In this document: positions 1 to 24,829 of the stretch, piece after piece
How positions within the stretch are numbered: position 1 is the first letter of the stretch
Layout of the letters: each line of letters begins with the position of its first letter
DNA from: a virus
Reading direction: 5' to 3' (one strand)
DNA length: 24,829 nucleotides
UHGV virus genome: UHGV-0244087
The notes under the pieces: model-generated
The model's database searches: none
The model's input: the letters and a program-made list of their open reading frames with translations, nothing else
What the model was told of the DNA's origin: nothing
Position numbers and translations under genes: made by a program

Positions 1-1233
1 AGGATATTGTTCTTTTGTAAAGGCGCGCCCGTCGCACTTTAACCAGCCTGCTGGCGGTGTGGCGGTGGGCCACGGAACAGGCACACCAACGGGTAGCGCC
101 GAGCCTTCTCCTAAACCAAGGTAATTGAGGACATCTTTTATACTGCCCTTAGCGATAATAGCGCGACCAATAGCTGTAAGGGTTGCCAGCGCTGCGCGGT
201 CTGCTCCGGTAAAATAAGGCAACCGATCTGCTGCAGTGGCAAGTCCTGCCAGAGCAGTGAGCGTGGCATCTGCCGGTTGTTTTCCGTTTGCCAGATCGTA
301 TGCAGCCTTGACCGCTTTCGGTGTGGCGGCCAGTATTTCAGACGTGCTGTTGATAGCACTGCTCAGTTGTACGGTGCCTTTTGCCGTCAGCGAGGCAGCA
401 GGCACTCCCGTTATCTGACTCCACGGGTGAGTGTGGCTGACGGGCGCCTTGCCGGCTGCAAGGTCGTATGCAGCCTTGACGGCCTTTGGTGTGGCGGCCA
501 GTATTTCAGACGTGCTGTTGATGGCACTGCTCAATTGTACGGTGCCTTTTGCCGTCAGCGAGGCAGCAGGCACTCCCGTTATCTGACTCCACGGGTGAGT
601 GTGGCTGACGGGGGCCTTGCCGGCTGCAAGGTCGTATGCCGCCTTGACGGCTTTTGGTGTGGCGGCCAGCGTTTCAGAGGTGCTGTTGGTGGCGCTGCTA
701 AGTTGAACAAAGCCTTTTGTGGTCAGCGAGGCGTCCGGGTGACGTCGTGACTGTTCGTGCTTTGAGATTTTATCATCCACATATTTGCGGGTTGCCAGAA
801 CCACAGACGGGTCGATTTTCAGCGTGATGGCTTCGGTGTTCGTGACAACCAGAATCATGCGGATAGTCTGGGTGCGTCCACTGCCTTCCTGCAACTGCGG
901 TTTGTACGTTTCCGGGCAGTTTGCCACCGCAATGAGTACACCTTCATCATCATAAAGACCAATCTCACGGATCCAGAATCCTCCCTCGCTTTCAGGGATG
1001 ATTTGCTCCGCAATAATCTGGCTCTGATTGTTAGGGTCAACACTCAGAAGATTCAGCGGTGCAATGCGTTTCTGGTTAATCAGTTTTGTTTGTGCAGGGT
1101 CTGGTGTTGGTAACACACCATTTGCATCACCAACGGCCATTTGCGTCAGATTCAGCTTACTGCCGAGCATCGTCGCGTTAGCCAGTCGTGCCGCGCCCTG
1201 ATTAGTCAGAATGGCGTAGTATTTCACTGTCAT
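1..1233 (-). CDS. H: Tail fibre protein (P2 gpH-like), partial; the 3' end runs off the window
   Basis: ATG at 1231-1233 (minus) overlaps the stop of the I gene; the frame stays open to position 1. Translation contains three tandem 56-aa repeats typical of phage tail-fibre repeats. Sits where H follows I in P2 gene order. Confidence 0.85.
   Translation of the reverse strand, partial: MTVKYYAILTNQGAARLANATMLGSKLNLTQMAVGDANGVLPTPDPAQTKLINQKRIAPLNLLSVDPNNQSQIIAEQIIPESEGGFWIREIGLYDDEGVLIAVANCPETYKPQLQEGSGRTQTIRMILVVTNTEAITLKIDPSVVLATRKYVDDKISKHEQSRRHPDASLTTKGFVQLSSATNSTSETLAATPKAVKAAYDLAAGKAPVSHTHPWSQITGVPAASLTAKGTVQLSSAINSTSEILAATPKAVKAAYDLAAGKAPVSHTHPWSQITGVPAASLTAKGTVQLSSAINSTSEILAATPKAVKAAYDLANGKQPADATLTALAGLATAADRLPYFTGADRAALATLTAIGRAIIAKGSIKDVLNYLGLGEGSALPVGVPVPWPTATPPAGWLKCDGRAFTKEQYP
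280..740. repeat. Three tandem copies of a ~168-bp unit inside the tail fibre gene (third copy degenerate)
   Basis: The 17-mer tcgtatgcagccttgac recurs at 296 and 464, and with one change at 632, giving a 168-bp period. The plus-strand ORF 277..750 in the track is an artefact of this repeat. Confidence 0.9.
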
Positions 1234-1838
1234 GCGTTTACTCTCAGATTATCAATTAAATGAATGGCCGGGGCAGGGAAATAATCCCCTTCGACAATAA
1301 TGGACTCCGGGGTGTAGGGATAAACCGTCAGGGCGTCGCCGTAATAGCATCCCGTACCAACGAAAATCTTTCCGTTCACACTCAGGCTGATCGCCAGCCC
1401 CGTCAGATGGCGACTTACTGGTTTTGCATCCGCAATAAGGCGCTCAAGTTCCTGATACATTTCATCGGTGATGCCCTGATCAAGTACTCCGACAACAATG
1501 CGAAATGTCCCAGGCTCCTCATTGAGTTGCCACCACTCCTTTACTTCAATCAGGTAGCCGAGAGCCTCCACGGCTCTTCGCAGTGCGCTGATGGTCCCTT
1601 TGTGTCGGTGTATCAGCCATGCATCACGAATCACCTGTCGCTTTGTCTCTTCCGGCCAGTTGCGATCCCAGCGGTCAACGGAAAACGCCCAGGCGAGATA
1701 AGGCAGCAGATGCACCGGGCAGGTGTCCGGCGACCACAACGTGTTGAGGTCTACCGGAATGTCTGTAATGCGTGTTCCGACGGCTTCGGCACAACGCATG
1801 AAATTGCTGGCTGATGGGGGTAACAACGAATTACTCAT
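1230..1838 (-). CDS. I: Baseplate assembly protein (P2 gpI-like)
   Basis: Recalled similarity to P2 gpI (LWSPDTCP..LLPYLAWAFSVDRWD). Start moved to the internal ATG at 1836-1838, which has an AAGGTGGA ribosome-binding site and lies 2 nt after the J stop. Confidence 0.85.
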   Translation of the reverse strand: MSNSLLPPSASNFMRCAEAVGTRITDIPVDLNTLWSPDTCPVHLLPYLAWAFSVDRWDRNWPEETKRQVIRDAWLIHRHKGTISALRRAVEALGYLIEVKEWWQLNEEPGTFRIVVGVLDQGITDEMYQELERLIADAKPVSRHLTGLAISLSVNGKIFVGTGCYYGDALTVYPYTPESIIVEGDYFPAPAIHLIDNLRVNA

Positions 1839-2727
1839 TGCGTCCACCTTCGCTGATGGTGAATGACTCACAGCGCGCCGCCTGTATGTCGCTGATGGCC
1901 ATATTCTGTGTGGGTTCGATTATCTCCACGCGTTGCACACCGTGCACATGCAGTGCGGCAGCAATGGCGGACAACGCCACGTCCTGACCGATAAGCCCCT
2001 GCTCAGCCAGCCACTTCCTGAACGACGATTCAGCCGCGGCCAGAATAGGTTCGGATTCCGGGCCGGGGTAAAAGTACAGTTTTGCATTCAGCCGCCATGT
2101 CACGATTCTGGCGCTCTGTACGGTCAGGCGGTCGGCCACCGGGCGGGTATCCTCTGCATTCAGAACGGCGCGAACGGTATTAAGCAACGCCTCCGTTGCT
2201 GTGCCGTCGCCTTCAGTGGACAGGATGGAAACCGTCACGTTGGCCGGAGACGGGCTGATGGCTCGCGCGTCGCGTACCAGACCGCTGGCGCTGCGTGCAA
2301 AATACTCGTATGCGCCTGACGGGCCAGCAACACTCAGACCGTCATACGCCCGTTGCGCCCGCAGTCTCAGCGATGTGTCGCTTTCCATCACCGCGTCGGT
2401 GGTATCCGTTGCCGGAGTGATAACCAGGCGCTTTGTGTTCATATTGCCCGCGAGGTTGTCCAGGTCTGTCCCGGCGCTGTGGCTTAACATGCAGGCGCGT
2501 GCACCCTCATTGACCCGCTGGCGTAACAGCATTTCACGAAACGCTGTTGTCTGGGCGATAACGTTCAGGGGTTCCGATTCCAGCTCCAGCGCGGCGGAGA
2601 CGGCTTCACGCTGTTCGGCAGGATAGGACGCAATCATCATGGCCTTTGTGTCAGCCAGAATTGCCTCAAAATCAGGCTTCGCGATGATGGCGGGTTCCGG
2701 TAACTGGGAAAGGTCAACAGCAGGCAT
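1831..2727 (-). CDS. J: Baseplate assembly protein J (P2 gpJ-like)
   Basis: 298 aa, ATG start, position between W and I; size and order match P2 gpJ. Confidence 0.9.
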   Translation of the reverse strand: MPAVDLSQLPEPAIIAKPDFEAILADTKAMMIASYPAEQREAVSAALELESEPLNVIAQTTAFREMLLRQRVNEGARACMLSHSAGTDLDNLAGNMNTKRLVITPATDTTDAVMESDTSLRLRAQRAYDGLSVAGPSGAYEYFARSASGLVRDARAISPSPANVTVSILSTEGDGTATEALLNTVRAVLNAEDTRPVADRLTVQSARIVTWRLNAKLYFYPGPESEPILAAAESSFRKWLAEQGLIGQDVALSAIAAALHVHGVQRVEIIEPTQNMAISDIQAARCESFTISEGGRNE

Positions 2728-2730
2728 GAT

Positions 2731-3081
2731 TTACTCCCTCAGCGTGATGGTTAACTCAACATTCTGCATGGTCTGCATGACAGTGCCCGACAGCGTCACC
2801 CCGGCGCGGCCTCCCGCTTTCCAGACAACGTCGATGGCGTCCAGGGCAATGCGGGGTTCCCATCGTGTCAGCGCAATCACGGCAGCACTCATGCATTGCA
2901 GACGCGTGGTGTTATTCATGGGTTCGTCAATCAAATCAGGTACAAGGCTGCCATATTCCCGTCGCATAACCCGGCTGGCCAGCGGGGTGGTCAGGATGTC
3001 CCTGGCTGACTGTTTCAGGTGCTCCATATCATTCAGGTTTCCCGTCCCGTCCGGATTCATTCCTGTGTAGCGGGTTGTCAC
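2731..3081 (-). CDS. W: Baseplate protein W (gp25-like)
   Basis: 116 aa; N-terminus MTTRYTGMN resembles recalled P2 gpW MTARYLGMN. GTG start overlaps the V stop. Confidence 0.9.
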   Translation of the reverse strand: MTTRYTGMNPDGTGNLNDMEHLKQSARDILTTPLASRVMRREYGSLVPDLIDEPMNNTTRLQCMSAAVIALTRWEPRIALDAIDVVWKAGGRAGVTLSGTVMQTMQNVELTITLRE

Positions 3082-3659
3082 TGCGGGCCTCCTGTCGAAT
3101 CGCTGCCGCCTTTCACACCACCGTGTTTATGCGTATGCACTGTGATGCCGTTTGAGGTGAAGTTGCCGCCGCTGTGCGTGATATTGCCGCTCATCTTTCC
3201 CCCTTTTGTGACGTCAAGCGTCGCTGTTCTCAGAAGGTTTGTGCATTCCACGACGGGCGTATCCAGTGTCACGCTGACGGATGCCTGCAGGGTGGCTGTT
3301 TTCATGCCGCTGGCGCTCAGTGCGCCAGCGTCTGCGTCGTAGCGGAACACCGCGCCATCCGGCGCGCTGACCACGATTTCTTTCAGGCTTTTGCCGGGGG
3401 CCGGACTGGCATCACTCCACAGGCTGCCAATTATCATGGCGGTTTCCGGGTTGCCGCCAATGCAGGCAATTACCACCTGTTCGCCTGGTGATGGCGGCAG
3501 CCACACATTGAAGGCTCCCGCGCGCGTGGTGTTCCAGCGCAACCAGCCTGTTTCCAGTTCGCCGCTGCGAACGCGCACGCGCCAGGACTTCTCATCAACT
3601 TCAGAGATGATCCCGGTGCGGATGATGTTGCTCAGCAGTCGCATGAGTTCTGCGCTCAC
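3078..3659 (-). CDS. V: Baseplate spike/hub protein V
   Basis: 193 aa; NIIRTGII..GEQVV..THKH motifs resemble recalled P2 gpV. Start is uncertain: GTG at 3659 overlapping the upstream stop, or ATG at 3644. Confidence 0.85.
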   Translation of the reverse strand: MSAELMRLLSNIIRTGIISEVDEKSWRVRVRSGELETGWLRWNTTRAGAFNVWLPPSPGEQVVIACIGGNPETAMIIGSLWSDASPAPGKSLKEIVVSAPDGAVFRYDADAGALSASGMKTATLQASVSVTLDTPVVECTNLLRTATLDVTKGGKMSGNITHSGGNFTSNGITVHTHKHGGVKGGSDSTGGPQ

Positions 3660-4291
3660 CGTACAGCCTCCGCAATCCGGCCCAGCACCGTGTTATAAAT
3701 CAGGCGCTCATCTGCCTGGCTGATACCCAACAGCTCACGTACCGGGTAATCGGTGAAAATGCCCGGCGCAACCTGATCGCGCTCACCGAACTGATGAACG
3801 CGTGCAATACGTGCGGCCACGCCGCTGTAACCCACCGTCACACCGGAGGCATCTGCACGGGCTTTCAGGTAGCGGGCGGTGCGCAGTTTTACGAACATGG
3901 GGACGCGCTTTGTGCTGTCCTGGTTGATGCGCCGGGTGCGTATTTCCAGAAAACGGTCGATGTCATCCCGGTAAAACGTGCGGATATTGTTTTTATCCTC
4001 ATCCCACCCGGTAATGGTTCGCCCGTATTTCCCCGTGTCGTGATGCCAGTTTTTCAGCGTGCGTGCTTCGTTATTCCAGATAAAGCGAATGCGCTCCTGT
4101 ATCCGGGTTACGCGGCGTCTGCGTGGTGTCCATTCGGTCCCGTCCGGCGCTTTTTGTGACCGGATACGCGCCTGCTGGGCGCGACGTAAATCCTGTGCCA
4201 GCTTTCTGGCGATGTTATTGATGGCCTGCTGATTCAGGCTGTCGCGGATAGCCTCAAAGGTTTCATCCACGCTGGTGAATGCCTTATCCAT
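3656..4291 (-). CDS. Phage virion morphogenesis (tail completion) protein at the P2 S position
   Basis: Sits between R and V as in P2. Start is uncertain: ATG at 4291 or GTG at 4300. Does not match the recalled P2 gpS sequence closely, so the family assignment is tentative. Confidence 0.7.
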   Translation of the reverse strand: MDKAFTSVDETFEAIRDSLNQQAINNIARKLAQDLRRAQQARIRSQKAPDGTEWTPRRRRVTRIQERIRFIWNNEARTLKNWHHDTGKYGRTITGWDEDKNNIRTFYRDDIDRFLEIRTRRINQDSTKRVPMFVKLRTARYLKARADASGVTVGYSGVAARIARVHQFGERDQVAPGIFTDYPVRELLGISQADERLIYNTVLGRIAEAVR

Positions 4292-4751
4292 CGCTTTCAC
4301 CCCACGTCACATCCTGGAATACATGCGACCAGTCGCCTTCGGAAGAAGGCAGACGGGGTTTTGGCTCCGGCAGGTGTTCTGCCTGCGGTGTGCCCTGACT
4401 GTTGCGCGTGATGCGAACGCGTTCCCGCAGGGGGAGCGTAAACAGGAGATCGGCGCTGTCATCGTCATTGATAACGGCAGAAAATTTGATGTCCTGATTA
4501 CGCTCCGGATTGAGCAACAACTGTGGCTGATTTTCGGATAACCACGCCAGCAGCGGCAGCGTGAGGTCGTCCAGCTCTCCGGCGTAATCCATGACAAACA
4601 TCACCATCTGATAGCGGTAAACAAACGAGGGCGCTTCTCCGGTCGTTTCAATGTTGCCGCTCTCCACGAAAATGGTGAATTTCTCGGGATTAGCCTGGCA
4701 CCACCGACACCCATGAAGCATGGACTCTCGCAGACTGTTTGTCTTAAGCAT
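4284..4751 (-). CDS. R: Tail completion protein R (P2 gpR-like)
   Basis: 155 aa, same length as P2 gpR; ATG start; immediately upstream of the S-position gene. Confidence 0.85.
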   Translation of the reverse strand: MLKTNSLRESMLHGCRWCQANPEKFTIFVESGNIETTGEAPSFVYRYQMVMFVMDYAGELDDLTLPLLAWLSENQPQLLLNPERNQDIKFSAVINDDDSADLLFTLPLRERVRITRNSQGTPQAEHLPEPKPRLPSSEGDWSHVFQDVTWGESDG

Positions 4752-4774
4752 CTGTTTTGCTCTCCTGCTCTTCC

Positions 4775-6655
4775 TTATGCTGCGGGATTATTGATTTCCA
4801 GCACCAGGCTGCCGATATCGACGCCGTACGCGGCATTTTTAGTGATATCAGTTAACGTCAGCGCATTCAGCCCCAGTGTCAGACTGTCTTTTATGACCTG
4901 GAATGCCGGGCCAGCCACTCCATTCAGTTTCGGAGTAACCGTGGCACTGCCGGCGGTGAACACCAGCTCCAGCGTCTGCCAGTCGTTACTGTAATTCCCG
5001 AACTCGCCCAACTTTGTGTTTCCGGCTTTCTTGTGATGCATCAGATTCAGTTTGCCGTCTGTGGTCTGGGTGAAGAACGACATCAGGAACGGGTTACCAG
5101 TCCCGGTCATCGCCACGACGTCAGGTAACGCTACATCGGTATACAGATAAATTCCCAGACCGAACTGGTTGTTGGTCAGTGCGCCTGACAGTCGAAACTT
5201 ACAGCTCAGTCTGCCACCCCGTGTCAGCAGGGAGACTGCGTCATCCACCGGATGCATCAGGGACCAGGTTTTATTGCTCTGCTTGGTAACCTTAAACACA
5301 CCATCTTCCAGCGCAACACTGCCGCCGGTGATGGTCCAGCCCTGCGCAGCAGCCTCTCCGGCTGTCGGCAGCAGGGAGACTGTACGAACGGATGTGTCAC
5401 CATCAGACGGCCCCGATGGAGTGTCGCCGCCGGGCGAGGGTTTAATCTCCGGTGCGGTACCGCTGATGAAGGCGCTGGTTCGACCAACTGCGTTCAGAAT
5501 AGCGGTTGCCAGGCGATCCGAAATAATGCTCCTGCGCGCCCATGAACTGAAATGTGTCGGACGATTTGACGATACCCAATTACCATTACTACGGGATTGC
5601 GCGCCGTAATAACCTGCATCAGCAATATCCGGGTCTTCTGCCGGTAAGTTGGTGGGCGTGTTGTTGCCGTTACCGTCGGTCATGAACGGCACAAAGAAAA
5701 CGTTGTCGCTCTCCCTGTTTTTGTACGCGCCGTAGACGGAGTCATACTGTGTGCCGTATGTGTTTTTCCAGTAATACGTCGTGTCGCCACAAATCCACGG
5801 TACAACTGCAGCACTGCCGCCATGGCACTGCGCGTTAAATCCGGAAAGGTCAGTACGGAACTGCTTCAGCATGGCCGTGAACAGGTCCGGTTGCTGTGCG
5901 TAGGTGGCAGCGCTCATGTCAAATTCGCCCTGCATCCAGCACACCGCCAGCAACACATTTTTCGGGTTCTTCTGTAATGCAGCTTTAGTGCGCGCAATCA
6001 GGTCCTGATATAACGGTTTACCCACACCCCAGCGCGCCGAATCCTGGCTGGCCCCCGTGGTCGTACTGAATGTTCCCTCCGCGCCCTGAGTGAATGCCGA
6101 ACCACCACGGCAGCATGGTACCAGCAGGATCCCCGCGTTATTCGGGATATACGGGAGCAGTTTTTTGGCAATATGTAAGCCCTGGCCGACACAGCCGTAC
6201 TGCCCTTTGCTCAGGTCTGCCTTCGGATGATTCAGTGCGCTCATATCCTGAACATCATGCAGGCAGTGGTCTGCCGGAATGATGTCGTTAAATGCGCATG
6301 CTTTACCACCGGGAGTCACTGTGTTGCGACGGGCCAGTTGCTTAATGCGTGGGTGGGGCGCATCGTAAGAATCCGGCAGCGGCATTCCATCACCATATGA
6401 CATGGCATTGGATTGACCAGCAAGTACCACCACGTAATACCACTCCGGCACGCTGCCGTGCTGGGGGGAATCAGGTGAGATGTCTGTAGTGCCATCGGCC
6501 ACCATTGCCTGCATTAGATACCACGGGGTGCCGGGTTCGTAGGCAACCCGCGTCTCCCCCTGAAGATGCCACCCTTTCGCAAGATGTTCATTCACCTTTT
6601 GAGTCAGTTCAGCCTGTGTCATGGCTGTAATCAGTGCAAAGTTCTTACTGGTCAT
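4775..6655 (-). CDS. NanS-p-like prophage esterase: N-terminal DUF1737-type domain, central sialate O-acetylesterase (SGNH/SASA) domain, C-terminal lectin-like domain
   Basis: 626 aa. N-terminus MTSKNFALITAMTQAELTQKVNEHLAKGW; esterase motif WYYVVVLAGQSNAMSYGDG. Start ATG overlaps the LysC stop, and the gene ends 23 nt before R, so it sits inside the late operon. Confidence 0.8.
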   Translation of the reverse strand: MTSKNFALITAMTQAELTQKVNEHLAKGWHLQGETRVAYEPGTPWYLMQAMVADGTTDISPDSPQHGSVPEWYYVVVLAGQSNAMSYGDGMPLPDSYDAPHPRIKQLARRNTVTPGGKACAFNDIIPADHCLHDVQDMSALNHPKADLSKGQYGCVGQGLHIAKKLLPYIPNNAGILLVPCCRGGSAFTQGAEGTFSTTTGASQDSARWGVGKPLYQDLIARTKAALQKNPKNVLLAVCWMQGEFDMSAATYAQQPDLFTAMLKQFRTDLSGFNAQCHGGSAAVVPWICGDTTYYWKNTYGTQYDSVYGAYKNRESDNVFFVPFMTDGNGNNTPTNLPAEDPDIADAGYYGAQSRSNGNWVSSNRPTHFSSWARRSIISDRLATAILNAVGRTSAFISGTAPEIKPSPGGDTPSGPSDGDTSVRTVSLLPTAGEAAAQGWTITGGSVALEDGVFKVTKQSNKTWSLMHPVDDAVSLLTRGGRLSCKFRLSGALTNNQFGLGIYLYTDVALPDVVAMTGTGNPFLMSFFTQTTDGKLNLMHHKKAGNTKLGEFGNYSNDWQTLELVFTAGSATVTPKLNGVAGPAFQVIKDSLTLGLNALTLTDITKNAAYGVDIGSLVLEINNPAA

Positions 6656-6933
6656 TGTGTTACTCCCGTCTGGTGTGTCAGTTCGGCTATTCTCTTATCC
6701 AGTTCAGCAATGGCCCGTTTATCCGCGTTACAGGTTTCCAGTGCATCCAGAAGGCGGTCGCCCCATATTCCGAGGTTTCCCCATGTGGGTGGGTCAGGGA
6801 AGGGGGGAGGCGTTACCGGCATGGTCAGCGTCTGCGGTATAAGCCGGACTGACGGCGCTGGCCCTGGCGCGTTCTGCGTGCCTGCGCAACCTGTCAGTAA
6901 AACGAGCGTCAGGCAAAGCGTGGGCGCATTCAT
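6652..6933 (-). CDS. lysC: Outer-membrane spanin lipoprotein (LysC / Rz1-like)
   Basis: 93 aa starting MNAPTLCLTLVLLTGCAG (signal peptide plus lipobox), proline-rich. Begins inside lysB in another frame and extends past it, as in P2 lysB/lysC. Confidence 0.8.
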   Translation of the reverse strand: MNAPTLCLTLVLLTGCAGTQNAPGPAPSVRLIPQTLTMPVTPPPFPDPPTWGNLGIWGDRLLDALETCNADKRAIAELDKRIAELTHQTGVTQ

Positions 6934-7189
6934 CTTTTGCAATATCGTTGCGTAGCTGTTCACGTCTTACCTCTCCGTCCTGATTGCGTTGCTGATTTTC
7001 CGCGCGGAGCTGAGCCAGCACCTGCTGCATATCCTGTACCCCGGCGCTGATGATATTCAGTGTGTCGACGGTACTTTTCAGGGTGCTGGCCTGCGCTTCG
7101 TTTCTGGCGTTCTCCCGGCCCAGCGACCACGACAGACGCATGGATGTAATCAGAAGGAAAGCGACGCCAAGCGTGGGCCAGAGCTTCAT
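6794..7189 (-). CDS. lysB: Inner-membrane spanin (LysB / Rz-like)
   Basis: 131 aa; N-terminal transmembrane segment WPTLGVAFLLITSM followed by a charged coiled-coil region. ATG overlaps the endolysin stop. Confidence 0.8.
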   Translation of the reverse strand: MKLWPTLGVAFLLITSMRLSWSLGRENARNEAQASTLKSTVDTLNIISAGVQDMQQVLAQLRAENQQRNQDGEVRREQLRNDIAKDECAHALPDARFTDRLRRHAERARASAVSPAYTADADHAGNASPLP

Positions 7190-7578
7190 GCCGGATAGGC
7201 TCCGTGTGGTAACTGAAAATGCGGTCCGTCTTTCAGGGTCTTCCAGTCGCCGCCCCATTCCACCGGAATATTCAGTTCCTGGCTGGCCTGTCTGAATGCT
7301 GCTGCGATTTTTTCGTACAGCGGCCATTCCCATGACACCTGGTTGCCGACATAAGCCACAACATCCACGGCATGCCCTGTGAGATGGCGACTGTTCATGG
7401 TCTGGCTCTTGCCTGTGGTCACGAGCTGCTTCTGACGATAACGACTGCGCAATCCTTCGGTGATACCAAAATCCACTTCCGAAATTTCCAGTGCCCGTCG
7501 GGTCACTTTCACCAGATCAGGATTTACGCCCTGCAAATTCTTTTCGCTCCGGCTGCTGAATTTAAATGTGTTGCTCAT
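7186..7578 (-). CDS. Endolysin, peptidase M15 family (L-alanyl-D-glutamate peptidase, T5-endolysin-like)
   Basis: 130 aa; MSNTFKFSSRSEKNLQGVNPDLVKVTRRALEIS resembles the recalled T5 endolysin N-terminus, with an SRH...G.AVD zinc-site pattern. Sits between the holin and the spanins. Confidence 0.8.
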   Translation of the reverse strand: MSNTFKFSSRSEKNLQGVNPDLVKVTRRALEISEVDFGITEGLRSRYRQKQLVTTGKSQTMNSRHLTGHAVDVVAYVGNQVSWEWPLYEKIAAAFRQASQELNIPVEWGGDWKTLKDGPHFQLPHGAYPA

Positions 7579-7898
7579 TCGTCCTTCTCCTTCACCCTGC
7601 GATTAAAGGCCGCAATAACCTTGTCGCGTACTTTCTCTGCCCCCATAAAACCGATTGATGCGCCGATAAACGTTACGGCATCTTCAGGAAACCCGAAGAA
7701 GCGCAACGACCCGGCCACGGCCATGGCAAGAACGCCGCACGCCAGCGATCCCGTTACGGTCTGAACCAGTGTTCGTCCGTCATAAAGACTCATCAGCGCG
7801 GAAATGCTGACCGCCGCGCCTACTGCATAAACCGTTGGCAGGTGGTCAAAGAGCCACGCAATAACCTGCTCTGTGATCCCTGTTTGAATGGTGCTCAC
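7575..7898 (-). CDS. Holin (three predicted transmembrane segments)
   Basis: GTG start at 7896-7898 preceded by a GGGGGGAG ribosome-binding site, 2 nt after the X stop. Three hydrophobic segments and a charged C-terminus. The track ORF 7575..8117 is over-extended into X. Confidence 0.7.
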   Translation of the reverse strand: MSTIQTGITEQVIAWLFDHLPTVYAVGAAVSISALMSLYDGRTLVQTVTGSLACGVLAMAVAGSLRFFGFPEDAVTFIGASIGFMGAEKVRDKVIAAFNRRVKEKDE

Positions 7899-7900
7899 TG

Positions 7901-8101
7901 CTACTCCCCCCACAACTGAATCATTTCTCGTTTCTTCTTCTCCGGCTCCGGCATCTCCACTTCCTGCCCGGCGTCCAGAAATACCTGCTGACAGAGTCCG
8001 GGGTTGGCATCCAGCACCTTTTCGGTGACGCCCTGCGTCGTGCCGTAGTACCGGAAACAGAGCGAATCCACGGTGTCGTCTTCCAGTGCCTTCACTTTCA
8101 T
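7901..8101 (-). CDS. X: Tail protein X (P2 gpX-like)
   Basis: 66 aa starting MKVKALEDDTVDSLCFRYYG, close to the 67-aa size of P2 gpX. ATG overlaps the L stop by 1 nt. Confidence 0.85.
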   Translation of the reverse strand: MKVKALEDDTVDSLCFRYYGTTQGVTEKVLDANPGLCQQVFLDAGQEVEMPEPEKKKREMIQLWGE

Positions 8102-8595
8102 CAGCACAACTCCGCAAAGATTCGCGGGCGGCACAGAATGTCAGAGATGGCCCAGCTCACATCGCGCCACAAATCCGATGTCTGTATATCCAGTGCGTCC
8201 GCCCGGCGATCGCCCTTGTCCGTTGTGTCCGCATCGCGGTAACGCTCCAGAATCAGGGCACGTGTGGCGGTATAAACAGCATTGCGCCAGTGCCAGAGAT
8301 TGACGCTTTCTCCGTTAATTACGGGTGCCGGAACATCGGCCAGCGTCTGATGGCCAGCCGCCTGCTGTTCCTGCTGCCACGCTTCCAGTTCGCGGGTAAC
8401 GTGAGCCACGGCCCCAGTGGCGGTATGCAGCAGGCGGGAGGTGGTCACGCGGCCCGGCAGTCGTACCGCCAGACGCAGCTCGCGCAGCACAATATCCGGC
8501 CAGAATGCACCTGCTGAAATGCGAGTGTCGCCATCATCGGTATCGGTGATGTCGTCCTCTGCGGGTCCTGGTTCAGTTCTGGCAACCATACTCAT
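8101..8595 (-). CDS. L: Head completion/stabilisation protein L
   Basis: About 164 aa, between M and X. Start set at ATG 8593-8595, which has an AGGAG ribosome-binding site; the track start at 8604 is a GTG without one. Confidence 0.85.
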   Translation of the reverse strand: MSMVARTEPGPAEDDITDTDDGDTRISAGAFWPDIVLRELRLAVRLPGRVTTSRLLHTATGAVAHVTRELEAWQQEQQAAGHQTLADVPAPVINGESVNLWHWRNAVYTATRALILERYRDADTTDKGDRRADALDIQTSDLWRDVSWAISDILCRPRIFAELC

Positions 8596-8699
8596 GGAGT
8601 TCACTCCTGAAAAAAAAATCGGGCGGTGGGTGCGCGGTGTAAACGGTCACGGAGTCAAACCGGAACACCGCGCACGCCGCCCGCTGACGGGGTCAGTCG

Positions 8700-9500
8700 T
8701 TAACCGCGCTTCGCCTTCTGCGACGCGGTGATTTTTCGTGTTGCAGGCTTCTGCGTTGTCTTTTTACTTTTGCTGCTTTCGTCCTGCGTCTGCTGTGCGC
8801 TGGCGTCTTCTGGTGCGGCTGCGGAATCGGCTTTTTTCAGGGCGCGGGAAAGGGTTGCAATCTCGCGTTTCACACCTGCGTTCGGGTTCAGGTGCATCGC
8901 TTCGCGCAGCAGCTTCAGTGATGAGGCCATGTTGTCTGCATCGGTCAGGCCACGACGGGCAAAGGCACACGCCTTGCATAATTTGGCGCGCACTTCGTCC
9001 GGCATGTCCTGGTTGGCGACAATTTCCCAAAGTGTGTCCAGTGGTTCGATAAAGGCGGATAAATCCGCGTCGGCATCCGTCCCGGCCTGCGTCAGTACCG
9101 GGTTGCAGATTTCTTCGGTCAGTACCGTGGCAGCAGTACGGCCAAAGTTATCCGGCATGATGAGGTTGTGACGGACCACATATGCACCAATACGCAGCGC
9201 CAGCGGAAGATCGCCGCAGTCAATCGCCCACACCATCAGCGTGGCAATCACTTCATCCTGCTGCCCGCCGTCAGCTTCCAGCGTTCCCTCAATCCAGCCG
9301 GAAAAATCCGGCAACAACTCTTTTTTGATGGCGGCTTTCGCGCTTCTGGCCTGTACGCCCTTTAGCCTGGCCTGTGCCAGACGCAGACGATACAGCACCT
9401 CTTCATGCGCGGTACGCGCGGCGTGGTCCACACCTTCATTCGCCCGGCCTGCGCGCTGTGCCATCACGTTCAGCCAGTGTTGTTGTGCAGGAGTAATCAT
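8700..9500 (-). CDS. M: Terminase endonuclease (small) subunit M
   Basis: 266 aa; ATG with GGAGAG ribosome-binding site; position between N and L as in P2. Confidence 0.85.
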   Translation of the reverse strand: MITPAQQHWLNVMAQRAGRANEGVDHAARTAHEEVLYRLRLAQARLKGVQARSAKAAIKKELLPDFSGWIEGTLEADGGQQDEVIATLMVWAIDCGDLPLALRIGAYVVRHNLIMPDNFGRTAATVLTEEICNPVLTQAGTDADADLSAFIEPLDTLWEIVANQDMPDEVRAKLCKACAFARRGLTDADNMASSLKLLREAMHLNPNAGVKREIATLSRALKKADSAAAPEDASAQQTQDESSKSKKTTQKPATRKITASQKAKRG

Positions 9501-9545
9501 TTTTTCTCTCCGTTACAGGCGGGCATGATGCCCGCCGTGAGTTGA

Positions 9546-10598
9546 TTAGCTGTCGGCGAACTTCAGGCCAGTGATCATCGCGCACTTGCCATAGTCTTCA
9601 ACGACATAAGCGTCATTGATGGACTGGTAGGTGGCGATGCGGTTGTATTCCGGCTCGTCTTTCATCAGGCGACGCATTGAACCTTTCTGCCAGTAAATCG
9701 ACAGGTTGTTGAACGAGGTGATAAGCATCGTTGCATCCGGGAAGAACGGCGCAAGGAACACGCCCAGCCCGCCAATGGTGCGCGATGACAGGATGAGCTG
9801 CCCGGCAAGTAATTCCGCATTGGGATTCTGGCCGCTGATGCTGTTCAGCACGGGCAGACGCAGCGAGTTAAACAGGTTGCGCCCCATAATCACCGCGAGG
9901 TCGTCAGCTTCCTTGTGCCATTCATCCAGCAGGGATGAGCGCGCATCCTGTACCAGAGCATCGGCATTCGCATACTTACCCGCGTGCGCCACAGTGTTGT
10001 CCATGTTGCGGGAGGTCAGCGTCACGTCATTCATTACGCGCTCGCTGGCATCGGTTCTGATGTGCTCCAGCCAGCCCACGTTAACGTCCTGAAGCAGCTT
10101 GTTGGTGTGAAAATCAGACTCGTAGGCGTGGGATGTGCCGTTAAAGCCAATCATGATGCGATCAAGCGCTACCTGCCGGGCGATCTGTGTACTGATACGG
10201 GACTGAAAATCGCTGTGGGCCGCCCAGGTATCAAGCTGTGGGTACGAAATAAAGGTATCGTAGTTCACCTGTTCGCACTGGTACTGACGAGACTTCATAT
10301 CGATCACGTTATTCGGGTTACGGCGTTTGATGCCGTCATAACTGCTATTCGTGCGCGCAATTGGCCCGGTGGTGTCCAGGAGGATTTTTTCGCCTTTCTG
10401 GTCGGTCACGCCGATCACGTTAATTCTTTTCGTAAATTCGGTACTTTCCTTTGAGGCGTTTTCAAAACGCTGCTGCACCGCGGGTTCCACGGTAAATCGC
10501 GATACCAGTGCAGATACCGGGATATTGTTAAGCGACGCCTGCTGCGCCATATAGCAACCCAGCTTGTTGCGGGTAATATCTGACATCACCAGATTCAT
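9546..10598 (-). CDS. N: Major capsid protein N
   Basis: 350 aa; FTVEP, IMIGFNG, DATMLITSFNNLSIY and YVVEDY motifs resemble recalled P2 gpN. Confidence 0.9.
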   Translation of the reverse strand: MNLVMSDITRNKLGCYMAQQASLNNIPVSALVSRFTVEPAVQQRFENASKESTEFTKRINVIGVTDQKGEKILLDTTGPIARTNSSYDGIKRRNPNNVIDMKSRQYQCEQVNYDTFISYPQLDTWAAHSDFQSRISTQIARQVALDRIMIGFNGTSHAYESDFHTNKLLQDVNVGWLEHIRTDASERVMNDVTLTSRNMDNTVAHAGKYANADALVQDARSSLLDEWHKEADDLAVIMGRNLFNSLRLPVLNSISGQNPNAELLAGQLILSSRTIGGLGVFLAPFFPDATMLITSFNNLSIYWQKGSMRRLMKDEPEYNRIATYQSINDAYVVEDYGKCAMITGLKFADS

Positions 10599-10621
10599 AA
10601 AAAATTTGCTCCTTTGTCTTA

Positions 10622-11458
10622 TCAGAAGTCAGCCAGCTGGTCGGAGGCTGCGCCCGTTGCGGTGAAGCGGTTCTGCGGATCGCCGTCCTGCGTGCGCAGT
10701 TTTTCCTTCAGTGCTGTCAGCTCTGTGGTCAGTGACGTGATTTTCTGACGGTCCTGCTTATGGCGGGCTTCCAGCACATTAAAACGGTCGATAATGTCGG
10801 CCTGTGACGTTGCGACGCCTTCCACCGCTTCCTGAATACGGGAAAAACTGGCGTCATCCGCTTTGCGGCCACGGCCAATAATCCCCATTACGCGGTTAAC
10901 CCACTGGGTGCCTTCTTCCTGGCGTTGTTCTGCCATTTCGATGATTTCAGACTCAATGGCTTCGGAGATAAGCGGCGCTTCACCCTGGATACTGTTGAAC
11001 GTCATCACCGCCTGACGTTGCTGTGCCGTGAATTTCAGGCGCTCAGTGCCCAGGCTTGCCGGGGTGTCGGTCATCGCCAGCCCGACCAGATAGGCGCGCC
11101 CGTTAACGGAGAACTGCGGGTGCAGTTCGATACTGGAATAGATTTTCTTGCCGTCCGCGACAAGCTGCTTCATGCGCTCGGTCGGTTCGATTTCTGCATA
11201 CAGCGCAGTACGTCCGGCCAGCGGACCTTCCGTAATGTCTTCCGTACTCAGTGCGGTGACATCGCCCATTGCGGAAAATTCGCTTGACGGGCATGGCGAG
11301 AGATAGTGCTCAACGTTCACGCGGGCAGCGTAAACATCCGGGTTGAAGTTCTCGGCGGCTTCACGCAGATGCACCGGACTGATTTCACGGCCATCAACAG
11401 TTGATCCGGAGACAGCCACGCGAAACTTTTTGCGGGATGTCTTTTTTTCATTAGCCAT
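10622..11458 (-). CDS. O: Capsid scaffolding protein O
   Basis: Start set at the internal ATG 11456-11458 (MANEKKTSRKKFRVAVSGSTVDGR) with a GAGGGG ribosome-binding site; resembles the recalled P2 gpO N-terminus. Confidence 0.85.
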   Translation of the reverse strand: MANEKKTSRKKFRVAVSGSTVDGREISPVHLREAAENFNPDVYAARVNVEHYLSPCPSSEFSAMGDVTALSTEDITEGPLAGRTALYAEIEPTERMKQLVADGKKIYSSIELHPQFSVNGRAYLVGLAMTDTPASLGTERLKFTAQQRQAVMTFNSIQGEAPLISEAIESEIIEMAEQRQEEGTQWVNRVMGIIGRGRKADDASFSRIQEAVEGVATSQADIIDRFNVLEARHKQDRQKITSLTTELTALKEKLRTQDGDPQNRFTATGAASDQLADF

Positions 11459-11612
11459 AGTTTTTGCCCCTCTGACTGGTTCTTCAGTCATGATGGCAAA
11501 GCGTAACAGGCTGATACAAAGGGCTTTTGTTGTAAGAAAACGGCCAGAACAGGGGGTTAAGGAGAACAGTTTCGCGCGCGGGTAATCTTCCTGTAATTAC
11601 TCAGGGGGAGCA
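11459..11612. promoter_or_regulatory. Divergent intergenic region between O (minus) and P (plus); expected site of late promoters
   Basis: Gene arrangement only. No Ogr-type TGT-N12-ACA dyad could be placed confidently by eye. Confidence 0.4.
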
Positions 11613-13364
11613 ATGATTCAGGACGCTTTTGTGCGCCAGCGTGCGCGGCAACTTTACTGGCAGGGTTATCCGCCCGCAGAAATATCACGTCTGATGGGAA
11701 TAAACCCGAACACGATTTATGCGTGGAAAAAACGCGACCAGTGGGATGAAACGCCACCCGTGCAGCGTGTCACGCAGTCCATCGATGCGCGCCTCATCCA
11801 GCTTACTGAAAAACAGAATAAAACAGGCGGTGACTTTAAGGAAATAGACCTGCTGACCCGGCAGCTTAAAAAACTGCATGATGGCCAGCCGGATGCGACG
11901 GCCACAGGAAAGAAAGGCCGGGCGAAAAAACTCAAAAATCATTTCACGCCGGAACAGATTGCCGCACTGCGGGAAAAAATCATCAGCAGGCTGGAGTGGC
12001 ATCAGCGGGGCTGGTTTGACTCCCTGACCCTTTGCAGGGAAGCCGGGATACGTAACAGGATGATCCTGAAATCCCGACAGATTGGCGCGACCTGGTATTT
12101 TGCACAGGAAGCACTGCTGATGGCGCTGCGTGACGATGTGGCGCAACCTTACCAGCGTAACCAGATTTTTTTGTCTGCGTCGCGTCGTCAGGCGTTCCAG
12201 TTTAAAAGCATTATTCAGAAGGCCGCGGCTGAAGTTGATGTGGAGCTGAAAGGGGGCGATAAAATCATCCTCTCCAACGGCGCAGAGCTGCATTTTCTCG
12301 GCACTTCTGCTGCGTCGGCGCAGTCCTATACGGGCAATTTTTATTTTGATGAATTTTTCTGGGTCAGTCGCTTTGCTGAACTGCGCAAGGTGGCTGGCGC
12401 TATGGCAACCCTCAGCGGACTGCGGCGCACCTACTTCTCCACGCCATCCACCGAAACGCACGAGGCATACGCCTACTGGAACGGCGACCGCTGGAACGAG
12501 AAAAAGGCCACGCATAAACGCCAGCGTTTTTCTGTGGACTGGAAAACGCTGCATAACGGGCTTATCTGCCCTGACCGGACGTGGCGGCAAATTGTCACGC
12601 TGGAAGATGTGGTTAATCACGGCTGGAAACACACCGATATTGATGAAATTCGTGATGAAAACACCGAAGACGAGTTCCTCAATCTCTATATGTGTGAGTT
12701 TGTCCGCGAAGGGGAATCGGCATTTAACCTGAATATCCTGATTGGCTGTGGTGTTGACGGATACGACGACTGGAAAGACTGGAAACCTTTTGCTCCCCGC
12801 CCGATGGGGAATCGTCCGGTATGGATTGGGTATGACGCAAACGGCAGCAGTGGCAACGGCGACAGCGGCGCTGTGTCCGTGGTGGTTCCTCCGTCTGTTC
12901 CTGGTGGCCGTTTTCGAACGGTGGAGACGCGACGCGTTCAGGGGCTGGAGTTTGAAGAACAGGCCAGAGTCATTGAAGAGTTCACGTGTCGCTACAACGT
13001 GGAACACATCGGCATTGATGTGACGGGCGGGAACGGGGAGGCTGTTTATCAGATAGTGAAACGGTTTTTCCCTGCTGCTATTCCGTACACCTTCACGCTG
13101 TCATCAAAACGGTCGCTGGTACTGAAAATGCTGCAAATAATGCGTGCCGGGCGGTGGGAATACGATCGCGCCGAACGCGAGCTGGTCGCAGCCTTTAACG
13201 CCGTGCGTAAGGTGAAAACACCGGGCGGCTTTATCACTTACGAAACGGACCGCGCGAGGGGGATCAGCCACGGCGACCTTGCGTGGGCAACCATGCTTGC
13301 TGTCATTAACGAACCAATTGGCGGCGAAGGAGAAAACGAGCGTTTCACAGTTATGGAGTTCTGA
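11613..13364 (+). CDS. P: Terminase ATPase (large) subunit P
   Basis: 583 aa, close to the 590-aa size of P2 gpP; AGGGGGAG ribosome-binding site; followed by Q with a TGATG overlap. Confidence 0.9.
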   Translation: MIQDAFVRQRARQLYWQGYPPAEISRLMGINPNTIYAWKKRDQWDETPPVQRVTQSIDARLIQLTEKQNKTGGDFKEIDLLTRQLKKLHDGQPDATATGKKGRAKKLKNHFTPEQIAALREKIISRLEWHQRGWFDSLTLCREAGIRNRMILKSRQIGATWYFAQEALLMALRDDVAQPYQRNQIFLSASRRQAFQFKSIIQKAAAEVDVELKGGDKIILSNGAELHFLGTSAASAQSYTGNFYFDEFFWVSRFAELRKVAGAMATLSGLRRTYFSTPSTETHEAYAYWNGDRWNEKKATHKRQRFSVDWKTLHNGLICPDRTWRQIVTLEDVVNHGWKHTDIDEIRDENTEDEFLNLYMCEFVREGESAFNLNILIGCGVDGYDDWKDWKPFAPRPMGNRPVWIGYDANGSSGNGDSGAVSVVVPPSVPGGRFRTVETRRVQGLEFEEQARVIEEFTCRYNVEHIGIDVTGGNGEAVYQIVKRFFPAAIPYTFTLSSKRSLVLKMLQIMRAGRWEYDRAERELVAAFNAVRKVKTPGGFITYETDRARGISHGDLAWATMLAVINEPIGGEGENERFTVMEF

Positions 13365-14410
13365 TGAGCAGAAAAAATAAAAAAGTGCGCATGAGTTCAC
13401 GCATTGATCTCGCTGATGCGCTCAGGAAAGAATCATCGCTCAGTGCATTCACATTTGATGGTCCTTATCGCCTGACCGGGCATGACCTGCTGGACAATAT
13501 GTACTGTGCTGATAACGGGCGGTGGTATGAAACCCCGGTGGACTGGTACGGTCTGGCAAGAGCAGCCCGGCAAACGTCCTGGCATCAGTCTGCGCTTTAC
13601 TTTAAGCGCAATGTATTACTCGGTTGCTACATCCCGCACCCGCTGCTTTCCCGGCAGGATTTCTCGGCGCTGGCGCTGGACTGGTTTGTGTTCGGTAACG
13701 CATTCCTTGAGCTTCGAAGCAATATGCTCGGCGAACCGCTTAAATTACGGCACGCCCTGGCGAAATACATGCGACGCGGAAGCGATCTTGAATCATGGTG
13801 GTATGTGCAGGATGGCAAGGACGCGTTTCAGTTTCGTCCTGGCAAAGTGTGCCACCTGATGAATCCGGATATTAACCAGGAAATCTACGGCATGCCGGAA
13901 TATCTTGGCGCATTACTCTCGGCCAGCCTTTCTCATTCGGCGGACATGTTCAGAAAACTGTACTACGACAACGGATCCCACGCCGGGTGCATCATCTACA
14001 TCGGTGCAGCGCAGGTAAACCGCGAAAGCATGGACTCCCTGAAAGAAACGCTACAGGGGGCACGTGGTGGTGGTGCGTTTAAAAACGTGCTCATTCATGC
14101 GCCCAACGGGGGCAAAGAGGGGGTGCAAATTTTGCCGTTCCAGCAGATCACCGCAAAAGATGAATTCATGAATGTTAAGGCGGCATCCCGTGATGATGTG
14201 CTGGCTGCGCACCGCGTTCCGCCGCAACTGATGGGGGCGATGCCGGGCGAAAAAAGTGCGTTTGGCGATGTGGAGAAGGCAGCGCGGGTTTACGCAATTA
14301 ACGAGCTGATGCCCGTCATGGAGGCTATGAAGCACATCAATGACTGGCTTGGCGAAGAGGTGATCCGTTTTAACTCTTATGCTCTTCTTGATGAAAAAAC
14401 AGCCCCGTGA
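13364..14410 (+). CDS. Q: Portal protein Q
   Basis: 348 aa; FTFDGP..WYETPV..GLAR resembles recalled P2 gpQ; sits downstream of P. Confidence 0.9.
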   Translation: MSRKNKKVRMSSRIDLADALRKESSLSAFTFDGPYRLTGHDLLDNMYCADNGRWYETPVDWYGLARAARQTSWHQSALYFKRNVLLGCYIPHPLLSRQDFSALALDWFVFGNAFLELRSNMLGEPLKLRHALAKYMRRGSDLESWWYVQDGKDAFQFRPGKVCHLMNPDINQEIYGMPEYLGALLSASLSHSADMFRKLYYDNGSHAGCIIYIGAAQVNRESMDSLKETLQGARGGGAFKNVLIHAPNGGKEGVQILPFQQITAKDEFMNVKAASRDDVLAAHRVPPQLMGAMPGEKSAFGDVEKAARVYAINELMPVMEAMKHINDWLGEEVIRFNSYALLDEKTAP

Positions 14411-14420
14411 TGGGGCTGTC
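14399..14420. terminator. Bidirectional intrinsic terminator between convergent Q and the 174-aa gene
   Basis: Perfect hairpin cagcccc-gtgat-ggggctg (14400-14418), flanked by an A-run upstream and a T-run downstream. Confidence 0.75.
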
Positions 14421-14424
14421 CTTT

Positions 14425-14949
14425 TTACCAGAGTTGAACCATTTTCTGGGTGCCGTCAGGCTTGAGATTATCAATTTCAGAGAGAACGTAATATTGAATG
14501 GCTTCACAAACGGTGGTGTAGGGTGAATTACCTTCTTTAAGTGGCACGATATTATTATTAACGCGAACCTGTATTTCATCGTTATACATTGCGATCGAAA
14601 CAGGCGTGTGCACGAACGCGACTTCGCCAGGTGTGTCGTCAACCACCGTTTCAATACTAAAAGTCAGTTTTCGCTCATCATTGCTGCCCCGTGCTTTGGG
14701 GGTAGCGGCAGGGATCTGGGATAAAGGCATTCTGCGAAATCCTTCGGCTGCTTCCAGTCCGCATGAAACGTAATGCTGGCGATTACCGTCGCTATCTGTC
14801 CAGGTCTGTGATGGCAGCTCCAGCGAGATTTCATAAGCATCAACAATGCCCTGGGCAAGGCGTACAAGCGGGGTCAGATCTTCATTGCGGCGAAAGCTCT
14901 CCTTTACCTGCTCCCGTTTTTCTCTTAACTGCTTGTAATTAATGACCAT
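14425..14949 (-). CDS. Hypothetical 174-aa protein, orphan cargo convergent with portal
   Basis: ATG at 14947-14949 with a GGAGG ribosome-binding site 8 nt upstream. No family recognised. Confidence 0.65.
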   Translation of the reverse strand: MVINYKQLREKREQVKESFRRNEDLTPLVRLAQGIVDAYEISLELPSQTWTDSDGNRQHYVSCGLEAAEGFRRMPLSQIPAATPKARGSNDERKLTFSIETVVDDTPGEVAFVHTPVSIAMYNDEIQVRVNNNIVPLKEGNSPYTTVCEAIQYYVLSEIDNLKPDGTQKMVQLW

Positions 14950-15048
14950 AAGACAGCCTCCATTGATTTCTTTGCTCGTATTTTGCACTTATGAAGTATG
15001 GTCGGCAAGGTGCCGTATCGCTGACGCGCTTCGCTTGTCTGCTGCTTC

Positions 15049-15077
15049 GCCGGGGCATAAAAAATTTATGCCCCGGC
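15049..15077. repeat. Perfect 29-bp palindrome in the non-coding stretch upstream of the 174-aa gene
   Basis: gccggggcat-aaaaaattt-atgccccggc, 10-bp arms extendable to 13 bp through the A/T loop. No U-tract follows on either strand. Confidence 0.7.
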
Positions 15078-15448
15078 TCTCCAGCTCCTGTATCAATCAG
15101 ATAATTTCACGACGCCTTCCAGTTTATCGCCACCATCGACGGTCAGACTCTTACGCAATTCCACCGCGTTGACTGTATGTTCTCGCTGCCTCAGTGCGAT
15201 TTTGACGGCCTTACCTTTCACCCCATCAAATCAAAAGCCCTCACGCCTTTTTCATGCTCAGCGTGAGAAATATGGCCATTCTGTTGTGTCTCTGCGACAT
15301 CGTTCAGGGAATGCTATTTACCCCCTGAAACGCGGGCTGTTCCCCCGTCACCTGCGCGCAGAAAAAGCGCGTTTTTTTGTGCACGCACGGATCCTTGACG
15401 GATCCAGCCGCCATGCGGGCCGGAAGGGTAAAAAGTCGTTCAAAAAAA

Positions 15449-15478
15449 TTGTGCAAATTTGTGCACTTTTGTGCAAAC
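15449..15478. repeat. Three tandem 10-bp iterons (TTGTGCA core)
   Basis: ttgtgcaaat, ttgtgcactt, ttgtgcaaac in direct succession; a fourth ttgtgca core lies at 15377-15383. Confidence 0.7.
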
Positions 15479-15480
15479 AA

Positions 15481-15505
15481 AAAGCGCCCCTGAGGCGCTT
15501 TAGTG
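15481..15505 (-). terminator. Intrinsic terminator ending the minus-strand cargo operon
   Basis: Hairpin agcgcc-cctga-ggcgct followed on the minus strand by a T-rich run (ttttgtttg); lies about 30 nt after the stop of the 87-aa gene. Confidence 0.65.
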
Positions 15506-15535
15506 TTTTATAGGTTGTGTATATTTGCTGGGTCC

Positions 15536-15799
15536 TTATCCTGCTGTGCTTTCAACTGATGAGGGGAACAAAATCTTTTCATCAAACCCTGCATTCATAT
15601 CATGGACAGCAACACACCAATCCATTGACGAACGATTATCAAGAGCCTCCATGATTTCATCCATGCGGCGCAGGTCATACAGGTAAATGCTTTTATCGCC
15701 AATGGTGTAAAAACCAATTTTTTTCGGTGATGGACAGCGATCAAGAACGTCCTGTAATTCGCTCAACCATGCTTGTTCTTTTTTTGTCAAAGTTGCCAT
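15536..15799 (-). CDS. Hypothetical 87-aa protein, fourth gene of the cargo operon
   Basis: ATG with an AAGGAGAG ribosome-binding site that is embedded in the last codons of the upstream gene. No family recognised. Confidence 0.6.
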   Translation of the reverse strand: MATLTKKEQAWLSELQDVLDRCPSPKKIGFYTIGDKSIYLYDLRRMDEIMEALDNRSSMDWCVAVHDMNAGFDEKILFPSSVESTAG

Positions 15800-15800
15800 A

Positions 15801-16292
15801 TCACTCTCCTTTGATGCGAATGCCAGTGGTACTCATTCTCCTGATTTCCCAGAGCACACGAGGAACACCACCGTTTCCGACCGGATCGCGTTTACTCCGC
15901 AGGGCGACGCTTGATTCCGCCCAGCTTTTTCTTGGAGGAAGCTCTTTCACACGAACAAAACCAGCTGCGCGGAGAGATGCTCCTGATTCATCTGCCTGGG
16001 TGTACGTAATACAACGTTGATAACCCATAGCCTTTGCTGCCCGCCAGACAGCACCATAAAGCGCGCTGTTAGCGTTGCGTTCTCCTGTGGTACATGTGCG
16101 ATTTACTTCAAGCGTTAATCCATCGTCCAAATGTCGTGCAACAGGTCTACCGGCTGTCGCCACACCTATCAATTCTCCGGCATCATTTCTCAGACCAATG
16201 CTGAATTTATGCCCCACCGGGGGTTTATTGTGTCGGTGATGTCTGGATATAAACGCCTTCGCAACACGAAGAGTAACCGGTGAAATTTGCAT
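15801..16292 (-). CDS. Hypothetical 163-aa protein, third gene of the cargo operon; possibly acyltransferase-like
   Basis: ATG at 16290-16292, 2 nt after the stop of the 104-aa gene, with the same embedded ribosome-binding site. A loose resemblance to GNAT-toxin N-terminal regions (FISRHHRHNKPP..IGVATAG) is not verified. Confidence 0.6.
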   Translation of the reverse strand: MQISPVTLRVAKAFISRHHRHNKPPVGHKFSIGLRNDAGELIGVATAGRPVARHLDDGLTLEVNRTCTTGERNANSALYGAVWRAAKAMGYQRCITYTQADESGASLRAAGFVRVKELPPRKSWAESSVALRSKRDPVGNGGVPRVLWEIRRMSTTGIRIKGE

Positions 16293-16294
16293 TC

Positions 16295-16609
16295 TCACTC
16301 TCCTTTGATGCCAATGTTTACAGACTGGCAAGCCTCTTTGAGCACCCAGTCAACAGCGTCTTTCCATGCTCCGGTTTCGACTGGCGGATTCTCACGCTTT
16401 ACCTGTTCATAGAAATGTACTGCTCTAACCAGTCCATCTGACGGTTTTGCCTGTAGTGCAGCCTGAGCTATGCGGTATGCCTGGAGCATACGGGCGTCGT
16501 TGATATCCATTCCGAACGGAATTTCTGATGATTGTGACTCTGCATCTTCAAGCCTGGCAATTTCTTTACGTAAGAAGTATTTCAACTCTTGTTTCTGTTT
16601 TCTGTTCAT
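16295..16609 (-). CDS. Hypothetical 104-aa helical protein, second gene of the cargo operon
   Basis: ATG overlaps the stop of the upstream gene (ATGA). C-terminus ...NIGIKGE parallels the ...GIRIKGE end of the next protein. Confidence 0.6.
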
Positions 16610-16938
16610 GCGTTTTTTTCCTTTTTGTCTGTCACTTCTTTCCTGATAATTTCATTGCACAAATCCACGCACTCATTGCAGATGTAAACAGACGGTCCGG
16701 CAATCACCTTTGTGACTTCGTACTGGGATTTATTGCAGAAGCTGCAATAAACCGTCTTCTCGCCTGAAGTCCATGTTTTGCTGGTTTCGCCAGACATCAG
16801 TTGTTTGAGGTCTTTTTCACGACGAAGAACTATCTGGCCACATTCAGCTATTTTTTGGATGTTGACATTTTCTTCTTTCGCCAGCGCTTCCATCCGCTCA
16901 ATCAGTCGCTGCGCTTTTTCTCTGTCAATGTGTTGCAT
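16606..16938 (-). CDS. 110-aa protein with a C-terminal ClpX-type C4 zinc-binding domain and an N-terminal helical region
   Basis: [41 protein letters not shown] is near-identical in pattern to the recalled E. coli ClpX N-terminal domain ([40 protein letters not shown]), with the same C-x2-C-x18-C-x2-C spacing. ATG with an AGGGGGA ribosome-binding site. Confidence 0.75.
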
Positions 16939-16972
16939 TGTGTCCCCCTTGTTTATGCTCCCGGGTTAAAGT

Positions 16973-16996
16973 CATCAGGGCGGATGCGCCCTGATG
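16973..16996. other. Perfect 10-bp-stem hairpin between parR and the zinc-binding-domain gene
   Basis: catcagggcg-gatg-cgccctgatg. No U-tract follows on the minus strand, so it is unlikely to be a simple terminator. Confidence 0.6.
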
Positions 16997-17001
16997 TTGT
17001 G

Positions 17002-17313
17002 TTATTCGGGAAATAACGCCCGGATATTTCCGGCCATCTGACTGGTTATCTGTGCGGCTGATACTGGCTGTGACGCGGGGCGTTCTGTCCTGGTTTGTGT
17101 CATTGATAACGCCTCATCATCAGCCCATGCAGCCAGTCGGTAAGCCTCTGCCGGATTCATTTTCAGTAGTGCCAGCCCGGCCAGAAAAGCCACGCGTTGA
17201 CCACTTTTGCGGGCTTCTGGTGTAAGGCTGTCCAGCCAGGCGCATGCTTCGCCTTCGTTCTTGACGGCGGCGGGCTTCAGATAGAAACTTATCCGTCTGG
17301 TTGGTGTCGTCAT
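17002..17313 (-). CDS. parR: ParR (StbB)-like centromere-binding protein
   Basis: 103 aa; RRISFYLKP..LDSLTPEARKS..AFLAGLALL..NIRALFPE parallels recalled R1 ParR (RRTIAFKLNP..LDSIPQGERSR..LTAGLALY..LRSLFPKE). AAGGAG ribosome-binding site; start 5 nt after the parM stop. Confidence 0.75.
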   Translation of the reverse strand: MTTPTRRISFYLKPAAVKNEGEACAWLDSLTPEARKSGQRVAFLAGLALLKMNPAEAYRLAAWADDEALSMTQTRTERPASQPVSAAQITSQMAGNIRALFPE

Positions 17314-17317
17314 TGGT

Positions 17318-18277
17318 TTACTCCTTGCCCATTGCGTACAGCCCATTAACCAGAGCAAACTGTGGCACCCCGTCCGCGATGAAAGTCGCATTAACTCCGC
17401 AGGCTTCGCGGATAGCGGGTGCCACAATCTCTGCCCCGCCACCGACAACCATCACCCGCCCGTAACCCGAAAAACCCGCCAGCGCGCGGATCACGCGTTG
17501 TTTCAGTGTTTCTTCCTTTTCACGAATAACCGCCATCAGGCTGGCGTAATGCGCGTCATTGTGGATGTGCTGGCGCAGCCAGGCTTCATCATGGCGATGT
17601 TCGATAATGGTATTGGCGATGTGGTGACTGGTACGCATACCGTTAGTGGCCATCACCGACAGTACGGCATCGGCCATCAGGGAAACGCCTACGTGTGGAT
17701 CGCAAAACACCTGGCTGATACCTGCCAGTTGTCCCTGAACCTTTGCCACATCCAGCGTGGTTCCGCCTAAATCCACAATCAGCAGGGATTCAAACGGACT
17801 CATGTCAGCCAGTGCCTTAAAGCCAGCCGGAATGGATTCAGGCATAACCCGTACGTTACGGATAGTGAATGCTTCGCCGTTCTGGTACTCCACCGGGCGC
17901 ATAACGTTCGCTTTTTTGCGGTTGATGTTGGCTATGTCCGGCTGTGCGTTTGTGTCGAAATACTCGCTCAGTGGCAGGGTGACAACCACATCCACCTCCT
18001 GTGGCGTGATGCCTGATTTGACCAGCGCGTGATGAATGGCAATGACATTCACATCGCTGTACTGGTATTGCGTGTCAGTCGTCTGGACAAAGCGATCGCT
18101 GACCGGATCAAAACCATAGCGCACGCCATCAAGCATGTAGTTCGCGGGCTGCGTGCCACCGAACGGCGCAGACCATTCCGACTTGAAGCTGTTCGGGCTG
18201 ATGGCGTTGCGGCGTTCGCCGTTCTCAGTCCATGCCAGCTTGATGTTGGTGGAGCCGTCATCGATACAAATTTTCAT
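17318..18277 (-). CDS. parM: ParM (StbA)-like actin-family ATPase
   Basis: 319 aa; MKICIDDGSTNIKL..ISPNSFK..YSDVNVIAIHHAL..VMPESIPAG..LIVDLGGTTLD..VGGGAE tracks recalled R1 ParM along its length. Confidence 0.85.
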   Translation of the reverse strand: MKICIDDGSTNIKLAWTENGERRNAISPNSFKSEWSAPFGGTQPANYMLDGVRYGFDPVSDRFVQTTDTQYQYSDVNVIAIHHALVKSGITPQEVDVVVTLPLSEYFDTNAQPDIANINRKKANVMRPVEYQNGEAFTIRNVRVMPESIPAGFKALADMSPFESLLIVDLGGTTLDVAKVQGQLAGISQVFCDPHVGVSLMADAVLSVMATNGMRTSHHIANTIIEHRHDEAWLRQHIHNDAHYASLMAVIREKEETLKQRVIRALAGFSGYGRVMVVGGGAEIVAPAIREACGVNATFIADGVPQFALVNGLYAMGKE

Positions 18278-18307
18278 GTCGCTTTTCCTTATGTTGATTA
18301 ATTAATC

Positions 18308-18418
18308 GTTTACGGGATTCTGAAATCCCGTTTTTGCCTGTTTTATGCGCGCTTCATATATCGCGGCGCGTTTTTTGCTCATTTACGGGATTTGTGAATC
18401 CCGTTTCTGTCTGTTTTT
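18308..18418. repeat. Two direct copies of a ~37-bp element, each with an 8-bp inverted repeat (acgggatt..aatcccgt) followed by a T-rich tail
   Basis: Copy 1 at 18308-18344 (gtttacgggattctgaaatcccgtttttgcctgtttt) and copy 2 at 18382-18418, 74 bp apart. They lie just upstream of parM, and copy 2 overlaps the last codons of A. Confidence 0.75.
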
Positions 18419-21176
18419 TGTTTCCACTGGTCAGGCCACCCCGCAGCAGGTCTGCTTTGCGGCGGGCGCGTTCAGTGGTTTCACTGATTCTCTGTGCGTG
18501 CTCTGCGTCGCGGATGGCGCGCAGCATGTCAGAAAGCACGGTAACGGGTGTTTTCATGGTGTTCTGGTCTTGCTGAAGTGTGGATGCCAGGCGTGCGGCG
18601 GCTTCGGGGTCTGATGCCCTCAGCTGTTCCAGATAGCTGGCGACCGGGTTATGGCGGATCTCCGTACTGCTTACGCCGTGGTTACGGCTCAGGCGCTGCC
18701 AGAGCTGCGTGATCCGGCTGTCCGGTCGGGTATCCGGTTTGCGTACAATTTCAAATCCCTGCGGTGCAATGATGCTGCCGTCAACGTACAGACTGCCGCC
18801 CCGTAACAGGTGCTGCATCTGCTGTTCACCGATATGCAGGCCGAGAGATTCGGCAGATTCCCGCCATTCTTTAGCGAGTAATTCGTGGTTATCAGGCAAA
18901 GGCCGCTGCTGTTTGCGGCTCTGTGTCCAGCTCTGCATTTCATCACTGCTGTTTTTTGCCTGTTTGTCACGAAGCGAACGCATCAGCGCCCGGCGTTCGT
19001 GCCGTTTCAGTGAGCGCATCCATTCGTTCACGTCAACGCCGTCAGGAAGCTGCGGCCACGGTGCTGGCCGTTCTTCCGGCTGTTCTGTCCCGTTGTTGTC
19101 CGTTTCCTGTACACGGGGACAGTTATTGCCACGAGTCCAAGGGGCGGCATGGCCGCCCTGAAGGTCAAAACCATTTTCGCGGGCGTTGTCTTCTGGTTCT
19201 GGTTTACGTCTTACCAACTTCCAGTTATCCGGATGCGTGCACACACGGGAGGATTCCCCGATGAGTGGTGACCAGATCCCGTAAATCTGTACGCTCTGTT
19301 CGCCGTAATCGTTCAGCTCATCTGCGAGGTCGTAGGCGGTGCGAATCAGGTAGTCCTTGCGTGGAACAAGCACGCCACCCTGTTTTTCAATGTAGGAGGC
19401 AAAACACCCGGCATCAGCGGCAGCGAGTACCGCATCCATTGCATCATCCTTCAGCCGTTGCGGGCCTTCCGGGTTGCGTGCCATCTGGCTGGCAAGGCGG
19501 CGGAGTTCACGCCATACCTGACGGGAGGGGATGCCAAAGAACTGGAACTGGCGGACCCGATGAAGACGCGCCCAGCCAATGGCGCGCTCCACGCTCTCGG
19601 CCATTGATTTTCCGGTTTCGTGGTCAACGCGTGGCTTGCCCGTTTTCGGGTCGATGCCATCTACGGCGCGGCTGTCCAGGTTTTTTCCGATGTAGGTCGC
19701 GATATAGCTGGTTGGTGTGCCTTTTGAGCCGTCGACATACTCCGCCTTAAAGCGCGGAGTAATATCATCGCCCAGTTCGTGACGATCTTCCTGAATGGCA
19801 ATATCGCGGGTGATGGCCACGATGCTGTCGATTTCTTCCGGATGAGCAAAGACCATCATATGCCAGTGCACGGTGCCGTCATGGTGAGGCTCCACCGTGC
19901 GGATGCCATACCAGCGCAGGCCGTCGCGGTTCAGTTTTTTGCGGACTGCCGCAAAAAACGTGTTAACCAGGTAATCGCTGGAGTCGCGCATGGTGGCCCC
20001 GTTCCATTTGGGGTTCGGATGACCGTTCTCCGTTGTTGCGTGGTATTTTGACGGGCAGGTGACGGTCAGAAACACCGCTCTGTCGCTACGGGCTTCGGCC
20101 AGAAGTTCCAGTCCCTTCATGGTGGCCATCATTTCTGCCTTACGGTGAACCGGGTTACTTACTCCCGCGTAATACACCGTCTCGAGATCAATCGTGAACC
20201 CGTCTTCATTTTCCAGCATGAAACTTTTCAGGAAATCGCGTGTTTTCTCGCGCTGTGCGCGAAACTCGCTTAACGCGTCCTGGCTCAGATAGGGCGATGT
20301 TTTTCTGGAAACCAGACAGGCGGCGCGGAGTTGTTCTTCTCTCCACTCGCAACGTAACAGCCACAGTTTGCGTTTCCACCATTCCGCACAGGTCAGGCGG
20401 AGGATTGCGCCCGGCAGCAGCTCCGTGTCCGGTTCGTTCCTCCGGTCTTTGTCTGTTGTCAGTGCGTCATAATGTGGAGGCATGGCGTGCAGGTGTAACG
20501 CCATGCGGGCCAGCATCTGATACGCCTTCAGCGTTACATCCATGGTCAGTTCGCCATCAGTCGCGCCAAAGCCATCGCAGAGTTTTTCGAAGGTGCTGCT
20601 GAACATCGCCGCCGTCATGGTGGCCAGCGTCTGTATCTGGTGTTTGTTGAGCTGCGGCAGGTAAAGCAAATCGTCCAGGCGTTCGCGTCCGGCAAGGGAG
20701 CGATAACCCGGTGTCAGCCAGCGTCTGTCAGTGCGATCCAGACGTTCGAATATTTTGCGCAGGGTTCCGCGTGCATAGCGTTCCGCCTGCCAGCTCTTTT
20801 TGCCTTTCCGGCGATCGGCTTCCTGTTTTTTGCGCAGGAAGGAGAGGTGGCGAATAAGCGGATCGCGCAGATAGGACGGCAGCAGGCGCAGCGAGGCCAT
20901 GGCTTCATCCACCGCGCCGCGTGCCCGTTTTCTGGCGTCTCCTGCCAGTGTGATGGTTTTGTCCTGTTTTTCCTGTGCGTCCAGGCTTTTATTAATCAGG
21001 TTGCCCAGCGGTGTGGCGGAGAACGCCGCATCAGCCATTTCCTGGCGGCGTTCGTTCTCTGCCCGGTAGGCATCCAGCCAGGAGGAAAGTGCGGATTCAG
21101 GTGCGGGGATCTCCGTTCCTTCACGTCCTACTGCGTGGCGCGGTTGTTGCCAGTCCCTGATGTACTCTGCCGTCAT
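18354..21176 (-). CDS. A: Replication initiation endonuclease A (rolling-circle), with a long C-terminal extension
   Basis: 940 aa, recognised as P2 gpA-like from overall sequence and position downstream of the early-region ORFs; ATG start. Recalled P2 gpA is 761 aa. Confidence 0.85.
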   Translation of the reverse strand: MTAEYIRDWQQPRHAVGREGTEIPAPESALSSWLDAYRAENERRQEMADAAFSATPLGNLINKSLDAQEKQDKTITLAGDARKRARGAVDEAMASLRLLPSYLRDPLIRHLSFLRKKQEADRRKGKKSWQAERYARGTLRKIFERLDRTDRRWLTPGYRSLAGRERLDDLLYLPQLNKHQIQTLATMTAAMFSSTFEKLCDGFGATDGELTMDVTLKAYQMLARMALHLHAMPPHYDALTTDKDRRNEPDTELLPGAILRLTCAEWWKRKLWLLRCEWREEQLRAACLVSRKTSPYLSQDALSEFRAQREKTRDFLKSFMLENEDGFTIDLETVYYAGVSNPVHRKAEMMATMKGLELLAEARSDRAVFLTVTCPSKYHATTENGHPNPKWNGATMRDSSDYLVNTFFAAVRKKLNRDGLRWYGIRTVEPHHDGTVHWHMMVFAHPEEIDSIVAITRDIAIQEDRHELGDDITPRFKAEYVDGSKGTPTSYIATYIGKNLDSRAVDGIDPKTGKPRVDHETGKSMAESVERAIGWARLHRVRQFQFFGIPSRQVWRELRRLASQMARNPEGPQRLKDDAMDAVLAAADAGCFASYIEKQGGVLVPRKDYLIRTAYDLADELNDYGEQSVQIYGIWSPLIGESSRVCTHPDNWKLVRRKPEPEDNARENGFDLQGGHAAPWTRGNNCPRVQETDNNGTEQPEERPAPWPQLPDGVDVNEWMRSLKRHERRALMRSLRDKQAKNSSDEMQSWTQSRKQQRPLPDNHELLAKEWRESAESLGLHIGEQQMQHLLRGGSLYVDGSIIAPQGFEIVRKPDTRPDSRITQLWQRLSRNHGVSSTEIRHNPVASYLEQLRASDPEAAARLASTLQQDQNTMKTPVTVLSDMLRAIRDAEHAQRISETTERARRKADLLRGGLTSGNKKQTETGFTNPVNEQKTRRDI

Positions 21177-21182
21177 AGTGAT

Positions 21183-21548
21183 TTACTTCGTCATGCCATT
21201 CAGGGTGTCGCGGCAGACTGTAGCCAGCCGCTGAATTTCCAGCACGGTGTCTTCTGTGTCGGCATGGCGATGTGTGATGCGGATGCTGTCGGCAATCACA
21301 TCGACGATTGCAGAGGATGGGCGCTGGTAAATGCCAATAACGGACGGGGTGCCACCTTCAATGCGGTAAAGCCTGTAATTTCCCTCGTGGCTGTCAATCA
21401 TGTAGCGACCATCAATAACAATCTTTCCGTCAGCGAGCTGCGGTACAGGCAGGGATTTCAGGTACATGTCATAACGATCACGCACGCGAGCGGCAAGATC
21501 ACGTTCTGTGTTGAGCAGGTATTCAAGAAAGTCGTTGGCGAGAATCAT
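21183..21548 (-). CDS. Hypothetical 121-aa early-region protein immediately upstream of A
   Basis: ORF ending 7 nt before the A start; no family recognised. Confidence 0.55.
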   Translation of the reverse strand: MILANDFLEYLLNTERDLAARVRDRYDMYLKSLPVPQLADGKIVIDGRYMIDSHEGNYRLYRIEGGTPSVIGIYQRPSSAIVDVIADSIRITHRHADTEDTVLEIQRLATVCRDTLNGMTK

Positions 21549-21620
21549 TGCGGCAATCCTCTTGTTACAGATGTGCGAAGGCCTCCCGCCGCAAGGTGCA
21601 GGAAAGGCCCGGAACAGGAA

Positions 21621-21851
21621 TTAATGGAGTTTGTTTTGCTGCTGGATGAGCTGTTGAAGCTCGCGCAGATCATCCGCCAGATAGCTGAAAACAGCGGCGG
21701 AATAGATGTTTGATAGTGCGTGGCTGCGCTCATGCAGCATATTGATGTGCATGATATGCGCGACGCGGAATGCGCGGAAAAGTCTGCGGTTGATTTCAGT
21801 CTGGATGTGACGACGCGCAGCGTATGCGCGCTGTTGTTTGCGGTTTGCCAT
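21621..21851 (-). CDS. Hypothetical 76-aa basic protein
   Basis: ORF with a weak GAGG ribosome-binding site; arginine-rich N-terminus; no family recognised. Confidence 0.4.
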   Translation of the reverse strand: MANRKQQRAYAARRHIQTEINRRLFRAFRVAHIMHINMLHERSHALSNIYSAAVFSYLADDLRELQQLIQQQNKLH

Positions 21852-22030
21852 GGGGTGGCCTCGTACGTAGTAAGTTTTAAAAACTCACCATCCAGAGGTT
21901 CCAAGCTCGGGGTGGTGAGACGTACAGGGTTGGAACTACCGGCTACGCACGAATCCGGCCCGACCGAAGTCGGCCCCATACGCCCCACCATAATTCTGAC
22001 GCGAAAAAGACGTGGCGATACGGTACGCAC

Positions 22031-22051
22031 AAAAAAACCGCTGGCGCGGTT
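22031..22051 (-). terminator. Intrinsic terminator (minus strand) inside the non-coding island
   Basis: Hairpin aaccgc-gcca-gcggtt followed on the minus strand by a run of seven T. Confidence 0.6.
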
Positions 22052-22187
22052 GTGCGCGTGCATAGTCAGCGGGGTTCCAATCCCGGCACCCGTTTTATGA
22101 GGTGCAGCGGAAATGTAACCTGACTGATTGCGGCATGGCAAGCGGTTTTTTTGTGAGAACGGCATACTAAAAAATCCTGATACTGCT

Positions 22188-22212
22188 CCGGCCAGCGGTT
22201 TTCACTGGCCGG
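22188..22212 (-). terminator. Hairpin immediately after the SPFH gene stop; weak terminator
   Basis: ccggccag-cggttttca-ctggccgg, 8-bp perfect stem; the T-run on the minus strand starts only about 11 nt later. Confidence 0.45.
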
Positions 22213-22218
22213 GTTTAA

Positions 22219-23049
22219 TTACTTCACCGGAACAAACGGAACAGCGGTGTTACTGGTCATGTATTGCGGTAGCGTGCCGTTCCATTTGTTAATCGCTTCC
22301 AGCTCCATAACGCCGGGATTCTGGCGCAGAGCTTCGCCGCGTAAACGAATGGCGTCGGCTTCAGCCTGGGCTTTTGTGCGAATGGCATCGGCTTGTCCGG
22401 CAGCTTCTGCGCGCAGCATGTTGGCTTCAGCTTCGCGTTGCTTGACTTCCTGTTCACGTTGCAGGGTTTTCTGGTTTGCCGTGACTTTGGCGTTAATGCT
22501 GTCGATAACGGTTGGCGGATATTCCGGTTTACCGACATAAGAGAGGCTCATGACCTGAATACCGATGGGGGTCATCTCTTCCTGAATATCTTTAAGTGCT
22601 GAATCCAGCAGTTCAGACTTACCACCGTCGATAAACTTATCGGTGGTCATTTTGCTGGCCAGTCGGTTGAGTGCATCGGCGATCTTCTGGCGCAGGTCAG
22701 TGTCGGTAATGTCGTCCACGCCTTTGCGGTAGGTCTGAAACACCGTGGTAACTTTGGATGGATCAACTTTGTAGGCCACGCCGATGTGATAGCCGATGGT
22801 TGTGCCGTCACTCATCTGAAAGCTGAACGGCTCATCGTAGGTCTTCATTTGTTTGAAGGTCGGGAAGATGTAAACCTCGGTATTCCAGCCAGTCCAGTAG
22901 CGACCAACGCCAACCACTTCGCCAACGCCTTTGTCGTCGCCCAGCTTGTTGACTTTGATGCCCATATTACCTGGCTCAACGCGATCGCAGCCAACCAGCA
23001 GGATGGCGGCAAAAAGCGGGAGAATCTGAAAGAGTCTGAATTTCTTCAT
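22219..23049 (-). CDS. SPFH/band-7 (prohibitin/HflC-like) lipoprotein
   Basis: 276 aa; N-terminus MKKFRLFQILPLFAAILLVGC (signal peptide plus lipobox); band-7 core followed by an Ala/Glu/Arg-rich coiled coil (EAEANMLRAEAAGQADAIRTKAQAEADAIR). Confidence 0.75.
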   Translation of the reverse strand: MKKFRLFQILPLFAAILLVGCDRVEPGNMGIKVNKLGDDKGVGEVVGVGRYWTGWNTEVYIFPTFKQMKTYDEPFSFQMSDGTTIGYHIGVAYKVDPSKVTTVFQTYRKGVDDITDTDLRQKIADALNRLASKMTTDKFIDGGKSELLDSALKDIQEEMTPIGIQVMSLSYVGKPEYPPTVIDSINAKVTANQKTLQREQEVKQREAEANMLRAEAAGQADAIRTKAQAEADAIRLRGEALRQNPGVMELEAINKWNGTLPQYMTSNTAVPFVPVK

Positions 23050-23249
23050 TGTTTAATTTCCTTGATGTACTTACTGAAAAGGCGAACAACGCCTGCCGGG
23101 TACAGCATGGCAATGAAAATGCCCAACAATACCAGGAAGGAGCTGTCTGATGAAATCATTCGGGGGAGTACCCCTACATACAGAATGAGAGAGACGAGGA
23201 CGCATACCAGCGCCCATGCATATGCACGAAACCATGTCTTGTTGTTCAT
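23046..23249 (-). CDS. Small membrane protein (67 aa, two predicted transmembrane helices) translationally coupled to the SPFH gene
   Basis: Internal ATG at 23247-23249 (MNNKTWFRAYAWALVCVLVSLILYV...); its stop overlaps the SPFH start (ATGA). Ribosome-binding site is weak. Confidence 0.55.
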   Translation of the reverse strand: MNNKTWFRAYAWALVCVLVSLILYVGVLPRMISSDSSFLVLLGIFIAMLYPAGVVRLFSKYIKEIKQ

Positions 23250-23259
23250 GTTGCGGCCC

Positions 23260-23556
23260 TTACTGGTTAAGGAAAAAATCGAAAACCTTGTCAATGCGTT
23301 GCAGCAGCTCTTGCTGTATTGCTTCCGGCGTTTCCGGTTCGCCTGGCGCCTCCAACGTCGCGCAGAAATCAGCGATTTCATGATGGAGTGTCAGGCGAAT
23401 GGCAGGGGCCGTGGTTCTGGCGTGCTCCAACTCATCCAGCAGTGCCAACACCACTGACGGTTGTAAGCTCACGCGAGATGGTAGTGATTCACGGGGGGGT
23501 ATTCTTTGCACGGCAGTCGCCAGTTCGCGTAGTTCCTGGTGGTTGATGATGCTCAT
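23260..23556 (-). CDS. Hypothetical 98-aa acidic protein
   Basis: ORF in the early-region gene string on the minus strand; no family recognised. Confidence 0.5.
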   Translation of the reverse strand: MSIINHQELRELATAVQRIPPRESLPSRVSLQPSVVLALLDELEHARTTAPAIRLTLHHEIADFCATLEAPGEPETPEAIQQELLQRIDKVFDFFLNQ

Positions 23557-23804
23557 GCTCTGGCTTCCTTCAGTAACTGGTTAAACATATTGGTAAGTGG
23601 ATTGCCGCACCCGAACGGCATCGGGTTTACCTGGTAAGAGAAGCGACCACCTGTTTTGCGCTCTTTTCTTATGACTGAACCGCTACGCCAGAGTCGGCGT
23701 AACTCCGCATTAATAGCTGTGGTTGGGGTATTCAGTGCTGCGGCGATTTCTCCACCGCTACACCCCGGATTGGCGGCGATATAGTCCAGAATGGTCATCT
23801 GCAT
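23553..23804 (-). CDS. Small winged-helix DNA-binding protein (FaeA/PapI-like fold suspected)
   Basis: 83 aa; ILDYIAANPGCSGGEIAAALNTPTTAINAELRRLWRSGSVIRKERKTGGRFSYQV resembles small wHTH regulators. Stop overlaps the next start. Confidence 0.55.
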   Translation of the reverse strand: MQMTILDYIAANPGCSGGEIAAALNTPTTAINAELRRLWRSGSVIRKERKTGGRFSYQVNPMPFGCGNPLTNMFNQLLKEARA

Positions 23805-23998
23805 GACTCCTGTACCTGTCGGATAAGGTTCACCCGCACCACGTTGGTGGCGCAGAAGTAAGTGCCGTCAGTGAGGTAGATGTGGTGTGCATCCTTTTCT
23901 GAACGGTGTTTGTCGATTGTGGTAATCAGGCGTTCGTCGACTTCGTATTCACGTCCTCTGGAGGTAAAACGAACGACAGGAAAGTGCTTAATTGCCAT
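23795..23998 (-). CDS. Hypothetical 67-aa protein
   Basis: Start moved to the internal ATG at 23996-23998 (MAIKHFPVV...). The track start at 24058 is a TTG that overlaps the upstream gene by about 70 nt. Confidence 0.45.
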   Translation of the reverse strand: MAIKHFPVVRFTSRGREYEVDERLITTIDKHRSEKDAHHIYLTDGTYFCATNVVRVNLIRQVQESCR

Positions 23999-24305
23999 TG
24001 CGCCCACTGTTCTGTTTCTGGCGACGGATGCGGGATAGCTGGATTTCCAGCTCTTCAATGTGGTCGTGCAACTCGTCTATTTCGGCGAAAAGCGAATCAA
24101 GGGTTGATGAGAGTTCCGTTAACAGGGCCTTTGCCGCCAGTGCAACAGTAAACGTGCCGATGTCGCGTTCCGGGTCAATTTCACTAACAAGTGTTCTGGT
24201 TAGTTCAAGAGCGACGGGGAGCGCCTCTTCCAGTTTGCAATCCTGGAGATGAGCAAGAATAGCTAATGCGTCGCATTGAATTTTGTCTTCTTTATTTTGT
24301 TTCAT
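23988..24305 (-). CDS. Hypothetical 105-aa acidic coiled-coil protein
   Basis: ORF in the early-region string; no family recognised. Confidence 0.5.
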   Translation of the reverse strand: MKQNKEDKIQCDALAILAHLQDCKLEEALPVALELTRTLVSEIDPERDIGTFTVALAAKALLTELSSTLDSLFAEIDELHDHIEELEIQLSRIRRQKQNSGRNGN

Positions 24306-24395
24306 CGTTGCCGCCTTATTTGAATGTACAAAGCCCTCCGCGAGTGCGGATTGTTTTCATGTTTTCTTATTTAATCGTGTGTTTTATTTGTGCTG

Positions 24396-24509
24396 TTATT
24401 CTTCAGTGAAAAAACGCTCAATCTTTTTTACTGAATGAATAATTCGCACAATGCCAATTGCGCAGACCACTGAAATAATCAGAACAAGCCATGAGATAAA
24501 TATACTCAT
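24396..24509 (-). CDS. Putative 37-aa hydrophobic single-pass membrane peptide
   Basis: MSIFISWLVLIISVVCAIGIVRIIHSVKKIERFFTEE, translated by hand. Its ATG overlaps the stop of the 81-aa gene (ATGA). Below the ORF-track size cutoff. Confidence 0.4.
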   Translation of the reverse strand: MSIFISWLVLIISVVCAIGIVRIIHSVKKIERFFTEE

Positions 24510-24751
24510 GCAATATTCCCCAGCTTATACGGTTCAATATGTTCCCCGCATTCTGCGGCACAGATCAGCTCGGAAAGTTCGTTAAGTGCATCCAGATCAT
24601 CAGCGTAAAAAGCCACGTCATACAGACTCCGGATTGCCCTGGTCAATGAGTCACGGGCTGCACGTTCAGCATGAACGCCTGATGCACTTAAGCGAAAATA
24701 AAAACGCTCAAGTGCTTTGTTAATGAGAGTTTTATATTCTTTGCCCATCAC
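24506..24751 (-). CDS. Hypothetical 81-aa protein
   Basis: ORF in the early-region string; GTG-ATG double start; no family recognised. Confidence 0.5.
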   Translation of the reverse strand: MMGKEYKTLINKALERFYFRLSASGVHAERAARDSLTRAIRSLYDVAFYADDLDALNELSELICAAECGEHIEPYKLGNIA

Positions 24752-24759
24752 AACGCCCT

Positions 24760-24829
24760 TTAATCTGCTTTCTGTATTTCAGCTTCTGAATCCATACAAA
24801 TAATTTCGATATAGGGTTCATCGCCATTA
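24760..24829 (-). CDS. 3' end of a further minus-strand early gene; the start lies beyond the window
   Basis: Open frame from the window edge to a TAA at 24760-24762, translated by hand as ...NGDEPYIEIICMDSEAEIQKAD. Confidence 0.35.
   Translation of the reverse strand, partial: NGDEPYIEIICMDSEAEIQKAD

What the first reader, a model, noticed from the sequence alone, without database searches (positions are those of the whole stretch)
4775..6655. NanS-p-like sialate O-acetylesterase moron inside the late lysis and tail operon
A 626-aa protein with a sialate-O-acetylesterase catalytic motif (GQSNA) and a C-terminal lectin-like domain sits between the spanins and R, overlapping the LysC stop. 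It would therefore be made late and released at lysis. This matches the family described from lambdoid Stx prophages of enterohaemorrhagic E. coli, which deacetylates mucin-derived sialic acid; here it is carried by a P2-like element instead.
Basis: partly seen in the sequence, partly recalled or inferred. Interest (0 to 1): 0.55.

Follow-up and report, generated by a model that had tools for sequence, protein, structure and literature searches.

The report
Sialic-acid esterase gene in P2-like prophage
This is an intact gene of the known phage NanS-p family (enzymes that strip acetyl groups from gut-mucus sialic acid), carried by a common P2-like E. coli prophage and differing from the Shiga-toxin-phage versions mainly in its small N-terminal domain.

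Summary
A 626-aa ORF lies at 4775-6655 on the minus strand. Its ATG overlaps the LysC stop (ATGA), and it ends 23 nt before gene R.

Pfam finds DUF1737, SASA and DUF6645, all above cut-off. The core matches the E. coli NanS structure 3PT5 (E=1e-122) with all four active-site blocks. The C-terminus matches the NanS-p lectin-like domain 6YP6 (E=4e-30).

The element is a P88-like (Xuanwuvirus) prophage. P88 itself is the empty site, with 99 bp where this window has 2,004 bp.

It is not rare. Of 5,426 complete E. coli genomes, 376 carry the filled junction and 689 the empty one. Carriers include O104:H4 C227-11.

Codons 1-70 (DUF1737) are only 31-35% identical to lambdoid alleles and were found only in P2-like prophages (30 of 30 viral contigs, always between lysC and R). 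The esterase and lectin parts are 84-100% identical to lambdoid alleles.

A 2026 preprint reports that DUF1737 is the capsid-binding domain in phage phi24B. Display on the virion is therefore an open possibility here.

Verdict: a new member of a known family, of modest interest.

The parts
4775..6655 (-). nanS-p-like CDS, 626 aa plus stop (three domains: DUF1737, SASA, DUF6645)
   Evidence: ORF. Pfam hits. phrog_143 over the full length. 79% identity to the yjhS/SASA esterase genes of Stx1a phages and phage 434.
6497..6646 (-). DUF1737 domain (aa 4-53), 'P2-class'. The wider P2-only segment is nt 1-210 of the gene (about 6446-6655).
   Evidence: PF08410 at 30.5 bits against a cut-off of 24. 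31-35% identity to lambdoid alleles, 95-100% among P88-like alleles and 55% to the divergent P2-like lineage. No DNA homology to lambdoid alleles. tblastn against 50,697 phage records finds it only in 3 P2-like records (two classified as Peduoviridae, one P88-like).
5492..6451 (-). NanS-like SGNH/SASA catalytic domain (aa 69-388). Nucleophile Ser82 is the codon at 6410-6412 and base His368 the codon at 5552-5554.
   Evidence: Matches 3PT5 NanS at E=1.4e-122 over aa 69-388. Blocks GQSNA 80-84, RGGSAF 183-188, MQGEFD 241-246 and HFS 368-370 correspond to the 3PT5 blocks listed in PMC10792757.
4778..5365 (-). C-terminal lectin-like jelly-roll domain (aa 431-626; Pfam DUF6645 covers aa 477-587)
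   Evidence: Matches 6YP6 'NanS-p' at E=4e-30 over aa 431-623. PF20350 at 70 bits. 97% identical to a lambdoid E. albertii allele.
6652..6667 (-). 5' junction: GGGAG Shine-Dalgarno (6663-6667), 7-nt spacer, then ATGA where the lysC stop overlaps the nanS-p start (6652-6655)
   Evidence: Sequence read.
4752..4774 (-). 23-nt spacer between the nanS-p stop and the ATG of gene R. It holds R's AGGAGA Shine-Dalgarno (4761-4766) and no terminator.
4704..6707 (-). 2,004-bp segment that replaces 99 bp of phage P88. It consists of a divergent 5' end of R, the spacer, nanS-p, and a divergent 3' end of lysC.
   Evidence: blastn against P88 (L004): homology runs 3600-4703 (97.3%) and 6708-8200 (96.3%).
6652..6963 (-). 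lysC (Rz1-like o-spanin, lipobox LLTGC). The real start is probably the Met codon at 6933.
   Evidence: PF23793 at 50.8 bits. Translation. RefSeq annotation of near-identical loci.
6794..7201 (-). lysB-type i-spanin (DUF2570)
   Evidence: phrog_214 Rz-like spanin. RefSeq annotation.
7186..7578 (-). M15 peptidase endolysin
   Evidence: PF13539 and phrog_465.
7575..7898 (-). holin
   Evidence: PF05106 and phrog_126. Length taken from RefSeq.
4284..4751 (-). gene R (tail completion), immediately downstream
   Evidence: PF06891 at 132 bits.
3656..4291 (-). gene S (virion morphogenesis / tail completion)
   Evidence: PF05069. RefSeq annotation.

Best explanation
The gene encodes a functional member of the phage NanS-p family of sialate O-acetylesterases, carried by a P88-like (Xuanwuvirus, P2-like) temperate phage of E. 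coli.

Shown: it sits with no terminator or promoter of its own between lysC and R. By synteny with P2 this is the Ogr-dependent late operon O-N-M-L-X-holin-endolysin-lysB/C-R-S. Its start codon overlaps the lysC stop. The protein has no signal peptide or membrane segment. It keeps the NanS Ser-His catalytic machinery and the NanS-p lectin-like C-terminal domain.

Inferred: it is made only after prophage induction, together with the lysis and tail proteins. It accumulates in the cytoplasm and reaches the gut lumen when the cell lyses, either free or attached to virions. There it removes 7/8/9-O-acetyl groups from mucin sialic acids such as Neu5,9Ac2. That makes them cleavable by sialidases and usable by surviving sibling lysogens through the NanATEK pathway.

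Evolution: the gene is a long-standing resident of P2-like phages. It has its own class of N-terminal DUF1737 domain. Its esterase and lectin modules are repeatedly overwritten by recombination with lambdoid nanS-p copies in the same genomes.
For: Domain architecture: DUF1737, SASA and DUF6645 all score above Pfam cut-offs.

Catalytic core: 3PT5 NanS at E=1e-122 and 6YP6 NanS-p C-terminal domain at E=4e-30. All four NanS active-site blocks are conserved.

Relatives: 79% identity to annotated 9-O-acetyl-Neu5Ac deacetylase genes of Stx1a phages. NanS-p alleles of EDL933 and O104:H4 are reported to be active esterases that support growth on Neu5,9Ac2 (review PMC8065619). A 99.5%-identical allele sits in the same P2-like slot in O104:H4 C227-11.

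Operon embedding: the ATGA overlap, 23-nt spacer and absence of any minus-strand terminator or credible promoter come. There is no hydrophobic segment (maximum 19-aa hydropathy 1.27).

Empty site in P88 and relatives.

Mosaicism.

Persistence in P2-like phages: all 30 IMG/VR loci with this N-terminus are P2-like with the gene between LysC and R. They include a lineage whose backbone proteins are only 46-70% identical.
Against: No enzyme assay or expression data exist for this allele. I could not confirm that the P2-borne copy was among the five O104:H4 alleles tested, because Saile 2018 is not held.

The gene is dispensable. 689 genomes have the empty junction against 376 filled. Four of the 30 IMG/VR copies have a premature stop in the reading frame.

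About 93% of E. coli already carry chromosomal nanCMS (PMC10088187), so the added benefit to the host is unclear.

The phi24B preprint indicates the homologue is a processed capsid-decoration protein. 'Freely released public good' may therefore be incomplete.

The P2-type late promoter was not identified by sequence. Upstream of gene O there is only a TGT-N15-ACA dyad, not the P2 consensus TGT-N12-ACA (the consensus is from my own knowledge).
Confidence: 0.8

Rival explanations
1. Virion-displayed enzyme. The P2-class DUF1737 domain docks the protein onto hexamers of the P2-type (GpN, T=7) capsid, as the lambdoid-class domain does on the T=9 capsid of phi24B. The esterase and lectin domains would then let virions bind or move through O-acetylated mucus. 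This overlaps with the best explanation rather than excluding it.
For: The preprint 10.64898/2026.04.10.717836 reports a DUF1737 hexamer bound to the central hexon, with a Tyr42 'tooth'.

Here DUF1737 falls into two discrete classes that follow the phage backbone. The P2 class carries a 4-residue insertion immediately before the aligned aromatic residue (TPY in lambdoid alleles, EPGTPWY here).

The class persists at 55% identity in a P2-like lineage whose own proteins have diverged to 46-70%.

The gene is co-expressed with head and tail genes.
Against: Phage 434 has a lambda-type head module (E-like major capsid protein plus D). It still carries a lambdoid-class DUF1737 that is 82-88% identical to those of Stx1a, Stx2a and E. 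albertii alleles. Domain class therefore does not track capsid type among lambdoids.

The link between backbone and N-domain is also what recombination mechanics alone would produce. There is no DNA homology 5' of nt 211, so crossovers cannot replace the N-domain.

A T=7 capsid has no hexon on the threefold axis, which is the flat site used in phi24B.

A third of otherwise near-identical prophages carry the gene and two thirds do not.
Confidence: 0.22
2. The substrate is bacterial rather than host-derived. The enzyme would de-O-acetylate sialic-acid-containing or other O-acetylated surface polysaccharides of E. coli, such as the K1 capsule or O-antigens. This would help adsorption, or stop progeny from being trapped on lysed-cell debris.
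For: The review PMC8065619 raises this idea for NanS-p. The gene is expressed with virion genes. The lectin-like domain could target a polysaccharide.
Against: Reported activities of family members are on Neu5,9Ac2 and mucin glycans. The catalytic domain is 88% identical to alleles in phages with different receptors and tail types. The gene is optional within one phage lineage that keeps the same tail genes.
Confidence: 0.08
3. A recent one-step transfer of a complete nanS-p cassette from a Stx or lambdoid prophage into a P2-like genome. This is the origin implied by the first reader's phrase 'carried by a P2-like element instead'.
For: The SASA and C-terminal domains are 84-97% identical to lambdoid alleles. 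Nt 1201-1740 are 98-100% identical to an E. albertii lambdoid allele.
Against: The first 210 nt have no DNA homology to any lambdoid allele, and homology ends at the stop codon.

The P2-class N-domain also occurs in a deeply diverged P2-like lineage. There the whole protein is only 53% identical, yet it sits in the same lysC-R slot.

GC content matches the flanks: 55.1% against about 57%.

The segment that differs from P88 includes divergent but homologous ends of R and lysC. That points to exchange between P2-like phages.
Confidence: 0.05

Closest known systems
NanS-p esterases of Stx and other lambdoid prophages (933W L0105/z1466; phi24B vb_24B_21/gp84; the phage 434 SASA esterase; 'yjhS' of Stx1a phages)
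   Same: The three-domain architecture is the same: DUF1737, SASA, lectin-like C-terminal domain. Identity to the 434/Stx1a type is 88% in the esterase domain and 84-85% in the C-terminal domain. Both are prophage-borne, sit beside the lysis genes, and are expressed late.
   Different: The N-terminal DUF1737 is only 31-35% identical and has a 4-aa loop insertion plus a longer linker.

The carrier is a P2-like myovirus, so control would be by an Ogr-type activator rather than Q antitermination.

The gene lies downstream of the spanins and is translationally coupled to lysC. In lambdoid phages it lies between stx/Q and the holin and is flanked by terminators.
Chromosomal NanS (YjhS) of E. coli, PDB 3PT5
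   Same: Same SGNH-like catalytic fold and the same active-site blocks: GQSNA, RGGSAF, MQGEFD and (S/T)HFS. E=1e-122 over aa 69-388.
   Different: NanS is a single domain of about 326 aa, encoded in the nanCMS operon of the sialoregulon. It lacks both DUF1737 and the lectin-like domain. It is about 57% identical.
Phage P88 and other Xuanwuvirus members (Peduoviridae) with the empty site
   Same: Same backbone at 96-97% DNA identity on both sides, and the same lysis cassette: holin, M15 endolysin, LysB and LysC.
   Different: In P88, lysC and R are separated by an 18-nt spacer. Here 2,004 bp replace 99 bp.
phi24B gp84 as a capsid decoration protein (bioRxiv 10.64898/2026.04.10.717836)
   Same: Homologous domain architecture. 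The aromatic residue is conserved at the position of the 'tooth'.
   Different: The capsid type differs (P2-type T=7 against T=9) and so does the DUF1737 class. Virion association has not been tested here.

Membership tests
NanS-p (phage-borne sialate O-acetylesterase) | Catalytic SASA/SGNH domain homologous to NanS, with the Ser nucleophile (GQSNA) and His base | tested here: met
   PF03629 at 49 bits against a cut-off of 24.8. 3PT5 at E=1.4e-122. S82 and H368 plus blocks II and III are conserved.
NanS-p (phage-borne sialate O-acetylesterase) | N-terminal DUF1737 domain | tested here: met
   PF08410 at 30.5 bits against a cut-off of 24. It is a divergent class, 31-35% identical to lambdoid alleles.
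NanS-p (phage-borne sialate O-acetylesterase) | C-terminal lectin-like jelly-roll domain (the 6YP6 type) | tested here: met
   6YP6 at E=4e-30 over aa 431-623. PF20350 DUF6645 at 70 bits.
NanS-p (phage-borne sialate O-acetylesterase) | Encoded in a prophage late region beside the lysis genes | tested here: met
   The gene lies between lysC and R of a P2-like prophage.
NanS-p (phage-borne sialate O-acetylesterase) | Lambdoid context: downstream of Q (and stx where present), upstream of the holin | tested here: not met
   The carrier is P2-like. Lambdoid comparators do show Q/stx, then nanS-p, then holin. This is a typical context for the family, not a property of the protein.
NanS-p (phage-borne sialate O-acetylesterase) | Esterase activity on Neu5,9Ac2 or O-acetylated mucin glycans | not testable with these tools
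   Reported for family members (PMC8065619), but not for this allele.
Moron (Hendrix sense) | Extra DNA between two genes that are adjacent in close relatives | tested here: met
   In P88, lysC and R are adjacent. 2,004 bp here correspond to 99 bp there. Across complete E. coli genomes there are 689 empty and 376 filled junctions.
Moron (Hendrix sense) | Own promoter and terminator, allowing expression from the repressed prophage | tested here: not met
   There is no minus-strand terminator between S and L. The only promoter-like hit has a -10 element that overlaps the ATG, and the number of hits is below the shuffle expectation (2 against 3.9). A consensus scan cannot exclude atypical promoters.
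P2-like phage (Peduoviridae, Xuanwuvirus/P88-like) | P2 gene order and hallmark proteins (Q, P, O, N, M, L, X, lysis genes, R, S, V, W, J, I, H; GpA replication endonuclease) | tested here: met
   Pfam hits for GpR, Phage_tail_S, Phage_GPL and Phage_tail_X. 96-97% DNA identity to P88. RefSeq annotation of a 99.3%-identical prophage.

The most novel reading that the evidence does not exclude
DUF1737 may be a portable capsid adaptor specific to each phage backbone. On this reading the P2-class variant docks the esterase-lectin cargo onto P2-type T=7 capsids. The cargo itself is shared by recombination among myo-, sipho- and podoviral temperate phages of E. coli. P2-like virions would then carry a mucus-modifying enzyme on their heads. 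NanS-p would be primarily a virion component that helps the phage in mucus, rather than a lysogenic-conversion metabolic gene.
Probability: 0.2. Interest if true: 0.6.

Novelty: new member of a known kind. Interest (0 to 1): 0.33.

Why it matters
NanS-p esterases are thought to help enterohaemorrhagic E. coli feed on O-acetylated mucin sialic acids.

This analysis shows that the family is not confined to lambdoid or Stx prophages. About 7% of complete E. coli genomes, from commensal, extraintestinal, enteroaggregative/O104:H4 and environmental strains, carry a copy on a P2-like prophage. That copy exchanges its catalytic and lectin modules with Stx-phage copies.

P2-like prophages therefore add to the mobile nanS-p gene pool. 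Counts of alleles per strain should include them.

The backbone-specific N-terminal domain also offers a simple way to test the recent claim that DUF1737 is a capsid-binding module. The natural variants with and without the gene, in a small and well-understood T=7 phage, provide the system for that test.

Tried and rejected
1. A word-indexed protein search with aa 1-71 returned only near-identical fragments and gave no information on origin.

2. An exhaustive phmmer search of aa 1-71 against 1.84 billion representatives gave 10 hits. They were mostly fragments or frameshifted pieces, plus one spurious low-complexity repeat protein. Three stand-alone DUF1737 proteins of 41-47% identity (P0016-P0018) also appeared. 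No viral-contig context could be found for those three.

3. PDB sequence searches with both DUF1737 classes found no solved structure, only coiled-coil and allophycocyanin noise.

4. NCBIfam has no model for this protein.

5. I could not read Saile 2016, Saile 2018, Rangarajan 2011 or Rangel 2016. It therefore stays unconfirmed that the P2-borne O104:H4 allele was one of the five tested. C227-11 has 5 nanS-like places at blastn 'distant' sensitivity, but one of them may be chromosomal nanS.

6. I looked for the P2 late-promoter dyad TGT-N12-ACA upstream of gene O and found only TGT-N15-ACA. I do not use it as evidence.

7. The sigma-70-like hit at 6681-6654 is rejected as a promoter for the gene, because its -10 element overlaps the start codon.

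8. The idea that DUF1737 class strictly matches capsid type is rejected. Phage 434, with a lambda-type head, shares the lambdoid class with Stx2a-type phages.

9. Structure prediction was not run. Sequence-level matches to solved structures already settle the folds of the two large domains.
Full report
**Observation**

The window holds an ATG-initiated ORF of 626 codons at 4775-6655 on the minus strand. GQSNA is at residues 80-84. Read on the coding strand, the 5' junction is GACGGGAGTAACACA-ATGA. The ATG at 6655-6653 overlaps the TGA of lysC at 6654-6652, and a GGGAG Shine-Dalgarno lies 7 nt upstream. The TAA stop at 4775-4777 is followed by 23 nt that contain AGGAGA, and then by the ATG of gene R at 4751.

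Pfam and PHROGs identify the neighbours:
- GpL head completion protein, 8101-8604
- tail protein X
- holin
- M15 endolysin, 7186-7578
- LysB-type spanin (DUF2570)
- LysC (PF23793), 6652-6963
- GpR (PF06891), 4284-4751
- GpS, 3656-4300

**What the protein is**

Pfam gives three domains, all above the curated cut-offs: DUF1737 at aa 4-53 (30.5 bits), SASA at aa 75-271 (49.3 bits) and DUF6645 at aa 477-587 (70.1 bits). The protein matches phrog_143 end to end at 1080 bits.

Against solved structures, aa 69-388 align with E. coli NanS/YjhS (3PT5) at E=1.4e-122. Residues 431-623 align with the crystallised C-terminal domain of NanS-p (6YP6) at E=4e-30.

The four active-site blocks tabulated for 3PT5 are GQSNA, RGGSAF, MQGEFD and SHFS, with Ser19 and His301 as the catalytic pair (PMC10792757). 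All four are present here at 80-84, 183-188, 241-246 and 368-370.

There is no signal peptide or hydrophobic segment. The maximum 19-residue hydropathy is 1.27.

tblastn finds 353 phage records, mostly Stx-converting phages. The best full-length matches are 79% identical: Stx1a phages, phage 434 and YYZ-2008, several of them annotated as 9-O-acetyl-N-acetylneuraminic acid deacetylase. Identity to the Stx2a/933W type is about 52%.

By sequence, the protein meets every structural criterion of the NanS-p family. According to a review, family members from EDL933 and O104:H4 are active Neu5,9Ac2 esterases that support growth on that sugar and deacetylate mucin glycans (PMC8065619).

**The carrier and the empty site**

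The whole window is 99.3% identical to a prophage beside dmsA in E. coli DA33135. The flanks of the gene are 96-97% identical to phage P88 (Xuanwuvirus, Peduoviridae) and its relatives.

Homology to P88 stops at window position 4703 and resumes at 6708. The window has 2,004 bp where P88 has 99 bp, and in P88 only 18 nt separate the lysC stop from the R start. The segment that differs includes divergent but alignable ends of R and lysC. This suggests that the cassette moves between P2-like phages by homologous exchange.

GC content of the gene is 55.1%, against about 57% in the flanks.

**Frequency**

A 321-bp probe across the lysC/nanS-p junction is covered at 80% or more in 376 of 5,426 complete E. 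coli genomes. The equivalent P88 empty-site probe is covered in 689. Carriers include the 2011 outbreak lineage O104:H4 (C227-11, 2011C-3493, HUSEC2011). There the allele is 99.5% identical and lies in a P2-like prophage between ihfA and btuC. RefSeq annotates it as 'DUF6645 domain-containing protein'.

Among GTDB species representatives, full-length relatives were found only in Escherichia (E. albertii and Escherichia sp.), both in lambdoid contexts. All other hits were of the short chromosomal NanS type.

**Expression context**

A consensus scan of 3600-11500 finds no terminator-like site on the minus strand between S and L. Only two promoter-like sites turn up, fewer than the 3.9 expected from shuffles. 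The one near the gene has a -10 hexamer that overlaps the start codon, so it could not drive a full-length product.

These findings fit a gene embedded in the late operon, which by synteny with P2 is the P_O operon. The tight spacing and the ATGA overlap point the same way. The gene is a moron in the sense of extra DNA but not in the sense of an autonomous unit. The late promoter itself was not identified.

Late synthesis and release at lysis are inferences from this anatomy.

Identity to lambdoid alleles depends strongly on the domain:

| Domain | Residues | Identity to lambdoid alleles |
|---|---|---|
| DUF1737 | aa 1-55 | 31-35% to all lambdoid alleles |
| SASA | aa 69-388 | 82-88% to the 434, Stx1a and E. 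albertii types |
| C-terminal domain | aa 431-626 | 84-97% to the same types |

Lambdoid DUF1737 domains are 82-100% identical to one another.

At the DNA level, nt 1-210 have no homology to lambdoid alleles, and homology starts abruptly near nt 211. Nt 1201-1740 are 98-100% identical to a lambdoid E. albertii allele. Homology ends at the stop codon. The terminators annotated downstream of the gene in phage 434 were therefore not imported.

Other P88-like alleles keep the N-terminus at 95-100% identity. Their esterase domains differ by up to 15% and their C-terminal domains by up to 10%, in patches.

The P2-class N-terminus was found only in P2-like contexts:
- tblastn against 50,697 phage records gives three hits, all in P2-like records (two classified as Peduoviridae, one P88-like).
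- A scan of IMG/VR gives 30 loci. In every one the gene follows LysC. In every locus that extends far enough downstream, R and S follow it.
- Four of those loci (L049-L052) belong to a different P2-like lineage of E. coli, present in 14 complete genomes. Its GpL, R and S are 70%, 58% and 46% identical to those here, and it has a lysozyme-type endolysin. Its 656-aa NanS-p has the same three domains in the same slot. Its DUF1737 is 55% identical to this one and 31-35% to the lambdoid class. Its C-terminal domain is nearer the Stx2a type.

My reading is that nanS-p is an old resident of P2-like phages. Its catalytic and lectin modules are repeatedly homogenised with lambdoid copies in the same cells. 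Genomes that carry the P2 allele have 3-7 nanS-like places.

**Mechanistic twist and its limits**

A 2026 preprint on phi24B reports that the NanS-p homologue gp84 is a capsid-decoration protein. A hexamer of the DUF1737 domain plugs the central hexon of each T=9 facet through a Tyr42 'tooth'. The esterase and lectin parts are cleaved off after release.

The P2-class domain has a 4-residue insertion directly before the aligned aromatic position: TPY in lambdoid alleles, EPGTPWY here. A DUF1737 specific to the backbone could therefore be a capsid adaptor matched to the P2-type capsid.

Three findings count against this:
- Phage 434 has a lambda-type head (E-like major capsid protein plus D). 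It still carries a lambdoid-class DUF1737 that is 82-88% identical to those of Stx1a, Stx2a and E. albertii alleles.
- The association is what recombination mechanics alone predict, because there is no homology 5' of nt 211.
- The gene is optional in otherwise near-identical prophages, and four of the 30 IMG/VR copies have a premature stop in the reading frame.

No DUF1737 structure is available in the PDB copy for comparison. I rate virion display at about 0.2.

**Comparison with what is known, and novelty**

The protein is a member of the NanS-p family on all sequence-testable criteria.

It differs from the described lambdoid members in three ways:
- the carrier is a P2-like myovirus, presumably under Ogr-type late control rather than Q antitermination
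- the position is after the spanins and coupled to lysC, rather than between Q/stx and the holin
- the N-terminal domain belongs to a different class

The searchable literature mentions nanS-p in 'non-Stx prophages' (PMC10462455). No paper there links DUF1737 or NanS-p to P2-like phages.

The O104:H4 outbreak strain carries this allele, and five O104:H4 alleles were characterised. The enzyme itself may therefore already have been assayed. I could not verify this.

Verdict: a real, intact and ordinary-looking member of a known family in a less publicised carrier. Interest is modest. It rises only if the capsid-adaptor reading proves true.

Noticed in passing
IMG/VR loci L027, L037, L042, L043 (the gene starts at 10001, 5019, 7182 and 5488 respectively): Some P88-like prophages carry nanS-p copies in which the reading frame from the ATG stops early (218-286 aa). 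tblastn still finds downstream NanS-p sequence in L027 and L043, which suggests frameshifts or internal rearrangements. The gene is evidently dispensable and decays in some lineages.
   Followed up: partly
L049 12050-12322 (minus strand), between the nanS-p stop (11971) and the R start (12373): In the divergent P2-like lineage, about 400 bp separate nanS-p from R. This gap holds a 90-aa ORF on the opposite strand with no Pfam match. The lysC-R slot may accumulate further cargo there.
   Followed up: partly
window 17002-18277 (minus strand): A ParM-like plasmid segregation protein (17318-18277) and a small 'plasmid partitioning/stability' protein (about 17002-17313) lie between the portal/terminase genes and the GpA replication gene. 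This is an actin-type partition module on an integrating P2-like prophage. The names come from RefSeq annotation of a 99.3%-identical locus.
   Followed up: no
window about 14400-17000: A lower-GC stretch (44-50%, against 54% for the whole window) between the portal gene and the ParM module. It holds small minus-strand ORFs that RefSeq annotates as hypothetical, XF1762 family and ClpX C4-type zinc-finger proteins. It is probably an accessory or moron region.
   Followed up: no
window 22219-23049 (minus strand): A 276-aa ORF annotated as an SPFH (stomatin/prohibitin-like) domain protein, in the early region of the prophage. It is absent from the O104:H4 version of this prophage.
   Followed up: no
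L003 (E. coli O104:H4 C227-11), locus 12380-12952 and 2882-5289: The O104:H4 copy of this prophage carries other cargo. A 'serine O-acetyltransferase'-like gene lies between the tail genes and the tail-fibre assembly gene. An ISKpn26 insertion and a DUF3800 gene lie near ogr. An O-acetyltransferase and an O-acetylesterase on one prophage is a curious pairing.
   Followed up: no
window 6654-6681 (minus strand): A sigma-70-like match (CTGACA-16-CACAAT) lies inside the 3' end of lysC. Its -10 element overlaps the nanS-p ATG, so it cannot express the full protein. The scan as a whole gives fewer hits than shuffled sequence.
   Followed up: yes
window 11470-11560 (minus strand), upstream of gene O: The O-P intergenic region has a TGT-N15-ACA dyad, not the TGT-N12-ACA Ogr-box spacing I recall for P2 late promoters. 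P88-like late promoters may differ. This was not pursued.
   Followed up: no

What the first reader, a model, noticed from the sequence alone, without database searches (positions are those of the whole stretch)
14425..14949. Orphan 174-aa gene wedged convergently against the portal gene
In P2 the portal gene is followed by about 200 bp of non-coding DNA containing cos. Here a strongly initiated gene (GGAGG ribosome-binding site) ends 14 bp after the Q stop and shares a bidirectional terminator with it. I could not assign it to any family. Its position makes it a moron in the defence-hotspot neighbourhood.
Basis: partly seen in the sequence, partly recalled or inferred. Interest (0 to 1): 0.5.

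Follow-up and report, generated by a model that had tools for sequence, protein, structure and literature searches.

The report
Uncharacterised passenger gene between cos and portal
A small, well-conserved gene of unknown function sits, with its own promoter and terminator, between the DNA-packaging (cos) site and the portal gene of a P2-type E. coli prophage. It is a classic phage passenger gene ('moron') at a known insertion spot, carried by about 7% of complete E. coli genomes, but its family has never been studied and its predicted fold matches nothing known.

Summary
A 174-aa gene (14949->14425, minus strand) has a GGAGG ribosome-binding site. It ends 14 nt from the portal (Q) stop and shares a strong bidirectional hairpin terminator with Q.

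The window is a P88-like (Xuanwuvirus) prophage. The gene lies in a 631-bp segment that replaces 18 bp in phage P88. About 397 complete E. coli genomes carry it, about 741 have the empty site, and almost none has anything else there.

I located cos at 15334-15352, a 19-mer identical in P88 and Salmonella relatives and 13/19 identical to P2 cos. The gene is therefore the first gene after cosL, a position already described as a moron site in P2-like phages.

It is a real gene: dN/dS is 0.06-0.14, a -35/-10 pair is conserved from E. coli to Salmonella, and GC3 is low. It belongs to PHROG 5091, a family of unknown function across Enterobacterales. Its members sit in accessory positions in P2-like, HK97-like, lambdoid and myovirus prophages, often beside packaging genes.

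No Pfam, NCBIfam or PADLOC hit was found. A confident AlphaFold model (pLDDT 86.5) has no convincing structural neighbour.

The 'moron' reading is supported. A defence role is plausible but untested. The gene is already listed as 'hypothetical' in Rousset et al. 2022, Table S5.

The parts
14386..15016 (.). 631-bp segment that distinguishes phages carrying the gene from P88-type 'empty' phages. It holds the new last codons of Q, the terminator, the gene, its ribosome-binding site and its promoter. P88 has 18 bp here.
   Evidence: Pairwise alignments with P88 (L002): homology ends at about 14385 and resumes at 15017.
14425..14949 (-). Coding sequence of the 174-aa protein (WP_000236495.1; PHROG 5091). 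It is soluble and acidic (pI 5.0, net charge -6).
   Evidence: dN/dS is 0.06-0.14 among alleles. The AlphaFold2 model has pLDDT 86.5.
14957..14961 (-). Ribosome-binding site GGAGG, 7 nt before the ATG.
   Evidence: Read directly from the sequence. GGAG is kept in the Salmonella and Trabulsiella alleles.
14980..14985 (-). -10 box CAAAAT of the gene's own sigma-70-type promoter.
   Evidence: Conserved in the E. coli and Salmonella alleles although the spacer sequence has diverged. This is in-silico evidence only.
15003..15008 (-). -35 box TTGCCG, with a 17-nt spacer to the -10 box.
   Evidence: TTGCCG in E. coli and TTGTCT in Salmonella, at the same spacing.
14399..14419 (.). Bidirectional intrinsic terminator shared by Q and the 174-aa gene. 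The Q stop codon lies in the loop.
   Evidence: The Salmonella and Morganella loci have a different GC-rich hairpin at the same place.
13364..14410 (+). Portal gene Q. Its last residues differ between phages with the gene (…LLDEKTAP) and P88 (…LLDTQPTS).
   Evidence: Pfam Phage_portal, E 8e-18. C-termini compared.
15017..15024 (+). ATCGCTGA, an apparent relic of the ancestral Q 3' end (P88 has ATC-CTGA, including the stop) at the right edge of the segment.
   Evidence: This is an inference: a chance match would be roughly 1e-3.
15049..15077 (.). Perfect 13-bp-arm hairpin, probably the ancestral Q terminator. It now sits between cos and the gene's promoter.
   Evidence: Folds at -31.6 kcal/mol, z = -7.2. 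In P88 it lies 38 nt after the Q stop.
15334..15352 (-). Probable cohesive-end (cos) 19-mer GGTGACGGGGGAACAGCCC. It makes the 174-aa gene the first gene after cosL.
   Evidence: Identical in P88 and in three Salmonella loci whose surrounding DNA has diverged. It is 13/19 identical to P2 cos, in the same orientation relative to Q, and aligns onto P2 cosR.
15481..15501 (.). Bidirectional terminator closing the early (gpA-ParM-…) operon. It marks the boundary beyond which prophages carrying the gene lose homology.

Best explanation
Shown:
- This is a genuine, selectively maintained, single-gene moron in a P88-like (P2-family) prophage.
- It is a self-contained transcription unit: a sigma-70-type promoter, GGAGG, a 174-codon ORF and a bidirectional terminator.
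- It lies in the about 0.9 kb between the cohesive-end site and the portal gene, in a 631-bp segment that closely related phages lack.
- Viable phages exist with and without the gene, so it is dispensable for virion production.
- It belongs to a family spread across Enterobacterales (PHROG 5091). Its members sit in accessory positions of several unrelated temperate-phage types and occasionally stand alone in chromosomes.

Inferred:
- The gene is transcribed from its own promoter in the lysogen, independently of the early and late operons. Terminators or hairpins flank it on both sides.
- Its product is a cytoplasmic, acidic, roughly 20-kDa alpha/beta protein with no catalytic, DNA-binding or membrane signature. 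It most likely acts by stoichiometric binding to another protein.
- The most likely role is in inter-phage conflict, following the logic of P2 Tin, a non-enzymatic excluder encoded in the same cos-proximal region: it would bind and disable a component of a competing phage or satellite.
For: Real gene:
- dN/dS is 0.06-0.14.
- Length and motifs (Y39, S42, L43, W50, Y60, V61, F97, T101; the TV[IV]DD[ST]P hairpin; VCxxIK) are kept down to about 22% identity.
- The AlphaFold2 model is confident: pLDDT 86.5, pTM 0.75.

Autonomous unit:
- The -35/-10 pair keeps its 17-nt spacing in the E. coli and Salmonella alleles despite a diverged spacer.
- A perfect TATAAT lies upstream of the Morganella homologue.
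- Terminator hairpins are found at the same place with different sequence.

Accessory status:
- The gene is absent from P88 and 11 other P88-like phage records and present in 4.
- 397 complete E. coli genomes carry it and 741 have the empty site.
- GC3 is 48% against 60-64% for the core genes.

Location:
- It lies inside the gpA-gpQ hotspot.
- The cosL-Q interval is described as a site where P2-like phages pick up foreign genes (PMC5694545).

Mobility of the family:
- Members are found in a myovirus baseplate cluster, with larger intergenic gaps than the neighbouring genes.
- Others lie in the Q-antiterminator-to-holin gap and in the lysis-to-HNH/terminase gap.
- Some are stand-alone chromosomal copies. 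In Trabulsiella the homologue lies beside HicAB and Phd-Doc.

Non-enzymatic, soluble protein:
- No domain hits in any of the 53 family members.
- pI is 5.0 and the family median is 5.1.
Against: - No expression data and no phenotype exist.
- No similarity to any PADLOC defence or candidate model, nor to P2 Tin.
- This exact site shows no alternative cargo, unlike a typical defence hotspot.
- The gene keeps the same cos-to-portal position in P2-like phages whose head genes are only 40-47% identical (Morganella). It sits immediately upstream of HNH-terminase in several HK97-like prophage lineages. That could mean a function tied to packaging or the genome end rather than lysogen defence.
- In most non-P2 contexts it is co-oriented with late genes and would be made during lytic growth.
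Confidence: 0.4

Rival explanations
1. Counter-defence protein. The phage makes this small acidic protein, early from its own promoter or late in other phage types, to bind and neutralise a host immune or nuclease component such as RecBCD, a restriction enzyme or an abortive-infection sensor.
For: - The protein is small, acidic and soluble, with no domain and a predicted fold with no known match, as for many anti-defence proteins.
- It is a single gene with no conserved partner.
- It lies within about 0.4 kb of a genome end in P2-like phages and next to HNH-terminase in HK97-like phages, so it is near DNA that enters at one extreme of ejection.
Against: - Stand-alone chromosomal copies with no phage genes nearby (L008-L010) make little sense for an anti-defence gene.
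- Only about a third of otherwise near-identical P88-like prophages carry the gene.
- Moura de Sousa 2026 found recognisable anti-defence genes in only 28 of 1511 P2 elements. This is a weak argument, because it covers only known families.
Confidence: 0.2
2. Non-essential helper of packaging, ejection or the genome end. The protein would interact with portal, terminase or HNH, or with the cohesive ends, for example by modulating packaging, interfering with cos-hijacking satellites such as P4, or being packaged and ejected with the DNA.
For: - The gene sits between cos and the portal gene, convergent with and abutting it, in E. coli, Salmonella and Morganella P2-like prophages. X identity falls from 100% to 60% to 23%, alongside Q (100, 74, 47%) and P (100, 77, 44%).
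- Homologues lie 30-100 nt upstream of HNH-TerS-TerL-portal in at least four HK97-like sub-lineages, and between the lysis genes and TerL in a lambda-like prophage.
Against: - The gene is dispensable: P88 and about 741 E. coli prophages lack it, and P2 and 186-type phages have no counterpart.
- Family members also lie in baseplate clusters, in Q-to-holin gaps, after gpA in Trabulsiella, and alone in chromosomes.
- Regions next to cos are generic moron sites, so proximity alone is weak evidence.
- The gene is transcribed convergently to the P-Q operon rather than with it.
Confidence: 0.12
3. A lysogenic-conversion factor unrelated to phages. It would modulate a host pathway (stress, metabolism, virulence or colonisation) by binding a host protein.
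For: - It has the same autonomous-unit anatomy as bor, lom or sopE-type morons.
- It is frequent in ExPEC ST131, STEC O103/O111 and ETEC genomes.
- Stand-alone chromosomal copies sit among metabolic genes.
Against: - There is no signal peptide or secretion signal, and the N-terminus is highly charged (read directly from the sequence).
- No similarity to any virulence or regulatory family.
- The family is overwhelmingly phage-borne.
Confidence: 0.15
4. A decaying or spurious ORF: non-functional filler between cos and Q.
For: No function, domain or expression data.
Against: - Strong purifying selection.
- The ORF is intact in 395 of 397 genomes.
- Motifs are conserved across a family down to 22% identity.
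- The predicted structure is confident.
- Promoter, ribosome-binding site and terminator are conserved.
Confidence: 0.02

Closest known systems
P2 tin and old (lysogenic-conversion exclusion genes of the cos-proximal gpA-gpQ region)
   Same: - Non-essential genes in the same inter-module region next to cos.
- Transcribed from their own promoter, independently of the early and late operons.
- Tin is a non-enzymatic protein that excludes T-even phages (established knowledge; one search confirms the defence phenotype of old-tin).
   Different: - No sequence relationship to Tin (hhalign probability 0.3%), and no Old-type ATPase or TOPRIM domain.
- tin and old lie on the gpA side of cos, at the right end of the virion DNA. 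This gene lies on the Q side, at the left end.
- No phenotype is known.
Foreign genes between cosL and the Q homologue in other P2-like phages (phiRSY1 ORF1-4; also phiCTX ctx and 186-related retron prophages, as cited there)
   Same: Same insertion site. [quoted passage not shown]
   Different: - Those cargos are unrelated genes. ORF2 of phiRSY1 is Vgr-like. That phiCTX carries a cytotoxin gene and the 186-related prophages carry retrons here is from my own memory, not from the paper.
- Here the site holds one gene family, kept across diverged hosts, rather than varied cargo.
Classical lambdoid or HK97 morons (bor, lom, HK97 gp15; Juhala/Hendrix definition)
   Same: - A promoter-gene-terminator unit.
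- Presence or absence between close relatives.
- Deviant base composition.
- Located at module boundaries of the late region.
   Different: Those examples are envelope proteins with known phenotypes. This protein is predicted to be cytoplasmic and has no known phenotype.
PHROG 5091 (unknown function)
   Same: Full-length match at E 1.4e-67. All 53 aligned relatives hit only this PHROG.
   Different: The PHROG carries no annotation, so membership gives a name but no function.

Membership tests
Phage moron (autonomous accessory transcription unit) | Present in some genomes and absent from closely related ones | tested here: met
   4 P88-like phage records carry it and 12 lack it. P88 has 18 bp in place of the 631 bp. 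397 complete E. coli genomes carry it against 741 with the empty site.
Phage moron (autonomous accessory transcription unit) | Own promoter and own terminator flanking the gene | tested here: met
   In silico only. TTGCCG-17 nt-CAAAAT is conserved between E. coli and Salmonella. The bidirectional terminator folds at -17.3 and -21.3 kcal/mol.
Phage moron (autonomous accessory transcription unit) | Base composition differs from the neighbouring core genes | tested here: met
   GC 47.6% and GC3 48.0%, against GC3 60-64% for P, Q, ParM and gpA.
Phage moron (autonomous accessory transcription unit) | Expressed from the repressed prophage | not testable with these tools
   Needs RNA-seq or 5'-RACE of a lysogen.
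Cargo of the P2 gpA-gpQ defence hotspot (Rousset 2022) | Encoded between the gpA and gpQ homologues, next to cos | tested here: met
   gpA is at 18354-21176, Q at 13364-14410 and cos at 15334-15352. WP_000236495 is listed at least 167 times in Table S5 of that paper.
Cargo of the P2 gpA-gpQ defence hotspot (Rousset 2022) | The site holds many alternative, rapidly swapped gene arrangements | tested here: not met
   The cos-Q sub-site is essentially two-state: 741 empty plus 397 occupied, out of 1146 genomes matched. The variable cargo starts to the right of 15481-15501.
Cargo of the P2 gpA-gpQ defence hotspot (Rousset 2022) | Similarity to a known or candidate defence protein | tested here: not met
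   PADLOC gives 0 hits for the protein at E<=1. Among the 53 relatives there are only two chance-level singletons.
Cargo of the P2 gpA-gpQ defence hotspot (Rousset 2022) | Confers resistance to phage infection | not testable with these tools
   The accession is absent from the table of tested systems in Rousset 2022 (it occurs only in file 6 = Table S5). It is also absent from the Vassallo 2022 supplements.
PHROG 5091 | Full-length match to the family profile | tested here: met
   E 1.4e-67, residues 1-168 against profile positions 1-164 of 164.
P2 Tin / Old exclusion proteins | Homology to Tin, or an Old-type ATPase-TOPRIM architecture | tested here: not met
   hhalign against Tin gives probability 0.3%. 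No Pfam domain was found.
   Absent from P2, from P88 and from two thirds of P88-like prophages. No structural-protein family or fold match.

The most novel reading that the evidence does not exclude
PHROG 5091 could be a structurally new, single-protein effector family of temperate Enterobacterales phages. Its action would be tied to the genome terminus or the packaging machinery. It might exclude or sabotage competitors and cos-hijacking satellites at the packaging or ejection step, or protect the incoming DNA end. This would explain why it keeps the cos-to-portal position in P2-like phages down to 23% identity, and why it sits directly upstream of HNH-terminase in several HK97-like lineages.
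Probability: 0.15. Interest if true: 0.65.

Novelty: new member of a known kind. Interest (0 to 1): 0.35.

Why it matters
About 7% of complete E. coli genomes carry this exact gene, including pandemic ST131, STEC O103/O111 and ETEC lineages. It lies in a prophage region that has repeatedly yielded new anti-phage systems.

Its family has no annotation, no recognisable domain and a confidently predicted fold with no structural neighbour. A phenotype would therefore define a new protein family.

The gene is short, autonomous and naturally polymorphic among viable phages: PhiR44_2 carries it and P88 does not. This makes it an unusually easy candidate to test.

The by-products are useful for annotating Xuanwuvirus prophages. 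They include the cos 19-mer, the exact boundaries of the segment, and the observation that the truly variable cargo lies on the other side of cos.

If no phenotype is found, the gene remains an ordinary hypothetical moron.

Tried and rejected
- **Family searches.** Pfam, NCBIfam and PADLOC were run on the protein and on 53 relatives. Nothing appeared beyond chance singletons.
- **PDB sequence search.** phmmer hit designed helical-repeat proteins at residues 125-168 (E 2.7e-7). The family profile did not reproduce these hits, so I rejected them as an artefact of idealised, low-complexity sequences.
- **Fold searches.**
  - Foldseek against PDB gave no hit below E 0.001 and TM-scores of 0.3 or less.
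  - BFVD gave none.
  - None of these hits was used as functional evidence.
  - The afdb50 library was unavailable.
- **Comparison with P2 Tin.** No relationship.
- **P2 cos.** An exact or 3-mismatch search for P2 cos, and BLAST against the P2 cos region, found nothing. The cos 19-mer emerged only from a 6-mismatch scan combined with conservation across loci.
- **Rfam.** No RNA family in 14000-16000.
- **Literature.**
  - No paper mentions WP_000236495, A0A0C5EXS4, phrog_5091 or the FIG identifier.
  - The Vassallo 2022 supplements lack the accession.
  - The Moura de Sousa 2026 supplements are not held.
  - I could not establish which P2 DNA end is ejected first.
- **Related loci.** The search for related loci failed with the 53-sequence alignment. 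The genome-contig scan added only Salmonella and Trabulsiella.
- **Polarity of the indel.** It is an 18-bp to 631-bp replacement, not a clean insertion or deletion. A relic of the old Q end suggests insertion, but this is not proven.

Full report
**1. What the window is**

The window carries the head and early modules of a P2-family prophage. The large terminase P (11613-13364, +) and the portal Q (13364-14410, +) have the expected Pfam domains. To the right lie a ClpX-zinc-finger-only protein, ParM and the gpA replication endonuclease on the minus strand.

Megablast places it among P88-like phages (Peduoviridae, Xuanwuvirus). The region 13900-15600 is 99-100% identical to Escherichia phages PhiR44_2, vB_EcoM-569R5 and vB_EcoM-705R2, and to many E. 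coli chromosomes.

**2.

The ORF runs 14425-14988 on the minus strand, and the ATG at 14949 gives 174 aa. GGAGG lies at 14961-14957, 7 nt before the ATG.

The gene's stop codon is 14 nt from the Q stop. Between the two stops lies the hairpin 14399-14419, which has the Q stop codon in its loop and T-runs on both strands. As RNA it folds at -17.3 kcal/mol on the + strand and -21.3 kcal/mol on the - strand. None of 200 shuffles folds as well.

The ATG, not the upstream GTG, is the start. All homologues begin M-x-I-[NT]-Y, RefSeq annotates WP_000236495.1 from this ATG, and the conserved -10 box lies downstream of the GTG.

In P2 itself nothing is encoded between cosL (1-19) and the Q stop (187). 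Only the terminator tQ lies there.

**3. Anatomy of the segment and of cos**

Phage P88 lacks the gene. Homology between the window and P88 ends at about 14385, inside the last codons of Q, and resumes at 15017. A 631-bp segment therefore replaces 18 bp of P88, and the Q C-terminus changes from …LLDTQPTS to …LLDEKTAP. At the right edge the window keeps ATCGCTGA where P88 has the end of Q, ATC-CTGA. I read this as a relic of the former Q terminus, which suggests an insertion. The polarity is not proven.

To the right of the segment, 15017-15475 is non-coding DNA shared with P88. It contains the 19-mer GGTGACGGGGGAACAGCCC at 15352->15334 on the minus strand.

- This 19-mer is identical in P88 and in three Salmonella P2-like loci whose surrounding DNA has diverged.
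- It is 13/19 identical to the P2 cohesive end, in the same orientation relative to Q.
- It aligns onto P2 cosR together with eight further upstream positions.

I take it to be cos. The 174-aa gene is then the first gene after cosL, 385 bp from it.

A perfect 13-bp hairpin (15049-15077, -31.6 kcal/mol) lies between cos and the gene. In P88 it follows Q and is probably the ancestral Q terminator.

**4. It is a real, autonomous gene**

- **Selection.** Alleles from prophage contigs give dN/dS of 0.06-0.14 at dS up to 0.22.
- **Promoter.** Upstream, TTGCCG-17 nt-CAAAAT (15008-15003 and 14985-14980) is kept as TTGTCT-17 nt-CAAAAT in Salmonella alleles that are only about 60% identical at the protein level, although the spacer differs. 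GGAG is also kept. A Morganella homologue has a perfect TATAAT upstream.
- **Terminator.** The hairpin between the gene and Q is present in the Salmonella and Morganella loci, with a different sequence.
- **Composition.** GC3 is 48% against 60-64% for P, Q, ParM and gpA.
- **RNA.** No Rfam family lies in the region.

These are the textbook features of a moron. Expression itself was not measured.

**5. Distribution**

The gene occurs in 397 of 5426 complete E. coli genomes. There are 403 places in all, every one chromosomal, and 282 genomes carry a copy at 99% identity or more. They include ST131, O103:H2, O111 and ETEC strains.

The P88-type empty junction is intact in 741 genomes. Together these two states account for 1138 of the 1146 genomes that match the junction probe, so the site is essentially two-state.

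The exact protein is on record on at least 1000 contigs, always named 'hypothetical'. Two large plasmid-labelled records also carry it.

In 38 close viral-contig loci it always abuts Q at the same distance. Homology between prophages that carry the gene stops at 15475-15500, at the early-operon terminator. The truly variable cargo is on the gpA side of cos.

**6. What is already known**

The gpA-gpQ interval is the principal defence hotspot of P2-like phages. The P88-like arrangement is the 'putative plasmid partitioning' class, which makes up about a quarter of those loci.

WP_000236495 appears at least 167 times in Table S5 of Rousset et al. 2022, as the last 'hypothetical' of such loci. It does not appear in their table of tested systems or in the Vassallo 2022 supplements. 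No paper mentions its identifiers.

The cosL-Q position has been described as a place where P2-like phages acquire foreign genes (PMC5694545, citing Dodd & Egan 1996 and Nakayama 1999).

**7. The protein**

There is no hit in Pfam, NCBIfam or PADLOC. The only match is PHROG 5091, of unknown function, at E 1.4e-67.

Close homologues are in E. coli, Salmonella and Trabulsiella. A profile search of 1.84 billion representatives finds 89 proteins, mostly 155-180 aa and matching over their full length. All named ones are 'hypothetical', and they include Lelliottia and Morganella proteins.

All 53 aligned members hit only PHROG 5091. Pfam and PADLOC give only chance singletons.

Conserved positions are Y39, S42, L43, L45, W50, Y60, V61, F97 and T101. 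There is also a TV[IV]DD[ST]P beta-hairpin and a C-terminal VCxxIK helix.

The protein is acidic (pI 5.0, net charge -6; family median pI 5.1). Its N-terminus is highly charged, with no signal or transmembrane segment (and direct reading of the sequence).

AlphaFold2 with the 53-sequence alignment gives pLDDT 86.5 and pTM 0.75. The model has two N-terminal helices, a seven-strand antiparallel sheet and a C-terminal helix.

- Foldseek against PDB gives nothing below E 0.001.
- BFVD gives nothing.
- hhalign finds no relation to P2 Tin.

The fold is therefore uninformative and possibly new. Nothing suggests catalysis, DNA binding or membrane insertion.

**8. Contexts of relatives**

- **Salmonella P2-like prophages.** The homologue (60-63% identical) has the same cos-gene-Q arrangement, although the gpA-side cargo and gpA itself (about 32% identical) differ. 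Q, P and N are 74-78%, 77-78% and 69% identical.
- **Morganella P2-like prophage.** A homologue only 23% identical again lies convergent to and abutting the portal gene, 261 nt from a P2-like cos string. Q, P and N are 47%, 44% and 40% identical.
- **Trabulsiella.** The homologue follows gpA, on the other side of cos, next to HicAB and Phd-Doc.
- **Other phage types.**
  - Relatives lie inside or beside myovirus baseplate clusters, with wider intergenic gaps than the neighbouring genes.
  - Relatives lie between the Q antiterminator and the holin.
  - Relatives lie between the lysis genes and lambda-type terminase.
  - In at least four HK97-like sub-lineages they lie 30-100 nt upstream of HNH-TerS-TerL-portal.
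  - One group is stand-alone among chromosomal metabolic genes.
- **Partner genes.** No conserved partner gene exists.

**9. Interpretation**

It is shown that this is a selectively maintained, dispensable, self-contained accessory gene at a known moron site, and a member of a mobile, uncharacterised phage family.

It is inferred that the gene is expressed from its own promoter, and that its product acts by binding rather than catalysis. The most likely role is in inter-phage conflict, following the logic of P2 Tin. I give this overall reading 0.4.

The rivals are counter-defence (0.2), a host-directed conversion factor (0.15), and a non-essential helper of packaging or the genome end (0.12).

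The packaging rival rests on the gene's persistent position beside the portal gene or HNH-terminase. Dispensability and the many other contexts count against it, and regions next to cos are generic moron sites.

A spurious ORF is excluded (0.02).

**10. Verdict**

'Defence' remains a hypothesis, and the exact site is not itself hypervariable.

The gene is a new member of a known kind: an uncharacterised moron in the P2 cos-proximal region. It is worth a simple plating experiment but is not surprising in itself.

Noticed in passing
window 15334-15352 (minus strand): Probable cos cohesive-end 19-mer of P88-like phages, GGTGACGGGGGAACAGCCC. It is identical in P88 and in Salmonella P2-like prophages and 13/19 identical to P2 cos. 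It does not appear to be annotated in the phage records examined.
   Followed up: yes
window 15377-15475 (+ strand): Four TTGTGCA copies at 15377, 15449, 15459 and 15469, the last three exactly 10 nt apart, lying 25-120 nt from cos. These are half of all copies in the 24.8-kb window, and P88 also has them. This may be a phased protein-binding array (terminase cosB-like, or the ParR centromere).
   Followed up: partly
window 15536-16609 (minus strand): The truly variable cargo of this prophage lies here, just beyond the early-operon terminator. It comprises an 87-aa ORF (PHROG 1714), a 176-aa XF1762-family / Mom-like protein (NCBIfam NF045478, E 6e-61; PHROG 'Mom-like DNA modification') and a 104-aa ORF. 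P88 has different genes at this position. The Mom-like gene could be a DNA-modification (anti-restriction) function.
   Followed up: partly
window 16606-16938 (minus strand): A 110-aa protein consisting essentially of a ClpX-type C4 zinc finger (Pfam E 7e-18) with no ATPase domain. It is conserved in P88 and may be an adaptor for, or competitor of, the host ClpX.
   Followed up: no
window 17002-18277 (minus strand): A ParM/StbA actin-like partition ATPase plus a small downstream partner, inside a chromosomally integrated P2-like prophage. Rousset 2022 noted this 'plasmid partitioning' class in about a quarter of P2-like loci. In strain AVS0225 parM is truncated to a pseudogene.
   Followed up: partly
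window 15049-15077: A perfect 13-bp-arm hairpin (-31.6 kcal/mol) with no T-run. In P88 it lies 38 nt after the Q stop, so it is probably the ancestral Q terminator. In phages that carry the 174-aa gene it sits upstream of that gene's promoter.
   Followed up: partly
L070 and L079 (IMGVR_UViG_2627854076_000003): One viral contig carries two diverged PHROG 5091 copies at different positions, one in the baseplate cluster and one in the late-region gap. The family can therefore be present twice in a single element.
   Followed up: no
L006 7010-8053 and 8656-8674 (Trabulsiella guamensis): In this P2-like prophage HicAB and Phd-Doc toxin-antitoxin modules lie between the PHROG 5091 homologue and a cos-like 19-mer, GGCGACGGGGGGACAGCGC (4 mismatches to P2 cos). 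Here the homologue is on the gpA side of cos.
   Followed up: partly

What the first reader, a model, noticed from the sequence alone, without database searches (positions are those of the whole stretch)
15536..16938. Uncharacterised four-gene operon in the variable region between portal and replication gene A
Four small genes (110, 104, 163 and 87 aa) are chained on the minus strand with overlapping or 2-nt-spaced stops and starts, then closed by an intrinsic terminator at 15481-15505. The first protein carries a ClpX-type zinc-binding domain. I could not place the other three in any family; the 163-aa protein has only a loose acyltransferase-like resemblance. In P2 this slot holds old and tin, and in P2-like prophages generally it is a hotspot for anti-phage and host-manipulation cargo. 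This is the best candidate in the window for an undescribed system.
Basis: partly seen in the sequence, partly recalled or inferred. Interest (0 to 1): 0.85.

Follow-up and report, generated by a model that had tools for sequence, protein, structure and literature searches.

The report
Mosaic accessory genes, not one system
The four small genes are real. They are a patchwork of independently swapped phage accessory genes at the end of a P2-like prophage's early operon, not one new system, but two of them are good untested leads: a short relative of the phage Mu DNA-modifying enzyme Mom, and a stand-alone copy of the ClpX substrate-docking domain.

Summary
Four minus-strand ORFs (110, 104, 163 and 87 aa) are chained with a 4-nt overlap and 2-nt and 1-nt gaps, and end at an intrinsic terminator at 15501-15481.

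The "one undescribed system" reading fails its own refutation test. Among 5,426 complete E. coli genomes, g1 is in 112, g3 in 154 and g4 in 978, but the whole block is in only 33. Linkage of g3 to g2 and g4 disappears once g3 homologues fall below 90% identity. Phage P88 itself has only g1 and g2. The g3+g4 segment is an 809-bp insertion, and g3 is bracketed by an exact 17-nt repeat (GCATCAAAGGAGAGTGA) that carries the stop codon and the next gene's ribosome-binding site.

- **g1:** a stand-alone ClpX zinc-binding domain, about 81% identical to the host's.
- **g2:** its C-terminal three-quarters is shared with a gene in a lambdoid phage accessory-gene array.
- **g3:** an XF1762-family GNAT distantly related to Mu Mom. 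It keeps the equivalents of the essential R111 and S124 but lacks R151 and the essential helix-turn-helix-like insertion.
- **g4:** an orphan restricted to Enterobacterales.

No PADLOC defence model matches any of the four. This is ordinary mosaic cargo containing two catalogued but uncharacterised families.

The parts
16606..16938 (-). g1: 110-aa protein made of a ~57-aa N-terminal region of unknown fold plus a ClpX-type C4 zinc-binding domain (ZBD, residues ~64-99). It has no AAA+ module.
   Evidence: Pfam PF06689 E 6.8e-18. PDB 1ovx/2ds5 (E. coli ClpX ZBD) E 7e-20. The ZBD core is almost invariant among the phage homologues and is shared with E. coli ClpX, while the N-terminal region drops to 43% identity. 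RefSeq names it 'ClpX C4-type zinc finger protein'.
16295..16609 (-). g2: 104-aa protein of unknown function. Its start overlaps the g1 stop. Its C-terminal ~75 residues are a module shared with a gene in a lambdoid phage accessory-gene array.
   Evidence: phrog_26213 and phrog_660, both of unknown function, and no Pfam hit. It is 94% identical to the 112-aa P88 gene and 62% identical over residues 30-104 to gene 893 of lambdoid phage 689R5. No match in the PDB.
15801..16292 (-). g3: 163-aa GNAT-fold protein of the XF1762 family, a short and distant relative of phage Mu Mom. Residues 153-163 are a disordered junction tail.
   Evidence: NCBIfam NF045478 204.7 bits (cutoff 50). phrog_1384 'Mom-like DNA modification protein' 4e-42. 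Pfam Mom 22.4 bits, below the gathering score of 27.1. AF2 model pLDDT 83.7. The best PDB fold match is Mu Mom 8bv8. hhalign against a Mom alignment gives 97.8% probability.
15536..15799 (-). g4: 87-aa orphan protein (helix, two strands, two helices, strand), restricted to Enterobacterales.
15481..15501 (-). Intrinsic terminator closing the gene chain.
   Evidence: 9-bp stem, 3-nt loop and a T-rich tail. The P88 homology breakpoint at 15489/15490 falls inside it.
16295..16311 (-). Junction repeat copy 1 (GCATCAAAGGAGAGTGA). It encodes the ...IKGE-stop end of g2 and carries the Shine-Dalgarno sequence for g3.
   Evidence: Exact 17-mer present twice in the window, with 0 expected by chance. The same junction flanks g3 homologues in most of the 80 IMG/VR loci.
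15801..15817 (-). Junction repeat copy 2. It encodes the ...IKGE-stop end of g3 and carries the Shine-Dalgarno sequence for g4.
   Evidence: In other loci at least 7 different genes follow this junction.
15490..16298 (-). 809-bp g3+g4 cassette. It is an insertion relative to phage P88, where it replaces 53 bp.
   Evidence: blastn of the window against P88. The P88 g2 homologue reads through the junction ('...GIKGDLAQPASKL').
16973..16996 (.). Perfect 10-bp hairpin between parR and g1. On the minus strand it has no T tail.
17002..18277 (-). parM/parR (StbA/StbB-type) partition genes immediately upstream on the same strand. g1 almost always travels with them.
   Evidence: Pfam StbA_N, ParM and Plasmid_stab_B. 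Co-occurrence in IMG/VR loci.

Best explanation
The locus is the distal end of the early (replication) operon of a P88-type, P2-like E. coli prophage: gpA-like replication gene, parM, parR, g1, g2, g3, g4, terminator. The four genes are not one machine. They are a string of independently exchangeable accessory genes drawn from the pool that also fills the early accessory-gene arrays of P22-like, lambdoid and P1-like temperate phages.

Shown: g1 and g2 belong to the P88 backbone. g3+g4 is an 809-bp insertion, and g3 is bracketed by an exact 17-nt junction repeat that encodes '...IKGE-stop' and the next gene's ribosome-binding site.

Inferred: this junction gives translational coupling and also serves as a homology patch for swapping cassettes.

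Most likely individual roles, all inferred:
- g3 is a self-sufficient Mom-type GNAT that transfers an acyl or aminoacyl group onto a nucleic acid, most likely phage DNA, to blunt host restriction. It may use an aminoacyl-tRNA donor as Mom does, but its target specificity or chemistry probably differs from Mom's.
- g1 is a free copy of the ClpX N-domain. It would act as a decoy, or pair with the ClpX N-domain, at the site where lambda O, SspB and RssB bind, and so re-tune ClpXP proteolysis during lytic growth.
- g2 and g4 are small early accessory proteins of the kind found in lambdoid and P22-like early gene arrays. Their function is unknown.
For: Mosaicism:
- Counts in 5,426 complete E. coli genomes are g1 112, full-length g2 94, g3 154, g4 978 and the whole block 33.
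- IMG/VR loci show many different combinations of the four genes.
- g3 linkage to g2 and g4 is 32/40 and 31/40 at >=95% identity, 0/15 and 3/15 at 90-95%, and 0/17 below 90%.
- P88 has only g1 and g2, and the breakpoints are mapped.
- The 17-nt junction is present twice in the window against 0 expected. It recurs around g3 homologues with at least 7 different downstream genes.
- UTI89 has a fifth gene appended after g4.
- g3 lies between xis and recT in the P22-like phage Kapi1. g4 lies beside Ea22-annotated genes in phage 689R5. g1-like genes lie among ead/Ea22-like genes on a 94-kb plasmid that also carries a Ref-family nuclease gene.

g3:
- It scores 204.7 bits against the NCBIfam XF1762 family.
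- The best PDB fold match is Mu Mom 8bv8 (E 2e-7, TM-score 0.71-0.73). Profile-profile comparison with Mom homologues gives 97.8% probability and E 8.5e-13.
- The equivalents of Mom H58, R111, N121 and S124 (H19, R65, N73, S76) are >=90% conserved across 136 representatives clustered at 50% identity. R111 and S124 are essential in Mom (PMC13219725).
- 79 of the 136 representatives hit Pfam Mom.
- Rare fusions join the domain to C5 and D12 DNA methylases, PAPS reductase, the ArdC N-domain, YodL/LPD28 and DUF4316.
- Relatives are 55-70% identical across several bacterial phyla and have no conserved neighbour, which fits a single-gene function.

g1:
- All four zinc-ligand cysteines are present, and so are the residues aligned with F16 and I46 of the ClpX hydrophobic patch. 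That patch overlaps the lambda O site and is bound by SspB, RssB and trigger factor (PMC7804408).
- The ZBD stays about 81% identical to the host protein, yet blastn finds no DNA similarity to chromosomal clpX. That pattern indicates purifying selection rather than recent capture.

Transcription: the terminator is confirmed and no sigma-70-like site lies between parR and g1.
Against: - No function was tested, so every role above is an inference.
- g3 falls below Pfam's gathering score for Mom (22.4 against 27.1).
- g3 lacks the equivalent of Mom R151, and by manual alignment Y159. It also lacks the helix-turn-helix-like insertion whose deletion abolishes Mom activity (PMC13219725). DNA may therefore not be its substrate.
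- The fusion proteins come from metagenomic gene calls and are few, 1 or 2 per partner.
- No paper in the held library describes a phage ZBD protein. Inhibition of ClpXP by free ZBD added in trans is recalled from older literature and was not verified here.
- The promoter scan is a crude consensus search, so an internal promoter or expression in the lysogen is not excluded.
- g1 and the N-terminal part of g2 are nearly always adjacent, so a g1-g2 functional pair is not excluded.
Confidence: 0.6

Rival explanations
1. The four genes form a single, undescribed anti-phage defence or host-manipulation system carried in the P2 old/tin slot.
For: The genes are tightly chained and share one terminator. 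They sit in the variable slot between gene A and the portal. GC is lower than in the backbone. From established knowledge of P2, this slot holds old and tin and is a hotspot for defence cargo.
Against: Co-occurrence fails. The block is in 33 genomes while single genes are in 112, 154 and 978. Linkage vanishes with divergence. P88 lacks g3 and g4. Distant g3 loci contain no g1, g2 or g4. No PADLOC model matches. No promoter was found that would allow expression in the lysogen.
Confidence: 0.05
2. g3 is a GNAT-type toxin of the TacT/AtaT class, which acetylates charged tRNA, and g2 or g4 is its antitoxin. The block would then be an addiction module sitting next to the partition genes.
For: The layout resembles GNAT/RHH type II modules: a ~160-aa GNAT with small overlapping neighbours, beside parMR stability genes. 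Mom-lineage enzymes do handle aminoacyl-tRNA (PMC13219725).
Against: g3 occurs without g2 and g4 in most diverged loci and across phyla. Neither g2 nor g4 has an RHH or any other antitoxin-type Pfam domain. TacT and AtaT are not among the 50 best PDB fold matches, whereas Mom is first. Neither PADLOC nor NCBIfam gives a toxin-family hit.
Confidence: 0.06
3. g3 is a true functional orthologue of Mu Mom and makes the same N6-carbamoylmethyl-adenine. g1, a zinc-finger protein, plays the role of Com, the translational activator of mom.
For: The homology to Mom is real, and the R111 and S124 equivalents are conserved. In Mu, a small zinc-finger gene (com) precedes mom.
Against: R151 and the insertion spanning residues 175-209 are both essential in Mom and both absent here (PMC13219725). 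The Pfam Mom score is below its cutoff. g1 is a ClpX-type finger about 81% identical to the host ZBD, not a Com-type finger. g1 and g3 co-occur in at most 33 of the 112 genomes with g1 and the 154 with g3. g3 is not adjacent to g1.
Confidence: 0.08
4. Some of the ORFs, especially g2 and g4, are decaying remnants with no function, kept only by hitch-hiking.
For: They have no recognisable domains, g4 has no fold match, and the gene combinations are highly mosaic.
Against: g4 is kept at 87 aa across many enterobacterial genera at 55-78% identity, with invariant motifs (RCPSPxK, YD.R) and a confident fold prediction. It is present in 978 E. coli genomes. g2 keeps an intact frame and a coupled start in P88 and in the window.
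Confidence: 0.07

Closest known systems
Phage Mu Mom (Pfam PF25680; PDB 8bv8), the Gly-tRNA-dependent GNAT that hypermodifies adenine N6 in dsDNA
   Same: g3 has the GNAT fold, and Mom is its best structural match. The two families are homologous at the profile level. The equivalents of H58, R111, N121 and S124 are conserved. Both have an RN-x-x-S motif where canonical GNATs have the glycine-rich CoA pyrophosphate loop (read from the alignments). Both have an insertion between strands beta6 and beta7. Like Mom, g3 is a single gene with no conserved partner.
   Different: g3 is 163 aa against 241 aa. It lacks Mom's first 39 residues, including the basic 11-19 stretch, and the basic C-terminal tail. 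R151 aligns with S103 and Y59 with R20, and by manual alignment Y159 corresponds to L107. The essential helix-turn-helix-like insertion (Mom 175-209) is replaced by a ~26-residue loop of low model confidence. g3 sits in an early operon, not in a late, Com/Dam/OxyR-controlled one. Its Pfam score is below the gathering cutoff.
N-terminal zinc-binding domain of E. coli ClpX (Pfam PF06689; PDB 1ovx, 2ds5)
   Same: g1 residues ~64-100 are about 81% identical to the host domain. All four zinc-ligand cysteines are present, as are the residues aligned with F16 and I46 of the adaptor- and substrate-binding patch (PMC7804408).
   Different: There is no AAA+ unfoldase module. A phage-specific ~57-residue N-terminal region takes its place. 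The gene is carried by prophages and by plasmids rather than being the chromosomal clpX, and shows no detectable DNA similarity to it.
Accessory-gene arrays of lambdoid and P22-like phages (exo-xis / 'ea' region; Ead/Ea22-like genes)
   Same: g3 and g4 are found in such arrays in Kapi1, 689R5, Stx-converting phages and others. They share the conserved '...GI(R/K)IKGE-stop-ATG' junctions. The C-terminal module of g2 is 62% identical to a 689R5 array gene. Genes of the lambda exo-xis region are early-expressed and modulate the lysis-lysogeny decision (abstracts of PMC8614690 and PMC7093339).
   Different: Here the array is grafted onto the end of a P2-like early operon, downstream of parMR. None of the four proteins matched a solved structure of an exo-xis protein or a Pfam Ead/Ea22 model.
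The P2 old/tin slot, a defence-cargo hotspot of P2-like prophages
   Same: The genomic position is the same, between replication gene A and the portal gene (P2 gene order from established knowledge).
   Different: old and tin are lysogen-expressed exclusion genes. Here the genes continue the early operon without a recognisable promoter of their own, and no defence model matches them.
GNAT toxins of type II toxin-antitoxin systems (TacT, AtaT)
   Same: They are small GNATs that act on aminoacyl-tRNA and have small neighbouring genes.
   Different: g3 has no cognate antitoxin domain and no stable partner gene, and these toxins are not among its best fold matches.

Membership tests
XF1762 family (NCBIfam NF045478), tested on g3 | Whole-protein score above the curated cutoff of 50 bits | tested here: met
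   204.7 bits, E 5e-61, covering model positions 2-130 of 143. RefSeq uses the same name for this gene.
Mom family (Pfam PF25680), tested on g3 | Score above the Pfam gathering threshold of 27.1 bits | tested here: not met
   22.4 bits, E 1.1e-4, covering only profile positions 3-124 of 202. 79 of 136 diverse relatives hit the model at E<=1e-3, with a best E-value of 9e-9.
Mom family, tested on g3 | Homology to Mom at profile and fold level | tested here: met
   hhalign 97.8% probability, E 8.5e-13 over 103 columns. Foldseek ranks 8bv8 first, with E 2e-7 and TM-score 0.71-0.73. HMM-to-sequence search of the PDB does not reach Mom.
Mom family, tested on g3 | Catalytic residues R111 and S124, essential in Mu Mom (PMC13219725) | tested here: met
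   They align with R65 and S76, which are invariant in the close family and >=90% conserved across 136 representatives. H58 aligns with H19 and N121 with N73, both also conserved.
Mom family, tested on g3 | R151 (essential) and Y159 | tested here: not met
   R151 aligns with S103. By manual alignment of the motif ending in NF/GF, Y159 corresponds to L107. The loop that carries R151 is 4 residues shorter in g3.
Mom family, tested on g3 | Helix-turn-helix-like insertion at residues ~175-209, whose deletion abolishes activity (PMC13219725) | tested here: not met
   The AF2 model has only a ~26-residue loop between beta6 and beta7 (residues 119-144) with one 4-residue helix and pLDDT 52-62. The profile alignment stops at Mom residue 151.
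Mom family, tested on g3 | Catalytic activity: Gly-tRNA-dependent modification of adenine N6 in dsDNA | not testable with these tools
   This needs LC-MS/MS of nucleosides and in vitro assays.
ClpX zinc-binding domain (Pfam PF06689), tested on g1 | Domain score above 27 bits and four zinc-ligand cysteines | tested here: met
   64.7 bits. C65, C68, C87 and C90 are invariant. E 7e-20 to PDB 1ovx.
ClpX unfoldase (NCBIfam TIGR00382), tested on g1 | AAA+ ATPase module, with a full-length score of at least 370.75 bits | tested here: not met
   51 bits, covering only model positions 6-54 of 414. The protein is 110 aa long.
Known anti-phage defence systems (PADLOC-DB v2.0.0) | Any component model matching g1, g2, g3 or g4 | tested here: not met
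   No family at E<=0.1 for any of the four proteins or for their neighbours.
A conserved multi-gene system (operon as a functional unit) | Co-occurrence of the component genes beyond close relatives | tested here: not met
GNAT/RHH type II toxin-antitoxin module | A cognate antitoxin gene stably adjacent to the GNAT | tested here: not met
   g2 and g4 have no Pfam domain, and adjacency is lost below 90% identity.

The most novel reading that the evidence does not exclude
g3 represents a second and much more widespread branch of Mom-type enzymes: short, stand-alone XF1762-family GNATs with about 3,300 clusters at 50% identity across several bacterial phyla. On this reading they install a not-yet-described acyl or aminoacyl modification on DNA or another nucleic acid as a counter-restriction device. 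Independently, g1 would be a phage-made decoy of the ClpX substrate- and adaptor-docking domain, a way of re-tuning host ClpXP that I did not find described.
Probability: 0.2. Interest if true: 0.75.

Novelty: new member of a known kind. Interest (0 to 1): 0.38.

Why it matters
As a "new four-gene system" the finding does not hold, and knowing that saves cloning the block as a unit. Three things are worth keeping.

1. The window gives a very clean example of how phage accessory genes are shuffled. An exact 17-nt junction holds the stop codon and the next gene's ribosome-binding site, and it brackets a cassette that moves between P2-like, lambdoid and P22-like phages.
2. The XF1762 family keeps Mom's essential arginine and serine but lacks its DNA-gripping insertion. 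It is highly conserved across phyla and is occasionally fused to DNA methylases and ArdC-type anti-restriction modules. Mom's chemistry was only solved in 2026, so a large sister family is an obvious place to look for new nucleic-acid modifications.
3. A stand-alone ClpX N-domain kept about 81% identical to the host's by selection is a testable candidate for viral interference with ClpXP substrate selection.

Tried and rejected
- **Defence system:** the PADLOC scan gave no hits.
- **Conserved operon:** rejected by the genome counts and by the decay of linkage with divergence.
- **Conserved partner of g3 in distant genomes:** all-against-all clustering of flanking ORFs in 23 loci found only g3 itself, plus ORFs in other frames that overlap it.
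- **Com/Mom analogy for g1 and g3:** rejected because g1 is a ClpX-type finger and the two genes rarely co-occur.
- **GNAT toxin-antitoxin module:** rejected.
- **Direct sequence search of the PDB:** with g3 alone and with a 136-sequence profile it did not reach Mom. Only profile-profile and fold comparison did.
- **g2 and g4 against the PDB by sequence:** nothing.
- **Rfam over 14300-18500:** nothing.
- **Literature:** no hits for XF1762, and nothing on function for phage ClpX zinc-finger proteins, Mom-like prophage genes or PhiR44.
- **Recent capture of the ZBD from host clpX:** rejected, because blastn in distant mode does not hit chromosomal clpX.
Full report
**Observation**

The four minus-strand ORFs are present as described:
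- g1: 16938-16606, 110 aa
- g2: 16609-16295, 104 aa
- g3: 16292-15801, 163 aa
- g4: 15799-15536, 87 aa

g1 and g2 overlap in ATGA. g2/g3 are 2 nt apart and g3/g4 are 1 nt apart. A 9-bp hairpin with a T tail closes the chain at 15501-15481 on the minus strand.

The flanks are a P2-family portal (13364-14410, plus strand) and a gpA-type replication protein (21176-18354). P2-type capsid, terminase and baseplate genes lie further left. Directly upstream on the same strand are parM and parR. No sigma-70-like site was found between parR and g1. The only feature there is a perfect 10-bp hairpin at 16973-16996, which has no T tail in the minus-strand direction. GC across g1-g4 is 42-49% (about 50-53% over g3), against 53-60% in the backbone.

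**Source**

The region is 100% identical to Escherichia phage PhiR44_2. About half of it (54%) matches phage P88 (Peduoviridae, Xuanwuvirus) at 97% identity. The same block is present in UTI89, ST131 strains and other E. coli. RefSeq names g1 "ClpX C4-type zinc finger protein", g3 "XF1762 family protein", and g2 and g4 "hypothetical".

**Is it one system?**

No.
- Among 5,426 complete E. coli genomes, g1 is in 112, full-length g2 in 94 (fragments in 1,018), g3 in 154 and g4 in 978. The whole block is in 33.
- In IMG/VR loci retrieved separately with each protein, many combinations occur: g3 alone, g4 alone, g1 alone with parMR, g1+g2, g1+g2+g4, and g2-like+g3+g4 outside any P2 context.
- Linkage decays with divergence. 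For g3 homologues at >=95% identity, 32 of 40 have a g2-like gene and 31 of 40 have g4. At 90-95% the figures are 0 of 15 and 3 of 15. Below 90% they are 0 of 17 for both.
- In 23 genomes from other genera and phyla that carry a g3 relative, no flanking gene family recurs, and g1, g2 and g4 are absent apart from one weak partial g2-like hit.
- No PADLOC model matches any of the proteins.

**How the block was built**

P88 has g1 and a 112-aa g2 that is 94% identical over 104 residues but reads on past the junction ("...GIKGDLAQPASKL"). Against P88, window 16299-18400 and 15021-15489 are collinear, while 15490-16298 (g3+g4, 809 bp) replaces 53 bp.

g3 is bracketed by two exact copies of GCATCAAAGGAGAGTGA, at 16311-16295 and 15817-15801, with none expected by chance. 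This motif encodes the C-terminal "...IKGE", the stop codon and the Shine-Dalgarno sequence of the next gene. The same junction flanks g3 homologues in most IMG/VR loci, with at least seven different genes following it. Unrelated array proteins end the same way; for example, 689R5 gene 889 ends in "...VAGIRIKGE". The last 11 residues of g3 are disordered in the model. I infer that the junction acts both as a translational coupler and as a homology patch for cassette exchange.

The donors are early accessory-gene arrays of other temperate phages:
- g3 is Kapi1_007, between xis and recT, just downstream of an Ead/Ea22-like gene.
- g4 sits beside Ea22-annotated genes in phage 689R5.
- Residues 30-104 of g2 are 62% identical to a 689R5 array gene.
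- Related ZBD proteins lie among ead/Ea22-like genes on a 94-kb plasmid that also carries a Ref-family nuclease gene.
- UTI89 has a fifth gene appended after g4.

**g3**

Family placement:
- NCBIfam XF1762 family: 204.7 bits against a cutoff of 50.
- phrog_1384 "Mom-like DNA modification protein": E 4e-42.
- Pfam Mom: only 22.4 bits, below the gathering score of 27.1.

The family is large. The word-indexed search found 5,663 proteins. The exhaustive search found 3,313 clusters at 50% identity with E<=1e-3, typically about 150 aa long. Relatives are 55-70% identical across Proteobacteria, Clostridia, Actinobacteria and Acidobacteria.

The AF2 model (pLDDT 83.7) has GNAT topology. Its best PDB match is the crystal structure of Mu Mom (8bv8, E 2e-7, TM-score 0.71-0.73), ahead of generic acetyltransferases. 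A profile-profile comparison with nine Mom homologues gives 97.8% probability and E 8.5e-13.

The residue mapping from that alignment is:

| Mu Mom residue | g3 residue | Note |
|---|---|---|
| H58 | H19 | conserved |
| Y59 | R20 | changed |
| R111 | R65 | conserved; essential in Mom |
| N121 | N73 | conserved |
| S124 | S76 | conserved; essential in Mom |
| D149 | D101 | variable in the family; the adjacent E102 is conserved |
| R151 | S103 | changed; essential in Mom |

H19, R65, N73, S76 and E102 are >=90% conserved over 136 diverse representatives.

According to PMC13219725, Mom transfers glycine from Gly-tRNA(Gly) to adenine N6 in dsDNA. R111, S124 and R151 are essential, and so is a helix-turn-helix-like insertion at residues 175-209. 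g3 therefore keeps two of the three essential residues but lacks R151 and the insertion. In place of the insertion it has only a ~26-residue loop of low model confidence. It also lacks Mom's N-terminal 39 residues.

Rare fusion partners of the domain point to DNA modification or anti-restriction: C5 and D12 DNA methylases, PAPS reductase, the ArdC N-domain, YodL/LPD28 and DUF4316. These are few and come from metagenomic gene calls.

I conclude that g3 is a member of the XF1762 family and a homologue of Mom, but not a Mom orthologue. A self-sufficient nucleic-acid acyl- or aminoacyl-transferase used for counter-restriction is the most likely role (about 45%). Its substrate is unknown.

**g1**

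Residues 64-99 are a ClpX C4 zinc-binding domain (Pfam 64.7 bits; E 7e-20 to PDB 1ovx). Identity to E. coli ClpX is about 81% over the core. The four cysteines are present, and so are the residues aligned with F16 and I46 of the hydrophobic patch. That patch overlaps the lambda O site and is bound by SspB, RssB and trigger factor (PMC7804408).

Among the phage homologues the domain is almost invariant, while the N-terminal ~57 residues drop to 43% identity. blastn finds no similarity to chromosomal clpX. The resemblance to the host protein is therefore kept by selection and is not the result of recent capture.

The full-length family is confined to Escherichia and Salmonella and was formerly mis-named "carboxylate--amine ligase". 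In the loci examined, g1 nearly always travels with parM, parR and gene A.

I infer a decoy, or a heterodimerising mimic, of the ClpX docking domain (about 40%). No paper describing such a protein was found.

**g2 and g4**

g2 has no Pfam or PDB match. g4 is restricted to Enterobacterales (143 clusters). It has invariant RCPSPxK and YD.R motifs and a confident small alpha/beta model, but no significant fold match. Both look like genuine small early accessory proteins of unknown role.

**Verdict**

The locus is an ordinary, and instructive, mosaic string of accessory genes at the end of a P2-like early operon. It contains two catalogued but uncharacterised families (XF1762 Mom-like GNAT, stand-alone ClpX ZBD) that deserve single-gene experiments.

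Noticed in passing
window 17002-18277 (minus strand): A complete parM/parR (StbA/StbB-type actin-like) partition pair sits inside the early operon of a P2-like prophage, directly after the gpA-type replication gene. It is also present in phage P88 and in UTI89. This suggests that P88-type phages may be able to persist as plasmids, or once could.
   Followed up: partly
window 14425-14949 (minus strand): A 174-aa orphan gene (phrog_5091; no Pfam or PADLOC hit) is a second insertion relative to P88, lying between the portal terminator and the region downstream of the g4 terminator. It is present in 397 of 5,426 E. coli genomes and appears to be a separate transcription unit. It may be a better candidate for lysogen-expressed cargo than g1-g4.
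   Followed up: partly
window 4775-6655 (minus strand): A 626-aa protein with DUF1737, SASA (sialate O-acetylesterase) and DUF6645 domains lies in the late region of this P2-like prophage. From memory it resembles the NanS-p esterases of Stx phages.
   Followed up: no
window 22219-23049 and 21545-22165 (minus strand): An SPFH/Band-7 protein and an Ash-family protein lie in the early region upstream of gene A.
   Followed up: no
window 15440-15475: Three closely spaced TGCACAA repeats, including the palindrome GTGCACAAATTTGCAC, lie just downstream of the g4 terminator. This may be a protein-binding site. Its function is unknown.
   Followed up: no
window ~15335-15352: On the minus strand, GGTGACGGGGGAACAGCC resembles the P2/186 cohesive-end sequence as I remember it. 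If this is cos, g1-g4 lie at the right end of the virion DNA, where P2 carries old and tin. Not tested.
   Followed up: no
L324 (NZ_CP085065.1, 94-kb plasmid) 3315-3638: A related 107-aa 'ClpX C4-type zinc finger protein' sits among ead/Ea22-like genes on a plasmid that also carries a Ref-family nuclease gene, and about 105 plasmid copies exist in E. coli. Stand-alone ZBD genes therefore circulate in several temperate-phage lineages.
   Followed up: partly
L322 (UTI89) 2716-2976: The UTI89 version of the block has a fifth small gene (86 aa, hypothetical) appended after g4. This is a further sign of cassette addition at this end of the operon.
   Followed up: no
proteins P0428, P0389, P0490, P0463: Metagenomic proteins fuse an XF1762-type GNAT domain to a C5 DNA methylase, a D12 adenine methylase, a PAPS reductase domain, or YodL/LPD28 polyvalent-protein modules.
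   Followed up: partly

What the first reader, a model, noticed from the sequence alone, without database searches (positions are those of the whole stretch)
15799..16316. Identical 17-nt junction box at two consecutive gene boundaries
The sequence tcactctcctttgatgc occurs at 15801-15817 and again at 16295-16311. Each time it encodes the last residues (IKGE plus stop) of one gene and the AAGGAGAG ribosome-binding site of the next. Flanking sequence diverges on both sides. This pattern suggests cassette-style recombination, with modules swapped at a conserved linker, or a shared translational-coupling element.
Basis: seen in the sequence. Interest (0 to 1): 0.5.

Follow-up and report, generated by a model that had tools for sequence, protein, structure and literature searches.

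The report
Conserved ea22 gene-end recombination linker
The repeated 17-base box is the conserved last stretch of phage lambda-type ea22 genes (final codons, stop and the next gene's ribosome-binding site), and across E. coli phages it is the seam at which unrelated small accessory genes have been joined in many combinations. This is a clear example of a known kind of mosaic boundary sequence.

Summary
TCACTCTCCTTTGATGC occurs exactly twice, at 15801-15817 and 16295-16311, and nowhere else even with 3 mismatches. On the minus strand it encodes IKGE plus TGA and holds an AAGGAG Shine-Dalgarno 6-7 nt before the next ATG.

The window is a P2-like (P88-like) phage, 100% identical to Escherichia phage PhiR44_2. 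The box is the 3' end of lambdoid ea22-family genes; lambda Ea22 itself ends AGIRIKGE. In 136 occurrences I found 12 unrelated upstream C-terminal regions and 17 downstream gene families, in 52 combinations. Conservation is a roughly 30-nt island, and homology breakpoints flank it tightly.

The coding is almost invariant at synonymous sites (107 of 122). One contig carries the box out of frame. So a DNA segment is shared, not just a peptide.

In the window, box 1 ends a short Ea22-like gene. Box 2 ends an XF1762 (Mom-like) gene whose tail is grafted, since most homologues stop about 10 residues earlier. Compared with P88, the breakpoint of an 809-nt replacement lies inside box 1.

The best reading is a short-homology recombination linker that also serves as a portable stop/RBS adaptor. 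The kind is known, but I found no description of this box.

The parts
16295..16311 (-). Box 1. The 17-mer GCATCAAAGGAGAGTGA on the coding strand holds the last codons (IKGE), the TGA of the Ea22-like 104-aa gene, and the AAGGAG SD for the XF1762 gene.
   Evidence: The breakpoint against phage P88 lies inside it, at 16298/16299.
16290..16324 (-). Conserved island around box 1, about -13 to +21 relative to the 17-mer. It includes the ATG of the next gene.
   Evidence: Conservation profile over 70 dereplicated junctions.
15801..15817 (-). Box 2. The same 17-mer holds the last codons (IKGE), the TGA of the XF1762-family gene, and the SD for the 87-aa gene.
   Evidence: Homology to lambdoid L004 (15791-16438) and to L006/L007 (15533-15827) overlaps only here.
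15796..15830 (-). Conserved island around box 2: ACTGGCATTC + 17-mer + T + ATG.
16295..16609 (-). 104-aa short Ea22-like gene. Its C-terminal half (..[25 protein letters not shown]) is one of the C-terminal domain types carried by full-length Ead/Ea22-like proteins.
   Evidence: upstream cluster 2; L199, L202, L204; phrog_26213, phrog_660. No Pfam hit.
15801..16292 (-). 163-aa XF1762-family (Mom-like, acetyltransferase-fold) gene. It is flanked by the two boxes, and its last ~10 residues (MSTTGIRIKGE) are a grafted ea22 tail.
   Evidence: NCBIfam XF1762_fam 5e-61. PHROG 1384 Mom-like. Homologue alignment and tail counts.
15536..15799 (-). 87-aa gene (phrog_1714, function unknown). It starts 1 nt after box 2. 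In other phages it follows several different Ea22 variants.
   Evidence: (downstream cluster 1).
15481..15501 (-). Intrinsic-terminator-like hairpin that closes the minus-strand operon (gene A, parM, parR-like, ClpX-zf, Ea22-like, XF1762, 87-aa).
15490..16298 (-). 809-nt segment that replaces 53 nt of phage P88. It holds the XF1762 gene, box 2, the 87-aa gene and part of the terminator. Most of it (15533-16298) is 93-99% identical to lambdoid phages.
16606..16938 (-). 110-aa ClpX zinc-finger-only gene just upstream, overlapping the next gene's start by ATGA. Relatives sit directly after ea22 boxes in lambdoid contigs.
   Evidence: downstream cluster 9.

Best explanation
The box is the conserved 3'-terminal segment of ea22-family genes from the lambdoid exo-xis region. 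The typical form is GCTGGCATTCGCATCAAAGGAGAGTGA, encoding AGIRIKGE plus stop.

It does two things. First, inferred from geometry, it is a compact expression adaptor. It terminates the upstream ORF and supplies a strong AAGGAG Shine-Dalgarno 6-7 nt before a start codon that lies 1-2 nt past the stop, so whatever gene is placed behind it is translated.

Second, it is nearly the only sequence shared by otherwise unrelated neighbours, so it is the seam at which modules are exchanged. That exchange pattern is shown by comparison. The mechanism is inferred: most likely short-homology recombination by phage single-strand-annealing recombinases (Red-beta, RecT or Erf type) in cells that hold several phages.

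Occasional illegitimate joints just upstream of the box have fused its tail onto foreign genes. The XF1762 gene here is one such case. This produces genes flanked by two boxes that can then move or be lost as a cassette.

In this window a P88-like P2-family phage already carried a short Ea22-like gene. It acquired the block of XF1762 gene, box 2 and 87-aa gene from lambdoid phages, with one crossover inside box 1.
For: Identity of the box:
- Lambda Ea22 (PDB 8DSX) ends AGIRIKGE.
- Lambda-derived contigs carry the exact 17-mer.
- Of 39 unique Ea22 proteins found only through their N-terminus, 24 end in the exact box and 3 more have 1 mismatch.

Combinatorial joining:
- 12 upstream C-terminal clusters and 17 downstream families give 52 distinct pairs among 118 junctions.
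- Of 8001 junction pairs, 733 share only the upstream flank, 531 share only the downstream flank, and 108 share both.
- Divergence starts at +17 to +24, or ends at -18 to -1.
- Conservation is an island from about -13 to +21.

Shared DNA, not just a shared peptide:
- 107 of 122 sites encoding G-I-(R/S)-I-K-G-E-stop use one identical coding.
- L178 carries the box out of frame.
- The XF1762 core ends about 10 residues earlier in most homologues. 56 of 94 end within 4 residues of WEIR, and only about 3 carry the tail.

This window:
- The P88 breakpoint is inside box 1.
- The two lambdoid homology blocks overlap only at box 2.

Feasibility:
- The exact run shared by junctions unrelated on both sides has a median of 25 bp, and 65% are at least 23 bp.
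- Minimal efficient pairing is 23-27 bp for Red-beta and 31-34 bp for RecA (PMC3945230).

Spread across phage lineages: Hendrixvirinae, Lederbergvirus, Uetakevirus, Punavirus (P1-like), Nonanavirus and P88-like Peduoviridae.
Against: - No experiment shows that crossovers happen inside the box. Conservation for RBS or termination function, with selection retaining only joints at the gene boundary, would give similar patterns.
- About a third of unrelated junction pairs share under 23 bp of exact identity, which is marginal for homologous pairing.
- A single linker explains only one crossover. The second one is undefined. In the window the right-hand junction (15489/15490, near the terminator) has no box.
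- The main sample was ascertained through the exact 17-mer and is dominated by E. coli prophages, so counts include shared ancestry.
- In lambda itself no start codon directly follows the box.
Confidence: 0.72

Rival explanations
1. The box is purely an expression element. It is conserved only because it combines a stop codon with a strong Shine-Dalgarno for translational coupling. Module joints arise by illegitimate recombination anywhere, and selection keeps those at the gene boundary. The box is not itself a crossover site.
For: AAGGAG lies 6-7 nt before starts placed 1-2 nt after the stop at essentially all junctions. Ea22 variants without the box often still end in AAAGGAG-like codons. 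Most phage mosaic boundaries lack conserved sequences (PMC3029335).
Against: SD function constrains only about 6-8 nt. Yet GGCATTCGCATC upstream of the SD is also identical at synonymous sites in 107 of 122 cases, across unrelated flanks. The breakpoints against P88 and the lambdoid phages fall within or at the island. The shared exact run has a median of 25 bp, the size that Red-beta needs (PMC3945230).
Confidence: 0.2
2. A conserved C-terminal peptide. AGIRIKGE is a functional motif, such as a degron or docking tail, that is selected at the protein level. The DNA identity follows from that.
For: The tail is kept in frame on 12 unrelated C-terminal domains and on XF1762 and HNH proteins.
Against: There is almost no synonymous variation. 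An out-of-frame box exists in L178. Most XF1762 homologues lack any such tail. P88 reads through a degenerate box. The Ea22 structure paper counts 64 structured residues in the 81-residue C-terminal domain, which leaves room for a disordered tail, though that is my inference (PMC10834534).
Confidence: 0.05
3. A local tandem duplication or a chance repeat. The two copies are a remnant of duplicated paralogous genes in this genome, or a coincidence.
For: The copies are two direct repeats 494 nt apart at equivalent gene-end positions.
Against: The proteins are unrelated (E = 2.1). The chance expectation is 0.10 even with 3 mismatches allowed. The same box joins other genes in more than 100 other contigs.
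Confidence: 0.02

Closest known systems
Conserved boundary ('linker') sequences at mosaic junctions of lambdoid phages. These come from the Susskind and Botstein 1978 modular theory and Clark et al. 2001 (HK620), as cited in PMC3029335.
   Same: It is a short sequence conserved between phages whose flanks are unrelated. It lies at a gene boundary, and homology breakpoints coincide with it. The proposed role is homologous recombination between otherwise dissimilar genomes.
   Different: Here the linker lies inside coding sequence (the last 8 codons) and doubles as stop plus RBS. It has been grafted onto non-ea22 genes. It is found outside lambdoids, in P2-like, P1-like and 9NA-like phages. I found no paper describing this particular box: a search for 'IRIKGE' gave 0 papers.
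Mosaic ea22 genes of the lambda and Stx-phage exo-xis region (PMC10834534).
   Same: The box is the 3' end of lambda ea22. Ea22 proteins are described there as mosaic, with a common N-terminus and coiled coil and unrelated C-terminal domains. Gene content beyond ea22 is described as highly diverse.
   Different: That paper says the C-terminal sequences bear no similarity apart from a 16-aa segment in two variants. It does not mention the shared terminal octapeptide or 17-27-nt box, nor its role as the seam with the variable region.
Relaxed homologous recombination by Rad52-like phage recombinases (De Paepe et al. 2014, PMC3945230).
   Same: It offers a mechanism that forms mosaics from short stretches of identity. 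The minimal pairing segment for Red-beta is 23-27 bp, which matches the 25-bp median shared run.
   Different: That work used diverged homology of hundreds of bp. Here the homology is one isolated island of about 25-30 bp, and no experiment has been done on it.
Integron attC gene cassettes.
   Same: Single promoterless genes are bounded by a repeated short element and occur in many combinations.
   Different: There is no integrase and no imperfect palindrome. The element is coding plus RBS. Exchange is presumably by general or SSAP recombination, not site-specific.

Membership tests
Mosaic boundary (linker) sequence | Short sequence conserved among genomes whose flanking sequences are unrelated on both sides | tested here: met
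   The island runs from about -13 to +21 with background conservation beyond it. 6578 junction pairs are unrelated on both flanks yet share the box.
Mosaic boundary (linker) sequence | Located at a gene or module boundary | tested here: met
   The box always ends an ORF, and the next start lies 1-2 nt downstream.
Mosaic boundary (linker) sequence | Pairwise homology breakpoints coincide with the sequence, and partners are reassorted | tested here: met
   733 pairs are same-upstream/different-downstream and 531 are the reverse, with breakpoints at +17 to +24 and -18 to -1. There are 52 combinations. The P88 breakpoint lies inside box 1.
Mosaic boundary (linker) sequence | Recombination demonstrably occurs within the sequence | not testable with these tools
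   This needs phage crosses. Only the feasibility argument is available: a 25-bp median run against the Red-beta pairing minimum of 23-27 bp (PMC3945230).
ea22 (Ead/Ea22-like) gene 3' end | Identical to the terminal codons of lambda ea22 and its relatives | tested here: met
   PDB 8DSX 'Protein ea22' ends AGIRIKGE. 24 of 39 Ea22 proteins chosen through their N-terminus end in the exact 17-mer.
ea22 (Ead/Ea22-like) gene 3' end | The gene carrying it is an Ead/Ea22-family gene | tested here: inconclusive
   Box 1: the 104-aa gene shares its C-terminal half with full-length Ea22-like proteins but has no Pfam Ead_Ea22 hit. Box 2: the carrier is an XF1762-family gene, not ea22, so there the tail is a graft.
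Translational-coupling junction | Shine-Dalgarno complementary to the 16S 3' end at 5-9 nt from the start, with the upstream stop within a few nt of the downstream start | tested here: met
   AAGGAG is followed by a 6-7 nt spacer and ATG, and TGA lies 1-2 nt before ATG.
Translational-coupling junction | Downstream translation depends on upstream translation | not testable with these tools
   This needs reporter fusions with upstream nonsense mutations.
Integron-type cassette site (attC) | Imperfect inverted repeat recombination site with an associated tyrosine-recombinase integrase | tested here: not met
   There is no inverted repeat at or near the boxes. Neighbouring genes are gpA, ParM, ParR-like, ClpX-zf, portal and terminase.
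Paralogous gene duplication | Extended similarity between the two genes carrying the repeat | tested here: not met
   BLASTP E = 2.1. DNA similarity is limited to 37 nt.

The most novel reading that the evidence does not exclude
The ea22 terminal box may be a true, actively used recombination hinge: a self-propagating stop/RBS adaptor. It would let promoterless accessory genes hop as box-flanked cassettes between unrelated temperate phage families (lambdoid, P2-like, P1-like, 9NA-like) without any site-specific recombinase, using phage annealing recombinases on only about 25 bp of identity. That would make it the first well-populated, experimentally tractable example of the Susskind-Botstein linker, whose general existence has long been doubted.
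Probability: 0.35. Interest if true: 0.6.

Novelty: new member of a known kind. Interest (0 to 1): 0.38.

Why it matters
Whether phage mosaics arise by homologous exchange at short conserved linkers or by random illegitimate joining followed by selection is an old, unsettled question. Most junctions show no linker.

This junction is unusually clean and abundant:
- it is one 25-30-bp island;
- it has dozens of partner combinations;
- it is present in phage lambda itself;
- it is shared across several phage families.

So it gives a directly testable substrate. One could recode the box and measure exchange. It also explains why unrelated small proteins (XF1762/Mom-like, HNH, Ea22 variants) share an odd ...GIRIKGE tail, which matters for annotation and domain analysis. 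For this window specifically, it shows that part of the cargo of a P2-like phage was imported from lambdoid phages.

Tried and rejected
- Chance repeat: rejected.
- Paralogous duplication: rejected.
- Integron-like or palindromic site: rejected, since there are no inverted repeats and no integrase.
- Peptide-level conservation: rejected as the main cause, given the synonymous-site test and the out-of-frame copy.
- N-terminal similarity. The DNA similarity just after the boxes (ATGCAAATTTCAC versus ATGGCAACTTTGAC, in different frames) suggested a shared ancestral start. But MQISPVTL/MxIxPITL is the native N-terminus of the XF1762 family across genera, so I treat this as coincidental.
- Pfam and NCBIfam gave nothing for the 104-aa and 87-aa proteins.
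- Literature searches found the general concept but no description of this box. The searches were 'IRIKGE', ea22 + mosaic, boundary sequences, and HK620 linker. Clark et al. 2001 is not in the library, so I could not check whether it lists this junction.
- The genome-contig scan mostly returned chance hits and lambda contamination, and added little on host range.
- I did not use structure prediction, the metagenome scan or RNA-family searches, because they do not bear on the question.

Full report
**Observation.** The 17-mer TCACTCTCCTTTGATGC is present exactly at 15801-15817 and 16295-16311. No other site in the 24,829-nt window matches even with three mismatches, where shuffles give a mean of 0.10. 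All genes here are on the minus strand. On that strand the box reads GCATCAAAGGAGAGTGA, that is ..ATC AAA GGA GAG TGA, or IKGE plus stop. It terminates the 104-aa ORF 16295-16609 and the 163-aa ORF 15801-16292. The next start codons lie 2 nt (ATG at 16292) and 1 nt (ATG at 15799) after the stops, and AAGGAG sits 6-7 nt upstream of them. Ungapped similarity extends to 37 nt at 84%. The two proteins are otherwise unrelated (BLASTP E = 2.1).

**Context.** The window is 100% identical to Escherichia phage PhiR44_2 and is a P88-like member of the P2 family. It carries a P2-type capsid, terminase, portal and gpA replication protein, plus ParM and a ParR-like protein. The boxes lie in the minus-strand operon, whose order is:
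- gpA
- parM
- parR-like gene
- a 110-aa ClpX zinc-finger-only gene
- the 104-aa gene, ending in box 1
- the 163-aa gene, ending in box 2
- an 87-aa gene
- a terminator at 15481-15501

This stretch is a variable cargo region among P88-like phages. The 163-aa protein is an XF1762-family protein (NCBIfam 5e-61; PHROG 'Mom-like DNA modification protein'). The 87-aa protein is phrog_1714, of unknown function.

**What the box is.** Megablast of 14400-18400 against phage genomes showed that pieces of 15533-16441 are 92-99% identical to lambdoid and other temperate phages. The homology blocks begin or end at the boxes. In HK022, VSe13, Kapi1, PAS61, 689R5 and PDP110P2 the exact 17-mer ends genes annotated Ea22 or Ead/Ea22-like, or the XF1762 gene, and is followed by different genes. 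Lambda Ea22 itself ends ...AGIRIKGE (PDB 8DSX), and lambda-derived contigs carry the exact box. I also collected Ea22 genes only through their conserved N-terminus, so the sample was independent of the box. Of 39 unique proteins:
- 24 end in the exact 17-mer;
- 3 have one mismatch;
- 3 have a GIRIKGGE variant;
- 9 end differently.

The box is therefore the usual 3' end of ea22-family genes. According to PMC10834534, ea22 is the last gene of the conserved exo-xis cassette, and gene content beyond it is highly diverse.

**Different genes are joined through it.** Together with the phage loci this gave 136 occurrences. The 60 residues preceding the tail fall into 12 unrelated clusters. These include several Ea22 C-terminal domain types, XF1762 and an HNH endonuclease. 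The downstream genes fall into 17 families. Among 118 scorable junctions there are 52 distinct combinations.

In 70 dereplicated contexts, conservation is an island from about -13 to +21 relative to the 17-mer, with consensus GC.GCTGGCATTC-GCATCAAAGGAGAGTGA-tATG. It falls to background on both sides.

Of 8001 pairs of unique junctions:
- 733 share the upstream flank but not the downstream flank;
- 531 show the reverse;
- only 108 share both.

Divergence begins at +17 to +24, or ends at -18 to -1.

**DNA-level, not peptide-level, conservation.** I scanned for any coding of G-I-(R/S)-I-K-G-E-stop. Of 122 sites, 107 use the identical 24-mer GGCATTCGCATCAAAGGAGAGTGA, and the rest differ at one position in a few lineages. 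In L178 the box is fused out of frame to a lambda-type Ea22 domain, giving ...ITHQRRVI*. The XF1762 family core ends at ...RVLWEIRR. Of 94 homologues with that motif, 56 stop within 4 residues and only about 3 carry MST(T/A)GIRIKGE. The tail on the window's XF1762 gene is therefore a graft of the ea22 3' end. SD function can explain the constraint on AAAGGAG but not on the preceding GGCATTCGCATC. Outside enterobacterial phages the 17-mer occurs at about chance frequency. There are 113 hits in 596 Gb against roughly 69 expected, and 31 of the 113 are lambda contamination.

**History in this window.** Against P88, window 16299-17100 aligns at 97% and 15021-15489 at 92%. The 809 nt in between replace 53 nt of P88. 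The left breakpoint lies inside box 1: P88 reads GCATCAAAGGAGAcctag and runs on for 8 more codons. Within the replaced segment, 15791-16438 is 98.6% identical to lambdoid Wanchaivirus PDP110P2, and 15533-15827 is 95-97% identical to 689R5 and VSe13. The two blocks overlap only at box 2. The box-XF1762-box arrangement occurs in 154 of 5426 complete E. coli genomes. It is found in P88-like prophages, in a YfdQ/YfdR-type lambdoid prophage, and on a 97.6-kb plasmid. The box also occurs in a P1-like Punavirus, and twice, in degenerate form, in a Nonanavirus. Other tandem-box arrangements exist as well.

**Mechanism.** Shown by comparison: the box is the seam of a highly reassorted junction, and it is shared as DNA. 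Inferred: exchange occurs by short-homology recombination within the island. Junctions unrelated on both sides share an exact run with a median of 25 bp. Of these, 65% are at least 23 bp and 14% at least 31 bp. Reported minimal efficient pairing segments are 23-27 bp for Red-beta and 31-34 bp for RecA (PMC3945230), and lambdoid phages encode such annealing recombinases close to this region (for example RecT in Kapi1 and Erf in HK022). Also inferred: the box acts as a stop/SD adaptor that secures translation of whatever lies downstream. That would explain why joints retaining it are the ones that survive.

The main rival is that the box is conserved only for expression and the joints are illegitimate. 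Sequence alone cannot exclude this, and I give it about 0.2. A single linker also leaves the second crossover unexplained. In the window the right-hand junction, near the terminator, has no box.

**Comparison with known systems and novelty.** This is an instance of the 'short conserved boundary sequences' proposed to mediate mosaicism (Susskind and Botstein 1978; Clark et al. 2001; cited in PMC3029335). That paper also notes that such sequences are absent from most mosaic boundaries. Ea22 mosaicism is known (PMC10834534), but that paper states the C-terminal regions share no similarity beyond one 16-aa segment. A full-text search for IRIKGE returned nothing. I could not read Clark et al. 2001.

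I therefore rate this as a new, unusually clear member of a known kind. Its noteworthy features are that it lies inside coding sequence, that it has been grafted onto foreign genes, and that it spans several phage families. Interest is moderate. It is not a new mechanism, but it is a good experimental handle on an old question.

Noticed in passing
window 289-732: A 168-nt tandem repeat, 2.6 copies at 91% identity. It lies in the tail-fibre gene H of PhiR44_2, so it encodes 56-aa repeats in the fibre. This looks ordinary.
   Followed up: partly
window 17187-17204 and 19620-19637: A perfect 18-nt inverted repeat (AAGCCACGCGTTGACCAC / GTGGTCAACGCGTGGCTT) with arms 2.4 kb apart. One arm is in the parR-like gene region and the other is inside replication gene A. 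It is unlikely by chance in 25 kb. Its function is unknown.
   Followed up: no
window about 15449-15478: Three TTGTGCA repeats at 10-11 nt spacing sit just beyond the operon terminator. They are conserved in P88 and vB_EcoM-569R5, at the edge of the variable cargo region. They may be a protein-binding array.
   Followed up: no
window 16606-16938: A 110-aa protein that consists of little more than a ClpX-type C4 zinc finger (Pfam 6.8e-18). A related 107-aa protein sits directly after ea22 boxes in lambdoid contigs. It could be a phage decoy or modulator of ClpX adaptor binding.
   Followed up: partly
L217, L224, L240, L242, L246, L249, L258 and about 24 further genome-contig loci: Tiny or low-coverage contigs in assemblies of unrelated taxa (Streptococcus, Prevotella, Streptomyces, Bacillus, Bradyrhizobium and others) carry the phage lambda ea22 3' end verbatim. 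This is almost certainly lambda DNA contamination of those assemblies.
   Followed up: partly
L178 (IMGVR_UViG_2778261673_000008), Ea22 gene end: The box is fused out of frame to a lambda-type Ea22 C-terminal domain. This gives ...TIDIITHQRRVI* and an ATGA stop/start overlap with the next gene. It looks like a natural recombination scar.
   Followed up: partly
L345 2269-2285 and 2468-2484 (phage PJ16, Nonanavirus); L344 2268-2284 (phage 813R1, Punavirus): Box or box-like junctions occur in a 9NA-like phage and in a P1-like phage. The 9NA-like phage has two copies 199 nt apart, both after ...AAQNRWKNH(F/L)R(I/T)KGE. So consecutive boxes recur outside lambdoid and P2-like phages.
   Followed up: partly
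A1 alignment (XF1762 homologues P0006, P0021, P0033, P0034): XF1762 proteins from Klebsiella, Salmonella and Enterobacter carry other tails (AAGIKVEVK, AAGIQVIEGEDGE, ATTAGIKLQIEGE). These resemble diverged ea22-type ends, hinting at lineage-specific variants of the same junction box in other genera.
   Followed up: no
L002 1000-1040 (phage P88): P88 has a degenerate box without a stop (GCATCAAAGGAGACCTA). The first 9 nt, GCATCAAAG, recur 22 nt downstream, just before its stop codon. This may be the remnant of a box-to-box deletion.
   Followed up: no

What the first reader, a model, noticed from the sequence alone, without database searches (positions are those of the whole stretch)
16606..16938. 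Phage-encoded stand-alone copy of the ClpX N-terminal zinc-binding domain
Residues about 64-104 (nt 16627-16749) reproduce the ClpX zinc-binding domain almost residue for residue, including the four Cys ligands with identical spacing (CSFC, 18 residues, CNEC), but the AAA+ motor is absent. Fused instead is a 60-residue helical N-terminal region. In ClpX this domain dimerises and docks adaptors and substrates such as SspB, lambda O and MuA. A free copy could poison ClpX or divert its adaptors, for example to protect phage proteins from ClpXP or to act as a sensor in a defence module.
Basis: partly seen in the sequence, partly recalled or inferred. Interest (0 to 1): 0.8.

Follow-up and report, generated by a model that had tools for sequence, protein, structure and literature searches.

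The report
Phage-encoded free ClpX zinc-binding domain
A P2-like E. coli phage carries a small, conserved gene whose product is a copy of the adaptor-docking zinc domain of the host ClpX unfoldase without the motor; it most likely acts as a decoy that shields selected proteins from ClpXP degradation, but no one has tested this.

Summary
ORF 16606-16938 (- strand, 110 aa) has a C-terminal ClpX zinc-binding domain (ZBD): Pfam PF06689 E=7e-18, 78% identical to E. coli ClpX residues 10-50, same CxxC-18-CxxC spacing. The predicted model fits PDB 2DS5/2DS6/2DS8 at 0.7 A. There is no AAA+ module. The N-terminus is a helical hairpin with no relatives outside this family, joined by a disordered linker.

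The window is a P88-like (Peduoviridae) phage. The gene lies in the gpA-gpQ variable hotspot, after parM/parR. Homologues (29-95% identity) occupy the same slot in diverged P2-like prophages and also occur in P1-like and SSU5-like phage-plasmids. Neighbouring genes vary, so the protein probably acts alone.

Synonymous sites against host clpX are saturated, yet the protein sequence and the adaptor-contact residues (F16, A29, Y34, I46) are kept. dN/dS is 0.2-0.45.

Best reading, inferred and not shown: a decoy or anti-adaptor that titrates ZBD-docking adaptors and substrates. Recombinant free ZBD does this in vitro. A defence-sensor role is not supported.

The family is catalogued (PHROG 6797; RefSeq "ClpX C4-type zinc finger protein") but I found no paper that characterises it. 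It is an interesting, testable new variant of phage interference with host proteases.

The parts
16606..16938 (-). Complete gene for the 110-aa stand-alone ClpX-ZBD protein (PHROG 6797; RefSeq name 'ClpX C4-type zinc finger protein').
   Evidence: ORF list and sequence; annotated CDS XSB42704.1 in PhiR44_2 and gp19 in P88; PHROG 6797 full-length match, E=2e-58; dN/dS 0.2-0.45 between diverged homologues.
16633..16755 (-). ClpX-type zinc-binding domain, residues 62-102. Zn ligands are C65, C68, C87 and C90. Equivalents of the ClpX adaptor-contact residues are F67 (F16), A80 (A29), Y85 (Y34) and I97 (I46).
   Evidence: Pfam PF06689 E=6.8e-18; PDB sequence hits 1OVX and 2DS5; AF2 model superposes on 2DS5/2DS6/2DS8 at rmsd 0.7 A over 40 residues; residue conservation table.
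16756..16794 (-). Flexible linker, residues 49-61. It varies in length and sequence among homologues.
   Evidence: pLDDT below 50 for residues 53-59; an insertion of 11 residues here in the Salmonella homologue.
16795..16923 (-). N-terminal amphipathic helical hairpin, residues 6-48. This orphan domain is found only fused to the ZBD. E23 and C33 are nearly invariant.
   Evidence: AF2 helices 6-22 and 27-48, pLDDT 81-91; a search of 1.84 billion representatives found it only in this family; no PDB match by profile or fold; alignment A4.
16943..16950 (-). Ribosome-binding site AAGGGGGA, 4 nt upstream of the ATG.
   Evidence: Read directly from the sequence.
16973..16996 (.). A 10-bp GC-rich hairpin between the parR stop and the ZBD gene. 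It marks the boundary between the conserved P88-type backbone and the variable cargo. It has a T-rich tail only on the + strand, which is antisense to the genes.
   Evidence: Terminator scan; homology with P88-like phages that lack the ZBD gene ends at about window 16977-17003.
16606..16609 (-). ATGA overlap: the stop codon of the ZBD gene overlaps the start of the downstream 104-aa ORF (16295-16609). This suggests translational coupling in this phage only.
   Evidence: Sequence; the downstream gene differs in other phages.

Best explanation
The gene encodes a motor-less mimic of the ClpX N-terminal domain that works as a decoy, or anti-adaptor. The proposed steps are as follows. The C-terminal ZBD folds and dimerises like the host domain. 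It presents the same hydrophobic docking patch (F16/A29/Y34/I46 equivalents). It thereby competes with ClpX for proteins that must dock on the ZBD: adaptors such as SspB and RssB, and substrates of the lambda-O, MuA or UmuD type. The result would be selective shielding of N-domain-dependent clients from ClpXP, while pore-recognised substrates (ssrA-type tags) are still degraded. The N-terminal helical hairpin probably adds oligomerisation or avidity, or a second still unknown contact. The gene sits in early, replication-proximal operons of temperate phages. The most likely beneficiary is therefore the phage itself during lytic development, for example through stabilisation of a replication or regulatory protein. 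Shown here: domain identity, fold, conservation, selection, genomic slot and independence from neighbouring genes. Inferred: zinc binding, dimerisation, the binding partners, the effect on ClpXP and the beneficiary.
For: 1. The domain is a bona fide ClpX ZBD, with identical Cys spacing.
2. The residues reported as important are conserved. These are F16, A29 and Y34 for SspB binding (PMC3064785) and the F16/I46 patch for lambda-O, trigger factor, SspB and RssB (PMC7804408). Across 33 distinct phage short-ZBD sequences the counts are F16 33/33, A29 31/33, I46 I/V 30/33 and Y34 aromatic 28/33.
3. Of the 32 codons that encode the same amino acid in the phage gene and in clpX, only 12 are the same codon, and nucleotide identity is 66%. 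blastn of the phage gene did not hit clpX in any of the 5,426 E. coli genomes. The protein similarity is therefore kept by selection, not by recent capture.
4. Purifying selection acts on both domains (omega 0.1-0.5).
5. There is biochemical precedent. Free recombinant ZBD at 5-20 uM inhibits RssB-mediated sigma-S degradation by 0.6 uM ClpXP, and deleting the ZBD abolishes sigma-S and lambda-O degradation but not ssrA degradation (PMC7226468; PMC7804408).
6. No partner gene is conserved. Downstream genes differ among P2-like, P1-like and SSU5-like carriers, and the same allele has different neighbours in UTI89 and in strain 06-00048. This points to a host target.
7. The gene keeps the same slot after gpA in P2-like contigs that are only 29-46% identical. 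A 65-aa ZBD sits just after the replication genes of Pseudomonas phage PP9W2.
Against: There is no experimental datum for this protein or any homologue (literature searches). In vitro, free ZBD is needed in roughly 10- to 30-fold molar excess, so efficacy in the cell would depend on high expression or on avidity from the N-terminal domain, and both are unknown. Y34, a reported SspB contact, is Cys in four natural variants, so SspB may not be the relevant ligand. The conserved orphan N-terminal domain is not explained by a pure decoy model. The ZBD is conserved in ClpX generally, so part of the similarity reflects fold constraints. Expression timing is not established: no promoter-like site lies directly upstream.
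Confidence: 0.5

Rival explanations
1. Subunit poisoning or re-targeting. The phage ZBD forms a heterodimer with the N-domain of host ClpX protomers instead of a homodimer. This would either disable the natural trimer-of-dimers docking platform or graft the phage helical hairpin onto ClpX as a new docking site that directs ClpXP to phage-chosen targets.
For: Sequence identity to the host domain is very high (76-88% among family members), which would allow mixed dimers. The conserved, family-specific N-terminal hairpin on a flexible linker looks like a second functional module, as expected of an adaptor-like bridge. The ZBD is known to dimerise (PMC7226468).
Against: ClpX N-domains are tethered at high local concentration in the hexamer and form stable dimers, so exchange with a free domain may be unfavourable (general knowledge, not tested here). 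No target for the hairpin is known and it matches nothing. Other phages encode bare 65-86-aa ZBDs without this hairpin, which fits a decoy better.
Confidence: 0.17
2. Prophage-encoded exclusion factor. The biochemistry is the same (titration of ZBD ligands), but the gene is expressed in the lysogen for the host's benefit. It would block competing phages that need the ClpX N-domain, such as Mu-type transposable phages whose transpososome must be remodelled by ClpX.
For: The gene lies in the gpA-gpQ region that Rousset et al. 2022 define as a hotspot for anti-phage systems in P2-like phages (PMC9122126), and loci with zf-C4_ClpX are listed in their supplementary table. The gene has low GC (0.44 against about 0.55 in the backbone), typical of cargo. 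parMR immediately upstream has its own palindromic sites, which might allow expression in lysogens.
Against: No PADLOC model matches. The same paper notes that the hotspot also holds non-defence genes. Homologues in P1-like, SSU5-like and Pseudomonas phages sit in early lytic accessory or replication regions, not in defence islands. The slot is conserved across diverged P2-like phages, which is unlike the rapid turnover expected of defence cargo.
Confidence: 0.15
3. A role unrelated to ClpX. The zinc ribbon is reused as a generic protein- or nucleic-acid-binding module, for example as a small regulator of phage replication or late transcription, and the likeness to ClpX only reflects common ancestry and fold constraints.
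For: PF06689 fingers occur in other architectures: a ParB-like fusion in L071 and several other short proteins, and sigma-factor fusions mentioned in PMC11119718. P2-like phages use small zinc-finger regulators such as Ogr/Delta, one of which is adjacent in L004. The N-terminal domain is unexplained.
Against: Surface residues that contact adaptors, and not only the Zn ligands and core, are retained despite saturated synonymous divergence. The phage short ZBDs are closer to E. coli ClpX (26-36 of 41 residues) than the full-length phage-encoded ClpX proteins of other hosts are (23-27 of 41). No DNA-binding motif or Pfam hit was found.
Confidence: 0.13

Closest known systems
N-terminal zinc-binding domain of E. 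coli ClpX (PDB 1OVX, 2DS5-2DS8; Pfam PF06689)
   Same: Same fold (rmsd 0.7 A to the model), same C4 ligand spacing, 76-78% identical, and the adaptor-contact residues F16/A29/Y34/I46 are retained.
   Different: It is not attached to an AAA+ motor. It lies at the C-terminus of the protein rather than the N-terminus, preceded by an orphan helical hairpin. It is encoded by phages, and its synonymous sites are saturated relative to host clpX.
Recombinant isolated ZBD used as a competitor in ClpXP assays (Micevski et al. 2020, PMC7226468)
   Same: A free ZBD without the motor. It dimerises, cross-links to RssB and inhibits RssB-dependent sigma-S degradation. This is the activity proposed for the phage protein.
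   Different: It is a laboratory construct with the host sequence, it lacks the N-terminal hairpin, and it needs a 10- to 30-fold excess in vitro.
Anti-adaptors IraD, IraM and IraP of E. coli
   Same: Small proteins that stabilise a ClpXP substrate by intercepting the adaptor step. IraD and the ZBD are proposed to share a docking site on RssB (PMC7226468).
   Different: There is no sequence or fold relationship. The Ira proteins bind RssB through their own folds, whereas this protein would do so by copying the protease's own docking domain.
Phage modulators of host AAA+ proteases: lambda RexB, T4 PinA, T7 Gp4.5, SPO1 Gp53 (from my own knowledge, not checked here)
   Same: Phage-encoded small proteins that alter host ATP-dependent proteolysis to protect phage or antitoxin proteins.
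   Different: They have unrelated sequences and mechanisms. None is a copy of a domain of the protease it targets.
Other phage stand-alone ZBD proteins (PHROG 12435, e.g. the 65-aa 'Clp protease' of Pseudomonas phage PP9W2; PHROG 5259)
   Same: Motor-less ClpX-type zinc fingers in early operons of temperate phages.
   Different: They lack the N-terminal hairpin, are only about 45-50% identical in the ZBD, infect different hosts and are equally uncharacterised.

Membership tests
ClpX C4-type zinc finger domain (Pfam PF06689) | Profile score above the curated gathering threshold | tested here: met
   64.7 bits against a cut-off of 27, E=6.8e-18, residues 64-99.
ClpX C4-type zinc finger domain (Pfam PF06689) | Four Cys ligands arranged as CxxC-18-CxxC | tested here: met
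   C65/C68/C87/C90 with the same spacing as ClpX C14/C17/C36/C39; invariant in all 33 distinct family sequences.
ClpX C4-type zinc finger domain (Pfam PF06689) | Beta-hairpin plus C-terminal helix fold of the ZBD | tested here: met
   The AF2 model (pLDDT 82-91 in this part) superposes on 2DS5/2DS6/2DS8 at 0.7 A over 40 residues. This rests on a predicted structure, not a solved one.
ClpX C4-type zinc finger domain (Pfam PF06689) | Zinc binding and constitutive dimerisation | not testable with these tools
   This needs metal analysis and SEC-MALS or cross-linking.
ClpX C4-type zinc finger domain (Pfam PF06689) | Hydrophobic adaptor/substrate docking patch (F16, A29, Y34, I46) | tested here: met
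   F67, A80, Y85 and I97 are present in this protein. Across the family: F 33/33, A 31/33, aromatic 28/33, I/V 30/33. The residue roles come from PMC3064785 and PMC7804408.
ClpX AAA+ unfoldase (TIGR00382 / PRK05342) | AAA+ module (Walker A/B, pore loops, ClpP-binding IGF loop), about 420 aa | tested here: not met
   The protein has 110 aa. The NCBIfam clpX models score 51 and 49.5 bits against cut-offs of 371 and 359, and match only model positions 3-54.
Anti-phage defence system of the P2 gpA-gpQ hotspot | Location between gpA and gpQ of a P2-like phage | tested here: met
   The order gpA 18354-21194, parM, parR, ZBD gene..., portal 13364-14410 fits the hotspot definition in PMC9122126.
Anti-phage defence system of the P2 gpA-gpQ hotspot | Match to a known or candidate defence protein model | tested here: not met
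   No PADLOC hit for this protein or seven neighbours at E<=0.01.
Anti-phage defence system of the P2 gpA-gpQ hotspot | Conserved sensor-effector gene cassette | tested here: not met
   Downstream and upstream genes differ among carriers, and no neighbour is shared.
Anti-phage defence system of the P2 gpA-gpQ hotspot | Protection against phage infection when expressed | not testable with these tools
   Requires plaque assays. The Rousset 2022 supplement lists such loci, but the paper does not report testing them.
Protease anti-adaptors / phage protease inhibitors (IraD/M/P, PinA, RexB) | Sequence homology to a characterised member | tested here: not met
   The only Pfam hit above threshold is PF06689. 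The N-terminal domain has no relatives outside the family.
Protease anti-adaptors / phage protease inhibitors (IraD/M/P, PinA, RexB) | Stabilises a protease substrate by blocking delivery | not testable with these tools
   Inferred from the in-vitro behaviour of free ZBD (PMC7226468). It needs degradation assays with this protein.

The most novel reading that the evidence does not exclude
The protein does not merely titrate adaptors. Its ZBD pairs with the N-domain of host ClpX, and the orphan helical hairpin becomes a virus-supplied docking site. The phage would then reprogramme the substrate choice of the host ClpXP machine by domain mimicry, destroying a host or rival-phage factor or remodelling the gpA-DNA replication complex. 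This would be a viral adaptor built from a copy of the protease's own adaptor-docking domain, and the many other short phage ZBD proteins would point to a widespread strategy.
Probability: 0.12. Interest if true: 0.85.

Novelty: new variant of a known kind. Interest (0 to 1): 0.62.

Why it matters
ClpXP controls sigma-S, SOS mutagenesis proteins, antitoxins, and phage replication and transposition proteins. How specificity is set at the ClpX N-domain is a long-studied question. A natural, virus-encoded free copy of that domain would be the first known case of a phage interfering with an AAA+ protease by copying its adaptor-docking module. It would also provide a selective in-vivo tool for switching off only the N-domain-dependent branch of ClpXP.

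The family is not rare. Full-length copies are in 112 of 5,426 complete E. coli genomes, including UTI89. Related copies are found in about 110 more genomes, mostly on plasmids of the P1-like and SSU5-like kinds. Relatives are encoded on 303 IMG/VR contigs. Effects on stress resistance, mutagenesis, toxin-antitoxin stability or phage competition could therefore be common in clinical Enterobacteriaceae.

The hypothesis is directly testable with existing ClpXP assays.

Tried and rejected
1. Defence-system membership. PADLOC gave no hits for this gene or its neighbours, and no conserved neighbour was found. Rejected as the primary reading.

2. A fixed two-gene module with the overlapping 104-aa ORF. 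Rejected, because that ORF is absent from most carriers.

3. A functional link to parMR. Rejected as necessary, because the Salmonella carriers and L006 lack parMR.

4. Recent capture from host clpX. Rejected. blastn of the phage gene did not hit clpX in any genome, although clpX is present in 5,425 of 5,426. Nucleotide identity is 66% with saturated synonymous sites.

5. Search for the N-terminal domain elsewhere. A phmmer search of 1.84 billion representatives found only this family plus one spurious eukaryotic repeat protein. A profile search against PDB found nothing below E=0.1. Foldseek against PDB and BFVD matched only the ZBD part.

6. Homodimer prediction with a linker-fused sequence.

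7. GTDB genome scan with the family alignment. It was swamped by genuine clpX genes and returned no full-length family member, so it gave no information on host range.

8. P2 cos sequence search. No match.

9. Promoter scan. No sigma-70-like site lies directly upstream of the gene, so expression timing is unresolved.

10. Ten literature searches found no characterisation of a phage stand-alone ZBD.

Full report
**What is there**

The window is a P2-like temperate phage. Nucleotides 15500-18300 are 100% identical to Escherichia phage PhiR44_2 (PV340564) and 98% identical over 71% of that length to phage P88 (Peduoviridae, Xuanwuvirus).

ORF 16606-16938 on the - strand is real. It has an ATG preceded by AAGGGGGA, encodes 110 aa, and is annotated as a CDS in both phage records.

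Its C-terminal part is a ClpX zinc-binding domain (ZBD):
- Pfam PF06689 scores 64.7 bits against a cut-off of 27, E=6.8e-18, over residues 64-99.
- phmmer against the solved ClpX ZBD structures 1OVX and 2DS5 gives E=7e-20 and 2.5e-19.
- The Cys pattern C65-xx-C68-(18)-C87-xx-C90 matches ClpX C14/C17/C36/C39 exactly.
- 32 of 42 aligned residues are identical to E. coli ClpX.

There is no AAA+ module. The NCBIfam clpX models score about 50 bits against cut-offs of about 360-370 and cover only model positions 3-54.

**Architecture**

An AlphaFold2 model built on an 11-sequence family alignment has mean pLDDT 79. It shows three parts:
- helices at residues 6-22 and 27-48;
- a disordered linker, with pLDDT below 50 at residues 53-59;
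- a beta-hairpin plus long helix at residues 63-109.

Foldseek places the C-terminal part on 2DS5, 2DS6 and 2DS8 (the ZBD and the ZBD-SspB-tail complex) at rmsd 0.7 A over 40 residues. Nothing matches the N-terminal hairpin.

The hairpin is an orphan domain:
- phmmer with residues 1-60 against 1.84 billion cluster representatives found 12 proteins. All belong to this family except one spurious eukaryotic repeat protein.
- A profile of 11 diverse N-termini found nothing in PDB sequences below E=0.1.

Both helices show heptad-like hydrophobic stripes two residues wide (read from the sequence). E23 and C33 are nearly invariant in the hairpin.

**Genomic setting**

On the - strand the gene order is as follows:

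| Coordinates | Feature |
|---|---|
| 18354-21194 | gpA replication endonuclease |
| 17318-18277 | parM |
| 17002-17313 | parR-like (Plasmid_stab_B) |
| 16973-16996 | 10-bp hairpin |
| 16606-16938 | ZBD gene |
| 16295-16609 | 104-aa ORF, overlapping the ZBD gene by ATGA |
| 15801-16292 | XF1762-family, Mom-like protein |
| 15536-15799 | 87-aa ORF |
| 13364-14410 (+ strand) | portal gene gpQ, opposite orientation |

This is the gpA-gpQ region that Rousset et al. 2022 describe as a diversity and defence hotspot of P2-like phages. They also note that about a quarter of P2-like phages carry a partition system there (PMC9122126). Their supplementary table lists loci such as 'StbA + Plasmid_stab_B + zf-C4_ClpX + hypothetical'. 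The gene was therefore catalogued, but the paper does not report testing it.

GC drops to 0.44-0.45 over the gene, against 0.53-0.59 in the backbone. No PADLOC model matches this protein or seven neighbours.

**Distribution and independence from neighbours**

- The full-length family (hairpin plus ZBD) has close members only in E. coli, E. albertii and Salmonella.
- It is present in 112 of 5,426 complete E. coli genomes, including UTI89.
- A further 110 or so genomes carry related genes with 74-78% nucleotide identity in the ZBD part, most of them on plasmids. Of the three I examined, one lay on an SSU5-like phage-plasmid, one on a P1-like phage-plasmid and one in a chromosomal P2-like prophage (L010). 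Phage records D6, CMS-2020a and PhiR41_1 also carry such genes. Their proteins align over the whole length, hairpin included.
- IMG/VR holds 303 contigs that encode relatives.
- In diverged P2-like contigs (29-46% identity: L054, L069, L070, L072, L083) the gene keeps the same slot between gpA and portal/terminase. The same is true in Salmonella prophages and in L006.

The adjacent genes are not conserved. An all-against-all BLAST of neighbours found no shared partner. The same ZBD allele is followed by the 104-aa/XF1762 set in UTI89 but by a 174-aa/Ead-Ea22 set in strain 06-00048. In the Salmonella prophages L004 and L005 it is the last gene before the oppositely oriented ogr-like gene and portal gene. 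The protein therefore most likely acts on its own, on a host target.

**Selection**

- Between diverged homologues, dN/dS is 0.2-0.45 for the whole gene, 0.13-0.30 for the hairpin where it can be measured, and 0.11-0.49 for the ZBD.
- Against authentic E. coli clpX, nucleotide identity over the 126-nt ZBD segment is 66%. I verified the clpX sequence at 100% identity to RefSeq chromosomes.
- Only 12 of the 32 codons that encode the same amino acid are the same codon, and two of the differences are switches between serine codon families.
- blastn of the phage gene hit clpX in none of the 5,426 genomes.

The high protein similarity is therefore maintained by selection and is not a recent capture. 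The phage short ZBDs are also closer to E. coli ClpX (26-36 of 41 residues; 36 of 41 in the Salmonella prophage version) than the full-length phage-encoded ClpX proteins from other hosts are (23-27 of 41).

**Functional surface**

The literature names F16, A29 and Y34 of ClpX as important for binding SspB (PMC3064785). It names the hydrophobic pocket around F16 and I46 as the site used by lambda-O, trigger factor, SspB and RssB (PMC7804408). The equivalents in this protein are F67, A80, Y85 and I97.

Conservation across 33 distinct phage short-ZBD sequences:

| ClpX residue | Conservation |
|---|---|
| F16 | invariant (33/33) |
| A29 | 31/33 |
| I46 | I or V in 30/33 |
| Y34 | aromatic in 28/33, Cys in four variants |

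**Mechanism (inference)**

The ZBD is required for ClpXP degradation of lambda-O and of RssB-delivered sigma-S, but not for degradation of ssrA-tagged proteins. Adding free ZBD at 5-20 uM inhibits sigma-S degradation by 0.6 uM ClpXP, and the free domain dimerises and cross-links to RssB (PMC7226468; PMC7804408).

A phage-made free ZBD is thus expected to act as a decoy for ZBD-docking adaptors and substrates. It would selectively protect N-domain-dependent clients. The hairpin may raise avidity by oligomerisation or contribute a second contact.

The position of the gene argues for a lytic-phase role that benefits the phage, possibly stabilising a replication or regulatory protein. The gene sits:
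- directly after the replication genes in P2-like phages;
- after the O/P-like replication genes in Pseudomonas phage PP9W2;
- in early accessory operons of P1-like, SSU5-like and Alize-type phages.

That last step is the weakest. No promoter-like site lies just upstream. The hairpin before the gene lacks a U-tract on the coding strand. Expression in lysogens from the parMR region cannot be excluded.

**Rivals**

1. Heterodimerisation with ClpX N-domains, either poisoning the docking platform or grafting the hairpin onto ClpX as a new docking site. This would explain the conserved hairpin, but nothing tested here supports it.
2. The same biochemistry used as a prophage exclusion function, for example against ClpX-dependent transposable phages. 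The hotspot location favours this. The lack of defence-model hits, the conserved slot and the contexts in other phage types argue against it.
3. A ClpX-unrelated zinc-ribbon regulator. The retention of adaptor-contact surface residues disfavours this.

ClpXP-dependent defence systems do exist in the same P2 hotspot. CmdTAC is one example, with its antitoxin degraded by ClpXP (bioRxiv 10.1101/2024.02.24.581848). Their degron is a C-terminal Ala-Ala, which is recognised by the pore, so a ZBD decoy would not obviously counter them.

**Novelty and verdict**

The domain and the gene family are already in databases: PHROG 6797 'unknown function', RefSeq 'ClpX C4-type zinc finger protein', and some mislabelled 'carboxylate--amine ligase'. 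Ten full-text searches found no functional study of a phage stand-alone ZBD.

Phage modulators of host AAA+ proteases and cellular anti-adaptors are known kinds. A modulator that is a copy of the protease's own docking domain would be a new variant. The defence-sensor idea is not supported.

Noticed in passing
window 21908-21995 (-) and 22031-22105 (-): Rfam finds a C4 antisense RNA (79.8 bits, gathering score 45) and an isrK Hfq-binding sRNA (67.4 bits, gathering score 50) next to each other in the early region of this P2-like phage. This is a P1/P7-type immunity RNA module in a Peduoviridae genome.
   Followed up: no
window 18306-18347 and 18379-18420: Two copies, 73 nt apart, of a 42-nt element containing the palindrome ACGGGATT-N4-AATCCCGT. 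One lies in the gpA-parM intergenic region and one inside the 3' end of gpA. They are candidates for a parC-like centromere or ParR operator of the phage parMR system.
   Followed up: partly
window 15786-15822 and 16280-16316: A 37-nt direct repeat (84% identity) sits at two consecutive gene junctions. Both the 104-aa ORF and the XF1762 gene end in '...IKGE*', and the same sequence provides the ribosome-binding site of the next gene. It looks like a linker sequence that lets cargo cassettes be swapped by recombination.
   Followed up: partly
window 15801-16292 (-): An XF1762-family protein (NCBIfam E=5e-61) with a weak, sub-threshold match to the Mom DNA-modification family (Pfam PF25680, 22.4 bits against 27.1). 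The same cassette, with the 87-aa ORF, is shared with lambdoid phages and many plasmids next to Ead/Ea22 genes.
   Followed up: no
L003 and L004, about 7850-7920 and 8390-8460: In Salmonella P2-like prophages the ZBD gene is flanked on both sides by a direct repeat of about 70 nt (CCGCTCGCCGCAAGCCCTGATTA..GAGCCGCACGGCGGCGAG...GAAGCGGAATTACT). This suggests a cassette bounded by repeats.
   Followed up: no
L006 compared with the window gene (16606-16938): The gene itself is mosaic. The L006 hairpin is of the L010/plasmid type (synonymous sites saturated against the window), but its ZBD segment is close to the window allele (dS 0.30). This indicates recombination between subfamilies at the linker.
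   Followed up: partly
L028, L029, L033, L034, L035, L036, L039 and L083: Natural variants carry Cys instead of the Tyr equivalent to ClpX Y34 (PSVCIC). Y34 is reported as an SspB contact. This could mean altered ligand specificity or a fifth Cys near the zinc site.
   Followed up: no
L071 2400-3311; L074-L077, L080, L084: Other phage architectures carry the same finger. These include a 303-aa protein with what reads like a ParB-like N-terminus (not checked against a profile) and a C-terminal ZBD, and several 79-155-aa proteins with different short extensions. Full-length phage-encoded ClpX proteins also occur (L078, L079, L085-L088, L090-L092).
   Followed up: no
L070 4825-5630 (-): Upstream of the ZBD gene, separated only by a 66-aa ORF, and on the opposite strand of this diverged P2-like contig, lies a gene pair that reads like Phd/YefM antitoxin plus Doc/Fic toxin. 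I judged this from the sequence only and did not check it against profiles. Phd is known as a ClpXP substrate (my own knowledge), so the proximity may or may not be meaningful.
   Followed up: no
window 15049-15077 and 15447-15480: A perfect 13-bp palindrome (GCCGGGGCATAAA/TTTATGCCCCGGC) and three tandem TTGTGCA(A/C) motifs lie in the non-coding stretch between the cargo genes and the 174-aa ORF. The P2 cos sequence is not present in the window.
   Followed up: no
P88 gp19 (L002 6308-6640) and clusters P0001, P0003, P0004, P0016: Many database records name this protein 'carboxylate--amine ligase'. No evidence here supports that name, and it appears to be a propagated mis-annotation.
   Followed up: yes

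What the first reader, a model, noticed from the sequence alone, without database searches (positions are those of the whole stretch)
17002..18277. Type II plasmid partition pair (ParM/ParR) inside a P2-like prophage
Both proteins track recalled plasmid R1 ParM and ParR closely. The pair sits directly downstream of replication gene A on the same strand. Partition systems are characteristic of plasmids and phage-plasmids, not of canonical integrating P2-like phages. The element may have an episomal lifestyle, or the cytoskeletal pair may be co-opted for another role such as genome positioning or exclusion.
Basis: partly seen in the sequence, partly recalled or inferred. Interest (0 to 1): 0.7.

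Follow-up and report, generated by a model that had tools for sequence, protein, structure and literature searches.

The report
ParM/ParR partition genes in P88-like prophage
A common P2-family prophage of E. coli (phage P88 type) really does carry an intact plasmid-style DNA-segregation gene pair next to its replication gene. The pair is already annotated and discussed in the literature, and the phage normally sits integrated in the chromosome.

Summary
On the minus strand, parM (17318-18277) and parR (true start 17313, so 17002-17313) lie directly downstream of replication gene A. ParM is 47% identical to R1-type ParM. ParR is only 25% identical to R1 ParR but belongs to the same family.

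The window is a P88-like P2-family phage (genus Xuanwuvirus). Its parMR pair is annotated in RefSeq and PHROGs, and Pfeifer et al. 2021 already proposed that P88 may have both episomal and integrative states.

What I add:
- parM is a core gene of this phage type. It is present in about 1280 of 5426 complete E. coli genomes, at 1441 chromosomal places against 2 on plasmids.
- It is under strong purifying selection (dN/dS 0.04-0.16).
- ParM relatives at 54-63% identity occupy the same slot (A, parM, parR, variable cargo, portal) in P2-like prophages of Plesiomonas, Hafnia, Serratia and Enterobacter.
- The upstream region has two 20-bp palindromes about 73 bp apart and no promoter match. It lacks the ten 11-bp iterons of plasmid parC.

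The most likely role is segregation of the circular extrachromosomal phage genome after infection or excision, as in SXT/R391 srpMRC and CGP3 AlpAC. This is untested. A stable plasmid lifestyle is not supported.

The parts
18354..21176 (-). Replication initiator gene A (940 aa, P2 gpA family). It is the gene immediately upstream of parM on the same strand. Its last codons contain the distal palindrome.
   Evidence: Pfam Phage_GPA 9.1e-130. Other P2-like gpA proteins align only to residues 9-796.
18379..18420 (-). Distal copy of a 42-nt direct repeat. It contains the 20-bp palindrome ACGGGATT-N4-AATCCCGT (18385-18404), 128 nt upstream of the parM ATG. Candidate ParR site (parC-like).
   Evidence: (2 matches in the window, 0.06 expected). 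A similar palindrome lies at -129 in the Hafnia prophage.
18306..18347 (-). Proximal copy of the 42-nt repeat, with its palindrome at 18312-18331, 55 nt upstream of the parM ATG in the A-parM intergenic region. Candidate ParR site or operator.
   Evidence: In 7 P88-like sequences the arms are invariant and changes fall only in the 4-nt spacer.
17318..18277 (-). parM, an actin-fold segregation ATPase of 319 aa.
   Evidence: Pfam StbA_N 3.6e-82 and ParM C-terminal domain 1.3e-68. PDB R1 ParM E 2.5e-93, with the nucleotide-binding motifs IDDGSTNIK, MPESIPAG, DLGGTTLD and VGGGAE aligned. dN/dS 0.035-0.16. PHROG 691 'partition protein'.
17002..17313 (-). parR, a 103-aa adaptor and DNA-binding protein. 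Its ATG lies 4 nt after the parM stop.
   Evidence: Pfam PF10784 6.2e-24. PHROG 2515 4.4e-58. ParR profile hits pB171 ParR 2JD3 at 1.1e-16. The N-terminal RRISFYLKP strand and the C-terminal N-x-x-x-LFP tail are conserved with plasmid ParRs.
16973..16996 (.). GC-rich hairpin just after the parR stop. It marks the boundary where P88-like phages start to differ (variable cargo).
   Evidence: Megablast matches of other P88-like phages break at query positions 77-110, which is window 16976-17009.
15536..16938 (-). Variable cargo genes on the same strand downstream of parR: a protein consisting only of a ClpX zinc finger, a hypothetical protein, a Mom-like/XF1762 protein and an 87-aa ORF. They are not part of the partition module but are probably in the same transcript.
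   Evidence: No PADLOC hit.
15481..15501 (-). First strong terminator-like hairpin on the minus strand downstream of A-parM-parR. Inferred end of the transcription unit.

Best explanation
This is a functional type II (ParMRC-type) DNA segregation module. It is a core part of the replication/early region of P88-like P2-family temperate phages.

**Shown**
- Intact ParM and ParR genes under purifying selection.
- Conserved synteny A-parM-parR in several diverged P2-like prophage lineages.
- Normal residence as an integrated prophage.

**Inferred mechanism**
- parMR is transcribed with gene A from the early operon, so it is made when the phage genome is derepressed and extrachromosomal. That means after infection (before integration) or after excision.
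- ParR dimers bind the two palindromes upstream of parM, at -128 and -55.
- ParR's conserved C-terminal tails capture ParM filament ends, and filament growth pushes circular phage genomes apart.
- Both daughter cells therefore keep a copy, and the replicating circles are spread through the cell.

The module would thus reduce loss of the element during its plasmid-like phase. It would not maintain a permanent plasmid prophage.
For: **Family membership**
- Searches place both proteins in the ParM and ParR families.
- The ParR C-terminal ParM-binding motif is conserved with R1 and other plasmid ParRs.

**Selection**
- parM dN/dS is 0.035-0.16, against 0.12-0.13 for gpA. parR dN/dS is 0.18-0.36. 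All copies are free of stop codons.

**Core gene of the phage type**
- All 14 phage records with P88-type gpA carry parM.
- parM is near full length (>=80% of the gene matched) in 1279 complete E. coli genomes, against 1320 for P88-type gpA.

**Old association with P2-like phages**
- ParM relatives at 54-63% identity sit in the same A-parM-parR-cargo-portal slot in Plesiomonas, Hafnia, Serratia and Enterobacter ludwigii prophages.
- All relatives I checked at 53% identity or below are on plasmids or an ICE.

**Candidate binding sites**
- Two sites about 70-73 bp apart recur at nearly the same distance from the ATG in E. coli (-128/-55), Hafnia (-129/-59) and Plesiomonas (-133/-61).
- The arms of the proximal palindrome are invariant while its spacer varies.

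**Transcription context**
- There is no sigma-70-like promoter and no minus-strand terminator between A and parM. An R1-type parC has TTGACT-16-TAAACT between its iteron clusters.

**Free circular form**
- One complete circular phage genome has been deposited as a 34.5-kb replicon.

**Precedents in integrating elements**
- srpMRC stabilises the excised, rolling-circle-replicating form of SXT/R391 ICEs (PMC4489591).
- AlpAC of prophage CGP3 links circular phage DNA to actin-like filaments and is needed for efficient replication (PMC4446434).
Against: - No experiment exists for this module in the literature I searched.
- The upstream region lacks the canonical 10 x 11-bp iterons. The 11-bp autocorrelation seen in plasmid parC (0.41-0.48 at lag 11 in two of three plasmid loci) is absent here. 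Two sites may be too few for a ring-like segrosome, so they could be only an operator.
- The distal palindrome is less conserved than the proximal one, and it lies in coding sequence.
- The promoter and terminator inference rests on simple consensus scans.
- P2-type phages without parMR lysogenise and replicate perfectly well, so any benefit is not essential.
Confidence: 0.5

Rival explanations
1. Lytic-cycle genome organiser, like AlpAC. ParM filaments position or disperse the many monomeric circles made by gpA-driven rolling-circle replication. This would improve replication or packaging efficiency rather than inheritance in dividing cells.
For: - parMR lies directly behind gene A with no intervening promoter or terminator.
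- The AlpAC precedent: it is induced early and required for efficient phage replication.
- The module is a core gene of active, inducible phages, namely P88 and phiSM.
Against: - Most P2-like phages replicate without it.
- ParM is a canonical bipolar pusher that is closest to plasmid partition ParMs.
- This reading is not mutually exclusive with the main explanation.
Confidence: 0.25
2. Facultative phage-plasmid. P88-like phages can persist for many generations as an autonomously replicating, ParMRC-partitioned episome, as an alternative to integration. This is the reading of the first reader and of Pfeifer et al. 2021.
For: - Pfeifer et al. classed P88 as a putative phage-plasmid.
- NZ_CP148288.1 is a closed 34,461-bp circle of the whole phage.
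- The only other phage in the collection with a ParM homologue is D6, a 91-kb phage whose gene is annotated as a StbA-type plasmid stability protein. That D6 is a P1-like phage-plasmid is my background knowledge.
Against: - 1441 chromosomal places against 2 plasmid places in complete E. coli genomes.
- Integrase, repressor, Cox and att repeats are present. Different integrases target different chromosomal sites, pdxB and serS/dmsA.
- The identical phage is chromosomal in a sibling isolate. The circular record may simply be an excised, induced copy.
- gpA is a rolling-circle initiator, not a theta plasmid replicon.
Confidence: 0.12
3. The module acts on other DNA. It could cause incompatibility or exclusion against plasmids or superinfecting P88-like phages carrying the same sites, or give some host benefit while integrated.
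For: - parC regions are known to exert incompatibility (established knowledge for R1).
- The module borders the variable cargo/defence hotspot between A and the portal gene.
Against: - No PADLOC match for ParM, ParR or their neighbours.
- ParM is at most about 52% identical to any plasmid ParM, and ParR is about 25% identical to R1 ParR, so cross-reaction is unlikely.
- The module itself is conserved while the neighbouring cargo varies. That is the opposite of what is expected for a defence cargo.
Confidence: 0.06
4. An inactive relic of an old recombination with a plasmid, retained only by linkage.
For: Some truncated ParM clusters exist in the protein database, at 188-261 aa with hundreds of members.
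Against: - dN/dS is 0.035-0.16 and every copy I examined has an intact reading frame.
- 98% of the E. coli genomes that carry the gene have a near-full-length copy, >=80% of the gene matched.
- Synteny is retained across lineages that have diverged to 54-63% identity.
Confidence: 0.03

Closest known systems
ParMRC (parA/stb locus) of plasmid R1/NR1 and related IncF plasmids; pB171 ParR (PDB 2JD3)
   Same: - Same gene order, with the sites upstream, then parM, then parR.
- ParM is 47% identical over its full length, with all nucleotide-binding motifs aligned.
- ParR belongs to the same Pfam family, and its profile hits 2JD3 at 1.1e-16.
- The C-terminal ParM-binding tail motif is shared.
   Different: - It lies on an integrating P2-family phage, not a plasmid.
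- ParR is shorter (103 aa, with a segment in the middle of the protein missing relative to other ParRs) and only 25% identical to R1 ParR.
- Upstream there are two 20-bp palindromes 73 bp apart instead of 2 x 5 direct 11-bp iterons, and no promoter match between them.
- The phage ParMs form two lineages of their own, each with 100/100 bootstrap support.
Escherichia phage P88 / Xuanwuvirus (also phiSM, P884B11, PhiR44_2)
   Same: This is the same element. The parMR region is 100% identical to PhiR44_2 and 98% identical to P88. The genes are annotated there as ParM and partition protein.
   Different: Only the cargo downstream of parR, the early-region alleles, and the integrase and attachment site differ.
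srpMRC of SXT/R391 integrative conjugative elements (Carraro et al. 2015, PMC4489591)
   Same: It is a type II partition locus on an element that normally lives integrated and replicates by a rolling-circle initiator when excised. It is expressed only with the excision and transfer genes, and it stabilises the transient circular form.
   Different: - The element is an ICE, not a phage.
- SrpM and SrpR are only distantly related to R1 ParM and ParR, whereas the phage proteins are clear family members.
- Function has been shown for srpMRC but not here.
AlpAC/alpS of Corynebacterium glutamicum prophage CGP3 (Donovan et al. 2015, PMC4446434)
   Same: An integrated prophage encodes an actin-like protein plus a co-transcribed adaptor that binds sites upstream of its own operon. 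It is induced early and acts on circular phage DNA.
   Different: - AlpC is a distant actin-like protein in a Gram-positive host.
- Its demonstrated role is efficient replication and transport, not inheritance.
Phage-plasmid partition systems (P1/P7 ParAB, N15 SopAB, D6 StbA-type ParM)
   Same: A temperate phage encodes an active partition system. D6 ParM is 48% identical.
   Different: Those phages are maintained as plasmids and do not integrate (established knowledge). P88-like phages carry an integrase and are found in the chromosome.

Membership tests
Type II (ParMRC) partition system | Actin-fold ATPase ParM with both ParM domains and intact nucleotide-binding motifs | tested here: met
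   Pfam StbA_N 3.6e-82 and ParM C-terminal domain 1.3e-68. R1 ParM structures E 2.5e-93 over residues 2-317, with DDGSTNIK, MPES, DLGGTT and GGGAE aligned.
Type II (ParMRC) partition system | Small ParR adaptor of the ribbon-helix-helix ParR/StbB family, encoded immediately downstream of parM | tested here: met
   Pfam PF10784 6.2e-24. Profile hit to pB171 ParR 2JD3 at 1.1e-16. The start codon lies 4 nt after the parM stop. The fold itself was not modelled.
Type II (ParMRC) partition system | ParR C-terminal tail that docks onto ParM | tested here: inconclusive
   The motif (K/R)-x-N-x-x-x-L-F-P at the extreme C-terminus is conserved with R1 (KKNAMKLIN) and other plasmid ParRs. Binding itself cannot be tested here.
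Type II (ParMRC) partition system | parC centromere: arrays of direct iterons (10 x 11 bp in R1) upstream of parM, flanking the operon's own promoter | tested here: not met
   - Only two 20-bp palindromes within a 42-nt repeat, 73 bp apart.
- No 11-bp periodicity. The plasmid controls show 0.36-0.48 identity at lag 11, highest in the R1-like and Cronobacter loci.
- No promoter match, whereas the R1-like control has one.
- A centromere of different design is possible but unproven.
Type II (ParMRC) partition system | Stabilises a low-copy replicon in vivo | not testable with these tools
   Needs a plasmid stabilisation assay.
Phage-plasmid | The lysogenic state is maintained as an extrachromosomal replicon | tested here: not met
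   - 1441 chromosomal against 2 plasmid places.
- The nearest genome has the element between serS and dmsA with an integrase and a 20-bp flanking repeat.
- One circular 34.5-kb record exists, but the same phage is chromosomal in a sibling strain.
Phage-plasmid | Carries phage structural and lysis genes together with plasmid-type partition genes | tested here: met
   Full set of P2-type head, tail and lysis genes plus parMR.
P88-like phages (genus Xuanwuvirus, Peduoviridae) | High nucleotide identity and synteny with phage P88 | tested here: met
   98.1% identity over 16900-18450 to P88 and 100% to PhiR44_2. gpA is 97.4% identical at protein level. Gene order is the same.

The most novel reading that the evidence does not exclude
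P88-like phages may use a minimal, two-palindrome centromere with ParMR to run a real but transient plasmid phase: rolling-circle replication by gpA plus active partition. Lysogeny in a quarter of E. coli strains would then be a mixed integrated/episomal state, and the P2-associated ParMR lineages would define a distinct subclass of type II partition systems adapted to integrating phages.
Probability: 0.15. Interest if true: 0.6.

Novelty: already known. Interest (0 to 1): 0.35.

Why it matters
About a quarter of complete E. coli genomes, including ST131, O157, O145 and O26 strains, carry this phage type with an intact, selected ParMR pair, yet I found no experiment on it.

It offers a tractable E. 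coli system, with inducible P88 and spontaneously active phiSM, for asking why integrating elements keep partition machinery. That question has so far been addressed only for SXT/R391 ICEs and one Corynebacterium prophage.

If the two-palindrome region works as a centromere, it would also show how small a type II centromere can be.

As a genome-scan finding, however, it is an already annotated and already discussed feature.

Tried and rejected
1. **Single-sequence PDB search with ParR.** It found nothing. A profile of 11 ParRs was needed.
2. **R1-like iterons upstream of parM.** There is no 11-bp periodicity in the phage loci, so I dropped my first impression of phased AAAC units.
3. **Palindromes as terminators.** In the window they look like plus-strand terminators. 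The equivalent Hafnia palindromes have no T-run after the hairpin on either strand (sequence), so this reading is not conserved.
4. **Defence-system reading.** There are no PADLOC hits for ParM, ParR or five neighbours.
5. **Hok/Gef as a plasmid-lifestyle marker.** The prophage has a hok gene outside the window. Homologues are also common in integrating Stx phages, so it carries no signal.
6. **gpA C-terminal extension as a hidden third partition component.** It has no significant similarity to the extra ORFs or gpA tails in the other lineages.
7. **Does the strain with the circular 34.5-kb record lack an integrated copy?** That assembly is not in the E. coli collection. I found only a sibling strain with the identical phage integrated, so this is inconclusive.
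8. **A single origin of all P2-associated ParMs.** The neighbour-joining clade is recovered, but with only 49-55% bootstrap support. Two sublineages each have 100%. One capture versus two is therefore unresolved.
9. **The search for related loci with ParM.** It returned only three near-identical loci. The diverged relatives came from the protein search.

Full report
**What is there.** Between 17002 and 18277 the minus strand carries two genes.
- The 319-aa product of 17318-18277 matches both Pfam ParM domains (StbA_N 3.6e-82; ParM C-terminal domain 1.3e-68).
- It aligns end to end with the solved R1 ParM structures (1mwk, E 2.5e-93). The phosphate-binding, catalytic and adenosine motifs (IDDGSTNIK, MPESIPAG, DLGGTTLD, VGGGAE) are all in register.
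- The second gene was listed mechanically as 17002-17448, but its Pfam Plasmid_stab_B match (6.2e-24) starts at residue 51.
- The sequence shows AAGGAG, then the parM stop, then 4 nt, then an ATG at 17313. ParR is therefore 103 aa (17002-17313), as RefSeq annotates it.
- Gene A (18354-21176, Phage_GPA 9.1e-130) ends 76 bp upstream of parM on the same strand.
'Closely tracks R1' is accurate for ParM (47.2% identity) and generous for ParR (25.5%). A profile of eleven ParRs does hit the pB171 ParR structure 2JD3 at 1.1e-16.

**What the element is.**
- The parMR region is 100% identical to Escherichia phage PhiR44_2 and 98% identical to phage P88. It also matches P884B11, phiSM, Chuche, 520873 and others. 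These are P88-like members of the Peduoviridae; the P88 and P884B11 records place them in genus Xuanwuvirus.
- The whole window is 99.3% identical to a prophage in the E. coli DA33135 chromosome.
- That prophage lies between serS and dmsA. It has an integrase, a C-type repressor, Cox, ogr and a full P2-type structural set, and it is flanked by a 20-bp direct repeat.
- Another copy with a different integrase sits next to pdxB. This is an ordinary integrating prophage.

**How common and how conserved.**
- In 5426 complete E. coli genomes, parM matches in 1303 and is near full length (at least 80% of the gene matched) in 1279. It sits at 1441 chromosomal and 2 plasmid places.
- P88-type gene A is near full length in 1320 genomes, so the two genes travel together.
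- In the phage collection, all 14 records with P88-type gpA (at least 85% identity) have ParM. The other 370 gpA-bearing records (under 60% identity; the best of them about 42%) do not. The only other phage with a ParM homologue is D6 (48%).
- Against other P88-like copies, parM has dN/dS 0.035-0.16, parR 0.18-0.36 and gpA 0.12-0.13. All copies have open reading frames.
- Both proteins already have PHROG families named 'partition protein'.

**Deeper relatives.**
- No plasmid ParM is more than about 52% identical, apart from plasmid records that carry the phage itself.
- The protein search found intermediates at 54-63% identity. All four that I checked lie in P2-like prophages in the same slot: gene A, sometimes one or two extra ORFs, parM, parR, variable cargo, portal. 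They are from Plesiomonas, Hafnia, Serratia and Enterobacter ludwigii.
- Relatives at 53% identity or below are on Rep3/ParA plasmids or an integrated conjugative element.
- In a neighbour-joining tree the P2-context ParMs form one group, but with only 49-55% bootstrap support. Two sublineages have 100% support each: Escherichia+Hafnia+Plesiomonas, and Serratia+Enterobacter.
- gpA and ParM identities are discordant. For Serratia against E. ludwigii, ParM is 74.5% identical and gpA 36.6%. The module therefore moves between P2-like phages by recombination but always lands in the same place.
- The variable cargo region begins exactly at the parR stop. A second breakpoint inside parR, near 17259, gives two ParR alleles that are 56% identical. 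They share the same N-terminal strand, the same C-terminal motif, the same ParM and the same upstream DNA.

**The candidate centromere.**
- Plasmid loci show the classic parC: two clusters of 11-bp iterons (identity at lag 11 of 0.36-0.48, highest in the R1-like and Cronobacter loci). In the R1-type control they flank a promoter, TTGACT-16-TAAACT.
- The phage has no such periodicity. Instead it has a 42-nt direct repeat, two copies 73 bp apart, each containing the palindrome ACGGGATT-N4-AATCCCGT. These lie at 18312-18331 and 18385-18404. There are 2 matches in the window against 0.06 expected.
- The palindromes start 55 and 128 nt upstream of the parM ATG. The distal one lies in the last codons of gene A.
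- Hafnia has GGGATT-N4-AAACCC at -129 and a GGGTT...AATCCC palindrome at -59. Plesiomonas has a 26-nt repeat at -133 and -61. Serratia shares the 17-mer AACAGGCAAAAACGGGA with the window.
- Among seven P88-like sequences, the proximal arms are invariant and only the 4-nt spacer changes. The distal site tolerates two changes.
- This pattern fits binding sites for a dimeric ribbon-helix-helix protein. It does not fit a conserved terminator, because the Hafnia sites lack a T-run after the hairpin on either strand.
- Whether two sites suffice for a centromere or serve only as an operator is unknown.

**Expression context (inference).**
- Consensus scans find no sigma-70-like promoter and no minus-strand terminator between gene A and parM.
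- The first strong minus-strand terminator lies at 15481-15501, after the cargo genes.
- parMR is therefore probably part of the early transcript that includes gene A. It would be made when the genome is derepressed and extrachromosomal.

**Most likely function.**
- The module is an intact, selected ParMR pair tied to the rolling-circle initiator of an integrating phage.
- The best-supported reading is segregation of circular phage genomes during the extrachromosomal phase, either before integration or after excision.
- This mirrors srpMRC, which stabilises the excised, rolling-circle-replicating form of SXT/R391 ICEs (PMC4489591).
- It overlaps with the AlpAC system of prophage CGP3, which tethers circular phage DNA to actin-like filaments and is needed for efficient replication (PMC4446434).
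- I put about 0.5 on the inheritance and stabilisation version and 0.25 on a purely lytic-cycle organiser.
- A stable plasmid lifestyle (about 0.12) is argued against by the 1441:2 chromosomal bias and by the integrase and attachment-site machinery.
- One closed 34,461-bp circle of the whole phage has been deposited as a plasmid. The identical phage is chromosomal in a sibling isolate.
- Exclusion or incompatibility roles (no PADLOC hits) and a dead relic (dN/dS) are unlikely.

**Novelty.**
- The genes are annotated as ParM and partition protein in RefSeq phage and genome records and in PHROGs.
- Magaziner et al. [quoted passage not shown]
- Pfeifer et al. [quoted passage not shown] - I found no functional study.
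- The finding is therefore real but already known. This analysis adds three things: the gene's core status, the conserved slot across diverged P2-like prophages, and the non-canonical two-palindrome upstream architecture.

Noticed in passing
window 16606-16938 (-): A 110-aa protein whose only recognisable part is a ClpX C4 zinc finger (Pfam 6.8e-18). It is the first gene of the variable cargo right after parR. It could mimic or titrate ClpX adaptor binding.
   Followed up: no
window 15801-16331 (-): Mom-like/XF1762 family protein (PHROG 1384 'Mom-like DNA modification protein' 9.6e-43; Pfam Mom 8.6e-5, below its cut-off), located in the cargo region between parR and the portal gene.
   Followed up: no
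window 4775-6655 (-): A 626-aa ORF, annotated as a DUF6645 protein in the closest genome. It is inserted between the lysis genes and the tail genes, which is a second cargo site of this prophage.
   Followed up: no
window 18354-18790 (-), the C-terminal ~144 aa of gpA: gpA is 940 aa, but other P2-like gpA proteins align only to residues 9-796. The extension has no detectable homologue in the other ParMR-bearing prophages, and its last codons overlap the distal palindrome.
   Followed up: partly
window ~17259 (inside parR); L018:2241-2555: P88-like phages carry two ParR alleles that are 56% identical, with a recombination breakpoint after about codon 18. They share the same ParM, the same upstream DNA, and identical N-terminal strand and C-terminal LFPE tail.
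   Followed up: partly
L003 (NZ_CP148288.1, 1-34461): A closed 34,461-bp 'plasmid' of E. coli Z1323PEC0009 is a complete P88-like phage genome, including the integrase. The identical phage is integrated in sibling strain Z1323HEC0067. I could not determine whether the first strain also has an integrated copy.
   Followed up: partly
L020:1852-1992 (outside the window, ogr end of the prophage): A Hok/Gef family toxin gene lies next to the attachment site of P88-like prophages. Homologues are also widespread in integrating Stx phages, so it says nothing about lifestyle.
   Followed up: yes
L007 (NZ_JBQPOM010000071.1): A 226-kb contig labelled Vagococcus sp. carries a P88-like parM that is 97% identical to the E. 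coli one. This is probably contamination or mislabelling of the assembly.
   Followed up: no
window 22219-23049 (-): A 276-aa early-region gene, annotated as an SPFH-domain protein in the closest genome (L020:34192-35022). This is unusual cargo inside the early operon.
   Followed up: no

What the first reader, a model, noticed from the sequence alone, without database searches (positions are those of the whole stretch)
18308..18418. Paired hairpin-containing repeats upstream of parM, overlapping the 3' end of gene A
Two 37-bp direct repeats lie 74 bp apart, each with an 8-bp inverted repeat and a T-rich tail. They sit exactly where a partition centromere and promoter (parC) would be expected upstream of parM. 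The second copy is inside the final codons of A, which suggests the cassette was inserted or fused at the end of A. On the plus strand both read as hairpin plus T-run, so an antisense terminator is an alternative.
Basis: seen in the sequence. Interest (0 to 1): 0.5.

Follow-up and report, generated by a model that had tools for sequence, protein, structure and literature searches.

The report
Likely centromere of a prophage ParMR system
Two matching 20-bp palindromes just upstream of parM in a P2-like E. coli prophage are most likely the DNA site (parC) that the phage's own plasmid-type segregation proteins bind; that is what one expects next to parM, but it gives a concrete handle on a system carried by about a quarter of complete E. 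coli genomes.

Summary
Two perfect palindromes, ACGGGATT-N4-AATCCCGT, lie at 18312-18331 and 18385-18404. The distal copy covers the last codons of replication gene A.

The window is a P88-like (Xuanwuvirus, P2-like) prophage. On the minus strand the order is A, then parM (R1-type actin-like ATPase), then parR (ribbon-helix-helix adaptor).

The repeats travel with parMR. Phages with unrelated upstream genes carry the same module, and homology starts about 15-20 bp before the distal palindrome. The DNA of the distal copy is kept while A reads it in all three frames. In a Hafnia relative, all 24 core arm positions are kept while loops and spacer diverge. More distant P2-like-phage parMR loci keep two sites 72-73 bp apart with changed sequence.

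No compensatory stem changes were seen. No plus-strand gene needs a terminator here. The P2-type origin lies elsewhere (19119-19156).

Best reading: a parC-type centromere and operator bound by ParR (confidence about 0.7). ParR binding is not shown, and no convincing sigma-70 promoter was found. It is a new member of a known kind, of modest interest.

The parts
18379..18420 (-). Distal 42-nt repeat unit (A-rich 5' flank, palindrome, TAAATGA), lying inside the last codons of A. It marks the left edge of the par module.
   Evidence: family D2; homology with phages that have unrelated upstream genes starts here.
18385..18404 (.). Distal palindrome ACGGGATT-tgtg-AATCCCGT (plus strand): candidate ParR site 1.
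   Evidence: The 6-bp core GGGATT/AATCCC is kept in Hafnia.
18348..18378 (-). Central 31-bp GC-rich spacer between the two units. It contains the stop codon of A (18354-18356) and is the most variable part of the module.
18306..18347 (-). Proximal 42-nt repeat unit, lying between genes.
   Evidence: family D2.
18312..18331 (.). Proximal palindrome ACGGGATT-ctga-AATCCCGT: candidate ParR site 2. Its centre and right arm would overlap a weak -35-like hexamer (TTCAGA, 18324-18319).
   Evidence: The hexamer was read by eye and is below the scan threshold.
18278..18305 (-). parM leader with the ATTAAT(T)AATCAA motif (possible -10 at 18302-18297) and Shine-Dalgarno AAGGA (18290-18286). This is the best conserved non-coding stretch.
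   Evidence: pi 0.021. The motif recurs in L295 and L296.
17318..18277 (-). parM, an actin-like segregation ATPase (319 aa).
   Evidence: StbA_N 3.6e-82, ParM C-terminal domain 1.3e-68. (R1 ParM structure, 2.5e-93).
17002..17313 (-). parR, a ribbon-helix-helix centromere-binding adaptor (103 aa).
   Evidence: Plasmid_stab_B 6e-24. (family profile matches pB171 ParR/StbB, 2JD3, 8e-10). (alignments).
18354..21176 (-). Gene A, the P2-type replication endonuclease (940 aa). Its 3' tail runs through the distal repeat.

Best explanation
The two repeats are the cis-acting site (parC) of a type II ParMRC partition module carried in the variable region downstream of gene A in P88-like, P2-family prophages.

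Inferred mechanism: dimers of the ribbon-helix-helix protein ParR bind the two 20-bp palindromes. The sites are 73 bp apart, about seven helical turns, so they face the same side of an A-tract-phased and probably curved DNA. The ParR-DNA complex captures ParM filament ends through the conserved ParR C-terminal peptide, which allows ParM polymerisation to move free phage DNA circles. Binding at the proximal site, which overlaps the only promoter-like hexamers, would also repress parMR.

Shown here: the repeats exist, they belong to the par module, their cores and their spacing are conserved, and parM and parR are bona fide and under purifying selection.

Inferred only: ParR binding, autoregulation, and segregation activity.
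For: 1. Position. The repeats lie directly upstream of parM-parR on the sense strand. ParM matches the R1 ParM structure at 2.5e-93. A profile of the ParR family matches the pB171 ParR structure 2JD3 at 8e-10.

2. Uniqueness. They are the only two copies in the window; 0.06 are expected by chance.

3. Co-inheritance. Nearly all of 93 viral contigs and 3 enteric genomes found by the pattern alone have parM next to the repeats. In L144, L155 and L302 the upstream genes are unrelated, and homology begins about 15-20 bp before the distal palindrome.

4. Constraint on DNA rather than protein. A's stop codon falls at -77, -102, -106, -66, -25 or -114 relative to the parM start codon, so the same distal DNA is read in all three frames.

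5. Deeper conservation. In Hafnia L006, parM third-codon positions are only 69% identical to the window. Even so, 24 of 24 core arm positions are kept, while loops and spacer diverge. The right arm changed in the same way in both copies.

6. Conserved layout in distant relatives. In P2-like-phage parMR loci whose ParM is 62-63% identical, two related sites again lie upstream of parM, 73 bp apart in L295 and 72 bp apart in L296. Loci at 54-58% identity have a different pair of 19-20-bp inverted sites and a different ParR beta-strand (NRK instead of TRR).

7. The proteins are maintained. parM nucleotide diversity is 0.004-0.007 at codon positions 1 and 2, against 0.053 at position 3.

8. Phased A-tracts. 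AA/TT periodicity at 10-10.5 bp has p of about 0.003-0.007. R1 parC is reported to be curved (PMC2241845).
Against: There is no binding or stability experiment.

Among close relatives the arms are no more conserved than parM third-codon positions (pi 0.040-0.052 against 0.053). In a sample anchored on ParM, only 35 of 78 loci have both cores perfect.

No sigma-70-type promoter reaches 9 of 12 matches. The spacer, where R1 has its promoter, is the least conserved part.

The layout differs from R1 parC, which has 2 x 5 direct 11-bp iterons; here there are two palindromes.

The module is almost always integrated in chromosomes (1454 of 1456 places), where a plasmid centromere has no obvious use.

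ParR allele type does not track the site variants.
Confidence: 0.7

Rival explanations
1. The hairpins are plus-strand (antisense) rho-independent terminators that stop transcription running into A from the parM side.
For: Both copies fit a hairpin-plus-T-tail pattern on the plus strand. The stems fold at about -10 kcal/mol.
Against: The nearest real plus-strand gene (portal) ends at 14410, 3.9 kb away, and no plus-strand promoter-like site lies nearby. The T-rich tail is simply the complement of the A-rich flank of the repeat, and the distal tail has only 3 T before it is interrupted. There are no compensatory stem changes in 16 pairs across 54 distinct sequences. Uncompensated arm changes are common. 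At the homologous sites in L296 only a 4-bp stem with a 10-nt loop remains. Two independent terminators would not explain the conserved 72-73-bp spacing.
Confidence: 0.06
2. The palindromes act as RNA stem-loops in a read-through A-parM-parR mRNA, for processing, stability or translational coupling, rather than as protein-binding DNA.
For: On the sense strand each folds at -11 to -11.6 kcal/mol with z-scores of -3 to -5. With no strong promoter detected, parMR may well be read through from A.
Against: There is no covariation. In 12 of 54 distinct sequences the distal stem carries a C·A mismatch on the sense strand. The inner arms are lost in L296. No Rfam family matches. The parallel one-sided changes in both copies (Hafnia, L253, L272) and the conserved spacing are not expected for independent RNA hairpins.
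Confidence: 0.08
3. The sites are an operator for a regulator other than ParR, either a phage or a host protein, that controls parMR or the end of the early operon.
For: Symmetric 20-bp palindromes are typical dimer operators. Nothing tested here identifies the binding protein.
Against: The sites move with parMR into phages that have different A genes and early regions, so the cognate factor should be encoded in the module, and ParR is its only DNA-binding protein. The site sequence changes together with the ParR beta-strand class (TRR against NRK) in distant loci. The sites do not resemble the P2 nick site, whose homologue lies at 19119-19156.
Confidence: 0.1
4. The repeats are a chance or decaying remnant with no present function.
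For: Diversity in the arms is close to the synonymous level among E. coli copies, and many copies carry single mismatches.
Against: Chance expectation is 0.06 copies. The core arms are fully kept at 31% third-position divergence. The layout recurs in loci with 62-63% ParM identity. parM is under strong purifying selection.
Confidence: 0.04

Closest known systems
parC of plasmid R1 (ParMRC, type II partition)
   Same: It lies directly upstream of parM-parR. It consists of two repeat blocks flanking a central region (R1: 159 bp in total; here about 143 bp). The DNA is A-tract-rich and curved. The cognate proteins are an actin-like ParM (about 50% identical) and a Plasmid_stab_B-family ParR (about 25% identical). 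The R1 architecture is taken from PMC2241845 and from the IncFII locus L214.
   Different: R1 has 2 x 5 direct 11-bp iterons with a clear promoter in the 39-bp core. Here each block holds one 20-bp palindrome plus an A-rich flank, the core is GC-rich, variable and lacks a promoter-like site, and the distal block overlaps a coding region. The host replicon is an integrating phage rather than a plasmid.
pB171 par1 ParR (StbB, PDB 2JD3) and pSK41 ParR-centromere complexes
   Same: The ParR family profile built here hits 2JD3 at 8e-10.
   Different: To my recollection those centromeres are arrays of tandem direct repeats. Here there are two separated palindromes. No structure or binding data exist for the phage protein.
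Putative plasmid partitioning system in the P2-like phage hotspot (Rousset et al. 2022, PMC9122126)
   Same: Probably the same genes and the same location, in the variable region after the replication genes. That paper notes that about a quarter of P2-like phages carry such a system. Here, a quarter of complete E. coli genomes carry this parMR region (1308 of 5426).
   Different: The passage found speaks of a putative plasmid partitioning system, with no mention of a cis site. The repeats, the module boundary and the two-site spacing are described here.
AlpA-AlpC-alpS of the Corynebacterium prophage CGP3 (PMC4446434, PMC5539076)
   Same: An integrated prophage encodes an actin-like protein, a DNA-binding adaptor and specific DNA sites. 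That system serves viral DNA transport and replication rather than plasmid inheritance, so it offers a possible model for what parMRC does in an integrating P2-like phage.
   Different: No homology to that system was tested here. The P88-type proteins are close relatives of enterobacterial plasmid ParM and ParR.

Membership tests
parC centromere of a type II (ParMRC) partition locus | Lies in cis, immediately upstream of a parM-parR operon. | tested here: met
   The repeats at 18306-18420 end 29 bp before the parM start codon. parR follows parM.
parC centromere of a type II (ParMRC) partition locus | A cognate actin-like ParM and a ribbon-helix-helix ParR are encoded next to it. | tested here: met
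   ParM hits StbA_N and the ParM C-terminal domain, and the R1 ParM structure at 2.5e-93. ParR hits PF10784 at 6e-24, and its family profile hits 2JD3 at 8e-10.
parC centromere of a type II (ParMRC) partition locus | Made of repeated sequence elements that occur nowhere else in the replicon. | tested here: met
   There are two 42-nt units, each with a 20-bp palindrome. Only 2 matches occur in 24.8 kb against 0.06 expected. The number and type of repeats differ from R1.
parC centromere of a type II (ParMRC) partition locus | Inherited together with parMR as one module, independent of flanking genes. | tested here: met
   L144, L155 and L302 have unrelated upstream genes but the same repeats and parMR. 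Where parMR is replaced (L300), the proximal copy is lost with it.
parC centromere of a type II (ParMRC) partition locus | ParR binds the repeats specifically and cooperatively. | not testable with these tools
   There is only indirect support. The ParR N-terminal domain is conserved wherever the sites are conserved, and a different beta-strand class goes with different sites.
parC centromere of a type II (ParMRC) partition locus | Contains the par promoter, which ParR autoregulates. | tested here: inconclusive
   No sigma-70-like site reaches 9 of 12 matches in 17800-18900. The best candidate, found by eye, is TTCAGA-16-ATTAAT (8 of 12), overlapping the proximal palindrome. The leader motif ATTAATCAA is conserved in L295 and L296.
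parC centromere of a type II (ParMRC) partition locus | Stabilises a replicon in cis and exerts incompatibility in trans. | not testable with these tools
   This needs plasmid-loss and incompatibility assays.
Rho-independent terminator (plus strand) | A stable GC-rich stem-loop followed by a U-run. | tested here: met
   One search lists both copies. The stems have 8 bp with 4 G-C pairs and fold at about -10 kcal/mol. The distal tail is poor (TTTCTGTCTG).
Rho-independent terminator (plus strand) | Sits at the end of a transcription unit on that strand. | tested here: not met
   The nearest plus-strand gene ends at 14410, and everything from about 14425 to 23400 is coded on the minus strand.
Rho-independent terminator (plus strand) | The stem is maintained in relatives, ideally through compensatory changes. 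| tested here: not met
   There are 0 changes on both sides in 16 pairs over 54 distinct sequences, and one-sided mismatches are common. In L296 the stem is reduced to 4 bp.
P2-type replication origin (A-protein nick site) | Sequence related to the P2 nick site inside gene A. | tested here: not met
   The P2 nick-site region aligns to window 19119-19156 (30 of 38 identical). That stretch is also the DNA island shared with many P2-like phages. It does not align to the repeats.

The most novel reading that the evidence does not exclude
The ParR-parC-ParM module may not be a plasmid-maintenance device in these integrating phages. It could instead be a phage DNA-positioning system, as AlpACS is for prophage CGP3, acting on excised or replicating circles during induction, or allowing a transient episomal carrier state. 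The distal ParR site placed inside the 3' end of replication gene A would then physically and regulatorily couple replication-gene expression to segregation-complex assembly. Under this reading, a quarter of complete E. coli genomes would carry a functional actin-based DNA-moving machine with a defined chromosomal centromere.
Probability: 0.2. Interest if true: 0.65.

Novelty: new member of a known kind. Interest (0 to 1): 0.35.

Why it matters
The parMR genes of P2-like prophages are very common. This region is present in 1308 of 5426 complete E. coli genomes and is almost always chromosomal. Their role in a phage that integrates is unknown. The published suggestion is only that they perhaps allow these prophages to be maintained as plasmids (PMC9122126).

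Pinning down the probable cis site makes that question testable. What is now defined is two palindromes, a 143-bp module and a conserved 72-73-bp spacing. These can be used for gel shifts, ChIP, plasmid-stability and incompatibility assays, and clean point mutants of a P88 lysogen.

The site would also be a compact two-site variant of a type II centromere, useful for comparing how ribbon-helix-helix ParR proteins build partition complexes. On its own, a centromere upstream of parM is what a specialist would expect.

Tried and rejected
1. Origin of replication: rejected. The homologue of the P2 nick site lies 750 bp away inside A.

2. Known RNA families: none match.

3. Covariation test for the hairpins: no compensatory changes, no better than shuffles. 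This neither proves nor excludes a structure, but it gives the structure no support.

4. Pattern scan of one-genome-per-species contigs. It returned mostly unrelated repeat families in Desulfobacterales, Poribacteria and others. Only 3 enteric loci were relevant.

5. Relatives that seemed to have the repeats but no parMR. L190, L183 and L301 turned out to be deletion derivatives with truncated parM. They say nothing about independence.

6. tblastn of ParR against plasmids found only P88-like elements. The plasmid ParM proteins listed were all 52% identical or less, so no plasmid intermediates were available.

7. The ParM-profile scan of viral contigs returned only 98-99% identical copies. It was useful as an unbiased sample but not for distant comparison.

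8. Link between ParR allele type and site variants: none found.

9. Sigma-70 promoter scan: nothing above threshold.

10. The third copy of the T-rich motif at 18953-18965 (family D3) has no palindrome and is treated as chance.

Full report
**What is there**

The plus strand between 18306 and 18420 holds two copies of a 42-nt unit, at 18306-18347 and 18379-18420. They are 81% identical and 73 bp apart start to start. Each contains a perfect 20-bp palindrome, ACGGGATT-N4-AATCCCGT, at 18312-18331 and 18385-18404. These are the only two matches in the 24,829-bp window, even with three mismatches allowed. Chance expectation is 0.06, and none of 100 shuffles gave two. On the plus strand both copies fit a hairpin-plus-T-tail pattern, with stems of about -10 kcal/mol.

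**Context**

All genes here are on the minus strand.

- Gene A runs from 21176 to 18354. It encodes 940 aa and hits Phage_GPA at 9e-130.
- parM runs from 18277 to 17318. It hits StbA_N and the ParM C-terminal domain, and matches the R1 ParM crystal structures at 2.5e-93 with about 50% identity.
- parR runs from 17313 to 17002. It encodes 103 aa and hits Plasmid_stab_B at 6e-24.
- A profile of the ParR family matches the ribbon-helix-helix ParR/StbB of pB171 (2JD3) at 8e-10.

The window is a P88-like Xuanwuvirus, a P2-family phage; 97% identical records include phage P88 and Citrobacter phage phiSM. The segment 17000-18430 is 100% identical to the E. coli PCN033 chromosome. Read in the sense of the genes, the distal repeat lies in the last codons of A (tail ...GFTNPVNEQKTRRDI*). 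The proximal repeat lies in the 76-bp gap, ending 29 bp before the parM start codon.

**The repeats belong to the par module, not to A**

A pattern-only scan (GGGATT-N4-AATCCC, 40-70 nt, then the same again) found 93 viral contigs and three enteric genomes. Nearly all have the same 89-bp span, and nearly all have parM beside it. Two contigs (L144, L155) and one complete genome (L302) have a different upstream region: L144 and L302 carry a distantly related A-type gene (about 31% identical in L144) followed by another ORF. Their homology to the window starts about 15-20 bp upstream of the distal palindrome, at the start of the 42-nt unit. In L302 the annotation pipeline calls this 69-bp stretch a fragment of a replication-protein pseudogene.

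Conversely, in L300 a P88-type A is followed by a different cargo gene. parMR and the proximal repeat are gone, and the breakpoint lies right after A's stop codon. The distal repeat survives because it is part of A. Apparent cases of repeats without parMR (L190, L183, L301) are deletion derivatives with truncated parM. In complete E. coli genomes the P88-type A 3' end occurs at 1535 places and the parMR region at 1456, so about 95% of such A genes are followed by the module.

**The constraint is on DNA, not on the A protein**

Across relatives, the stop codon of A falls at -77, -102, -106, -66, -25 or -114 relative to the parM start. The same distal DNA is therefore translated in all three frames...TNPVNEQK......KTDRNGIHKSRK*...NKNRQKRDSQIP*.

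**Conservation**

Among close relatives sampled through ParM rather than through the pattern (L215-L294), the picture is sobering. Only 35 of 78 loci have both six-base cores perfect, 26 have one, and 17 have none. The usual variants are single transitions, GGGACT or AATCCT.

| Region | Nucleotide diversity |
|---|---|
| Core arms | 0.040 |
| Central spacer | 0.061 |
| Loops | 0.15 |
| parM leader | 0.021 |
| parM third codon positions | 0.053 |
| A third codon positions | 0.080 |

At this depth the arms are no better conserved than synonymous sites, although they vary about four times less than the loops.

The signal appears at greater depth. In Hafnia (L006), parM third positions are 69% identical to the window, yet all 24 core arm positions are kept. 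Five of eight loop positions and much of the spacer differ; if arm positions diverged like parM third positions, 24 of 24 unchanged would have a probability of about 1e-4. In that relative the right arm changed from CCCGT to CCCAA and CCCAT in both copies, without compensation on the left arm. Parallel one-sided changes in both copies also occur in L253 and L272.

A direct count over 54 distinct sequences gives zero two-sided (compensatory) changes in 16 stem pairs, no better than shuffles. Base pairing as such has no positive support.

**Distant relatives keep the layout**

ParM proteins 54-63% identical to this one also sit downstream of a Phage_GPA gene and upstream of the portal gene in P2-like prophages of Hafnia, Plesiomonas, Serratia and Enterobacter.

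- In L295 the only two matches to the palindrome at up to 2 mismatches in 8 kb are GGGATTgaggAAACCC and GGGTTCattaAATCCC. Both lie upstream of parM and are 73 bp apart.
- In L296 the top repeat family is GCGGGACAACAAAAACCCG. Its two copies are 72 bp apart. The outer CGGG-N10-CCCG is kept and the inner arms have changed. The distal copy again overlaps the last codons of A.
- In L297 and L298 the sites are a different pair of 19-20-bp inverted sequences, 28 nt apart. The ParR beta-strand there reads NRKISF instead of TRRISF.

The conserved features are therefore two sites upstream of parM, with fixed spacing, and a sequence that changes with the ParR class. That is what a protein-binding centromere or operator predicts. 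It is not what independent hairpins or terminators predict.

**ParR**

The phage ParR proteins share a nearly invariant N-terminal domain of about 50 aa (MTTPTRRISFYLKP...QRxAFLAGLAL) and a C-terminal NIxALFPE peptide, joined by a free-running linker. Two alleles that are about 52% identical coexist with the same sites. By analogy with R1 and pB171, the N-terminus would bind DNA and the C-terminus would bind ParM. This is an inference from my own knowledge of those systems; only the homology was tested.

**Other checks**

- The P2 origin nick site (annotated in NC_001895) aligns to window 19119-19156. That is also the short DNA island shared with Klebsiella, Salmonella and Yersinia P2-like phages. 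The repeats are therefore not the origin.
- No Rfam family matches.
- The 148-bp region is 46% A on the sense strand. It shows AA/TT periodicity at 10-10.5 bp (p about 0.003-0.007 against shuffles, six periods tried). This suggests phased A-tracts, and R1 parC is reported to be curved (PMC2241845).
- No sigma-70-like promoter reaches 9 of 12 matches in 17800-18900 on either strand. The best candidate by eye is TTCAGA (18324-18319), 16 nt, then ATTAAT (18302-18297). It overlaps the proximal palindrome, and the ATTAATCAA leader motif recurs in L295 and L296. Whether parMR has its own promoter or is read through from A remains open.

**Comparison with what is known**

R1 parC is 159 bp, with two sets of five direct 11-bp iterons around a 39-bp promoter core (PMC2241845; compare L214). 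The phage module is about 143 bp, with two blocks around a 31-bp core. Each block carries one palindrome plus an A-rich flank, the core is variable and has no promoter-like site, and one block overlaps a gene.

The presence of a putative partition system in about a quarter of P2-like phages has been noted (PMC9122126). I found no description of its cis site in the searchable literature. A prophage actin-like system with adaptor and DNA sites, AlpACS of CGP3, serves viral DNA transport and replication (PMC4446434, PMC5539076; abstracts seen). It is a possible functional model.

**Verdict**

The most likely identity is the parC-type ParR-binding site of a phage-borne ParMRC module (about 0.7). 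The antisense terminator, an RNA hairpin, an operator for another regulator, and a remnant without function are each at or below about 0.1. It is a new member of a known kind. Its value is mainly as a handle on the unexplained role of parMRC in integrated P2-like prophages.

Noticed in passing
window 19111-19160 (minus strand, inside A): This short DNA island is about 90% identical in Klebsiella, Salmonella and Yersinia P2-like phages whose A genes otherwise do not match at the DNA level. It aligns to the annotated P2 ori nick site (30 of 38 identical), so it is probably this phage's replication origin.
   Followed up: partly
window 17000-18430; E. coli complete genomes: The parC-parM-parR region occurs in 1308 of 5426 complete E. 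coli genomes, at 1454 chromosomal places and only 2 on plasmids. The window segment is 100% identical to the E. coli PCN033 chromosome. A plasmid-type segregation system is thus almost always found integrated.
   Followed up: partly
L299 (NZ_CP148288.1, whole record): A complete P88-like phage genome, integrase included, is deposited as a circular 34,461-bp 'plasmid' of an E. coli isolate from a cat. It is either a true episomal prophage or an excised circle captured by the assembly.
   Followed up: partly
window 17002-17313 (parR) and relatives: ParR occurs as two alleles that are about 52% identical. They share the N-terminal domain of about 50 aa and the C-terminal NIxALFPE peptide but have unrelated linkers. 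DNA homology between the two types breaks about 18 codons into parR. Both types occur with the same repeats and the same ParM.
   Followed up: partly
L300 3480-3560 (E. coli CUVET19-1704): A P88-type A gene keeps the distal repeat, but parMR and the proximal repeat are replaced by an ead/Ea22-like gene. The breakpoint lies right after A's stop codon, which suggests that cargo exchange in the P2 hotspot recombines within the spacer of the candidate centromere.
   Followed up: partly
window 14425-16938 (minus strand): Further cargo genes lie between parR and the portal gene. They include a 110-aa protein with a ClpX-type C4 zinc finger (16606-16938) and several ORFs with no Pfam match. None was examined.
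   Followed up: no
L297 3382-3447 and L298 3383-3450: Serratia and Enterobacter P2-like prophages with ParM 54-58% identical to this one have a different candidate centromere. It is a 19-20-bp sequence (AGGAACGAAATAGAAAAAT) present as an inverted pair 28 nt apart upstream of parM, and it goes with a ParR beta-strand NRKISF.
   Followed up: partly
Genome-contig loci L008-L087 (for example L039, L051, L009): The pattern GGGATT-N4-AATCCC repeated at 40-70 nt also hits large arrays of unrelated repeats in Desulfobacterales, Poribacteria, an Acidimicrobiales MAG (53 matches per strand in 8 kb) and Runella. These are probably unrelated repeat families or arrays. They were not examined.
   Followed up: no

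What the first reader, a model, noticed from the sequence alone, without database searches (positions are those of the whole stretch)
21852..22218. Non-coding island with terminators on both strands; candidate small RNA locus
A 367-bp stretch has no credible ORF. A minus-strand terminator at 22031-22051 lies about 135 nt downstream of the SPFH-gene hairpin, bracketing a possible minus-strand small RNA of roughly 130 nt. A plus-strand T7 run at 22145-22151 could end an antisense transcript. Phage early regions often encode regulatory RNAs.
Basis: inference. Interest (0 to 1): 0.45.

Follow-up and report, generated by a model that had tools for sequence, protein, structure and literature searches.

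The report
P4-type antisense RNA immunity cassette
The "non-coding island" is a known kind of phage RNA switch: two small RNAs (IsrK/seqA-like and C4/CI-like) that base-pair with the start of an anti-repressor gene, here sitting unannotated in a P2-like prophage just upstream of its replication genes.

Summary
It is a textbook one, not a new one. Rfam places two families above their curated thresholds, both on the minus strand: isrK (22105-22031, 67.4 bits) and C4 antisense RNA (21995-21908, 79.8 bits).

The same tandem forms the immunity regions of P4 (seqA/CI), N15 (cA), a P1-like phage and lambdoid phages. All share the same geometry.

In 50 distinct relatives, the two C4 recognition sequences (a', b') covary with two copies of each target. 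One target pair lies in the leader (a1, b1). The other (a2, b2) covers the ribosome-binding site of the next gene, a homologue of the P4 epsilon derepression protein. Cognate pairing is 96-100%, against about 40% in register-shifted controls.

"No credible ORF" is wrong. A conserved 206-codon eta-like frame (Pfam Phage_ASH) reads through the whole island.

The plus-strand T7 run has no terminator hairpin. It is the A-tract just upstream of the minus-strand promoter.

Verdict: a new member of a known kind, hosted by a P88-like (P2-family) prophage. RefSeq mislabels it as an "ash family" pseudogene. Modest interest.

The parts
22187..22212 (-). GC-rich hairpin just after the SPFH stop codon. It is part of the variable SPFH cargo cassette, not of the conserved RNA module.
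   Evidence: -21.1 kcal/mol, z = -6.4. No adjacent U-run on the minus strand. Present only in the 28 of 85 related loci that carry the SPFH gene.
21545..22165 (-). eta-like ORF of 206 codons. It reads through the internal promoter, both RNA genes and the whole epsilon-like gene (in another frame). Its stop codon TGA overlaps the ATG of the next gene (ATGA).
   Evidence: ORF list. Pfam Phage_ASH 33.2 bits, cut-off 26, residues 17-110. The same Pfam model hits the P4 ORF over CI and the N15 cA ORF. ATG conserved in frame in several upstream contexts. Open for 204-205 codons in 57 of 61 distinct relatives. No stop sites, against 9 and 10 in the other frames. No codon periodicity in the RNA part (37/38/41 variable sites).
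22145..22151 (-). It lies 4 nt upstream of the -35 hexamer, in the position of an UP element.
   Evidence: Sequence. No usable plus-strand hairpin. The A-run is kept in nearly all relatives: unchanged apart from a 1-nt deletion in L072, and its last five A's (22150-22146) are invariant in A1.
22112..22141 (-). Internal sigma-70-type promoter: -35 TTGCCA (22141-22136), 18-nt spacer, -10 TACATT (22117-22112). The inferred transcription start is about 22105.
   Evidence: Promoter scan. The -10 and almost all of the -35 are invariant in 50 relatives while the spacer varies. The same geometry (-35, 17-18 nt, -10, 6 nt, first base of isrK) is found in P4, N15, P1-like RCS47 and two lambdoid phages.
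22031..22105 (-). IsrK/seqA-like leader RNA of 75 nt: hairpin 1 (22105-22086), hairpin 2 with a1 in its loop (22085-22070), b1, then the terminator.
   Evidence: Rfam RF01394 isrK, 67.4 bits (gathering score 50), model positions 1-77.
22074..22080 (-). a1 target UUGGAAC, complementary to a'.
   Evidence: 7 bp, 100% paired in 50 sequences; 4 pairs changed on both sides.
22057..22065 (-). b1 target CUAUGCACG, complementary to b'.
   Evidence: 9 bp, 100% paired; 7 pairs changed on both sides.
22031..22051 (-).
   Evidence: Terminator scan. 3' end of the isrK model. Invariant in relatives.
21908..21995 (-). C4/CI-type antisense RNA: 17-bp basal stem (21990-21974 with 21929-21913), hairpin 1 (21973-21960), hairpin 2 (21959-21938).
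   Evidence: Rfam RF01695, 79.8 bits (gathering score 45), full length. Fold -43 kcal/mol, z = -3.0. Basal stem 99.9% paired with 2 compensatory pairs; hairpin 1 has 2 compensatory pairs.
21943..21953 (-). b' recognition loop (UUCGUGCGUAG) of hairpin 2.
   Evidence: Pairs with b1 over 9 bp and with b2 over 11 bp including G-U pairs.
21930..21936 (-). a' recognition sequence (GUUCCAA) in the multiloop of C4.
   Evidence: Pairs with a1 and a2, 7 bp each, 100% in relatives.
21898..21904 (-). a2 target UUGGAAC, in the loop of the hairpin that follows C4.
   Evidence: 100% paired; 4 pairs changed on both sides.
21879..21919 (-). Terminator-like hairpin (CUCACCA...UGGUGAG) plus U5. Its 5' arm is also the end of the C4 basal stem, so the two structures are mutually exclusive.
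   Evidence: -16.2 kcal/mol. 99.7% paired in relatives but with no compensatory change. Chosen by RNAalifold. P4 has the equivalent hairpin.
21860..21870 (-). b2 target CUACGUACGAG. It overlaps three of the four bases of the Shine-Dalgarno sequence GAGG (21862-21859) of the epsilon-like gene; the ATG is at 21851.
   Evidence: (96% paired; 6 pairs changed on both sides).
21621..21851 (-). Gene for a 76-aa epsilon-like derepression (anti-repressor) protein. It is the first gene controlled by the cassette.
   Evidence: Pfam Derepression PF25738, 27.4 bits against a cut-off of 27. 29% identity to P4 epsilon, E = 1e-7. Third-codon-position excess of variable sites in this frame (23/18/41). RefSeq calls it 'derepression protein'.
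21183..21548 (-). 121-aa gene of unknown function. Its ATG overlaps the stop codon of the eta-like ORF.
   Evidence: PHROG 3237.
18354..21176 (-). P2-type replication initiator gpA (940 aa), downstream in the same operon.
   Evidence: Pfam Phage_GPA, 432.8 bits.

Best explanation
The island is the RNA-based immunity and anti-repressor control cassette of a P88-like (P2-family) prophage. It is homologous to the P4 PLE-seqA-CI-seqC region and to the immI-type regions of P1 and N15.

Shown by sequence and comparison: an internal promoter (22141-22112) lies inside an eta-like ORF. Behind it come a 75-nt IsrK/seqA-like leader that ends at an intrinsic terminator, and then an 88-nt C4/CI-type RNA. 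Two exposed C4 sequences, b' (hairpin loop) and a' (multiloop), are complementary to a1/b1 in the leader and to a2/b2 downstream. b2 overlaps the Shine-Dalgarno sequence of the epsilon-like gene.

Inferred by homology, lysogen state:
- The promoter fires in the lysogen.
- Most transcripts stop at 22031, giving the short leader RNA.
- Read-through transcripts are processed, by RNase P at the 5' end, into stable C4 RNA.
- C4 pairs with a2/b2 on further read-through transcripts and blocks translation of the epsilon-like anti-repressor.
- That in turn allows termination, at the 21919-21879 hairpin or by Rho, before the 121-aa gene and gpA.
- The leader sites a1/b1 compete for or modulate C4.

Inferred by homology, lytic state: transcripts from the upstream early promoter carry the ATG at 22165. 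Ribosomes translating the eta-like frame run through the terminators and target sites, override the block, and couple into the 121-aa gene at the ATGA overlap.
For: Family membership. Both Rfam families match above their gathering scores, full length, on the same strand and in tandem. The same tandem is found in P4, N15, P88 and PV468777 and in P1-like RCS47, a Salmonella lambdoid phage, a Stx2a phage and mEp460.

Shared geometry. In six phage families a1 lies about 25 nt and b1 about 40 nt into the leader. a2 lies 0-7 nt after C4, b2 35-39 nt after C4 and overlapping the SD, and the ATG at 54-57 nt.

Covariation in 50 distinct relatives:
- a1:a' and b1:b' are 100% paired, with 11 of 16 pairs changed on both sides.
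- a':a2 is 100% and b':b2 96% paired, with 10 of 17 pairs changed on both sides.
- Register-shifted controls pair at about 40%.
- The covariation score is 0.276 against 0.085 in shuffles, with 0 of 500 shuffles as high.
- Cognate C4/target sets pair at 16.6 of 17 positions, non-cognate sets at 11.5 of 17.

Other support:
- The promoter hexamers are invariant while the spacer varies.
- Homology among relatives begins at about 22155, just upstream of the -35, whatever the upstream cargo.
- The downstream gene is a P4 epsilon homologue.
- The eta-like frame has a conserved in-frame ATG, no stop sites against 9 and 10 in the other frames, compensating +1/-1 and +1/+2 indels, and an ATGA overlap with the next gene.

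Literature. P4 CI RNA acts with seqA and seqC, and IsrK is a seqA homologue (PMC4825925). An IsrK-C4 immunity system has been described (PMC3632133). In P4, a constitutive promoter lies inside eta, and translation of eta from an upstream promoter prevents termination (PMC10111431).
Against: No expression, processing or phenotype data exist for this phage.

The promoter matches only 9 of 12 consensus positions, and such sites are not enriched over shuffles (1 found, 1.7 expected). Its support is positional conservation only.

The leader terminator and the post-C4 hairpin never vary or vary on one side only, so covariation is silent on them.

The role of a1/b1 is ambiguous. In P4, seqA is needed for immunity. 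In Gifsy-1, the short IsrK RNA activates anti-repressor translation.

The epsilon assignment rests on a borderline Pfam score (27.4 against 27) and 29% identity.

The eta-like frame shows no amino-acid-level constraint, so only its translation, not its product, may matter. Four of 61 relatives have it broken.
Confidence: 0.8

Rival explanations
1. Gifsy-1-type logic. The short IsrK-like RNA is the active trans regulator. It pairs with the C4-like part of read-through transcripts, opens an otherwise closed structure and switches on translation of the anti-repressor. The cassette would then be mainly an induction trigger, not a repressor.
For: The leader matches the isrK family. RNAalifold on the long transcript folds a1/b1 onto a'/b' in cis, which corresponds to the inactive 'structure A' of the IsrK paper. 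IsrK activates AnrP translation and Gifsy-1 induction. P88 was recovered after mitomycin C induction.
Against: Here b' is directly complementary to the SD of the epsilon-like gene, and that pairing covaries. This predicts repression by C4, as in P1 and P4. There is no orf45-type short coupled ORF; the frame from the C4 AUG runs on for 148 codons. The two models are not exclusive: the leader RNA may titrate C4.
Confidence: 0.12
2. The stretch is simply protein-coding: an 'Ash family' or Bro-network protein. The RNA-family matches would be incidental.
For: Pfam Phage_ASH and several PHROG 'transcriptional regulator' families match the 206-aa translation. RefSeq labels it 'ash family protein'. 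The frame is open and its ATG conserved.
Against: Variable sites show no codon periodicity in the RNA part (37/38/41), whereas the neighbouring epsilon-like gene does show it (23/18/41). Variation is concentrated in six short segments that covary as base pairs over 130-200 nt. The L053 group carries a +1/-1 indel pair that shifts about 190 nt of the 'protein' into another frame while keeping every RNA pair. The same Pfam model hits the ORFs annotated over the P4 cI and N15 cA loci, where the matching C4-type RNAs lie and where, for P4, the immunity factor is the CI RNA.
Confidence: 0.03
3. One reading: an independent, uncharacterised small RNA of about 130 nt between the SPFH hairpin and the terminator, plus a plus-strand antisense transcript ending at the T7 run.
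For: The terminator and the T7 run are present.
Against: Homology with relatives that lack the SPFH cassette starts at about 22155, so the hairpin is not part of the unit. A promoter-like site places the start near 22105. The T7 run has no terminator hairpin and there is no plus-strand promoter-like site.
Confidence: 0.03
4. A decaying, non-functional remnant of a P4-like immunity region captured by a P2-like prophage.
For: RefSeq marks the overlapping ORF as an incomplete pseudogene. A few relatives carry frame-breaking indels.
Against: The module is present in 1247 of 5426 complete E. coli genomes. It keeps three-way compensatory covariation across 22 specificity types. That requires ongoing selection on the pairing.
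Confidence: 0.02

Closest known systems
Satellite phage P4 immunity region (PLE promoter, seqA leader, CI RNA, seqC, inside the eta/kil genes, followed by epsilon)
   Same: - P4 gives the same two Rfam hits in the same order: isrK at 8692-8615 and C4 at 8507-8420.
- It has the same promoter geometry and the same leader terminator.
- a2 sits in the loop of a post-CI hairpin that shares an arm with the CI stem.
- b2 lies over the SD.
- A long ORF reads through everything and matches Pfam Phage_ASH.
- An epsilon derepression gene lies downstream.
   Different: - The host element here is a full P2-like phage with gpA, not a satellite with alpha primase.
- The leader-to-C4 spacer is 35 nt, against 107 nt in P4.
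- The first regulated ORF is the epsilon homologue itself, in a different frame from the eta-like ORF. In P4 it is kil, nested in frame within eta, with epsilon following later.
- Sequence identity is too low for BLAST-level alignment of the RNA genes.
P1/P7 immI (c4 antisense RNA, icd, ant)
   Same: P1-like RCS47 shows isrK plus C4 upstream of ant. Its a'/b' pair with upstream and downstream targets, and b2 lies over the SD. Its a' allele (UAGUCUCAACC) is identical to one allele of the P88-like family.
   Different: The P1-like phage RCS47 regulates an icd-like ORF (MATVPTP...) and the large Ant protein. Its b specificities differ. P1 is a phage-plasmid (known from the literature), not an integrated P2-like prophage.
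N15 secondary immunity (cA RNA controlling the anti-repressor operon)
   Same: The same two Rfam hits lie under the annotated 'cA secondary immunity repressor'. BLAST-detectable similarity to the window exists. Its a' allele (GUUGAGAA) is shared with one P88-like allele.
   Different: The downstream genes and b alleles differ. N15 is a linear plasmid-prophage.
Gifsy-1 IsrK / STnc1160 (orf45) / AnrP locus of Salmonella
   Same: An IsrK leader with a terminator that allows read-through, a downstream C4-like processed RNA, then an anti-repressor. Leader and C4-like part pair in cis. Lambdoid relatives give both Rfam hits.
   Different: In Gifsy-1, IsrK was shown to act as an activator through a short translated orf45 coupled to anrP. 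Here there is no short ORF, and the anti-repressor is epsilon-type rather than AnrP/Rha-type.

Membership tests
IsrK-C4 (P4 CI / P1 c4 / N15 cA) antisense immunity system | C4/CI-type RNA: long basal stem enclosing two hairpins (Rfam RF01695) | tested here: met
   79.8 bits against a gathering score of 45, model positions 1-87. Stems are kept with compensatory changes in relatives.
IsrK-C4 (P4 CI / P1 c4 / N15 cA) antisense immunity system | Upstream leader of isrK/seqA type ending in an intrinsic terminator (Rfam RF01394), same strand, directly upstream of C4 | tested here: met
   67.4 bits against a gathering score of 50, model positions 1-77, 35 nt upstream of C4. The terminator was also found by an independent scan.
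IsrK-C4 (P4 CI / P1 c4 / N15 cA) antisense immunity system | Two exposed C4 sequences complementary to one target pair upstream and one downstream | tested here: met
   a1:a' 7 bp, b1:b' 9 bp, a':a2 7 bp, b':b2 10-11 bp. Pairing is 96-100% in 50 relatives with 21 pairs changed on both sides; slid controls pair at about 40%.
IsrK-C4 (P4 CI / P1 c4 / N15 cA) antisense immunity system | The downstream target overlaps the ribosome-binding site of the first regulated ORF | tested here: met
   b2 (21870-21860) covers GAG of the SD GAGG (21862-21859), 7 nt before the ATG at 21851.
IsrK-C4 (P4 CI / P1 c4 / N15 cA) antisense immunity system | Constitutive promoter immediately upstream of the leader | tested here: inconclusive
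   A promoter-like site (9 of 12 consensus positions) lies at the position conserved in six phage families, and its hexamers are invariant. Its activity was not measured.
IsrK-C4 (P4 CI / P1 c4 / N15 cA) antisense immunity system | Mature RNA produced by processing (RNase P at the 5' end) and conferring immunity or repression | not testable with these tools
   Needs RNA end mapping and genetics.
P4 eta-type read-through ORF (Pfam Phage_ASH, PF10554) | Long ORF that starts upstream of the internal promoter and reads through leader, C4 and targets | tested here: met
   33.2 bits against a cut-off of 26. Conserved in-frame ATG. Open in 57 of 61 relatives. No stop sites, against 9 and 10 in the other frames. 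The P4 and N15 counterparts hit the same model.
P4 eta-type read-through ORF (Pfam Phage_ASH, PF10554) | A nested in-frame kil/icd-type gene that starts after seqC | tested here: not met
   The ATG after b2 is in a different frame and encodes an epsilon homologue. P4, P1-like and lambdoid phages start MAT..P..(H/Q)PE(F/I) at that position.
P4 epsilon derepression protein family (Pfam PF25738) | Sequence membership | tested here: met
   27.4 bits against a cut-off of 27, which is borderline. BLASTP against P4 epsilon gives 29% identity over 66 residues, E = 1e-7. P4 epsilon itself scores 170 bits.
P4 epsilon derepression protein family (Pfam PF25738) | Binds and inactivates a P2-type C repressor | not testable with these tools
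   Needs a protein interaction assay or a derepression assay.
   Only a 4-bp UUGC/GCAA stem, 4 nt away from the T-run. The scan did not call it.

The most novel reading that the evidence does not exclude
In P88-like phages the cassette would be an RNA-gated induction switch. These phages have a P2-type C/Cox switch, and P2 is known from the literature not to be SOS-inducible. Release of the epsilon-type anti-repressor from C4 control would inactivate the phage's own C repressor, or that of a co-resident P2-like phage.

The recognition sequences are hypervariable and reassort freely: 6 a alleles and 14 b alleles give 22 combinations among 50 sequences. Some a alleles are shared with N15 and a P1-like phage. 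They would then form an RNA 'immunity barcode' under diversifying selection. That barcode would set which co-resident prophages, satellites and phage-plasmids can silence or trigger each other.
Probability: 0.2. Interest if true: 0.55.

Novelty: new member of a known kind. Interest (0 to 1): 0.3.

Why it matters
Practical value: about a quarter of complete E. coli genomes (1247 of 5426) carry this module. RefSeq labels it as an "ash family protein" pseudogene, with no RNA feature. Correct annotation would turn a supposed pseudogene into a two-RNA regulatory cassette.

Biological value: a P4-style RNA immunity and epsilon module sits inside helper-type P2-like phages, directly upstream of their replication initiator. 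The many naturally covarying specificity alleles are a ready-made set of orthogonal RNA-RNA recognition pairs. They also offer a handle on cross-talk between prophages and their satellites.

None of this changes the known mechanism of the family.

Tried and rejected
- tRNA/tmRNA scan of the window: none found.
- Weak Rfam matches in the island (Ms_AS-5, JUMPstart, Hrs13): E-values of 2-6, far below their gathering scores, dismissed as chance. The sub-threshold c4-a1b1 hit (19 bits) merely overlaps isrK.
- LexA-box search for an SOS-controlled promoter: 9 matches against 8.3 expected, none near the promoter. No support for SOS control.
- Homology of the 121-aa protein to P4 ORF151: none. NCBIfam gave nothing useful for the small proteins.
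- Direct BLASTP of the 206-aa ORF against the P4 cI ORF: only E = 0.05. The link was made through Pfam instead.
- Post-C4 hairpin as a proven terminator: conserved and shared with P4, but without compensatory changes, so it is left as inference.
- The genome-contig scan returned only 3 loci. The viral-contig scan supplied the comparative set.
- The original P4 paper (PMC176756) is not held. The P4 mechanism is cited through PMC4825925, PMC3632133 and PMC10111431.
- No paper in the library was found to describe this cassette in P88-like or other P2-like phages.
Full report
**Observation.**
The window around 21852-22218 lies between a minus-strand SPFH/Band-7 gene (22219-23049) and a minus-strand 76-codon gene (21621-21851). 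Downstream come a 121-codon gene and a 940-aa P2-type replication initiator gpA.

The hairpin after the SPFH stop codon is strong (-21.1 kcal/mol, z = -6.4) but has no adjacent U-run on the minus strand.

The plus-strand T7 run at 22145-22151 is preceded only by a 4-bp stem. It was not called as a terminator, and no plus-strand promoter-like site exists in 20800-23300.

"No credible ORF" does not hold, as shown below.

**What is there.**
A scan of the whole window against Rfam gave exactly two matches above curated thresholds. Both are inside the island and both on the minus strand:
- isrK (RF01394), 22105-22031, 67.4 bits against a gathering score of 50.
- C4 antisense RNA (RF01695), 21995-21908, 79.8 bits against a gathering score of 45.

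Seven nucleotides upstream of its first base lies a promoter-like site: TTGCCA, 18 nt, TACATT (22141-22112).

Read 5' to 3' on the minus strand, the anatomy is:
- promoter;
- 75-nt leader, with UUGGAAC (a1, 22080-22074) in a hairpin loop and CUAUGCACG (b1, 22065-22057);
- terminator;
- 35-nt spacer;
- C4, with a 17-bp basal stem, a UUCG-capped hairpin, and a second hairpin whose loop carries CGUGCGUAG (b'), followed by single-stranded GUUCCAA (a');
- a second UUGGAAC (a2, 21904-21898) in the loop of a hairpin that is followed by U5;
- CUACGUACGAG (b2, 21870-21860), overlapping the Shine-Dalgarno GAGG;
- the ATG at 21851.

**Source and relatives.**
The DNA is 90-94% identical to Escherichia phage P88 and other Xuanwuvirus (P2-family, Peduoviridae) phages. 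It is 100% identical to a prophage in E. coli DA33135.

The module occurs in 1247 of 5426 complete E. coli genomes. RefSeq annotates it as an incomplete "ash family protein" pseudogene plus a "derepression protein", with no RNA feature.

The 76-aa protein was used to fetch 83 related loci. Homology to the window starts at about 22155, just upstream of the -35, in every locus. The upstream cargo varies: the SPFH gene and its hairpin are present in only 28 of 85 loci.

**Covariation.**
Among 55 distinct versions of the region, variation is concentrated in six short segments: a1, b1, b', a', a2 and b2. On an alignment of 50 distinct sequences (A1) the pairings score as follows:

| Pairing | Length | Cells paired | Pairs changed on both sides |
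|---|---|---|---|
| a1:a' | 7 bp | 100% | 4 |
| b1:b' | 9 bp | 100% | 7 |
| a':a2 | 7 bp | 100% | 4 |
| b':b2 | 10 bp | 96% | 6 |

Sliding the partner by 1-3 columns drops pairing to about 40%. The covariation score is 0.276 against 0.085 in shuffles, with 0 of 500 shuffles as high.

There are 6 a alleles and 14 b alleles in 22 combinations. Six b alleles occur with more than one a allele, so the two determinants reassort. Cognate C4/target sets pair at 16.6 of 17 positions, non-cognate sets at 11.5.

The C4 basal stem and first hairpin also carry compensatory changes. The leader terminator and the promoter hexamers are invariant.

This is direct comparative evidence that the RNA-RNA contacts are under selection. 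It also shows that the family has diversified into many recognition specificities.

**The reading frame.**
A 206-codon ORF (22165-21545) spans the island, and its residues 17-110 match Pfam Phage_ASH. I first treated this as an artefact of translating conserved RNA genes, and the evidence for that reading is real:
- Variable sites show no codon periodicity in the RNA part (37/38/41), whereas the epsilon-like gene shows the expected third-position excess in its own frame (23/18/41).
- One group of relatives carries a +1/-1 indel pair that re-frames about 190 nt.

But the frame itself is clearly maintained:
- Its ATG is present and in frame in at least four unrelated upstream contexts, 6 or 9 nt before CAAAAAAACC.
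- It stays open for 204-205 codons in 57 of 61 distinct relatives.
- In 51 indel-free relatives it has no stop site in the RNA part, while the other two frames have 9 and 10 stop sites, 18 of them polymorphic.
- It is also stop-free across the epsilon overlap.
- Its stop codon overlaps the ATG of the 121-aa gene (ATGA).

P4 has the same arrangement. A long ORF (8812-8168) reads through PLE, the leader, CI and seqC. The Pfam Phage_ASH model hits the P4 "cI gene product" ORF and the N15 "cA" ORF, whereas P4 epsilon hits a different family, PF25738.

According to PMC10111431, this P4 gene is eta. A constitutive promoter inside it gives the quickly terminated transcript from which CI is processed. 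Full-length eta is translated only from an upstream promoter, and that translation prevents termination.

The window's ORF is therefore best read as an eta-like read-through frame in which the act of translation, not the peptide, is selected.

**Cross-family comparison.**
The isrK plus C4 tandem was found in every reference I scanned: P4, N15, P88 and PV468777, and P1-like RCS47 (upstream of ant), a Salmonella lambdoid phage, a Stx2a phage and mEp460.

All share one geometry. The promoter is -35, 17-18 nt, -10, then 6 nt to the first base of the leader. a1 lies about 25 nt and b1 about 40 nt into the leader. A terminator follows, then C4. a2 lies 0-7 nt after C4, b2 35-39 nt after C4 over the SD, and the ATG at 54-57 nt.

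In the lambdoid phages the cassette sits between cII and the replication gene O, inside an over-long "antirepressor" CDS. Here it sits between early genes and gpA.

The one architectural difference is the first regulated ORF:
- In P4, P1-like and lambdoid phages it is a kil/icd-type ORF (MAT..P..(H/Q)PE(F/I)), in frame with the long ORF in P4.
- Here it is a homologue of P4 epsilon, in a different frame. The match is 29% identity with E = 1e-7, and the Pfam score is 27.4 against a cut-off of 27.

**Mechanism.**
Shown here: the RNA families, the promoter-like site at the conserved position, the complementarities and their covariation, occlusion of the SD by b', and the maintained eta-like frame.

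Inferred from P4, P1 and Gifsy-1:
- In the lysogen, the internal promoter gives the short leader RNA and, by read-through and processing, C4 RNA.
- C4 pairs with a2/b2 and blocks translation of the epsilon-like anti-repressor. This allows termination before gpA.
- Transcripts from the upstream early promoter are translated through the eta-like frame and escape the block.

The function of a1/b1 is unresolved. They may be a co-target needed for termination, as seqA is in P4. Or they may be a decoy or activator, as IsrK is in Gifsy-1. RNAalifold and single-sequence folding both pair a1/b1 with a'/b' in cis on the long transcript.

**Novelty.**
The system as a class is well known, and both RNAs are curated Rfam families. 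Barquist et al. already speak of an "IsrK-C4 immunity system" in P4, P1, P7, N15 and some lambdoid prophages.

I found no paper in the library that describes it in P88-like or other P2-like phages, and public records do not annotate it as RNA.

I therefore file it as a new member of a known kind, with one small variant feature: an epsilon-type gene as the direct target. Interest is modest.

Noticed in passing
window 21836-22117 (-); L086 8168-8584 (-); L087 3341-3643 (-): Pfam PF10554 (Phage_ASH) matches the ORFs that overlie the CI/C4 RNA genes of P4, N15 and this window, not P4 epsilon. P4 epsilon matches PF25738 at 170 bits. A large survey of P4-like satellites (PMC8628076) used PF10554 as its epsilon marker, so it was probably detecting the eta/CI immunity locus instead.
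   Followed up: partly
L088 4098-4265 (E. coli DA33135, identical to window ~22053-21886): RefSeq/PGAP annotates the C4 region as an incomplete 'ash family protein' pseudogene and gives no ncRNA feature. P88's GenBank record places a plus-strand hypothetical CDS over it. The module is present in 1247 of 5426 complete E. coli genomes.
   Followed up: partly
window 22155-23049 and the equivalent positions in L002-L085: The slot just upstream of the cassette is a variable cargo site. The SPFH lipoprotein gene with its hairpin occupies it in 28 of 85 loci; other loci have unrelated genes. All loci rejoin at an in-frame ATG 6 or 9 nt before CAAAAAAACC.
   Followed up: partly
window 21930-21936; L087 (N15); L089 (RCS47): Some a' alleles of the P88-like family are identical to those of unrelated elements: GUUGAGAA as in N15 and UAGUCUCAACC as in P1-like RCS47. 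The b' alleles differ. The Stx2a phage has the complement arrangement: its a' equals the a1 of one P88-like allele. This hints at a limited a repertoire or at possible cross-talk.
   Followed up: no
L026 ~ positions 81-408 (b' loop): One relative has a 17-nt insertion in the b' loop that looks like two different b' alleles in tandem (UUCUUUGCUCU-CCGG-UG-UUCUUGUGUAG). It may be a recombination intermediate between specificity types. The insertion also breaks the eta-like frame.
   Followed up: no
window 17318-18277 (-) and the neighbouring ORFs downstream of gpA: By position and length, the ORFs downstream of gpA correspond to P88's annotated ParM-type plasmid segregation protein and partition protein. 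These are unusual for a P2-like integrated prophage.
   Followed up: no
window 21545-21851 (-): The eta-like frame stays stop-free across the entire 76-codon epsilon-like gene, in a second frame, and ends in an ATGA overlap with the next gene. The third frame has 10 stop sites. This is apparent dual use of the same DNA, with amino-acid-level constraint seen only in the epsilon frame.
   Followed up: partly
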